A stretch of DNA of 33,870 nt from a virus (Duplodnaviria; Caudoviricetes). The stretch lies in the IMG/VR virus record IMGVR_UViG_3300042520_000495, positions 1-33,870 of that record; one strand, 5' to 3'. Below the pieces are notes generated by a model. The model was not told the origin of the DNA and made no database searches. It was given only the letters and a program-made list of their open reading frames with translations. A program made the position numbers and the translations under genes. Numbering within the stretch: position 1 is the stretch's first letter; every line of letters starts with the position of its first letter. Below are positions 1 to 33,870 of the stretch, piece after piece.

Positions 1-1
1 A

Positions 2-613
2 CGGTTCCACCAAGAATACCGTGAGCACGAGAAAAAGTTTATGGAGTTGGTGGACAACTTCTTGGACAAGTACCCGACTATCGTGAGTAACATGGCGTTT
101 GTGCAGGGCGATATGTTCGACCGGACAGAATATCCCGACGCGGCGGAGTTACGACATAGGTTTTCGGTGGACTTAATCCAGAGCGAGGTGCCGACAGGTG
201 ACTTCCGCTGTGCCATATCCCAAGACTTGCTGAACGACATGAGTTTGCACTACGAGAAGCAAGCCAAGCGCATGGTCGAGGATATCTTGTCCAAGCAGTC
301 TGAGCAGTTGGTCGATGTGATGGAGTCGATCAGTTACTGCTGCGAGACTGAGACTACTGTGGATGAGAACGGCGAGGTCAAGGTGCGTAAGCGCAGACTC
401 TATGACTCTACGTTGGAGCGAGCACGCGAGTTGTGCGAGACGTTTCGGGACTTTAACTTGGTCGCTGACCCCAAACTTGAGCAAGCCCGTGCTGCACTGG
501 CGAAAGCATTGGACGGTTTGACGATTGATGAACTGCGGAACTCAGACACCAAGCGTGTCGTGATTAAAGAATCTATTGATGACATCTTGAAGACGTTCGG
601 GGCGACTGTATGA
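2..613 (+). CDS. 5'-truncated phage early protein, DUF3150-like
   Basis: The frame is open from position 2 (RFHQEYREHEKKFMELVD...), so the true start lies outside the window. The 'MFDRTEYPDAAELRHRFSV', 'LYDSTLE...FNLVADPKLE' and 'ELRNSD' pattern resembles DUF3150-type proteins that precede AAA/vWA pairs. Confidence 0.7.
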   Translation, partial: RFHQEYREHEKKFMELVDNFLDKYPTIVSNMAFVQGDMFDRTEYPDAAELRHRFSVDLIQSEVPTGDFRCAISQDLLNDMSLHYEKQAKRMVEDILSKQSEQLVDVMESISYCCETETTVDENGEVKVRKRRLYDSTLERARELCETFRDFNLVADPKLEQARAALAKALDGLTIDELRNSDTKRVVIKESIDDILKTFGATV

Positions 614-768
614 GTCCGTTGGAGAGACAGTTAATTATGGCGTTAGCGGAGACGTTGGCGCTAATTGACACGCGAAATTTATCTCCAGAGCAGGAACTTA
701 TATATGTTCATGCGGTCGAAATACTGACCGATGCGATGGATAACTGTAGTGACTGTGTAAACTTTTAA
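610..768 (+). CDS. small hypothetical protein (52 aa, MSPLERQLIMALAETLALIDTRNLSPEQELIYVHAVEILTDAMDNCSDCVNF)
   Basis: Not in the ORF track; translated by hand. It has an ATGA overlap with the upstream stop and fills the gap to the next RBS. Confidence 0.6.
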   Translation: MSPLERQLIMALAETLALIDTRNLSPEQELIYVHAVEILTDAMDNCSDCVNF

Positions 769-784
769 CTAAGAGGTAATGACT

Positions 785-1867
785 GTGGGTAACAAGACTA
801 TTAACTTCAATACGCCTGTCGAACTGGGCGATGTGCCGAATCTGATCGCAACAATTGGGCATCACCGGACTATCTTGCTGCGTGGCGAGCCGGGTATCGG
901 CAAGTCAACGGTGCTGAAGAATCTGGAGACGGTCATGGGCAAGGACTATGACTATATTTACGCAGACTGCCCGGTGATGGATGTGTCGGACGTAGTGATG
1001 CGGATTCCGAATCACGAGACTAAATCGTTGGAGTCCTACGTGTCCGAACTGTTTCGGCTTGATAACCCCAAGCCCAAGATCATCATGTTGGACGAGATCA
1101 GCAAGGCCAATAAACTTCTGCAAGTCATCTTTACGAGGCTGATGCTTGAGCGCACGGTTGGCGATGTAAAATTGCCTGCTGGGTCTATCGTGTTCGCAAC
1201 GGGTAATAATTCATCTGATGGTGTCGGCGATACCCTGTCGGCGCACGTGCTGAACCGCCTGTGTGTGATCAACGTACGCAAGCCCGATGCCAAGCGGTGG
1301 GGTGTGTGGGCGACGGATAATAGTATATCTCGCATCGTCCGTGCTTGGGTGGCTATGAACCCATCGTGCCTCGCATCGTATCTTGACGGTGGGCAGGAGC
1401 AGAACCCGTTTATATTCGATCCGGCCAAGCCCATTACATCGTTCGTCACGCCAAGATCATTGGTCGGTGCGAGTCAGGTGGTGGAGAACACTAACAAACT
1501 AGGCAAGTACGTGACACAGGCGGCCATGGCAGGTCTTTGTGGCGGGGCGTTTGCCGAATCTATCGCAGCGTTCATGTCCATGGAGAAAGAATGGGTCAAG
1601 GTGCAGGACATTCTGGCTGATCCCGAGAACATTCAGATTCCAGAGCGTCCGGCGGTGCTGTTCCATGCCATGTTCAGTGCAGTGGATGTGATTGAGACGC
1701 AGGATGAACTGACCGCGTTTATGAAGTTTGTTGCGCGTATCAAGTCTGAAGAGGTTCAGAATTGTTTTTACTCCATGGCGTTTGAATCCAAGCGCACGGC
1801 ACGACTGGCGCGTAACAACAACGAGATGCGTCAGTGGGGCATGAAGAACATTGAACTTCTGGTCTGA
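785..1867 (+). CDS. MoxR/dynein-related AAA+ ATPase
   Basis: Walker A GEPGIGKS, Walker B IIMLDE, sensor 'FATGN', 'VLNR' and 'TPRS'. GTG 785 is preferred over ATG 779 because the SD GAGGT (773-777) is spaced correctly for it. Confidence 0.9.
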   Translation: MGNKTINFNTPVELGDVPNLIATIGHHRTILLRGEPGIGKSTVLKNLETVMGKDYDYIYADCPVMDVSDVVMRIPNHETKSLESYVSELFRLDNPKPKIIMLDEISKANKLLQVIFTRLMLERTVGDVKLPAGSIVFATGNNSSDGVGDTLSAHVLNRLCVINVRKPDAKRWGVWATDNSISRIVRAWVAMNPSCLASYLDGGQEQNPFIFDPAKPITSFVTPRSLVGASQVVENTNKLGKYVTQAAMAGLCGGAFAESIAAFMSMEKEWVKVQDILADPENIQIPERPAVLFHAMFSAVDVIETQDELTAFMKFVARIKSEEVQNCFYSMAFESKRTARLARNNNEMRQWGMKNIELLV

Positions 1868-1897
1868 TGGGTGGTCTAACTAGTAAGAGGTAACAGT

Positions 1898-3091
1898 ATG
1901 AACGCAGTCATGCGCGAAGTAGATTTTGAAACACGGCTGAAGAAGGCCAACGTCAAGTTGATCCGTCATCCAGAGACTTGTCTGTACGGTGGTGTGATCT
2001 TGATGGGGGAGACTTCTGTTGTGGACAACCCTGCCGACTGTCCTACGGCTTACACCGATGGGCTGAACAAACGGTATGGTCGTGCCTTCATGGAGAAACT
2101 TACTGACGAGGAGATCCGTGCGATTGTCTTGCACGAGACTTTACACGTGATGCTCAAGCATATTCCCCGTCACAAGGATCTGATGAAGGAGAATGCCCGG
2201 CTTGCCAACATTGCCATGGACTACGTGGTGAATGACATCATCATGAACATCCAAGACAAGACTCTGTGCAGGTTGCCCAAGGATTGTTTCTACGACCCTA
2301 TGTTCCACGAGTGGTCTGTCCGTAGGGTGTACGAGTATCTGAAGAAGGAGCAGGAGCAGGGCAAGGGTGGTGGTCGCCCACAAGAATCGTTCGATGAACA
2401 TGGAGAAGATCTTGTCCAAGGCATGGAGCCGGGCGATCTGGAGAAGATTACGCAGAAGGTTGATGAGGCAATCCATCAAGGCGGGACATTGGCAGGACGA
2501 TTCGGTGCCAAGATTCCGCGTGTCATCAAGGATCTGATGCAGCCCGAGATTGACTGGCGCGAGATACTCCAAGACTTTTGGAATTCCCATGTACGTGGGG
2601 CCGATGAGTACACGTGGCGTAAGTTTAATAAGCGGCGCGTGGCTGATGACATCTATTTGCCAAGTGCGATCAACGAGACGATCGGTGAGGTGATACTGGC
2701 GATTGATACATCCGGCTCTATCGACAACACGGACATTGCCAAGGTCGCATCCCGCATCCAAGAACTGTGCGATACCCTGCCGCCCGAACGTATACGGATT
2801 CTTTGGTGGGACACCGAGGTGCATGGTGAGCAGGTCTTTGAGGGTAACTACTCAGAGATCGGACGTATGCTCAAGCCTGTGGGTGGTGGCGGTACTCGTG
2901 CCGGATGTGTGAGTGAGTACATCGCTAAGAATAATCTTAACGCAGACTGCATGGTGGTGTTCACTGACGGGTACGTGGAAGATCCCGTGATATGGAATAC
3001 AAACATCCCGGCTATCTGGATCATCAAGGAAGGTGGGCGCGAAGAGTTTGTGCCGCCAAGTGGGGGCAAGCGCGTGGTGATGAAAGCCTAA
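1898..3091 (+). CDS. DUF2201-type metallopeptidase + vWA domain protein
   Basis: 'TAYTDG', HExxH (LHETLH), 'NIAMDYVVN', MIDAS DTSGS, 'GGGGT' and 'VFTDG'; directly follows the AAA ATPase. Confidence 0.9.
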   Translation: MNAVMREVDFETRLKKANVKLIRHPETCLYGGVILMGETSVVDNPADCPTAYTDGLNKRYGRAFMEKLTDEEIRAIVLHETLHVMLKHIPRHKDLMKENARLANIAMDYVVNDIIMNIQDKTLCRLPKDCFYDPMFHEWSVRRVYEYLKKEQEQGKGGGRPQESFDEHGEDLVQGMEPGDLEKITQKVDEAIHQGGTLAGRFGAKIPRVIKDLMQPEIDWREILQDFWNSHVRGADEYTWRKFNKRRVADDIYLPSAINETIGEVILAIDTSGSIDNTDIAKVASRIQELCDTLPPERIRILWWDTEVHGEQVFEGNYSEIGRMLKPVGGGGTRAGCVSEYIAKNNLNADCMVVFTDGYVEDPVIWNTNIPAIWIIKEGGREEFVPPSGGKRVVMKA

Positions 3092-3092
3092 G

Positions 3093-3108
3093 CGTATCAT
3101 TTGATACG
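3093..3108. promoter_or_regulatory. 16-bp inverted repeat CGTATCA-TT-TGATACG (operator-like or weak terminator)
   Basis: Perfect 7-bp arms immediately after the vWA stop codon, followed by GTGTTTTT. Confidence 0.45.
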
Positions 3109-3142
3109 GTGTTTTTAATTTATCAACAAGAGGTAATTAATC

Positions 3143-4174
3143 ATGGCTAGAACCAGTAAGATTAAGTTTAACATCGAAGATTTTTTCATCGAGGGGCAGC
3201 ACGACGCTGTTACCAAACAAAAGATCATCGCCAGTAGTCTGTTTCCGATTGCCGCTACGATGTACAACACGGCAGAGAAGCAGTTGCGTATCGGTACGGT
3301 AATGTTTAACGATGACGGGTCGGTGTATGCCTTGAACCTTGTCTCACCGCTTGGCATGAGTATCGCAAGACTGACCACAGCAGGCCAGCAGATTACGGCA
3401 TACGTACCTTGGAGTGGTCTTGAGCGTAATCCTGGCAAGACTTTACTGTCATCAATCAATCCCAAGTACGTGCAGGCCAAACTCAGACAAGGCTCATCGC
3501 ATCCTAATTTCGGGCTGTTTGAATCTGCCGTAAGGAACGCGCAGGATAAAATTAACTACTTGGTACGAGAGTTCGCCGATGTCTTTATAGACAATTTGAA
3601 TGGTCGCAGGGTCAGTGGACGGCCAGAAATTAGTCCGCTTGACTCTGAGTTGACTACGCTGCTAGTTAGGGCGTACATGGGTGATATTTCACTTATAGAT
3701 ATACCGTCTCAATGTAAGATGAGACTTGACTCTGTGGTGAGGAACTACCAAGAGAATACAAATAGATTCAAAGACTCTATCAAGAAGAGTTATGACTTCT
3801 TTGACGGTAACAAGTGGGTCTACATCACGGACATCAATGACGGTGTGATACTGGGCGCGATCAGCCCCGAGCCTGTGCGTGTAGCACTGGATAAATATGT
3901 TACGGAGGGGCGTCTGCCTCACACACGCGCTCACAGTGAGACTCCGTATCAATACATCAAGCCAGAGGTAGAATTTAAATGGTACAAGTCGTTTGACTGT
4001 ATTCCTGAACCGTTGAAGTGTGGGTTGGAGTACTCTATTGCCATGCTCAAGGCGCATCGAGCGACGGACGATAGTCTTTTCTCTGAACACGGCGATCATT
4101 TCTGGCCGGAGATGGGGGCAGCGCGTTCGTGGTCTAGTCACATTTCTGCCAAGGTATTGCTGCTCCCGATGTGA
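3143..4174 (+). CDS. hypothetical phage protein (343 aa)
   Basis: Long ORF with an AAGAGGT RBS; no recognisable motif. Confidence 0.8.
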   Translation: MARTSKIKFNIEDFFIEGQHDAVTKQKIIASSLFPIAATMYNTAEKQLRIGTVMFNDDGSVYALNLVSPLGMSIARLTTAGQQITAYVPWSGLERNPGKTLLSSINPKYVQAKLRQGSSHPNFGLFESAVRNAQDKINYLVREFADVFIDNLNGRRVSGRPEISPLDSELTTLLVRAYMGDISLIDIPSQCKMRLDSVVRNYQENTNRFKDSIKKSYDFFDGNKWVYITDINDGVILGAISPEPVRVALDKYVTEGRLPHTRAHSETPYQYIKPEVEFKWYKSFDCIPEPLKCGLEYSIAMLKAHRATDDSLFSEHGDHFWPEMGAARSWSSHISAKVLLLPM

Positions 4175-4185
4175 GGTAATTATGT

Positions 4186-4560
4186 ATGAGTCTATTAGAC
4201 GTTAGTGCCTCACTGTATCCCATCAAAGACGGGTACTTGGAGAATCATCATGCGGTGTGGATGCACCGAGTGAGTTACTACGAGTTTGTTATATACGTGG
4301 GTAAAGATTACATAAGACGATTTACGCTCGACACTTTGCCTGAACTGATTAAAGAGAAACTTGTATTGATTCATTCTGTTGGGAACAACCGTCTTCAAGA
4401 GCCGCAGATGTCTGATGCTTTACGTGAAGTTGGCTGGCTTGTGGGTAACTCTATGTACCAAATTATTTTATCTGATGAATATTTGAAGGAACTATCTGGA
4501 GGAGCGGAACTTGACACCGGAAGGAAGAGTCAAAAAGAAAGTGAAGGAGGTGCTGAATGA
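4186..4560 (+). CDS. hypothetical phage protein (124 aa)
   Basis: GAGGT RBS upstream; co-oriented within the operon. Confidence 0.7.
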   Translation: MSLLDVSASLYPIKDGYLENHHAVWMHRVSYYEFVIYVGKDYIRRFTLDTLPELIKEKLVLIHSVGNNRLQEPQMSDALREVGWLVGNSMYQIILSDEYLKELSGGAELDTGRKSQKESEGGAE

Positions 4561-4903
4561 CCTTGGCGCTTACTACACGATGCCCATGGGAACTGGCTTC
4601 TCTTCTTCTGGGGCGCCGGATTTTATTATTTGTATCGCCGGGTTGTTTTATGGTATAGAGTGTAAGGCAAACGGTGGTAAGCCCACCGCGCTTCAGTTGA
4701 AGCATCACGACGACATTCGCAAAGCGGGTGGAGTCGCATTAGTAGTCGATGAAACAAACGTAGTAAATCTACGCAAGGAGTTATTAAATTATGTCGAAGA
4801 AAGCAAAAATCTTGTCCCTTCTGAAGTCGGGCAAGTCGATCAACACGGTCGCAAAGTTGGTAAAGGTAAAGCCGCAGTACGTGTATTACGTGCGGTGGAT
4901 TGA
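4511..4903 (+). CDS. VRR-NUC domain nuclease (Holliday-junction-resolvase-like)
   Basis: MTPEGRVK...GAPDFI...GIECKA...PTALQ, a PD-(D/E)xK pattern. TTG start with GGAG upstream. Confidence 0.85.
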   Translation: MTPEGRVKKKVKEVLNDLGAYYTMPMGTGFSSSGAPDFIICIAGLFYGIECKANGGKPTALQLKHHDDIRKAGGVALVVDETNVVNLRKELLNYVEESKNLVPSEVGQVDQHGRKVGKGKAAVRVLRAVD

Positions 4904-5186
4904 TAAAAACAAGAAGCCGTCAAAGATTGTAAAGGCGGTGAAAGAAACGAAGGCCGAATTAAAGGCGTTGCTCCCGCAGTCTGATCCCGTCAATCATCCC
5001 GCGCACTACAAGGCCGGTGGCGTTGAGACCATAGACTTCATCGAAGCGAAGGATCTGAACTACCGCTTGGGTAACGTCATCAAGTACGTGAGCCGCGCCG
5101 GTAAGAAGAACTCTGATCCTGTGCAGGATCTTGAGAAGGCCGCGTGGTATCTGAATCGTGAGATCGAAGCGAGGAAGTCTGCGTGA
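4791..5186 (+). CDS. DUF3310 (SaV-like) protein with N-terminal HTH-like segment
   Basis: DPVNHPAHY...ETIDFIE...GNVIKYVSRAGKK...DLEKAAWYL signature; AAGGAG RBS. Confidence 0.85.
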   Translation: MSKKAKILSLLKSGKSINTVAKLVKVKPQYVYYVRWIDKNKKPSKIVKAVKETKAELKALLPQSDPVNHPAHYKAGGVETIDFIEAKDLNYRLGNVIKYVSRAGKKNSDPVQDLEKAAWYLNREIEARKSA

Positions 5187-5983
5187 ACACCCCTGCGTTC
5201 AATGACGCATGGAAGGCGTGGGTACTCAGCAATGTTGACCGTGGTTGCTCTAGGCAGTCGATGGTGAACTCAATGGTTGAGGCAGGATGGCCCATAAAAA
5301 TCGCCCGTGGTGTCATTGAATACGTATTGCAGGAGCGAGAAGAGATTGGAGTCGCTAACGTTGTTCCTAAACTAAAGGATATGCCTGCCTCTGTACGATT
5401 ACTTTTATCGCTAAAGACTCCACCTATTCAAGTTTTCTCTAACTTGCTGAGTGAAGACGAATGCGATTTGCTGATTGAGTTAGCCCGTCCAAGGCTGAAG
5501 GACTCATCAGTTGTGGATGGGGATACGGGTAAAAATGTTCCTAGCGATGGAAGGATTAGCGAAGGAATGTTTTTTAGCCTATCCGAAACTCCAGTGATCG
5601 CGCAGATAGAAGATAGGTTGGTAAAGATGTTTGATTGGTTGCCTAAACATCACGAGAGTATTCAAGTGTTGCATTACCTTCCCGGTGGACGGTACGACTC
5701 TCACTACGATTACTTTCGTCCAGATACGCAGAGTGTAGGGAAACTAACTGAAAGAGCGGGGCAACGTTTGGGCACAGTCTTACTTTACCTAAATACACCG
5801 GAGGAAGGCGGGGGCACAGGCTTTACTGATATAGGTCTGGAAGTTGCGGCCCAGAAAGGTAACGCTGTGTTTTTTAGTTATGACAGGCCGCATCCTTCAA
5901 CTAAGACATTACACGCAGGGCTTCCCGTTATGAGAGGGGAGAAATGGGTAGCGACGTTTTGGTTTAGGGAGAAAGCAACATGA
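5183..5983 (+). CDS. prolyl 4-hydroxylase-type 2OG-Fe(II) dioxygenase
   Basis: 'LLSEDECDLLIELARPRL', 'ESIQVLHY', HxD (HYD at 5702-5710), 'TVLLYLN..EEGGGT.F', distal His in 'TLHAGLPV' and 2OG-binding Lys in 'GEKWVAT'. Confidence 0.9.
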   Translation: MNTPAFNDAWKAWVLSNVDRGCSRQSMVNSMVEAGWPIKIARGVIEYVLQEREEIGVANVVPKLKDMPASVRLLLSLKTPPIQVFSNLLSEDECDLLIELARPRLKDSSVVDGDTGKNVPSDGRISEGMFFSLSETPVIAQIEDRLVKMFDWLPKHHESIQVLHYLPGGRYDSHYDYFRPDTQSVGKLTERAGQRLGTVLLYLNTPEEGGGTGFTDIGLEVAAQKGNAVFFSYDRPHPSTKTLHAGLPVMRGEKWVATFWFREKAT

Positions 5984-6192
5984 AACCCAAGAACGAGTTT
6001 GCCTTCCCGCAATTAGAAGGCGACCGTCTTAAATGGTGGGGGCATGGCATGACTTTGCGTGATTACATGGCTGGTTACAGTCTTAACGCATTGATTCAAG
6101 CGCATGGGATTGTCATGCGCCCCGAAGAAGCAGCACGAATTGCGTATACCTACGCAGACGCTATGTTAACCGAAAGAGAGGCTAAAAAATGA
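5980..6192 (+). CDS. small conserved phage protein
   Basis: 'AFP...GMTLRDYMA...A..AY.YADAML.ER' pattern common in phages; ATGA overlaps on both sides. Confidence 0.8.
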   Translation: MKPKNEFAFPQLEGDRLKWWGHGMTLRDYMAGYSLNALIQAHGIVMRPEEAARIAYTYADAMLTEREAKK

Positions 6193-6839
6193 ATTCACTA
6201 CAGATTGGACGACGACGATTCAGTGAGTTGTTCTGGAACATCGTGGATGAGAAAGTGAGCAATGTACCGTGGCAAGAAATAGAAGACATGATTGCGGATA
6301 GGCAGGAGTATCGCTGCAAGGCTGAATACAACACCGGGTCGCTGAGTGTGAACGATGCTGCTGAGTTGTATCGTTTAGTAAAGTTTTTTAAGCCAAGCAC
6401 CATTGCTGAAGTAGGTACGTTTATTGGTGTATCTACGATGGCGATGTACATGGCCGACAAATATGTGTCTATCGATACTTGCGACATGTCAAACGACATT
6501 CCTAACTCGTTTGTAGATACTAGGGGCATGGTGACTTACTTTCCAAAAACTTCATCAACAGAGATGTTCAAGAAGTTGGCAGAAGAGGAAAATCCTAGTA
6601 TCGATCTGATCTATCTGGATGGTCGCTTGAGTCAGCCCGACATCGAACCCTTGTCTAAAATTGTCTGCGAGAAGACCGTGTTCGTGTTGGATGACTTTGA
6701 GGGCATTGAGAAGGGCGTGGCTAACGCGCTGATGCTTGAGCATCCAAGTCGTGTACTGATCTACCCGCGTGGGGACAACAAGACCGCTGTGTCAATGCCC
6801 GTTGGACTAATCCAACTTGTTCCGCAGGAGATGACATGA
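6189..6839 (+). CDS. class I SAM-dependent methyltransferase (Methyltransf_24-like)
   Basis: Motif I 'AEVGTFIGVST', 'DLIYLDG' and 'VFVLDD'. Confidence 0.8.
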   Translation: MNSLQIGRRRFSELFWNIVDEKVSNVPWQEIEDMIADRQEYRCKAEYNTGSLSVNDAAELYRLVKFFKPSTIAEVGTFIGVSTMAMYMADKYVSIDTCDMSNDIPNSFVDTRGMVTYFPKTSSTEMFKKLAEEENPSIDLIYLDGRLSQPDIEPLSKIVCEKTVFVLDDFEGIEKGVANALMLEHPSRVLIYPRGDNKTAVSMPVGLIQLVPQEMT

Positions 6840-6955
6840 TCCGTACATTTATCGATTGGTGGAGACGGCGTAAAGCCGAGGCACACCGAGAGTGGGCGCA
6901 CGTGCCTAATCCAGAGTGGGCGGCGAAGCGTGGGACAGGGAGAGAATACTGGTGA
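6836..6955 (+). CDS. small Trp/Arg-rich protein (39 aa, MIRTFIDWWRRRKAEAHREWAHVPNPEWAAKRGTGREYW)
   Basis: Not in the ORF track. ATGA overlap upstream, GTGA overlap downstream, AGGAG RBS. Confidence 0.6.
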   Translation: MIRTFIDWWRRRKAEAHREWAHVPNPEWAAKRGTGREYW

Positions 6956-8820
6956 GCGAAGAAAAACCTAAAACCCAAACCCTCATGGACATGGCAAAAC
7001 GTGTCTATGAGGTAGGATTTGAAGCAGCGAAAGAGGGCAAGTACGACGATGCAATTGGCTACTTGGAAAACTTAAATAGCGTTGTCCCGATTTTGACTGC
7101 CTCTGCGCTACAGGCGGGGCGATGCCATTGGGAGATGCACCGTTGGGAATCGGCTAGGAAGTACTTTGATCTAGCCGTAAGACTTGAACCGACTAACGAC
7201 GATGCAGGATGGACTGTTGGACTTCTAGCCCTGCAGATGGGCGACTTCAAGAAAGGGTGGGAGGGTTACGAGCGGCGGTGGGGGAGTAAGTCATTCAAGT
7301 CTCCCATACTCCGTACTAAGCATCCGCAGTGGGAGCGGGGCAAGGGGCTACGTCGCCCGATTGTCTGGTGTGAGCAGGGTATCGGTGATCAGATTTTGTA
7401 TGGGTCGCTGATTGAAGCACTGGCACGGGAGGTGGATGAAGTCACCGTTATGATTGATCTGCGGATAGCGAATCTCTTTCAGCGCGGATGCAAGGCTAAG
7501 AATGTTAAGTTCCTATCTCACAATGCGCGGGTCAAGATGTCTGAGCATGACTCGCACTTGCCAATAGCCTCACTAGCGCAGCACTTCATTAAGTCAGTTC
7601 ATGACATTGATAAAAATGTTTCGTCCGGCTACGTGAAGGCTGACCCAGAGCGTGTGGCTTTGCTACGCAAGGAGTATGGCATCCGCGAAGACGAGTTCGT
7701 GGTTGGGCTGTCTTGGACAAGTACTGCGCCTGTGATTGGCACGCACAAGTCAGTTCCGTTGGAGAAGTTTCGACCGATTCTGGATATGCCGCACTTGAAG
7801 TTCATCAACTTACAGTACGGGGACTCACAGAGAGACGGCGATGGGTTTCATCCAAGTCTCATCACCACGCACATTGATACCTTTTTCGACATGGAGAATG
7901 TCGCTGCGCTCATAGAGATGTGTAATGTCGTGATCTCACCATCGTGTGCGACAGTGCATCTGGCAGGGGCGATGGGCAAGGATGTTCTACTCCTTGACGC
8001 CAACAAACTCTGGTACTGGAACAACCGTGTTGGCAACGAGAGCCTCTGGTACTCTGGCGTTAAGATCTTTCAGCGTGAGAACATGAACGCTCCATGGGAC
8101 TTGCAGTTGTATCAAGTACAGAATGAACTTGAGGTTATCTTGGGGCAGCGCACGAGGAATAGGCAGACGTTTGTGTTCTTTCACGTAGGGCAGGACATTT
8201 CGTATCCACAGAAAATGGTCAAGTCCATTCTGCGTCACAACCCCGACGCAGACATCATCATGTGTACCGACACCGATACGCCGGATGTGATGGGCATTAC
8301 GGCTAGGGCTGAAAGCGAAGTAGATAAAGACAATTTGATGTATTCGCGGATGAAAGCCTATTCGCTACTTGCAATCGATACACCGGCGCTTTACATGGAC
8401 ACAGACATGATAGTGCTTAACAAGATTGCGGTTAAAGATTTACTTGCAGACAGAGATGTCGCTTTTTTGCAGAGAACTTTTAATTCAGACGCAGAGTTTA
8501 ACATTGAACAACGCGGCATTCGGTTTGACGAATACAAAGGCAAGACGTTGGGAGAATTGTACCCATACGTGGGCTGTATAGTCGTAGCAAAAAGCGAAGT
8601 GTGGAAGGATCTTCTAAGCATATACGACGAGTTGGATACCAAGTTCAAGAAGTGGTACGGCGATCAAGAAGCGTTACGTATCTTTTTTGAGCGGCACTCC
8701 GAGAGAGTAGCAGTGATAACTGAGTCTGAGTACGGGTGCCTACCAGAATATGCACACGCCGATGCCAAGATCCTGCACTACAAGGGTGAAGCACGTAAGA
8801 AACTATTTGAGGGTGTATGA
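6952..8820 (+). CDS. TPR + GT-B (GT9-like) + GT-A glycosyltransferase fusion
   Basis: N-terminal TPRs ending 'GDFKKGWEGYERRW'. GT9-like part: 'WCEQGIGDQI', 'VGLSW', 'FINLQYG', 'ATVHLAGAMGK'. C-terminal GT-A part: DxD (YMDTDM), 'WYGDQEAL', 'ILHYKG'. GTG 6952 chosen as start because it overlaps the upstream stop. Confidence 0.85.
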   Translation: MSEEKPKTQTLMDMAKRVYEVGFEAAKEGKYDDAIGYLENLNSVVPILTASALQAGRCHWEMHRWESARKYFDLAVRLEPTNDDAGWTVGLLALQMGDFKKGWEGYERRWGSKSFKSPILRTKHPQWERGKGLRRPIVWCEQGIGDQILYGSLIEALAREVDEVTVMIDLRIANLFQRGCKAKNVKFLSHNARVKMSEHDSHLPIASLAQHFIKSVHDIDKNVSSGYVKADPERVALLRKEYGIREDEFVVGLSWTSTAPVIGTHKSVPLEKFRPILDMPHLKFINLQYGDSQRDGDGFHPSLITTHIDTFFDMENVAALIEMCNVVISPSCATVHLAGAMGKDVLLLDANKLWYWNNRVGNESLWYSGVKIFQRENMNAPWDLQLYQVQNELEVILGQRTRNRQTFVFFHVGQDISYPQKMVKSILRHNPDADIIMCTDTDTPDVMGITARAESEVDKDNLMYSRMKAYSLLAIDTPALYMDTDMIVLNKIAVKDLLADRDVAFLQRTFNSDAEFNIEQRGIRFDEYKGKTLGELYPYVGCIVVAKSEVWKDLLSIYDELDTKFKKWYGDQEALRIFFERHSERVAVITESEYGCLPEYAHADAKILHYKGEARKKLFEGV

Positions 8821-9002
8821 AAAATACAGATGACGATTGGGATCGTGAGTGGGATCGTATGTCCCACACCATATCGGAGTATCGACAAGAGATACGCGAG
8901 ATGCGTGAGCGAATCAGATGGTACGTGTCTCGCATTGAAGAACTGGAAACTGAGGTGAGACAGTTGAAAAGTACAGACGCAAGATGGGTGCAAGAGCCAT
9001 GA
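8817..9002 (+). CDS. small coiled-coil hypothetical protein
   Basis: ATGA-coupled on both sides; heptad-like E/R/L-rich helix. Confidence 0.65.
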   Translation: MKNTDDDWDREWDRMSHTISEYRQEIREMRERIRWYVSRIEELETEVRQLKSTDARWVQEP

Positions 9003-9103
9003 TTAGCGAAGACATCATCCGACTGGCGCGAGAGGCTCTAGGCAAGCCGGAACCTAGTGCTTTTGTTAAACCCGGCATAAAAGTTGGAGTTAGAACCCAA
9101 TGA
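8999..9103 (+). CDS. very small protein (34 aa, MISEDIIRLAREALGKPEPSAFVKPGIKVGVRTQ), possibly a remnant
   Basis: Not in the ORF track. ATGA overlaps on both sides. 'EDIIRLAREA' resembles a frequent N-terminus of small phage proteins. Confidence 0.5.
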   Translation: MISEDIIRLAREALGKPEPSAFVKPGIKVGVRTQ

Positions 9104-9246
9104 AGGAACAAGAAGTGCTTATTTTGATTACGAAGGCAGCGGAAACTGAAAAAGCCGACGATGCTTTGAAGTTTTCACAGGCAGCGTGTAACGCCGCAAA
9201 CGCGCTATGTGCGTTAGCCTCAGCGAAAACTATTAAAAGTTCGTAA
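9100..9246 (+). CDS. small hypothetical protein (48 aa, MKEQEVLILITKAAETEKADDALKFSQAACNAANALCALASAKTIKSS)
   Basis: Not in the ORF track. ATGA overlap and GGAG upstream; helical-hairpin-like sequence. Confidence 0.6.
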   Translation: MKEQEVLILITKAAETEKADDALKFSQAACNAANALCALASAKTIKSS

Positions 9247-9263
9247 CAACGGGGGGTTGTCCG

Positions 9264-9557
9264 GTGAGCGACCACAGACTTTTGGAACTCGCTGCGAAGG
9301 CGGCGGGGATGGAGTACAGCGACAGGCAATGGAGCGAGTACGACGAAGATTATGTAACTTGGAACCCCCTCACTGATGACGGAGATGCGCTGCGGTTGGC
9401 GGTGAAGTTGAAACTCAAAATTCGCTTTTACACTAACGATGATGTTGTTGTTGGAGATGGCGAAGACGCTTACGAGTGCATGAGCGGCGAGCCTTATTCT
9501 GCCACCCGCCGGGCCATTGTCAAAGCCGCAGCAGAGATTGGGGAGAACATGAAATGA
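9264..9557 (+). CDS. conserved phage hypothetical protein
   Basis: 'LLELAAKAAG...WNPLTDDGDALRLAVKL...ATRRAIVKAAAEIG' pattern, widespread in proteobacterial phages. Confidence 0.8.
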   Translation: MSDHRLLELAAKAAGMEYSDRQWSEYDEDYVTWNPLTDDGDALRLAVKLKLKIRFYTNDDVVVGDGEDAYECMSGEPYSATRRAIVKAAAEIGENMK

Positions 9558-9913
9558 CATCTGTGCATCAGAAGAAAGAACTAGGCCGTTGGCTACTGCC
9601 GGGCGCGGAGGGTGTCCAGCAGTTTGGAGTAACCCGCAAACCCCACGCATTTCACCGCGCCATGATGCGGATATGTTTTGGCTGGCAGTGGATGGACAAG
9701 GAACTGACTTGTGACTACTGCAACCTTTACCCAAGGCTACGTAAGAAAACACACTGCGAAGAGTGCGCCCGGTCGCTGGAAGGCGGCGAGTTATATAACG
9801 TGATCAAACTTGCCGAGAAAGCCGGGATCGTATTCAGAATGGGCAGCACGGAAATCACCGTGCAAAAATTGGAGAAGTTTTTCGCTCTCGCACAGGGGAT
9901 CAAGAAGACATGA
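9554..9913 (+). CDS. hypothetical protein with CxxC...CxxC zinc-finger-like motif
   Basis: Start reassigned to ATG 9554 (ATGA overlap). CDYC...CEEC. Confidence 0.65.
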   Translation: MTSVHQKKELGRWLLPGAEGVQQFGVTRKPHAFHRAMMRICFGWQWMDKELTCDYCNLYPRLRKKTHCEECARSLEGGELYNVIKLAEKAGIVFRMGSTEITVQKLEKFFALAQGIKKT

Positions 9914-10587
9914 AAATCTTTATTGGTTGGGACAGCCGCGAAGACATCGCGTACCAAGTGTGCCGTCACTCTCTGCTCAAGCATACGTCCGTGCCGCTCG
10001 ACATTCAGCCGATCAAGCAGTCGGAGATGCGCGAACGGAACTTGTACTGGCGTGAGCATGACCCGCTGTCATCGACAGAGTTTTCCTTCACCCGTTTCCT
10101 CGTGCCGCACCTTGCAGGATACAAGGGGTGGGCGGTGTTCATGGACTGTGACTTTCTCTGGCGAGGCGATGTCGCTGCGCTGCAGGACTACATGAACCCG
10201 TACTACGGCGCTGTCGTGGTCAAGCATGACTACAAGCCGAAAGAGTCAACGAAGATGGACGGGGCGGCGCAACATCAGTACCCGCGCAAGAATTGGTCGA
10301 GCATGATCTTGTGGAACTGTGAGCATCTGCACACAAAAACAGTCACGCCCGAACTCGTAAACCGCGAGAGCGGAATGTACCTACATCAACTGCGGTTCTT
10401 GTGGGACGCATGTATCGGTGAGTTGCCCATTGCATACAACTATCTGGAAGGGTGGCACACCCGCGATGACTGCCCGAACCCGCAAGCCGTTCACTTCACA
10501 CGAGGTGGGCCGTGGTTCCGCGACTACGTAGACGTTGAATACGGCAAAGAGTGGATGAATTTAGCCAAGGAGATCGTAAATGAATAG
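9910..10587 (+). CDS. GT-A fold glycosyltransferase (GT8-related, CDI-like)
   Basis: 'IFIGWDSRE', 'STEFSFTRFLVP', DxD in 'FMDCDFL', 'YPRKNWSS' and 'VHFTRGGPWF'. Confidence 0.85.
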   Translation: MKIFIGWDSREDIAYQVCRHSLLKHTSVPLDIQPIKQSEMRERNLYWREHDPLSSTEFSFTRFLVPHLAGYKGWAVFMDCDFLWRGDVAALQDYMNPYYGAVVVKHDYKPKESTKMDGAAQHQYPRKNWSSMILWNCEHLHTKTVTPELVNRESGMYLHQLRFLWDACIGELPIAYNYLEGWHTRDDCPNPQAVHFTRGGPWFRDYVDVEYGKEWMNLAKEIVNE

Positions 10588-10840
10588 CGAAGACGAAGCG
10601 TATTTAGAAGTGCCAGAGGAGCACGTTAAAAAAATTGCTGCACCGAATACGGTGTGGGCGAAGATTAGCGACGACGGTAAACTGGAAGTTCTCCGTTGGG
10701 ACATCATAGAGATATACGCACTAGAATACGACACGCTTAGACGGGCTGGTAAAGAGGCAGCGCAGACGCACGTGATGTGTAAGTTGCTTGTATTGGTGCG
10801 CGATCAAGTACGAAAAGAAAGGCACGCCAGTGGAAACTGA
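10580..10840 (+). CDS. hypothetical protein
   Basis: AAGGAG RBS; 8-nt overlap with the upstream gene. Confidence 0.65.
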   Translation: MNSEDEAYLEVPEEHVKKIAAPNTVWAKISDDGKLEVLRWDIIEIYALEYDTLRRAGKEAAQTHVMCKLLVLVRDQVRKERHASGN

Positions 10841-11009
10841 AGACGATATCCTTGACTTGATCCGCGTGTTGCCTAACGAGATTAACGACACTGGAACAAC
10901 TACAGAATTCAAATTCCTCACAGTGGGCAGCGTGTTGTGGGCTTGCCGTGAGGAGATCATCAAACTGCGAGAAGAAAACGCGAAGTTAAAAGCGAAGAGG
11001 AAGCAATGA
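10830..11009 (+). CDS. small hypothetical protein
   Basis: In-frame GTG at 10830 (METEDDILDLIR...) is more plausible than the track start at 10788; ATGA-coupled to the next gene. Confidence 0.55.
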   Translation: METEDDILDLIRVLPNEINDTGTTTEFKFLTVGSVLWACREEIIKLREENAKLKAKRKQ

Positions 11010-11554
11010 TTTATTCGGGTGCAGGGCCGTTACCAAGACATACGTATTGTTATGTTCAGCCACACACGTTTGGTAACAGTGACTGGGAGCGGGTGGCGTG
11101 GTTTGGGCTAGTGAGCCATCCCGGCCGTACTTGGGGTTGTCACGTAATGTTGGAGTGTGGGGCGGTGTATCGGAACGTGCCGCTGCATAGACTCATGCAC
11201 AAGGTATCGACCACGACAATGAATTGGATGCCATGCGATAGCCAGACTTGGGACTGCTACGGCCATCACTTTAGCGTGGTGGAGTATCCATTTTTTGAAG
11301 CCGTGCCAATGCGCGTTCGCTTGCGTTCTAAAGAAGAACTAACTGGGCGGTACATGTTCACAGCCATACCGATGCTTGATGGATTTAGTTTGGAACCGGA
11401 GCAGTCCAAAGAGTTTTACTTCATCAAGTTAGACAACGGTAGGTTCACAGCGCAGCCCACTAATCATGTACTCGTGCAAGACAAGTCGTTCATCACTGAA
11501 TCTGAGTGGCCTAGGCTTGAGCGTCAGACAGAAACATGGAGCGTCGATCCATGA
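11006..11554 (+). CDS. conserved phage hypothetical protein
   Basis: 'GAVYRNVPLH', 'QTWDCY', 'GRYMFT' and 'LDNGRFTAQPTN' resemble an uncharacterised family of aquatic phage proteins. Confidence 0.75.
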   Translation: MIYSGAGPLPRHTYCYVQPHTFGNSDWERVAWFGLVSHPGRTWGCHVMLECGAVYRNVPLHRLMHKVSTTTMNWMPCDSQTWDCYGHHFSVVEYPFFEAVPMRVRLRSKEELTGRYMFTAIPMLDGFSLEPEQSKEFYFIKLDNGRFTAQPTNHVLVQDKSFITESEWPRLERQTETWSVDP

Positions 11555-13410
11555 GTTTTGTAACGCTAGATTTTGAAACGTACTACTCACAGCAATTTAG
11601 TTTGAGCCGCATAACTACGGAAGAGTACGTCCGCAATCCGCAGTTTGAAGTCATTGGGGTTGGTATCAAGATTGATGACGGTAGATGCGAGTGGGTAAGT
11701 GGGGATAGGAACGAGATCAAAGCAAGGTTAGACCAGATTGATTGGGCGAACTCTGCGCTGCTCTGCCACAACGCGATGTTTGATGGAGCGATCCTGTCTT
11801 GGTATTTCGGGATTATCCCTGCATACTATTTCGACACTCTGTGTATGGCACGAGCCAAGCATGGCGTAGATGTCAGCGGGTCATTGGCTAATCTGGTAAA
11901 GATGTATGGGCTTGGTCAGAAAGGTACGGAAGTCATCGACGCTGTGGGCAAGCGTAGGCAAGATTTTTCTTCTGCCGATCTTGCTGCTTATGGGAATTAT
12001 TGTATTAACGATGTCAATCTTACTTTCAAGTTGTTTAACGTTCTGCTCTCGGATTTTTTCCCGCAAGAAGAACTAGATCTGATCGACATGACTCTGCGTA
12101 TGTACACGCAGCCAATGCTTGAAGTGGACGACGCGCTATTGGTTGAGCGGCTTGAGGAAATCAAGGCGGAAAAAAGCGAACTCTTGGCGGGATTGAAAGG
12201 GGTGCTAGGCGTTGGGAGTGAGGAAGAGGTACGGGCTAAACTGGCAAGCAACCCACAGTTCGCGGCTATCTTGAAAGAGTTAAACATCCCAGTGCCGATG
12301 AAGATCAGCCCCACTACGGGTAAAGAAACTTTCGCTCTCGCCAAGAACGACGAGGGCTTTATCGCCCTATCGGAGCACGACGATCCGGTAATTCAGCAAC
12401 TGTGTTCGGTACGTCTGGGTACTAAGTCCACGATTGAAGAGTCACGTATTGAACGTTTTATCGGGATTGGTGCTAGAAACCGGGGCAAGATCCCTATTCC
12501 GCTCAAGTATTACGGGGCGCATACGGGGCGTTGGGCCGGGACTGACTCGGTTAACTTCCAGAATCTGCCTAGCCGCGACAAGAAAAAGAAGACTCTAAAG
12601 AACTCCATCATGGCTCCAGCGGGTCATGTCGTGATCAACTGTGACAGCAGCCAGATCGAAGCGCGGGTTCTTGCGTGGCTTGCAGGGCAAACCGATGTGG
12701 TCGAGCAGTTCCGCAAAGGCGAGGATGTGTATTCGATTTTTGCCGCGAAGATTTATAAGCGACCGATCAGTAAGGCCGATCCCGTCGAACGGTTCGTAGG
12801 CAAGACTTGTATCCTTGGACTGGGTTACGGCACGGGAGCGAAGAAACTTCAGCACACGTTGAAGACTCAGCCGCCGGGGGCTGACCTCTCGGAAGATGAG
12901 TGCAAGCGCATCGTAGACCTATACCGCGAGTCAAACCACATGGTCACGGACTTGTGGCACGAGTGCGATGGTGCGCTACAACACTTAACGTCATGGCCTA
13001 GTAATTTAAAACCTTACACTATCGGCAAACATAACGTTATTCAGGTAGGTTCACTAGGTATACGCCTTCCTAATAAATTGTTTATACGGTACCCGGATCT
13101 GCGGTTGAGCGACAAGAAGTACATCTACAAATCGCGCAAGGGAATCACTTCAATATGGGGTGGCGCGATGGTGGAGAACATCGTGCAAGCACTGGCGCGG
13201 ATCATTGTGGGTGAGCAGATGCTCCAAATCAGAGAACGCTACCGACCCGTGCTGACAGTGCATGACGCAGCCGTGATCGTGGCCCCGAAGGAGGAAGTAC
13301 AAGAGGCCGTTGCGTTTATAACTGAAGTCATGTCTACTCCCCCAGAGTGGGCAAAAAGTTTACCAGTCGCATGTGAAACAAAGTACGGTCAGTCATACGG
13401 AGAATGTTAG
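11551..13410 (+). CDS. polA: DNA polymerase family A with 3'-5' exonuclease
   Basis: ExoI LDFETY, ExoII HNAMFD, ExoIII YCINDV; 'HTGRW', 'NFQNLP', motif A DSSQIEAR, motif B RFVGKTCILGLGYG, motif C VHDA. Start at ATG 11551 (ATGA overlap). Confidence 0.95.
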   Translation: MSFVTLDFETYYSQQFSLSRITTEEYVRNPQFEVIGVGIKIDDGRCEWVSGDRNEIKARLDQIDWANSALLCHNAMFDGAILSWYFGIIPAYYFDTLCMARAKHGVDVSGSLANLVKMYGLGQKGTEVIDAVGKRRQDFSSADLAAYGNYCINDVNLTFKLFNVLLSDFFPQEELDLIDMTLRMYTQPMLEVDDALLVERLEEIKAEKSELLAGLKGVLGVGSEEEVRAKLASNPQFAAILKELNIPVPMKISPTTGKETFALAKNDEGFIALSEHDDPVIQQLCSVRLGTKSTIEESRIERFIGIGARNRGKIPIPLKYYGAHTGRWAGTDSVNFQNLPSRDKKKKTLKNSIMAPAGHVVINCDSSQIEARVLAWLAGQTDVVEQFRKGEDVYSIFAAKIYKRPISKADPVERFVGKTCILGLGYGTGAKKLQHTLKTQPPGADLSEDECKRIVDLYRESNHMVTDLWHECDGALQHLTSWPSNLKPYTIGKHNVIQVGSLGIRLPNKLFIRYPDLRLSDKKYIYKSRKGITSIWGGAMVENIVQALARIIVGEQMLQIRERYRPVLTVHDAAVIVAPKEEVQEAVAFITEVMSTPPEWAKSLPVACETKYGQSYGEC

Positions 13411-13889
13411 TTATGTTACTCAGTTCATTACGTGATTCATGGCGAGAAGTTATCGGCAAGGATGGCGGGGATTGTCCTGTCTGTGATCGGTGGGGGAAGA
13501 TTTACAAACGTACATTGAACAAGACGATGGCGAAGTCGCTGGTCTGGCTTTGCCAAGAAGTCAAGCGCACGGGGTACGACTGGATCGATGTGCCGAACAC
13601 CGGGCCGCGATTCGTGATTCGCAGTAACCAACTGCCCATCCTAACAACGTGGGAACTTGTCGAACGCTGCCCCAAAGACGGCGACGAAGGCGGAGCCAAG
13701 CATAGTGGGCTGTGGCGACCAACGGACAAAGGATGGAATTTCTACTACAACAGGATCAAAGTTCCTAAATATGCTTTTGCTTACAACAACGAAGTTTTGA
13801 AGTACAGCGATGATATGGTTCATCTGTATCAGTGCTTTAAGACTAAGTTCGACTACAACGAAGTAATGGCGAGTCGGTTTGATGATTAA
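13404..13889 (+). CDS. hypothetical protein with CPVC motif, possibly winged-helix DNA-binding
   Basis: 'CPVCDR...' and 'WELVE...SGLWRPTDKG' resemble a wHTH wing; overlaps both neighbours. Confidence 0.65.
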   Translation: MLVMLLSSLRDSWREVIGKDGGDCPVCDRWGKIYKRTLNKTMAKSLVWLCQEVKRTGYDWIDVPNTGPRFVIRSNQLPILTTWELVERCPKDGDEGGAKHSGLWRPTDKGWNFYYNRIKVPKYAFAYNNEVLKYSDDMVHLYQCFKTKFDYNEVMASRFDD

Positions 13890-14535
13890 CTGGTCATTCA
13901 GCAGCCTCAAGGACTTTATTAATTGTCCGAAGCAGTACTACCACACTAAGGTAGCGCAGGACTTTGTTAAGAAAGCCTCTGAGCAAATGCTTTACGGAAC
14001 AGAAGTTCACAAGGCGTTGGAAGATTACGTCTGCAAAGGCGTGCCTTTAGTTAAAAACTATCAACGGTTTCAGCCCCCGCTTGATGCCATACTTGAGATT
14101 GAGGGCGATAGATACTGCGAATATCAGATGGCGCTGACGCGAGAGCGGCAACCGTGCGAGTTTGATTCCGATACTAGGTGGGTACGGGGTATTGTTGACT
14201 TGCTTGTAGTGGACGGGACTGATGCCTACATCATCGACTACAAGACGGGCAGTAACCGTTACCCCGACCCGAAGCAGTTAAAGTTAATGGCGCTGATGAC
14301 TTATGCACACTTTCCACAAGTGGAGCGGATTAGGGCTGGCTTACTGTTTGTGATGCATAATAGTTTTGTTAATGAAGAGTACACACGAGATCAAGCAGGC
14401 AAGTTGTGGGAAAATTTTATTCCGCATTTAGATCAACTGGAGATGGCTTTTGCTAATAACATGTGGATGGCAAAGCCGGGCGGGTTGTGCGGATGGTGTC
14501 CCGTCAGTACGTGTAGATTTTACAGAGAGAGGTAG
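13882..14535 (+). CDS. Cas4-like PD-(D/E)xK exonuclease
   Basis: 'WSFSSL..F..CP', 'GTEVH', 'RGIVDL', 'IIDYKTG', 'QLKL' and C-terminal CGWCPVSTC (1+3 Cys arrangement). Confidence 0.9.
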   Translation: MINWSFSSLKDFINCPKQYYHTKVAQDFVKKASEQMLYGTEVHKALEDYVCKGVPLVKNYQRFQPPLDAILEIEGDRYCEYQMALTRERQPCEFDSDTRWVRGIVDLLVVDGTDAYIIDYKTGSNRYPDPKQLKLMALMTYAHFPQVERIRAGLLFVMHNSFVNEEYTRDQAGKLWENFIPHLDQLEMAFANNMWMAKPGGLCGWCPVSTCRFYRER

Positions 14536-14537
14536 TT

Positions 14538-14792
14538 ATGCCTTACGTGAACAAAGCAAGACCGTACAAGAAAGAATACAAACAGCAAGTCGAAAGAGAC
14601 GAACACGAAAACCGAATGGAGCGCCAGCGGGCGCGTCGTAGTTACGACAAGAAAGGTATTAGCCGAAAAGGGAAAGACATTGCCCATGTTAAGGCGTTGT
14701 CAAAAGGCGGTAGCAACGGCGATGGAACTAGGCTACAGTCGCCCAGCAAGAATCGGTCGTTTCGTAGAACATCAAGCGGAGCGATGAAGTAA
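14538..14792 (+). CDS. small basic HNH-like protein
   Basis: 'KDIAHVKALSKGGSN...SKNRSF' beta-beta-alpha-like pattern; GAGGT RBS. Confidence 0.7.
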   Translation: MPYVNKARPYKKEYKQQVERDEHENRMERQRARRSYDKKGISRKGKDIAHVKALSKGGSNGDGTRLQSPSKNRSFRRTSSGAMK

Positions 14793-14799
14793 TGCACAA

Positions 14800-14933
14800 G
14801 ACATGAGTGTGCCTGAAGGAGTTTTACCACCCACACCTTCTTCAGATAACCATGTCAGTTAGTGATAGGGAAGGGCAATTACTGCCCAAACCTCTTGCCC
14901 TAGGCGCTAACCGTCTGGCCCACGATACGGGCT
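14800..14933 (+). ncRNA. candidate structured RNA in the SNF2 leader
   Basis: Three consecutive stem-loop domains fill the intergenic gap (see findings). No family recognised. Confidence 0.5.
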
Positions 14934-14954
14934 CTTTAATTCAGTAGGTACAGT

Positions 14955-16541
14955 ATGCAAATAGTAGATAACACTGCGGTGAGACTCACCGTATCGAATA
15001 GTTTTGCTGCCGAAATCACGGCGCGCTTAGATCGCATCGAACTTATTCGGGATAACGCGCACAACAAGGAAATACTGATTTACTGGGATCACGGCGAGAT
15101 GAAAGTTCTTGCCGAATACCTAGATCACTTCCTGCCTAATCAGAACATCCCCAAGATTCCTTCGCCAATCGAACGCGATTACGAATGGCCGGGACTCTAC
15201 AAGCCTTTCGCTCACCAGAAAGACACAGCGGCGTTCCTGTCGATAAGGCAACGGGCGTTCTGCTTCAACGAGGCCGGGACTGGTAAAACGAGCGCGGCAA
15301 TCTGGGCTGCGGATTACCTGATGAATAAAGGCGTGATCAAGAAAGTTCTTGTGATCTGCCCGTTGTCGATCATGTATTCAGCATGGCAAGCCGACGTATT
15401 CAAAACCGCTATGCACCGTACTTGTGGCGTAGCACATGGGTCAGCATCTAAACGTAAGAAGATATTAGATGAGGGGTATGATTTTACGGTAATTAACTAC
15501 GACGGTACTACCGTAATCTTATCTGAGTTGCAGCAAGCGAAGTTTGATCTGATCATCGTTGACGAAGCCAATTCATACAAGACCCCTTCCACTAGACGCT
15601 GGAAAACCTTGGCTAAGTTAATTGAGCCAACCACTTGGTTGTGGATGATGACCGGCACACCGGCAGCGCAATCCCCTGTAGATGCGTTCGGTCTCGCCAA
15701 GTTAGTCAGTCCTGCGCGGGTACCGAAGTTCTCAACCGCGTGGCGTGATCGTGTCATGGTGCAAGTCAGCAAGTTCAAGTGGGTACCGAAGTCAATTGCA
15801 ACCGATGAAGTATTCCGGGCGTTGCAGCCAGCGGTGCGGTACACGAAGAAAGAGTGTCTTGATCTGCCAGACATCGTGCATCAGATGCGGGATGTGGAAC
15901 TTACTCCGCAGGTGGTCAAGTACTACTCTGAGTTAAAAAAGCAATTACTGATAGAAGCAGCGGGTGAACAGATCTCAGCCGTCAACGCAGCAGCATCGCT
16001 TAGTAAACTTTTGCAGATCTCAGCGGGTGCTGTCTACACAGACAAGCATGACGTTGTGCAGTTCGATGTGTCTCCACGACTGAACGCGCTGTCTGAGGTA
16101 CTTGAAGAAACGACAAATAAGGTTGTAGTATTCGTTCCATTCCTGCATTCTATCGACGTAGTAAGCGAGTACTTGACTAAAGAGGGCATCACGAACGATG
16201 TGATCAAGGGCGCAGTTACAGCGCGGGATCGGTCAGTAATCATTGATCGGTTCCAGAGAGAAACTGATCCGCGAGTTCTCATCATTCAACCACAGTCTGC
16301 CGCACACGGAATTACTTTGACCGCTGCCGACACGGTGGTGTTCTGGTCGCCCGTGATGAGTGTAGAGACTTATCTTCAGTGTATTGCACGTATTGAGCGA
16401 GTAGGCCAAGTAAACAAGATGTTAGTAGTGCATTTGCGCGGCTCGGAAGTCGAACGAAAGATGTACGAGATGCTGCAGGGTAAAGTTAACAGTCATCAAA
16501 AGTTAGTAGACCTGTATACACAGGAGTTGGAGGAAGTATGA
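14955..16541 (+). CDS. SNF2-family (SF2) helicase/ATPase
   Basis: Q motif 'FAHQ', motif I EAGTGKT, Ia VICP, II IIVDEAN, III MTGTP, V 'AHGITLTAA', VI 'QCIARIERVGQ'. Confidence 0.93.
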   Translation: MQIVDNTAVRLTVSNSFAAEITARLDRIELIRDNAHNKEILIYWDHGEMKVLAEYLDHFLPNQNIPKIPSPIERDYEWPGLYKPFAHQKDTAAFLSIRQRAFCFNEAGTGKTSAAIWAADYLMNKGVIKKVLVICPLSIMYSAWQADVFKTAMHRTCGVAHGSASKRKKILDEGYDFTVINYDGTTVILSELQQAKFDLIIVDEANSYKTPSTRRWKTLAKLIEPTTWLWMMTGTPAAQSPVDAFGLAKLVSPARVPKFSTAWRDRVMVQVSKFKWVPKSIATDEVFRALQPAVRYTKKECLDLPDIVHQMRDVELTPQVVKYYSELKKQLLIEAAGEQISAVNAAASLSKLLQISAGAVYTDKHDVVQFDVSPRLNALSEVLEETTNKVVVFVPFLHSIDVVSEYLTKEGITNDVIKGAVTARDRSVIIDRFQRETDPRVLIIQPQSAAHGITLTAADTVVFWSPVMSVETYLQCIARIERVGQVNKMLVVHLRGSEVERKMYEMLQGKVNSHQKLVDLYTQELEEV

Positions 16542-16939
16542 CAGTAGGTAATACAGATGAGTTGGTTGAGGCGTATCTTGGTATACGCACGGAACGTGAG
16601 CGGCTGCTTAGGGATTACGAATTGGCCGACGCGAAGTTGAAAGAAGATATGTCCAAGTTAGAAGCCGTGATGCTTGAGATGTGCAACGCGGTAAACGCTG
16701 ACAGTATCAAGACCAAGCACGGCACAGTCATGCGTAAGTTGAACGAACGCTTCTTCTGTCAAGACTGGGATAACTTCTACAAGTTTGTCCTTGATAACGA
16801 GGCGGTGCAGTTGCTTGAACGGCGTATACATCAGAGCAACTTTAAAGAGTTTTTGAGAGAGAACGTGAATGACGGGCTACCCCCCGGCGTGAACGTAATG
16901 CGTGAGTATGGTGTTTCAGTACGTAAAGCCAGTAAGTGA
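16538..16939 (+). CDS. conserved phage replication-region protein
   Basis: Coiled coil followed by 'SIKTKHGTV...DWDNFYKFV...LLERRI...LPPGVN'; ATGA-coupled to SNF2. Confidence 0.8.
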   Translation: MTVGNTDELVEAYLGIRTERERLLRDYELADAKLKEDMSKLEAVMLEMCNAVNADSIKTKHGTVMRKLNERFFCQDWDNFYKFVLDNEAVQLLERRIHQSNFKEFLRENVNDGLPPGVNVMREYGVSVRKASK

Positions 16940-16945
16940 GGATTT

Positions 16946-17803
16946 ATGAGTAACGATATCATTGCAAGTTTGAAGAGCGAACTCGCCAACATCCAGACCG
17001 GGGTTGACGACGATACACGAGCCGTAGCCGGTGGCGGTGCAAGTTCCAAGCGTATCTCCATCAAGGGCGGCGTGTTCCGTAAGATGGCTGGCGGCAAGGA
17101 GATTGGCTCCATCGAAGATCGCCACATGAATGTGATCTTTGTAAAGATGGCGCACAACGCAAGCCGTACCTACTACACGGGCGCATACAAGGAAGGCGAG
17201 AAGATCGCTCCGGTTTGTTGGTCATCTGACTCCAAGACTCCAGACCCGGAGGTGAAGAGTCCGCAAGCCTCTTCATGCGATTCATGTCAGTGGTCGGTGA
17301 AGGGTTCGGGCCAAGGCGGAAGCGGTGCTGCTTGCCGTTTGTCATGGCGCACTGCGGTGGTTCTGCCGCAAGATCCCGGTGGCGATGTCATGCAGTTGGT
17401 GCTTCCCGCAACGTCCTGCTTTGGTAAGGAAGAGGGCGGCAAGTATCCGTTCCGCCCCTATATCCAGATGCTTGCTAACAACAACATTTCGGCAGGGCGT
17501 GTAGTGACTAAGATGCAGTTCGACACTAAGTCGCCTGTTCCGAAGTTGCTGTTCTCGCCAATTGCTGTGGTGCCGGAGGCCGATGTCGAGGCCGTTCAGC
17601 GTCAGAGGGAAACTAAGGCGGCTGAAAGTGCTATTAAACTGACGGTATATCAGCAGGACGAAGGCGAGTCACCAGAGGCGCCAATTGTGACTGGGCCTGC
17701 AGCCATGAGCGAGCCGATCATTCGTGATGCTAAGAAGGCAGACGACGCTGCGCCTGCTGCGGATGTATCGGATGTAATCAAGAAGTGGTCGAAAAAGGGT
17801 TGA
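16946..17803 (+). CDS. putative ssDNA-binding/annealing protein
   Basis: 'KRISIKGGVFR', 'PVCWSSD', CxxC...C cluster and an acidic/Ala-rich tail ending near a Trp. Function inferred from position and composition. Confidence 0.6.
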   Translation: MSNDIIASLKSELANIQTGVDDDTRAVAGGGASSKRISIKGGVFRKMAGGKEIGSIEDRHMNVIFVKMAHNASRTYYTGAYKEGEKIAPVCWSSDSKTPDPEVKSPQASSCDSCQWSVKGSGQGGSGAACRLSWRTAVVLPQDPGGDVMQLVLPATSCFGKEEGGKYPFRPYIQMLANNNISAGRVVTKMQFDTKSPVPKLLFSPIAVVPEADVEAVQRQRETKAAESAIKLTVYQQDEGESPEAPIVTGPAAMSEPIIRDAKKADDAAPAADVSDVIKKWSKKG

Positions 17804-17807
17804 TTCA

Positions 17808-18119
17808 ATGCCTCGCACATTTGGCGATAGACTGCTGTTGACGTTACAGAATGGCGATCCTTCTCTGTTGGGGATACGGCTTGGGCGTCTTTGTGTGGAG
17901 GCGAATCTGCCGATTGCTTACGTTGCTTCCGCACTTGAGGTGTCGAGGAACACCGTACATCTATGGTTTCGTGGTCGTATGATCCAAGAGCATCGATTCA
18001 AGATTGTCTCGGCTTTCATGTACTTGGTAGAGGAAGACATGAAAAACGGTACTCTTCCGGCCGCTAACCTAAAGCAAGCCAAAAACTACATAGAGGGAAT
18101 GATCGGCAAGCAAGTCTAA
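17808..18119 (+). CDS. XRE/Cro-like HTH protein
   Basis: 'IAYVASALEVSRNTVHLWFRG' helix-turn-helix. Confidence 0.8.
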   Translation: MPRTFGDRLLLTLQNGDPSLLGIRLGRLCVEANLPIAYVASALEVSRNTVHLWFRGRMIQEHRFKIVSAFMYLVEEDMKNGTLPAANLKQAKNYIEGMIGKQV

Positions 18120-18137
18120 ACGTTTCATCGTGAGGTT

Positions 18138-18166
18138 GGCGGGGTGGCTGTCGCCCCGCCTTTTTT
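18138..18166 (+). terminator. Rho-independent terminator
   Basis: GGCGGGGTGG-CTG-TCGCCCCGCC stem (two G-U pairs) followed by TTTTTT. Confidence 0.85.
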
Positions 18167-18186
18167 ATCTAAGTGGGTTGGTGTCC

Positions 18187-21012
18187 ATGCGAAAACAATT
18201 TTATGAGAACGTACTACCTTCGCAGGGCTTCTACTGTGTAACCGAAATTTCTAAGGACAAGAAGGTAGCCAATCGGTTTGCCAGTAGCCTTGATGAGGTT
18301 GAAAATTTAGTAGAGGAAATTAGTGCGGCGGGTAAGAACGTATTTATCGCGCTGAGCAGTTTCAGCGGCCATAGCCGCATGAGCGATTACTCGTCTTATT
18401 GTCGCTCGTTTTTTGTTGATTTAGATGTCAAGCCAGACAAAGAAGGTTGCTACAAGAGCAAGGTCGGGGCTATTGAAGATTTAGATCACTTCCTTACGGT
18501 TACAGAACTCCCGCCTCCTGTCGTCGTTGATTCAGGCAACGGCATCCATGCGTACTGGCCGTTTGAACAGGACGTACCGATAGCGGAGTGGAAGCCTTAC
18601 GCCGAGAAGTTCAAGCAGTTGTGCTTGGATCACATGAAGATTGACCCGGTAGTAACGGCGGACGTTACTAGAATCATGCGTTGCCCAGAGACGCTGAACT
18701 TCAAGACTGACCCACCTAACCCTACTAAGTTACTGACAGACGAGTACCACCAGTACGATTTCAATGTCTTTAAAGATTATTTAGGTGATGTTCATCTTAA
18801 CGGTAACTCGGCCGGATCAATTCTTGATCTTATCCCTAAAGGTCTGGATGAAGATACTAAACAGATAGCCAAGTTAGAGAACTACGAGGCGGCGTTTCAG
18901 GACATTGCTGAGAAAAGTCTTAACGGTAGCGGCTGCAATCAGATTAAGAACGCATTGGTAAACGCCAGTACGCTTTCAGAACCCGTTTGGCACTCTGCTT
19001 TATCCATCGCCCGGCACTGCACTGACTGGGAAACCGCGATTCACTTGATGTCCGAGGACTACCCCGGATACAGCCCCGACGCTACGTTAAGGAAAGCAAA
19101 TGAAACTTTTGGCAAACCGCATAGTTGCAGCATTTTTGAACAACGAAACCCCGGCGGATGCAACGGATGCCCTCACAAAGGACACATCACCAACCCCCTT
19201 GCTATCGGGAGAAAGTTCGTCGCCGCTCCGGCAACCGAAGAGATTAGTCAAGAGGACTCAGTTCGGATCGCGGAGAATCCCCAAGAAATTCCGGCATTTC
19301 CTAAAGCAGTCTTACCCTATGTACGAGGACGAACCGGAGGAATTTACTACCTACCTCCAGCCGAAACCGACGAAGACGGAGTAAAGATCCAGCCTGAGCC
19401 GGTGCTGATTTCTACTAATGAGTTTTTCCCCGTGCAGCGCATGTACGGCGAAGAGGAAGGCGAACTGTTCCTACTTAGGGTCGTACTGCCTCACGAAGTC
19501 CGTGAGAAGTATATCTCCATGGGAGAGGCGCAGTCCGTTGATAGTATGAAGGTTATTTTAGGTAAGGCTGGAGTAGCGCCTCCTAACCAGAAACTTTGGC
19601 CGAAAATCGTGGAGTACACTATGAAATGGGCGCACTATTTGCAGAGTCGTGACAGAGCCGAGAACGTCTGTCGCCAAATGGGCTGGTCTCAGAATTTAAA
19701 GTCTTTCATCATTGGCGAAACCGAGTTTTACGGTAACGGCCAGCAGCGCAGGGCGGCATCCAGTCCGTTGATACGCGATGTGGCTAGGCTTATGAAGCCG
19801 AAAGGCGACTCCCAAGTGTGGAAGGACTGCATCAATAAACTCAACCAGCCCGAGTTGGAGATGCAGGCGTTTGGCGTGTTCATCTCTTTTGGCTCCCCGC
19901 TCATGCGGTTTACGTCTACGAACGGCATGTCGTTCTGCTTTACTGGCCTATCTGGCGCAGCCAAGTCTGGATCGCTCCTTGCCGCGCTTTCCGTATGGGG
20001 CGCACCGAAGCCGCTCAGCGTTTACGAGTCTACTGACAACGCCTTTAACAGCCGCGCTATGTCTCTCAAGAACATCATGATGGGCATGGATGAGGTGCAT
20101 GACAAACCGCCAGAGCAGATATCGAAACTTGTTCACTTGATTTCGCAAGGTAAGGGCAAGATGCGTATGCAGAGTTCGGTTAACGCCGAGCGCGAGCAAC
20201 AAGAGATTGCGTCAATGCTCTGCCTGATGTCGTCAAACATCTCGCTTTACGATCTGATTCTGTCGAAGAAGGCTAACGCCAGCGGCGAGATCATGCGCCT
20301 TTTGGAATACGTACTTGTACAGCCCTCGTATCTGACTATCGAAGTCGGGCGTAGCATATTTAATCCTCTGCATGACAACTACGGGCACGCTGGCGCCATG
20401 TACATAGACCGGCTTTTAACGCTGGGCGAAGAGGAAATCAAGGCTCGGATCGTTAAGTGGAGCAAGCGGCTTGTTACAAGCAAGTTAGGCAGTAATGCAG
20501 CCTTCCGATTCTACGAAACCGCGTTTAGCGCGACGTTTGCCGGGGCCGAGATCGCCATTGAAGCCGGGATAATCGATCTTGATATAGAGCGTATTTACGA
20601 CAAGGTGATACTGGAGACAATCAAAATTCGTGACAACACCCAAAAGCACCAGATTACGGATTACGAGGGGCTGATTACCGAGTTCTTGAACGATCAATGG
20701 CGTCGTGGCACGTTGATCTTCGACGAGGGTCGAGTTGTGAATGAGCCGTTTGGTGAACTTGTTGCCCGTGTTGAGATCGGAAGCGGTACCCAGTACGTGT
20801 CAAAGAGCAAGTTTAAGAAGTTCTTATCTGAAAAGAGCGTAGGCTCCGCTGAGTTTGAGAAAGCACTGGAGAAGTCGGATATCAAACTGGAGTCCAAAAA
20901 GATGCGGCTTTCTACTGGGTGGAAGGCAGGCATGAACGCACCGCCTATTCATGTGTATTCGTTCCAGTACGACATCCCTAAAGAGATGTTAAATGACAAT
21001 CAAAGTACTTGA
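18187..21012 (+). CDS. primase (AEP/RepB-like)-DUF927 helicase fusion
   Basis: 'FFVDLD', 'VDSGNGIHAYW', 'RIMRCP.T.N', a Cys cluster (CSIF...CNGCPH), P-loop GLSGAAKS and Walker B MGMDE. ATG 18187 preferred because the track start at 18130 runs through the terminator. Confidence 0.88.
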   Translation: MRKQFYENVLPSQGFYCVTEISKDKKVANRFASSLDEVENLVEEISAAGKNVFIALSSFSGHSRMSDYSSYCRSFFVDLDVKPDKEGCYKSKVGAIEDLDHFLTVTELPPPVVVDSGNGIHAYWPFEQDVPIAEWKPYAEKFKQLCLDHMKIDPVVTADVTRIMRCPETLNFKTDPPNPTKLLTDEYHQYDFNVFKDYLGDVHLNGNSAGSILDLIPKGLDEDTKQIAKLENYEAAFQDIAEKSLNGSGCNQIKNALVNASTLSEPVWHSALSIARHCTDWETAIHLMSEDYPGYSPDATLRKANETFGKPHSCSIFEQRNPGGCNGCPHKGHITNPLAIGRKFVAAPATEEISQEDSVRIAENPQEIPAFPKAVLPYVRGRTGGIYYLPPAETDEDGVKIQPEPVLISTNEFFPVQRMYGEEEGELFLLRVVLPHEVREKYISMGEAQSVDSMKVILGKAGVAPPNQKLWPKIVEYTMKWAHYLQSRDRAENVCRQMGWSQNLKSFIIGETEFYGNGQQRRAASSPLIRDVARLMKPKGDSQVWKDCINKLNQPELEMQAFGVFISFGSPLMRFTSTNGMSFCFTGLSGAAKSGSLLAALSVWGAPKPLSVYESTDNAFNSRAMSLKNIMMGMDEVHDKPPEQISKLVHLISQGKGKMRMQSSVNAEREQQEIASMLCLMSSNISLYDLILSKKANASGEIMRLLEYVLVQPSYLTIEVGRSIFNPLHDNYGHAGAMYIDRLLTLGEEEIKARIVKWSKRLVTSKLGSNAAFRFYETAFSATFAGAEIAIEAGIIDLDIERIYDKVILETIKIRDNTQKHQITDYEGLITEFLNDQWRRGTLIFDEGRVVNEPFGELVARVEIGSGTQYVSKSKFKKFLSEKSVGSAEFEKALEKSDIKLESKKMRLSTGWKAGMNAPPIHVYSFQYDIPKEMLNDNQST

Positions 21013-21196
21013 ACCAGAGTGGATCTTTCCGTTTGAGGGTATGGCAGTGGGGGATAGTTTTTTCATTCCTACCCTCAAGATCCCAGAAATGTTATACGTT
21101 ATAGATTGCCGCGCCAAGGCTGCTCAGGTACGAGTAAAGGCTTATGCCTCGTCCAAGGAAGGACACCTCGGCGTGCGCGTTTGGAGAACCGGGTAA
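20993..21196 (+). CDS. small conserved phage protein, probably DNA-binding
   Basis: 'FPFEGMAVGDSFFIP...GVRVWR' pattern. Confidence 0.75.
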   Translation: MTIKVLEPEWIFPFEGMAVGDSFFIPTLKIPEMLYVIDCRAKAAQVRVKAYASSKEGHLGVRVWRTG

Positions 21197-24100
21197 CTAC
21201 TGTTTTACCCGACTCACTGCGCCTTCTCGATAGCGTTTTGGAATTGAGACACCATCAAGGGCTTCTTCCTCTGCGCGGCCACGCTGTTTAAAAGACTGCT
21301 CAAGTTCATCCCAATCAATCGTAGCGTTGAATTCGGCGGCGGTTTGGGTTTTGTTCCACTTGCTGATATCTTGCAGGGCTTTTATATAGCCTTCTTGATC
21401 GCCTTGCGACCACGCAGCGTAAGCATTCTTAAATAGCGCCTGTCGGCGTTCAATAACTTCATTGACGATTTCTTTTCTGGCCCCTGCACGAGCAGAGGCT
21501 TTCTGTACTTGAGTCGGCGTAAACCCAAATGCTTGCATGAACAACTCATAGGCGTCCAGATCTTCGGTAATCGGCTTACCGTCTTTAGTCGTCACGCCAT
21601 CTTGGATGTAACGCCATGTTTTCAGAAAGTTACGCGCAGCAACGGGCATTGCTTTCTCAAGCGCCCGATCATAGTACCCTTCCTGAAAATCTCGTATCGC
21701 ATCAATACGAGTACGGATTGACGCCCACGGTGCGCCCAAAAACTGCTCAAGGGCAAAATATTCTATGCCGATTTCGTCCATTCGCCTTGGGTCATCGCGC
21801 CAGAACATGCCGTTGAACCCGGTACGCGAGGCTATATCTAATCCAAGAAGTTCACTGACTGGGCCTCGCATAGCCAAAGCCCCAAGTGCTTGTTTACGGT
21901 CTTCTTCGGGATCAGTAATTTCATCATCGGCATCACCAAACATGGCAGCGGATATAGCACTCGCTCCCGCAGCCAAAGTCGTAGCCAGCCCGTAAAAAGG
22001 CAAGCCCTGAATTCCCGCGAATACAAACGCCCCGCCAATGGTACCAAGCCATTGTTTAATGGCGACCTTCCTAAACTCCCGATCCACTGCCTCCGCTTCA
22101 GCCTTCTCTTGCGGGTTCATCCCAGTGGTATCAGTCCTAGACCCTTCAAGCGCATCTCGCAGCAGGCTCAACTGAAGTGCATACATGGCGCGAGCGTAAC
22201 GCTTAAAGGTCAGTGCAATTTTCAATACAGGATGCTGGAACACACGCGGGCTAAGTTCAGTTAGCGTTTCACTGTTAGCCTTTTCTGCAAGACGGATTGC
22301 CTTATCAATCGCGTCCTGTTCAACCGCACGGCCAGTCCGTCCTTCAAGTCGGTTCTTCTCCATCTCCAACCGGAACGCGGCGATCATAGTCACTTCACGG
22401 TTGAACCGTTCAGTGTTCTGGAATGTCCATCCAAGCAATTGCTTAGAGTAGTTAAGCATCCCCATGTAGTCTTTCTGATCAATATCCCGATCCCGCGCTT
22501 CGGTAATATCGTAAGCAGTCGAATGCTTGATCGCGCCCTGCTGAATGGCAGACTTGTACAGACGGCCTAACGGAGAGTTAGGCGGAATCTTGGCAGGATC
22601 AAACGCGGTTCTATCAGACTGCGGGAACTTCTTAGGCCGAGTCGGTTGCGCGTCGTTATCCCAGCCGCCTTGCATAAACATCGCCATCGCATCTTGGATA
22701 GCCGAAGATGTTTTAGCGTAGCCGTATTCTCCCCCCAACAACGGATATACAGTCGTACCAATGTTCGTGATGTTGGTCACAGCGGAGGAGATATTGCCCA
22801 TGATGAAGTCGAAATAACTCCAAAAGACAATATTGTTTACCCACTTGTTGTAAGTAGGTTCTCTGAGAAAACTAAGCCGCTTACCGATTTCGGCTTCAAC
22901 TTGTTGAGCGGTCATGCTGCCATCTTTAGCAACATCTTCCTTGAGCAATTTAGTGGCTTGGTCAAGTTGCGGAGTGAATTCAAGATTGGTCAATTGCCCC
23001 GCCATGCGAGAAGCCACAATCGCATATACTTTCAGCATGTCAGTTTCAGCGCCTTTATAACCTTCGCGCTTACGAAACTGCTGGCGCACAGACGACGCCG
23101 GAATAGAGTCCAAGAATGTTTTATACAGAGTGTTCTTTAACTCAACAGGAACAGGAATTCCGTACTTGTCTTTGTAGTACTTTTCAAGTTCAGAGTTAAT
23201 TTCGCTAAAGAACCCGTAAGTGCCAGCACCCGGCCCCTTCTCGCCCATCGCGTCTTCTATTTTTTCGTAGGTCTGAATCGAAGCCGCAGGGATTCCTGCC
23301 TTGATAAGTTCTTGTTTAGCAATTACACGGGCGCGATTACTTGTGTACGAATCAACAACAGTGTTGTTATTTCGATCTTGATAACGCAGCCAGTACTCGC
23401 CCTCACGATACAACGGCAGATAAATCTTTAGCCTACGAGCCTCAATCTCACGGCGCAAAATATTGGCAGCGGTGGGCGGCAGGTTCTGAGTTATGAGTTC
23501 TAAGTAGCGGTCTGCCATCTTGCGGTAAGCGTCTACCATTTCAAAGTAAACGTCCTGCAACGGCTGAGGCAACCGCTCAAATTCTTTCGTCAGCGGATCA
23601 AGCGACTTGTAGTCAGGGTTACGTACAACAACACCGTTTTTAATGATAGTCGGGCGAAAGTCGATCTGTTCTTCTGTTGACTCCAACGCGATTCGGTAAA
23701 ACCGTTGGATAACTGCACCCTTGTACTGTTTGTCAGACAGTACTTCATTCCATTTTTCAATGTTAGCGCCTATCTGATTGCGAATTTCGCGCAATTTTAC
23801 CGCACGATCTATAACGCCACGCATTAAACCTTTAAGAGCAGGAAGTTTCTTACCGAAGATCTCTACCAACTCAGGCAGGGAACGAAGCGCAAGAAACGCC
23901 GGGCGAGTCTTATTACTCATGCCCTCTACGACGGCGGCGGTCTGTTCCGCTCGCTCAGGAGTCAACGCCCCAAGATCTTTCAGTTTCTCTAGCGGTGTGG
24001 TTAACAGATCGCGCTCAAGTTTCTTAGCCTGAGCGACCGTGCGTAGACCCACTACCTCGCGCCTGCCCTTGGTAACTTTCTCCTGCGCCAGACGCAGGAC

Positions 24101-27022
24101 TTGGGCCACATCGTTGTTGGAATAGGCGAACTTAATGCCCATCGCTCTACCGGCACGACGGATGAACGCCGCTACGCGGTTGAACGCAGCACGGATACCG
24201 GCTTCTTTAATGGGGCCAGCCTCGGCCTTAGAAGCAAGAACCTCTTCCACTGCCTGTGCATTGCTCATGCCGGGGAGTTTGACCGCATCCGCCGCAGCGC
24301 GAGTCGCCGGGTTAGTGTCGTAGATATCGTTCAGGATGTCGTCAAGACGAGTGCGGAACTTTTGGCGCAAACCAAAATGGCCTAGACTTTCATGGAGGAC
24401 AGTCGCATGTACGTCAGCCCGGTCATTAGCGCGACTGGCGATAACGTAGGTCTTACCTTCTTTGTAAAAACCTTTGGTGTTCGGTTTGATCTGCACGCCT
24501 TGTGGAATACGCGCATCGTTCTCATCGTCAAGAACAACAATTTCTGGTGCGTTAGTCCAGCCCTGAGCGGCTTCGTTTGCGGCCTGCTCGACATCAGGCT
24601 TTGCCATAACAGGCGACGGCGGCACTTGCCCCGTGCGGAACAGATCATTGGGATCAACTTCAATTAAGGGAGTTGGGGAAACTTTAAATTTTGAGGCGGT
24701 TTTTTCTTCTGCTTCGGTTAATTTTTTAACTTCAGCCTCGTACGCAGCAAAAGCAGCGTTTTCATAATCGCCAAGCCCATACTCTTGCAACGTATCCCGC
24801 ACATTATCTAAGTATGCGCCAATGGAATCATTTAAATCACGGAATGAATTTCGATCAGCAAAAGCACTGTTTGCGTTTCCTTTAGCAATTTCTACGGCTT
24901 CTTGCTGTTTGGCTTTACGATCTTTAATTTCTTTTTCAAGGTCTTCTATTTCACGCTGCCTTAATGCAGGCTCGACTCTTTCCGCTCTTGGAGCAACATC
25001 AGCAGCAACTCGTGGAGCAGGCTCCACTCTTTCACTTTCAACTGGCGCAACTTCTGGTCTAACGGGTTCTGGTCCCGGTAAAGGCAATTCAGGGCTTCTT
25101 CCAACTGTTCCAACGTCAGGCGTTTCAGTAACTGTTGGTGTTGTTTGGACGGATACACTCGGAGCCTCCCTAGGTTGCCCCATCGTGATACTGCGCTTTC
25201 CTTTCTTGATAGGTGTGACAACCCCTTCAAGTTCCATTCGTTTAAGAAGTTCAGTGGCTTTCTTGAGCCCAACGTTAAGCGCCTTCTGAATCGTTGCAGG
25301 GGCGGGATTACCAGACTGCAGAACAACTTCAACCGCTTGTCGATAAAGCGGATCTTCAACAGTGGTCGGCTCCATTGGCAGCGCGACTTGAGCGCCTGCG
25401 GCCTGCGGAATGGGAGCAACACCTCCTGACGGTGCGGGAACCGTAACAGGTTGAGTCTTGGGTGCAGTCTCTGCGCCGGGGACACCAATAGCCGCTGCCA
25501 GTGGCTGATCAATTTGAAGAGTCTGCTGCGCTCCTGCTACCTGCGGAATCCCTGTAATTGGCGTAGCCGGTGTGGTCGGCACTACCGGGGGAGGGGTCTG
25601 TATTAACTGCTGCTGAGCAGTCGCAGTTTGCGGAATTGGAGGAACGGGTGCTGCGGGCGGGGGAGATACCGGCGTGCCTGACAGTTCTTGAAGTCTTAAA
25701 CGAATGTAAGGAATGGCTTCTTTGAGCCTATCAGCCTTTGCAAGGAGCCTTTGTTCAACCTCAACAGGATCGAGTCCCGTCTTACGAGCAACTTCTTCGT
25801 TCTCTTCAACTTTGGCAGGATCAGCAAGATCAATCGAAAGTCTTTCTAACTCAGTTTCTGTTAATTTAAGCGCCTCAGCCGCTTTCTTTGGGGTGTCGAG
25901 TTTATTTAGGGCTGAACGCAGTTCGGGGGAAGCCCCCTCAAAAGACGTAGGCAGTGGAGGCTCAGCGGCTTTGGCTGCGGCTTCCTGTTCTTTCTTTACC
26001 GCTTCGATCTCTTCCTGCGTTTCAGAAACTATGTCAGCAGGAGGAGCAGTCTCTTGTACTTTGTCCCTAGCAGCAGATCTACTAGCAAGCCTACCGACAG
26101 CACCTAGTGGAGCCATCAATCCAGTCTGATACGCAACCTCGCCATACTCTCGCATGGCGTCATCACTTGTAAGCGGAAGCCCTGCTTGAGCGCGTTCTAA
26201 TGCTTGCTGAGCAACTTCGGTGGGAACTTCGGCAGCCACACCTACGACGGCACCTTTGGCTACTGTCTTGACTAAACCTTCTTTAGCCAGTTTTTCAGCG
26301 GCCTCGATATCTCCTTTTGCAAGTAAATCGTCTACTTTCTTACCAAGTTCACCAAAAAGTTTTTTACCTAAAACGCGTCCAACGACAATAAATTGACTTG
26401 CTACATCAAGCGCGGCTTGCGGAACAGCAGCGGCAGCGGCGGCTGTACGAGAAATATCCACATCCCGGCCTGCAGCGATGTCTTCTTCGGCCTGACGCTG
26501 AATGTTAGAACCGTACTGCTGCAAGAAAGACGGAGCAACGGCACCGGCTGTACTACCAACCAACGCGCCAATAGGCCCAAGTGGAGCGCCAGCAGCCGAA
26601 CCTGCTATAGCCCCCGCCACGGTAGCACCCATCTGCGGCAACTGTTCTGCGATAGCACCGGGGATACTGCCGACAACTTCGCCCGCAGCGCCTAACGCGC
26701 CACGTTCACCGTAGGCTTGCTTAACTTTTTCAAGACTCGCGCCTTCGCCGTACTCTTCAGTGATTCCTCTGCTACGCTCAGCAGCGGCAAGTGCGGCTTT
26801 CTCGGCATCGCTTAATGATTCAATAGCAGCGCGACCACTTGAGATCATCGACTCAAGGCCACTCATGAACCTATCGACTACGCCGCCTTTTTCCTCTTCA
26901 GGTTTAGCCTGTTCTTCTTGCAGGGCTTCTCTATACGCAGCGGCAACCGTCTCAAACTCCGGAGTACCTTTTTTATTTCGGTTGCGTACAATCCACGCGG
27001 CGTAATCGTCAGCCGTTGCCAC
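21197..27022 (-). CDS. large polyvalent-type virion/ejection protein (FtsK-gamma-like domain, zincin-like HExxxH, PLxRxG region)
   Basis: 1941 aa; last gene of the structural arm. Ala/Gly-rich N-terminal region, 'DPLYRQAV...MELEGVV' winged helix, 'LHESLGHFGL...EEVLA' and 'YLPLYREGEYWL'. Confidence 0.8.
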   Translation of the reverse strand: MATADDYAAWIVRNRNKKGTPEFETVAAAYREALQEEQAKPEEEKGGVVDRFMSGLESMISSGRAAIESLSDAEKAALAAAERSRGITEEYGEGASLEKVKQAYGERGALGAAGEVVGSIPGAIAEQLPQMGATVAGAIAGSAAGAPLGPIGALVGSTAGAVAPSFLQQYGSNIQRQAEEDIAAGRDVDISRTAAAAAAVPQAALDVASQFIVVGRVLGKKLFGELGKKVDDLLAKGDIEAAEKLAKEGLVKTVAKGAVVGVAAEVPTEVAQQALERAQAGLPLTSDDAMREYGEVAYQTGLMAPLGAVGRLASRSAARDKVQETAPPADIVSETQEEIEAVKKEQEAAAKAAEPPLPTSFEGASPELRSALNKLDTPKKAAEALKLTETELERLSIDLADPAKVEENEEVARKTGLDPVEVEQRLLAKADRLKEAIPYIRLRLQELSGTPVSPPPAAPVPPIPQTATAQQQLIQTPPPVVPTTPATPITGIPQVAGAQQTLQIDQPLAAAIGVPGAETAPKTQPVTVPAPSGGVAPIPQAAGAQVALPMEPTTVEDPLYRQAVEVVLQSGNPAPATIQKALNVGLKKATELLKRMELEGVVTPIKKGKRSITMGQPREAPSVSVQTTPTVTETPDVGTVGRSPELPLPGPEPVRPEVAPVESERVEPAPRVAADVAPRAERVEPALRQREIEDLEKEIKDRKAKQQEAVEIAKGNANSAFADRNSFRDLNDSIGAYLDNVRDTLQEYGLGDYENAAFAAYEAEVKKLTEAEEKTASKFKVSPTPLIEVDPNDLFRTGQVPPSPVMAKPDVEQAANEAAQGWTNAPEIVVLDDENDARIPQGVQIKPNTKGFYKEGKTYVIASRANDRADVHATVLHESLGHFGLRQKFRTRLDDILNDIYDTNPATRAAADAVKLPGMSNAQAVEEVLASKAEAGPIKEAGIRAAFNRVAAFIRRAGRAMGIKFAYSNNDVAQVLRLAQEKVTKGRREVVGLRTVAQAKKLERDLLTTPLEKLKDLGALTPERAEQTAAVVEGMSNKTRPAFLALRSLPELVEIFGKKLPALKGLMRGVIDRAVKLREIRNQIGANIEKWNEVLSDKQYKGAVIQRFYRIALESTEEQIDFRPTIIKNGVVVRNPDYKSLDPLTKEFERLPQPLQDVYFEMVDAYRKMADRYLELITQNLPPTAANILRREIEARRLKIYLPLYREGEYWLRYQDRNNNTVVDSYTSNRARVIAKQELIKAGIPAASIQTYEKIEDAMGEKGPGAGTYGFFSEINSELEKYYKDKYGIPVPVELKNTLYKTFLDSIPASSVRQQFRKREGYKGAETDMLKVYAIVASRMAGQLTNLEFTPQLDQATKLLKEDVAKDGSMTAQQVEAEIGKRLSFLREPTYNKWVNNIVFWSYFDFIMGNISSAVTNITNIGTTVYPLLGGEYGYAKTSSAIQDAMAMFMQGGWDNDAQPTRPKKFPQSDRTAFDPAKIPPNSPLGRLYKSAIQQGAIKHSTAYDITEARDRDIDQKDYMGMLNYSKQLLGWTFQNTERFNREVTMIAAFRLEMEKNRLEGRTGRAVEQDAIDKAIRLAEKANSETLTELSPRVFQHPVLKIALTFKRYARAMYALQLSLLRDALEGSRTDTTGMNPQEKAEAEAVDREFRKVAIKQWLGTIGGAFVFAGIQGLPFYGLATTLAAGASAISAAMFGDADDEITDPEEDRKQALGALAMRGPVSELLGLDIASRTGFNGMFWRDDPRRMDEIGIEYFALEQFLGAPWASIRTRIDAIRDFQEGYYDRALEKAMPVAARNFLKTWRYIQDGVTTKDGKPITEDLDAYELFMQAFGFTPTQVQKASARAGARKEIVNEVIERRQALFKNAYAAWSQGDQEGYIKALQDISKWNKTQTAAEFNATIDWDELEQSFKQRGRAEEEALDGVSIPKRYREGAVSRVKQ

Positions 27023-27024
27023 AA

Positions 27025-28362
27025 TTAACCTCCGGCAAGAATAGCGTCGGCTTTAGATCTAACACTACCACTAGCAGCAGGTGCCCCACCGCCTTGTGCT
27101 TCGGTCATGTTAATTGGCTTTCCTTCAGCATTTTGCCTCGCGGTTTTAGCCTGAATATATTTATTCCAAGCGGCTTGAGTTTCAGGCTTATCTTCCCCCT
27201 TAGCCTTTGAGAGTTGGATATAACGCCAGCCAAGTTGGTCAACAGGGTCAGCAGTTCCCATTTTAATATCGCGTTCAATCTGACCAGCGCGGTCCTGCAA
27301 GCCCATTTTAAGTGTATATTCCAACTGAGCCACACTCATTTGCCCGGCGGTCTGCCTATCTACGATTTTTTCGCGGCCTTTCTGTTCTATTCCAATTCTC
27401 TTTAGTTCCTCCAGATTCTCCGCGATCTTGGTCTCAACATTCTCCAACCTAGTCCGCTTCTTTTCTACTTCAGCAGCAGCGCCTACTGATCGCTTTTCCT
27501 TCGCGGCTTCAACTGCTTTAGTCAAACCAATAGCAGCCTTCTCCCGTTCATTACGAGCAGCGCGAATCTCCTTCTCAAGTTCACGCTCACGAGTTACCGC
27601 TGCACTACGGGCCTTAGCCATAGACATCAACAGCGTAGGCGACTTAGTAGCGTAGCCTGCAATATCCGCAGCCTCTTGCCGACGCAGGTTTTCCTTATCC
27701 TGCATTAACTCCTCAAGCGACCGCTTCTCTTGCGTCTTCAACAGATCACGTTCTTCTTCAAGAGACTTGGCGTACTCGCCAATACCCATTTCTTGTTCCC
27801 GCAGCCTCAAATCTTCCGCCGCCTGCTTAAACTGCGGGACGGTCCCCTGCTGCTGAGCAAGAGCGAGGTCTCTATACAGTTCTTCAAGTGTGCGGGGCTT
27901 GGGCGGCGCAGACTGAGGCACCCCACCTTCTTCAAACGCCACGATGCCGCCACCCGCGAAGCCCTGCGGATTCTCCATCGCCCCTGCATTAAGAGCGCCA
28001 AGACCCTGCTGCATCGGAGGCGGTTGTTGTGGCATTTGCGGCATCTGCCCTGCCATCTGAGGAGGCATACCGCCCTGCGGCATACCTTGCATAGCACCCA
28101 TAGGCATCCCGCCTTGTTGAGCCTGAGCCATAGCGGCAATCTGCTCACGAATAGTCGGGGTCTGCGGAGACTGAGTTTCCGGTTGCTTCAACTGCTCAAA
28201 CTGCTTGAGCATGGCAGGGAGATCAATCAGCGGGGCAATACCCTGCTGGGCCATACCTTTGACATAAGTGGCCGCTTGATCGACGGGCATACCCCTCTGC
28301 ATTGCCCCGTGAAGCGAAGTGAGCATCGTCCGCACAAGCGGATTAAGTGGAGATACGGCCAT
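27025..28362 (-). CDS. putative internal virion/ejection protein
   Basis: Gln/Met/Pro-rich N-terminus, 'FAGGGIVAFEEGG' and a long coiled coil; GGAAGG RBS; position in the arm. Confidence 0.65.
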   Translation of the reverse strand: MAVSPLNPLVRTMLTSLHGAMQRGMPVDQAATYVKGMAQQGIAPLIDLPAMLKQFEQLKQPETQSPQTPTIREQIAAMAQAQQGGMPMGAMQGMPQGGMPPQMAGQMPQMPQQPPPMQQGLGALNAGAMENPQGFAGGGIVAFEEGGVPQSAPPKPRTLEELYRDLALAQQQGTVPQFKQAAEDLRLREQEMGIGEYAKSLEEERDLLKTQEKRSLEELMQDKENLRRQEAADIAGYATKSPTLLMSMAKARSAAVTRERELEKEIRAARNEREKAAIGLTKAVEAAKEKRSVGAAAEVEKKRTRLENVETKIAENLEELKRIGIEQKGREKIVDRQTAGQMSVAQLEYTLKMGLQDRAGQIERDIKMGTADPVDQLGWRYIQLSKAKGEDKPETQAAWNKYIQAKTARQNAEGKPINMTEAQGGGAPAASGSVRSKADAILAGG

Positions 28363-28364
28363 TA

Positions 28365-29459
28365 TTACCTTCCTCCGAACAAGGTGCCGAGACCACCGCC
28401 GCTACCCAGCACACCGCCAATCATACCGAAAGTGCTAGACGGCTCGTAGATGCTGGTAGTTTTATCCGAAGACGGCGTACCGCGCAAAAGATTAGAGAAG
28501 AACTCAAGTTGCTTGTACGGGTACTGCATCTCGTCAATGAAGCGTTGGTAATCCGATGCCAGTTTCTGCTGCATAAGATTCTGCTGCTGACCACCCGCAC
28601 CAAGTTGCGCCTGATTAATGCCCAATTCTTGTTGATACTGTTGCTGACCAAGATTGCCGAGCATACCTGCCGCAGCCAACTGCTGTTGGATACCTTGCAA
28701 CCCAAGACCCGCGCCAAACTGACGGGACTGCTCACCCAACTGTGTACCGGCTAATCCGTATTGAGCACGGAGTTGTGCGTCTTGCGCCGCCTGCTGTGCA
28801 GCCTGTTGGTAGGCGTTCTGAAGCCCCGTGGCTTGAATGTTAGACATTTGATCGGCCAGCCCACGACGGCTTTCAAACTCAGCCAAGGCTTGACGGCTTC
28901 CGCCAAGTGCGCCAGCACGTGTTCCAGCAGCACGCATACCGGGAATCTGCCGGGAAAAGTCTTTAACAGCCTGTTTTTTCTGCTGCTCTACAACGCCCTG
29001 CATGTAAGGCGACATGTATTTATCAAGACCGCCCGGAGCGTCAAAAGCAGATTTATAAAAATCACCCGGCTGTAGTGCTTCATATTGACCGGCTTTTTGT
29101 GCGGCGAGCCCTGCAAGCCCTGCCAGACCAGTAGCCTGACCGATCTGCGGGGCGACTTTCATGCCCCCAATAGACTCCATCGCCTTCTTCTGCAGATCGC
29201 TAAAGTCAGCGACAAGCGGGCGCTCATACGGACGGAAGCCCGATTCAAGGATCGGTACCTGCTCTCCATCTTTATTTAGGATTGGCTGACCCGTAGAAGG
29301 ATCAGTTTGAAACATCGGCTTGCCCGTTTTCGGGTCAATCTTTTGCTTCGGATAAGTTAACGCTGCGCCATACCCGAGCAAGTCCTCGGCGTACTTACGC
29401 GCCCACTCAGGGATGTTAGAAGTAACCGTGTAGGTTGATGTAGGAGTTGATTCAGCCAT
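28365..29459 (-). CDS. putative DNA transfer/ejection protein
   Basis: Gln/Ala/Gly-rich, 'YMSPYMQGVV', 'GALGGSRQAL', 'YPYKQL' and a Gly-rich hydrophobic C-terminus; GGAGG RBS. Confidence 0.7.
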   Translation of the reverse strand: MAESTPTSTYTVTSNIPEWARKYAEDLLGYGAALTYPKQKIDPKTGKPMFQTDPSTGQPILNKDGEQVPILESGFRPYERPLVADFSDLQKKAMESIGGMKVAPQIGQATGLAGLAGLAAQKAGQYEALQPGDFYKSAFDAPGGLDKYMSPYMQGVVEQQKKQAVKDFSRQIPGMRAAGTRAGALGGSRQALAEFESRRGLADQMSNIQATGLQNAYQQAAQQAAQDAQLRAQYGLAGTQLGEQSRQFGAGLGLQGIQQQLAAAGMLGNLGQQQYQQELGINQAQLGAGGQQQNLMQQKLASDYQRFIDEMQYPYKQLEFFSNLLRGTPSSDKTTSIYEPSSTFGMIGGVLGSGGGLGTLFGGR

Positions 29460-29473
29460 GATTTAATCCTCCA

Positions 29474-32400
29474 TTAGCGCCGTGATTTCTTGCGCGATGG
29501 GACAGGTAAAAATTTATCTACGTTAACTTGCGGGGCTTGCTTTGACTTACCCGTTCGCGCTTTACGAATCAGCGCCATCATCTGATACAGTTTTTTAGCA
29601 CCGGCCTCAGTCGATCCGTTGCCAAGATGCGACACCACATCAGCGGGGATAACGAACTCGCCATCCGCCAACGCAGCACGCTGCACACCCTTACCCCGTA
29701 TCACGGCAGGAATATCATCAGACATACCGTCTCCCGGTCCTCGCAGGAGTTTACCACCGGCTTGGTATTCCGGCATGGGCGCCATACCGCCTCGGGCGAA
29801 GCCAAAGTTGTATCCGTCAGCGGGGTTCCGCGCTCCGCCAATCCTAGGCAAATCGGCTATTCCGCCCATTTGATACTTTCTAATACGTCCTTTTTTCACA
29901 TGTCCTCCAGCAAACCCGCCTTTACCATCTGATAAATCTTTATAACATCCTAGCCATGGGTCAGCCTCATAAGGAACCCCACGTTCGTCATAACAAAGTC
30001 CATCTTCTCCAGCAGGACTATCTTCCCACCACCAAACGCAGCGACCTACTCGTGCGTCAAAAAACTGCCCAAACGAGCACTGCGGTTGCGGTACGTTGCC
30101 ATAATCAGGTGCGTCCCCACTCGGTTCACGACCTTCAGGAATCGGCGCACAGTCGTCAGAATAAATCGGGTTACCGTCACCGTCGTAGCCCATGAATTGC
30201 TTTGAGTATCCAAACGGGCATGACCCATCCGCGTTTTTAGGCACCCTACCTTCTGACGGAGTTGGGGTCGGCGTTGGAGTGGGTTCAGGTGTAGGCTCCG
30301 GCGTAGGAGTCGGAGCGGGTTCGGAGGTTACTCCGCAAGGCGAAGGCTCCCCAAGTCCACGGGTGTAAGTCATACCATCCGGGCATCTGCCGTAGCAAAC
30401 GTCGCCTACTTGCACTTCATCCGGGGCGCACTGTTCTTGTCCGCCACCGCCACCGGGCGCAGGGGCTGGAGTAGGTTCGGGTGTCGGAGTAGGTGTTGGT
30501 TCGGGAGTTGGCGCAGGGGTGGGTTCCGGCGCAGGGGTCGGAGCCGGGGTGGGTTCCGGTGCAGGGGTCGGAGCCGGGGTGGGTTCCGGTGCAGGGGTCG
30601 GAGCCGGGGTTGGAGCAGGAGTTGGAGCAGGAGTCGGAGCGGGAGTCGGAGCCGGGGTTGGCGTCTCCCTAATAGGGCAATTCTCCCAAGATGGAATAAG
30701 CGAGCCATCTGGGCATCTTTTAAGCAGCGTCTCTGGCGAAGGGGCCGGAGTAGGTGCGGGGGTAGGCGTGGGTGCGGGCGTTGGAGCCGGTGCAGGACTT
30801 TGTTTTTTACGGCAAGCACCTAGCCCACCGTCTGCTCGCGGGTCATATTCGTATTCATTACCGTACTGCGCCTGACAGTCAGTATCACTGACTCCGTTAA
30901 ATCGGCACCGGCCTATCTCATAGTCATAGACATACCCCGGTTCAGCGCATCGGGGATCTTGCGTAGGCTCCGGCTCAGTAGGCGTCGGTACGGGTGTAGG
31001 AGTCGGAGTGGGTTCAGGTGTAGGTGCAGGCTCCGGCGCAGGGGTTGGAGTAGGTGTTGGTGCGGGTGTAGGTTCAGGTGTAGGAGTCGGAGTGGGTGCG
31101 GGCGTAGGCTCCGGCGCGGGAGTCGGAGTAGGTGTAGGTTCGGGGGCTGGAGTCGGGCAGACTTCCCATGAGGGAACAATAGACCCGTCAGGACAGGTCT
31201 TGAGTAATGGTTCTTCCTCCTCCGGTGGGGTCGGAGTAGGTGTAGGTGCAGGCTCCGGCGCAGGGGTTGGAGTAGGAGCGGGTTCCGGCGCAGGGGTTGG
31301 AGTGGGTGTAGGTGTAGGCTCCGGTGTAGGAGTCGGAGTGGGCGTAGGCGCGGGTGTAGGTGTAGGTGTAGGCTCCGGTGTAGGAGTCGGAGCGGGCGTA
31401 GGCGCGGGTGTAGGGGTTGGAGCCGGGGTTGGAGCCGGAGCAGGCGTAGTTCCGCCAGTATCACCACCCGGCGTAGTACCTCCGCCACCTGTACCCGGAC
31501 CTGTACCACCGCCGGTACCCGGACCAGATCCGCCGCCATCGCCGCCACCATCGCCGCCCCCAGTACCGGGACTCTTTACACAGGGATCAAGCCCCGCTTC
31601 CCATCTGGCAAAATCAAAAGTAAAGCCCGGCTGACACTCGGGTTTAGACGGAGGCGGTGCGGGGGTTGGAGTCGTGGGAGGCTCCCACGGATATTTAACT
31701 ACTGGGCCATAAACAGTCTCCGCACGTTGCGGAGTGGTTCTTAAATACTCATCAAGATTCAGATCCATCGGCTTCGCGGCAGTCGGCGGTCTGAGCAAAG
31801 ACTGATACCAATCGGCGAGTTCTTGATCGAACGGCATACCATTGGTATCAGCCTTCACTCCAGTCGGAGCAGGCTGAGGAAGTCGATTAACCGGATGGCG
31901 CTTTAAGTCATCTTCGCCCTGAACTGGGGCGCTGCCAGATTCGGCAGCGGCGCGATACCATTCAGTCAGGGCGGGGGCGAAAGGGAGGAGGCTTTTGAAA
32001 TACTCCTCTTTGGCTTTTTCAGAATCAGCAGTACCACCTTCAGCGAAGGTTTCTTCGCCTGTGTAAATGTCTACTTTAGGCTCATACCCGTTACCCTGTG
32101 TGCGGACCATCGGATAAGAAAAATTCGGCTGTGGCACTACCCCGCCAACCGCCATACCGCGTCGGTAATAATCTTCTTCCTCATCAGGTGGACGTTCTGG
32201 TGGAGGAGACTGGTACGGCGAACTCTGCCGCATCCCTTGTTGCGGGTTCTGCGTATAGCCCGGATATTCAGTGCCGTAGCCGTAATCAGCGTAACCGCCT
32301 TCAATAAAGTACGGTTGGCCCGGCTCACCAAAACGCGGGTTGACTCGACCGGGGCTGTACTGAACATTCCTATACCCAACCGGAGTCGGCTTAGGCATCC

Positions 32401-33061
32401 CGCCTCGCGGGTTCATCTTCTGCTCCGCCTTGTTCAAGGCGTACATCGTAATAGCCTGCATGATCGGGTCTTTGGTGAGCCCGAAAAGCCCTTTGGGCTG
32501 GCCGCCCTGTTGCGGAGCGCCTAGAAGTCCACGCAGACCACTAGAAACATCTTTGCCCAGAGGCTGCTGTACTGTGGGTTTTACCGGTTCAACGCCAATA
32601 CCGGGGGCAATCTCACCAAAATCTTCAGGACCGGGAGGACGTTCTCTATACCCAGTTGGACCGGCGATCCCCGGAATCCTACGCTGGGCTTCTTCTGCAA
32701 GACCTCCAAGAATCCGCGTACCGGCATAGGCTTTCATGCCTGCCTCAAGACCTTTTTGCAGATCTCCCTTCACCGCGCCATACGCGGCTCCGGCAAGCAT
32801 GGCGGTCGTTTGCGGGTTTTGGATGAGAGTCTTTCCAACAGACTGAACGCCTTTGACTACGGTGTTTAATATATTAGTAAGCCACCCGGCTTCCGGCAGT
32901 CCCGTAGCAGGATTACGCGGCATCTCCATACCTTGAGCGCGAGCCAAAAACTGAAGATTGCGTACTTCTTCAGGTGACATGTGGACAAGTGTGCTATCTG
33001 GTCCACGGCCTTGGGAGGCAAGGAGGGACGCAAGTCCTGCTGCGGGAGGTTGCTGGTTCAT
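29474..33061 (-). CDS. putative virion protein with Pro-Thr/Pro-Ala repeats and Cys-pair modules
   Basis: N-terminal '[16 protein letters not shown]...NPATGLPEA' and C-terminal '[12 protein letters not shown]...[20 protein letters not shown]' bracket a low-complexity insert. Confidence 0.8.
30245..31690 (-). repeat. coding low-complexity repeat region: (PT/PA/PE)n tracts plus one Gly-rich tract
   Basis: Tracts at about 30245-30320, 30455-30662, 30735-30795, 30960-31155, 31222-31445 and 31650-31685; Gly-rich tract at 31450-31565. Confidence 0.95.
30516..30610. repeat. 30-bp tandem repeat, about 3.2 copies
   Basis: GGGTTCCGG(T/C)GCAGGGGTCGGAGCCGGGGT at 30521, 30551 and 30581, with one mismatch overall. 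Confidence 0.95.
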
Positions 33062-33067
33062 AGATGT

Positions 33068-33667
33068 TTACTCATTTGCCTCGTAGTTTGATACCCACAC
33101 CACTGTCAGAATGATGGACGGGATCGCTGGAATGTTACCAGTCGCGGCTACATACGGGATAACCACGTTGATGTCCGAAGACTGCCAAGCCAACTCAAAA
33201 TAGTCGTTTGCCTGCAGCACAAGCACAAAGTTCCACGCCGCCACAATCTCGTTGTTGGGGCCGTCAATAACGATCTTGGTAGCCGAGTCCGGCAGGTTTA
33301 CCCCGTTAATACGAGGCCAAATATAAACAGCACTTGCCGACCCACCGGCTTTATCTAACTGGGCAGAAAACTGAAAGTTATAAATACCCGTCTGAGCAAC
33401 GAAGATTTTAGATGCGGGTACGCCGCGATTAACAGCCTGCTGGGTAACGACTGAATTGTAAGTAAATAAATTAACCGCATCCGCAACCGGATTCGGCTGC
33501 GTCGTCGTATCAAAATACGAAGCGTGTGCGGTCGGTGAATTAACCCGGTTGGCTACCTGACTAAAGAAAAGCCGCAAGACATTACTAAACTGATCCTGAT
33601 AACGGACACTATAATCCGCCGGTGCAACCGGTAGGTTTGGCGGAGATATGCCACGTGCGACGGTCAT
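33068..33667 (-). CDS. putative tail-associated protein with beta-sandwich (C1q/BclA-like) C-terminus
   Basis: 'PPNLPVAP..Y...YQDQFSNVLRLFF' N-terminus, then 'GIYNFQFSAQL...NDYFELAW'. Confidence 0.6.
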   Translation of the reverse strand: MTVARGISPPNLPVAPADYSVRYQDQFSNVLRLFFSQVANRVNSPTAHASYFDTTTQPNPVADAVNLFTYNSVVTQQAVNRGVPASKIFVAQTGIYNFQFSAQLDKAGGSASAVYIWPRINGVNLPDSATKIVIDGPNNEIVAAWNFVLVLQANDYFELAWQSSDINVVIPYVAATGNIPAIPSIILTVVWVSNYEANE

Positions 33668-33870
33668 CGACGTCCATCCGGTCGAACATCAATTCGCATC
33701 ATGCCCATTTGCCAAGCAACGCCTAAGTCAGTCGAGTCCACACGGAACGCCATCTGGCGACCTCGGATACGAGTGTAGACCTGCCCCGTGTACTGCTGAA
33801 TCGGTATCGTCGAGGTGCGCGTAACCACCGGCTGATCTGCTGCGGTGTAGTTTGAACCCGAGTTCTGCCT
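33664..33870 (-). CDS. 3' end of a structural gene (putative tail/head-closure stabilisation protein), truncated by the window edge
   Basis: Not in the ORF track. Open frame RQNSGSNY...TRIRGRQMAFRVDSTDLGVAWQMGMMRIDVRPDGRR*, with an ATGA overlap with the next gene. Confidence 0.7.
   Translation of the reverse strand, partial: RQNSGSNYTAADQPVVTRTSTIPIQQYTGQVYTRIRGRQMAFRVDSTDLGVAWQMGMMRIDVRPDGRR

Follow-up and report, generated by a model that had tools for sequence, protein, structure and literature searches.

A nested set of glycosyltransferase and accessory genes in freshwater podophages that may glycosylate a virion protein

Introduction

Many aquatic phages carry glycosyltransferase (GT) and oxygenase genes without an assigned target. 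The 33,870-nucleotide stretch of caudovirus DNA analysed here (IMG/VR record IMGVR_UViG_3300042520_000495; hereafter the window) encodes a prolyl-4-hydroxylase (P4H)-type enzyme, a methyltransferase and three GT domains, together with a protein carrying a long proline-rich repeat, which raises the question of what these enzymes modify. An initial annotation proposed that prolines within the Thr/Ala/Glu-Pro repeat of this 1195-aa protein are hydroxylated by the P4H, and that the three GT domains and the methyltransferase assemble a glycan there; we now regard this model as improbable. The reading we favour, and to which we would give an even chance, is that the genes form a nested, phage-run kit building a short methyl-capped sugar chain on protein, most likely a virion surface protein.

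Results

The enzyme genes fill a variable slot 5' of the DNA polymerase gene in a clade of freshwater podophages with genomes of about 60-63 kb. Of 288 sources, 189 span the slot, and these gave 83 haplotypes for comparison; since the loci were gathered by GT, P4H and polymerase queries, slot frequencies are biased, and the haplotype counts are phylogenetically non-independent. The kit lies amid replication genes, 16-20 kb away from the head genes, a position that speaks against a virion target.

The enzymes had been described as one coupled block at 5183..10587. They do lie within these limits (Table 1), but they are interrupted by about 1.1 kb of small strain-variable ORFs and by a 70-aa ORF (5980-6192), and an obligatory partner gene that had been missed falls just outside.

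Table 1. Features of the window discussed in the text
Feature	Position	Strand	Remarks
P4H-type Fe(II)/2OG oxygenase	5183..5983	+	266 aa; optional add-on; 8/83 slot haplotypes, two alleles
Class I SAM O-methyltransferase	6189..6839	+	Weak alone (PF13578, E 0.008); profile matches class I O-methyltransferases
TPR domain of fusion	6982..7284	+	Residues about 23-123
GT9-like GT-B domain of fusion	7333..8148	+	Residues 140-411; kit core
C-terminal GT-A domain of fusion	8158..8820	+	Residues 415-634; DTD motif; GT8/GT77/GT6-like
Small strain-variable phage ORFs	8817..9913	+	Interleaved in slot; outside kit
Stand-alone GT-A, GT8/GT24 type, CDI-like cluster	9910..10587	+	DCD, NWSS and HFTRGGP motifs
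86-aa protein, no known family	10580..10840	+	Partner of TPR-GT-B
Pro-rich ORF, likely internal ejection protein	29474..33061	-	1195 aa; conserved ends, hypervariable middle

The enzyme assignments of the initial annotation proved correct. The P4H matches PF13640 (E 3e-16), and its nearest solved relatives are Chlamydomonas P4H-1 (2jig, E 3e-36) and Bacillus P4H (3itq/5hv0, E 3e-32), followed by human P4HA2 and 5c5t. In the alignment to 2jig the iron triad and the 2OG-binding lysine are complete (H174, D176, H244 and K254), and R124, Y171, R195 and W260, which we take to be peptide-groove residues, are identical to those of 2jig and invariant in 10/10 homologues. The enzyme is thus intact and belongs to the polyproline-acting class, and hydroxylation of peptidyl proline is predicted. 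For the methyltransferase, a 28-sequence profile matches class I O-methyltransferases (3tr6, E 1.1e-5).

The fusion ORF (6916-8820, plus strand) likely starts at residue 13, near 6952, and its predicted model (pLDDT 88) has no obvious signal or membrane segment. All three of its proposed domains were recovered. The TPR domain likely binds a protein, and such domains point to a protein acceptor. The GT-B domain has the GT9 fold (3tov, Z 17.7, rmsd 3.1, 251 residues aligned); it resembles the protein heptosyltransferase TibC (4rap, Z 15.2, rmsd 3.3, 245 aligned, 11% identity), with equal or higher scores for the lipopolysaccharide (LPS) heptosyltransferases WaaF (Z 17.0) and WaaC (Z 15.6). The C-terminal GT-A domain is similar in fold to glycogenin (Z 16.5), a PBCV-1 capsid GT (2p6w, Z 15.8) and the Skp1 galactosyltransferase (6mw8, Z 15.3), and relatives carry a TPR-GT-B form of about 390 aa that lacks it. 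Cellular TPR-GT-B relatives often adjoin other TPR genes, and TPR-GT41 neighbours occur in 2/12 loci scanned. The second GT-A enzyme gave Foldseek matches to WbbM (E 2e-8), LARGE1, UGGT and LgtC; its best fold matches are enzymes that extend sugar acceptors, and Arabidopsis Cdi adds L-galactose onto a glycan terminus, according to the available text of one report (PMC12168206). We consider the GT-B domain the likely priming transferase and both GT-A domains likely elongating. In the 86-aa protein the invariant residues are mostly hydrophobic and include no Ser, Thr or Asn; it is likely an adaptor or subunit.

The distribution of these genes over the 83 haplotypes is strictly nested. The TPR-GT-B and 86-aa genes are both present in 67 and both absent from 16, and never occur apart, while the methyltransferase and the C-terminal GT-A domain are both found in 52 and both missing from 31, so that the sugar added by this domain is the likely target of the methyltransferase. 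The stand-alone GT-A occurs in 52/83 haplotypes, with the core alongside in 52/52. Relatives carry further optional slot genes: FkbM and a second methyltransferase, a sulfotransferase, GT60 (PF11397, E 5e-48) and several 2OG oxygenases, one of which scores below threshold for Tet_JBP (22 bits against a cut-off of 35). The options always accompany the core (P4H 8/8, GT60 8/8, OX13 13/13, sulfotransferase 3/3, MT16 9/9). Plain adjacency does not account for the pairing, since the paired genes are not neighbours in the window: the GT-B domain separates the methyltransferase from the C-terminal GT-A domain, and the stand-alone GT-A separates GT-B from the 86-aa gene. Core-only haplotypes exist (8/83), and therefore GT-B is able to act first. 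The P4H is absent from 59/67 core haplotypes, and 46/67 lack any of the seven 2OG-oxygenase families scored; with so few P4H haplotypes, hydroxyproline is not needed for the glycan, although a host P4H may stand in where the phage has none.

That the kit adjoins the DNA polymerase gene would suit hypermodification of phage DNA against restriction, in which the oxygenase would hydroxylate a base for decoration by the GTs and the methyltransferase. Glycosylation of DNA by phage enzymes of GT-A and GT-B type is described in the accessible parts of two reports (bioRxiv 10.1101/2023.12.21.572611; PMC13326640). The first of these, as far as its available text goes, recognises hypermodification clusters by a neighbouring 5mYOX/TET, C5-methyltransferase or thymidylate-synthase homologue; no thymidylate-synthase, C5-methyltransferase or TET/JBP match was found among the 84 ORFs of three long relatives (G013, G028 and G012) or the 31 ORFs of the window. 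We would expect hypermodified DNA to show relaxed restriction-site avoidance, but AGCT is absent from the window (0 sites, 138.8 +/- 10.1 expected), and avoidance of six-base palindromes is the same in the 30 contigs with GTs as in the 9 without (median O/E 0.50 vs 0.54, p=0.28). Moreover, most cores lack an oxygenase and the methyltransferase is of O-methyltransferase type. DNA hypermodification by the kit is unlikely, and we hold it to be highly improbable.

Protein-directed glycosylation is still the best reading, and the Pro-rich protein was the acceptor first proposed. The gene next to its ORF belongs to PHROG 4287, 'DNA ejection protein' (E 1e-18), with a PLxRFG protein two genes later; because the ORF heads this ejection cluster, the product is likely an ejected protein, internal rather than on the surface. 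The repeats, reported as PTPAPEPT at 30245-31690, do form a long tract of alternating X-Pro (Thr/Ala/Glu-Pro) runs (248 residues, nt 30257-31447), in which the literal PTPAPEPT occurs just 5 times. Within one species the region is exchanged for Glu/Lys-Pro and coiled-coil repeats: L313 and L462 have Gly-Thr, Glu/Lys-Pro and coiled-coil repeats and a Thr-Pro count of 7-8, and the Thr-Pro repeat is lost in L462 even though that contig shares its GT-A and polymerase with the window at 100% identity.

An HRGP-like pathway for the GTs is not borne out. GT presence is independent of the Pro-rich ejection protein ([[6,15],[2,5]], p=1.0, 28 dereplicated genomes), the very distribution that the initial annotation had named as contrary to it, and G044 and G094 have 357-457 Pro-rich residues but no slot GT. 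No match to PF11397 (GT60), which we take to be the Skp1 hydroxyproline GlcNAc-transferase family, or to the other hydroxyproline-priming family, PF23452 (HPAT), was found in the 31 ORFs of the window, itself a genome fragment. A bulky glycan would also be awkward on a protein likely ejected via the tail. The 1195-aa protein is thus probably not the GT acceptor.

The P4H itself may co-vary with the repeats, the one part of the initial idea that still holds to some degree. Both lineages with Thr-Pro counts of 62-78 are P4H-positive against 0/26 of the others (counts <=14), a post hoc result on 28 dereplicated genomes (p=0.003) with one lineage assigned by contig linkage (the P4H of G050, through 99.6% overlap with other contigs). 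The ejection proteins of the two lineages are not sisters (p-AU 0.033), and inside a Cys/Pro-rich subclade P4H splits 2/2 vs 0/6 (p=0.036). GT60 accompanies P4H in 4/8 P4H haplotypes, an overlap that represents one lineage since there are only two P4H alleles, and in another phage group an HPAT-family gene follows a P4H. Because both Thr-Pro-rich lineages carry it, the idea that the P4H acts on the repeat independently of the GT core survives weakly. The P4H is an optional extra that may act on the ejection protein, at its Thr-Pro linker, or on a host protein: a same-species strain (L005) lacks it, and a PF13640 gene is absent anywhere in 4/5 long GT-bearing genomes. Comamonadaceae proteins align with it from end to end at 45-47% identity, and as the kit genes are ordinary proteobacterial types, the term 'eukaryote-like' used for the pathway fits its chemistry at most and not its origin.

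The leading candidate acceptor is a protein rich in Ser and Thr whose gene, beyond the limits of this contig, immediately precedes that of the major capsid protein. A type of 219-221 aa (S+T 20-25%) is present in 13/15 core-positive and 0/3 core-negative genomes (p=0.012), an association found post hoc after inspection of four structural proteins, on rows that were not dereplicated and with just 3 core-negative genomes. The exceptions are the core-positive G033, with a short type, and G046, with a 280-aa type. The capsid protein is 97% identical between core-negative G044 and core-positive G012, the capsid-adjacent protein only 50%. The latter has no Pfam match, its role being assigned from its position only.

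Discussion

Our data establish the folds, motifs and gene-presence hierarchy of the kit. We propose that TPR-GT-B, together with its 86-aa partner, would select the acceptor and start the chain with a sugar drawn from a nucleotide-sugar of the host, by analogy with TibC; the fused and stand-alone GT-A domains would then extend the chain, the O-methyltransferase would cap the sugar placed by the fused domain, and the optional genes (FkbM and a second methyltransferase, sulfotransferase, GT60 and 2OG oxygenases, here the P4H) would vary the product.

GT9, GT8 and O-methyltransferases also occur as LPS-core enzymes. It is accordingly conceivable, though fairly unlikely, that the kit works from within the cytoplasm to remodel a host surface glycan (LPS core or receptor), so as to bring about takeover or superinfection exclusion. 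The heptosyltransferases, as the solved structures closest in fold to GT-B, are in line with this, as are the resemblance of the stand-alone GT-A to WbbM and LgtC and a location that makes early expression likely. LPS transferases, to our knowledge, normally have no TPR domain, and this reading accounts neither for the obligatory 86-aa partner nor for the co-variation of the capsid-adjacent protein. No integrase was found among the same 84 ORFs of long relatives or the 31 of the window, and a lytic phage would gain less from surface conversion. Cyanophage S-SCSM2R, whose GT-A homologue is 46% identical, is interpreted in the available text as remodelling the surface (PMC12801897).

The TPR-led transferase, whose model is free of obvious signal or membrane segments, the replication-region position and the full-length Comamonadaceae type of the P4H would also be consistent with a takeover device that glycosylates and hydroxylates a protein in the host cytoplasm, such as a factor of translation or defence; Bacillus P4H reportedly acts on EF-Tu. 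Our analyses indicate no host target, and an elongated, methyl-capped and highly variable product makes more sense as a surface signature than as an on/off switch, so that we consider this quite unlikely.

Glycosylation of a virion subunit, the leading reading, has a precedent in mycobacteriophages (Che8 and relatives; Freeman et al. 2023), where, in the available text of the reports, glycans are found on capsid and tail-tube subunits and the phage GTs likewise lie in a non-structural part of the genome (PMC12619734, PMC11256854). Phage-encoded priming and elongating GTs are represented here by three nested domains, whose order of action we infer. Our phages differ in being Gram-negative freshwater podophages with a TPR/GT9-like core, an obligatory 86-aa partner, nested methyl, sulfo and hydroxylase options, and an acceptor that is a candidate only. 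The GT-B fold is common to TibC/Aah and WaaC/WaaF (GT9; Z 15-18, rmsd 3.1-3.6), but the lake-phage domain is only 9-14% identical to them and is fused to an N-terminal TPR and a C-terminal GT-A domain. Chlorovirus PBCV-1 likewise has among its own genes a GT-A with a similar fold and a P4H belonging to the same class, whereas in these bacteriophages the P4H is optional and close to Comamonadaceae genes, and its link to the GTs is conjectural. P4H and GT-A folds also recur in Skp1 modification (P4H, GT60, GT77/GT8) and plant extensin arabinosylation (P4H, HPAT), and GT60 occurs in the slots of relatives (8/83) and the HPAT-family gene in another phage group; the window has neither, and most GT cores lack P4H. 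Homologous genes are known from aquatic-phage GT/2OG-oxygenase islands, the GT-A at 34-46% identity in S-SCSM2R, Pelagibacter phage Mosig and Caulobacter giants and the TPR-GT at 23-27%, and in MW202512 GT-A, FkbM and TPR-GT lie near the capsid gene. Unlike these annotated gene lists, the lake-phage slot resolves the dependency order of its genes.

The coincidence of P4H and Pro-repeat is, on this evidence, mostly one of a hypervariable linker. It is nonetheless tempting to speculate on two separable tracks, a TPR/GT9-led and adaptor-dependent one giving the capsid a combinatorial methylated or sulfated glycan coat, and a P4H hydroxylating the Thr-Pro linker, with hydroxyproline glycosylated in relatives having P4H and GT60 or HPAT. 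We consider this combination unlikely; if true, bacteriophages would gain their first case of hydroxyproline O-glycosylation, and an abundant group of Gram-negative phages would prove to be glycan-coated. A search of titles and abstract beginnings, with most subscription journals outside its reach, returned no report on phage hydroxyproline glycosylation.

Overall, a common lake phage clade provides a natural deletion series that orders a pathway into core, elongation, capping and options, exposes an unannotated obligatory partner and gives a candidate acceptor. If the virion reading is true, glycan coats would reach Gram-negative phages and would vary combinatorially across strains, which would bear on adsorption, particle stability and recognition.

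Genomic setting and sample

The window makes up an entire virus record of 33,870 bases and is part of a larger genome: complete members of the podophage clade to which it belongs are 62-63 kb long (genomes G013 and G028). The stretch was present in 20 metagenome runs from lakes or fresh water, 15 of them flagged as possible sources. Replication genes (ATPase, VWA, DUF3310, DNA polymerase A, helicase and primase) are on the plus strand, and the ejection cluster is on the minus strand. Promoter and terminator scans (3 vs 8.0 and 8 vs 7.3, respectively) were both at chance level. A Burkholderiales bacterium is the likely host, since the closest named cellular relatives of the prolyl-4-hydroxylase (P4H) are from Comamonas and Acidovorax (45-47% identity across 95% of its length).

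Relatives were gathered with GT-A, P4H, TPR-GT and polymerase queries, and long contigs were then fetched. The slot, the variable gene stretch before the polymerase, was spanned from DUF3310/VRR to the polymerase in 189 of 288 sources, and these were reduced to 83 haplotypes, which share ancestry and represent a sample biased by the queries used.

Nested gene presence in the slot

The TPR-GT-B part of the 634-aa fusion and the 86-aa gene, together called the core, were both present in 67 of the 83 haplotypes and both absent from 16, while the methyltransferase and the C-terminal GT-A were found together in 52 and were both missing in 31; in the window, the members of each pair are non-adjacent. 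The stand-alone GT-A occurred in 52 haplotypes, every one with the core, and the core likewise accompanied all haplotypes with P4H (8), GT60 (8), OX13 oxygenase (13), sulfotransferase (3), FkbM (2) or a second methyltransferase (9). GNAT is not tied to the core (14/18 with it). The nine invariant residues of the 86-aa family include no Ser, Thr or Asn, which makes the protein look like a folded partner rather than an acceptor. Complex prediction for the 86-aa protein and residues 13-411 of TPR-GT-B was run three times, with mixed outcomes (0.15, 0.69 and 0.18 against a mark of 0.32). Judged by gene content, the slot encodes a nested glycosylation kit of the phage, with a putative acceptor and a partner that is obligatory but had gone unannotated; in this kit, TPR-GT-B together with the 86-aa protein would prime, the GT-A domains would extend the chain and the methyltransferase would cap it.

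The slot GT60, a member of the family of the Skp1 enzyme, was once fused to a methyltransferase and was found with P4H in 4 of its 8 haplotypes.

Features of the window and of related or other phage contigs
Feature	Source	Position	Strand	Remarks
86-aa gene	window	10580-10840		core partner
182-aa ORF	window	11006-11554		conserved; PHROG 3704, labelled ferredoxin; directly before polymerase; presence/absence independent of GT core (by inspection)
PLxRFG protein, 1941 aa	window	21197-27022	-	FtsK-gamma and LPD39 domains; N-terminal half differs among relatives
Pro-rich protein, Thr-Pro allele	window	29474-33061	-	Thr-Pro runs
Pro-rich protein, other allele	L313	1814-5518		Gly-Thr, Glu/Lys-Pro and charged coiled-coil repeat
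Pro-rich protein, other allele	L462	1-1902		as L313
GT60-family GlcNAc-transferase	L092	5542-6540		PF11397, E 5e-48
GT60-family GlcNAc-transferase	L168	13346-14956		PF11397, E 5e-48
Two 2OG-Fe(II) oxygenases	G013	34257-35425		right after Gly-rich tail-fibre-like gene
P4H and HPAT-family gene	L103	4633-6617		P4H of 379 aa, N-terminal extension
P4H and HPAT-family gene	L101	970-3002		same pair
P4H and HPAT-family gene	L104	9476-11460		same pair
P4H and HPAT-family gene	L105			same pair
P4H fusion	L100	755-2556		C-terminal domain resembling GT25 by eye; then methyltransferase-like ORF
GT-A, TPR-GT homologues and FkbM methyltransferase	L001 (MW202512.1)	21684-25117		unrelated podophage; between capsid and tail genes

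The enzymes

The initial annotation described one coupled block encoding an intact P4H-type enzyme, a SAM methyltransferase, a TPR/GT-B/GT-A fusion and a second GT-A enzyme. All four enzymes were borne out, but not as a tight unit, as small strain-variable ORFs interrupt the block. The iron and 2OG site of the P4H is complete, and the enzyme aligns with Chlamydomonas P4H-1 at E 3e-36; its peptide-groove residues are read by their roles in known P4Hs. The P4H of Bacillus is reported to act on EF-Tu. A profile of the methyltransferase hits class I O-methyltransferases. The fusion has a confidently predicted fold (pLDDT 88), in which TPR is joined to a GT-B domain of GT9 type and to a GT-A domain; TPR domains are protein-binding modules. 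The 225-aa stand-alone protein is a GT8/GT24-type GT-A of a CDI-like cluster. PDB sequence searches with it gave no match, so that fold comparison was needed. Arabidopsis Cdi transfers L-galactose onto the terminus of a glycan side chain, according to an excerpt of PMC12168206.

The Pro-rich protein and the glycosyltransferases

It had been proposed that the GTs build a glycan on a Pro-repeat virion protein. The Pro-rich ORF is real, but probably does not encode a surface protein: a PHROG 'DNA ejection protein' gene follows and the PLxRFG gene lies two genes later, which makes an internal, ejected product likely. The two ends of the protein are conserved and its middle varies by genome, being Gly/Met-rich, Cys-rich, polyproline, Pro-Pro-Gly or Thr-Pro. 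Repeat diversity is extreme in five relatives (G012, G015, G055, L478, L479), with collagen-like Pro-Pro-Gly runs, polyproline and tandem Cys-rich modules; as many as 78 Cys are unexpected in a product that is probably synthesised in the cytoplasm.

Pro-richness was unrelated to GT presence ([[6,15],[2,5]], p=1.0) in 28 dereplicated genomes. This set excluded G017, in which the genes are ordered differently, contigs that fail to cover the whole slot, and all incomplete ejection genes but those of G012, G049 and G094; G050 was added by linkage. Two genomes, G044 and G094, combine very Pro-rich ejection proteins with a slot devoid of GTs, and a scan of the rest of the G044 contig revealed no GT. 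Within the species of the window, the Thr-Pro runs are swapped for other repeats in L313 and L462, both alleles occurring in the same lake runs, and the L462 contig has a GT-A and polymerase identical to those of the window despite the swap. P4H is absent from the same-species strain L005, and a search for PF13640 genes found none in four of five long GT-positive genomes, the exception being G013. Because of these observations, the GT pathway, as far as gene distribution tells, requires neither hydroxyproline nor the Pro repeat, and it is improbable that the GTs of the window glycosylate the Thr-Pro linker.

The proposed co-variation with the Pro-rich insert was not seen for the GTs; for P4H, an association with Thr-Pro repeats was seen in two lineages (2/2 vs 0/26). 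A Thr-Pro count >30 was seen in two lineages only, that of the window and that of G050, both with P4H (the latter assigned through P4H contigs that overlap it for 8.8-9.3 kb at 99.6%), and P4H was found in none of the 26 other genomes (p=0.003, with a threshold set post hoc). A sister relationship of the two ejection proteins was rejected (p-AU 0.033), and inside their subclade the split is 2/2 vs 0/6 (p=0.036). Against a link, there are only two P4H alleles, and one of them is also found in L094, whose background resembles G012. The Thr-Pro allele predominated in six contig runs selected because they contain the P4H region, and pieces of the Glu/Lys-Pro allele were present at lower depth in the four runs mapped to it; such contigs do not phase P4H with the repeat allele. 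The phage was absent from two raw-read runs examined for phasing, and 44 further records and extra P4H scans yielded no new case of P4H and the ejection gene on one contig. We consider hydroxylation of the Thr-Pro linker by P4H rather unlikely.

Possible P4H-GT pairs in other phages

In a separate phage group, P4H lies between the portal and scaffold genes, directly before a gene of the hydroxyproline O-arabinosyltransferase (HPAT) family (PF23452, 38.9 bits vs a cut-off of 23.9; E 8.6e-10 for the L103 copy). Owing to this gene pair, hydroxyproline glycosylation by phages is possible there. A search of four partial contigs of the group for Pro-rich ORFs found none, the highest density being 10 Pro per 50 residues. 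The L100 P4H fusion occupies a polymerase-adjacent slot of another phage.

DNA, LPS and virion as possible targets

Modification of phage DNA by the kit is unlikely. AGCT is absent from the window (0 vs 138.8 expected); ten contigs have O/E values of 0.00-0.01 and most others of 0.1-0.6, which suggests host-specific AluI-type restriction. Palindrome avoidance is equally strong with and without GTs. No base-hydroxylating partner was found among 31 window ORFs or 84 ORFs of three long relatives; published DNA-glycosylation clusters use such a partner, according to excerpts of bioRxiv 10.1101/2023.12.21.572611 and PMC13326640. Remodelling of host LPS is possible; the core fold is common to TibC and LPS heptosyltransferases, and LPS remodelling is argued for S-SCSM2R in an excerpt of PMC12801897.

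A virion target fits the position of the MW202512.1 genes between capsid and tail genes. In the clade, the gene that immediately precedes the major capsid gene exists in different types. The 219-221-aa type (S+T 20-25%) was present in 13/15 core-positive and 0/3 core-negative genomes (p=0.012, post hoc; exceptions G033 and G046), leaving out G105, G106, G113, G114, G096, G097, G112 and G116, where the slot was not spanned. In the core-negative genomes, its place is taken by a 210-aa type with about 50% identity to it. Core-negative G044 and core-positive G012 share 97% capsid identity and differ in this type, which therefore switches apart from its neighbour. The product, encoded outside the window's contig, is from its position a putative capsid decoration protein, and we regard it as a lead for the acceptor, post hoc and with three core-negative genomes. 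Core status made no clear difference to the major capsid protein, the adaptor or a 151-aa protein from the tail region, the last two having been retrieved from core-positive genomes only.

The observation of the initial annotation was partly confirmed, and its interpretation is partly supported. The kit is without features required of a hydroxyproline pathway and of DNA hypermodification, and would work like the mycobacteriophage virion glycosylation described in excerpts of PMC12619734 and PMC11256854. It would represent phage glycosylation of a known sort, with a nested gene set and an obligatory unannotated partner.
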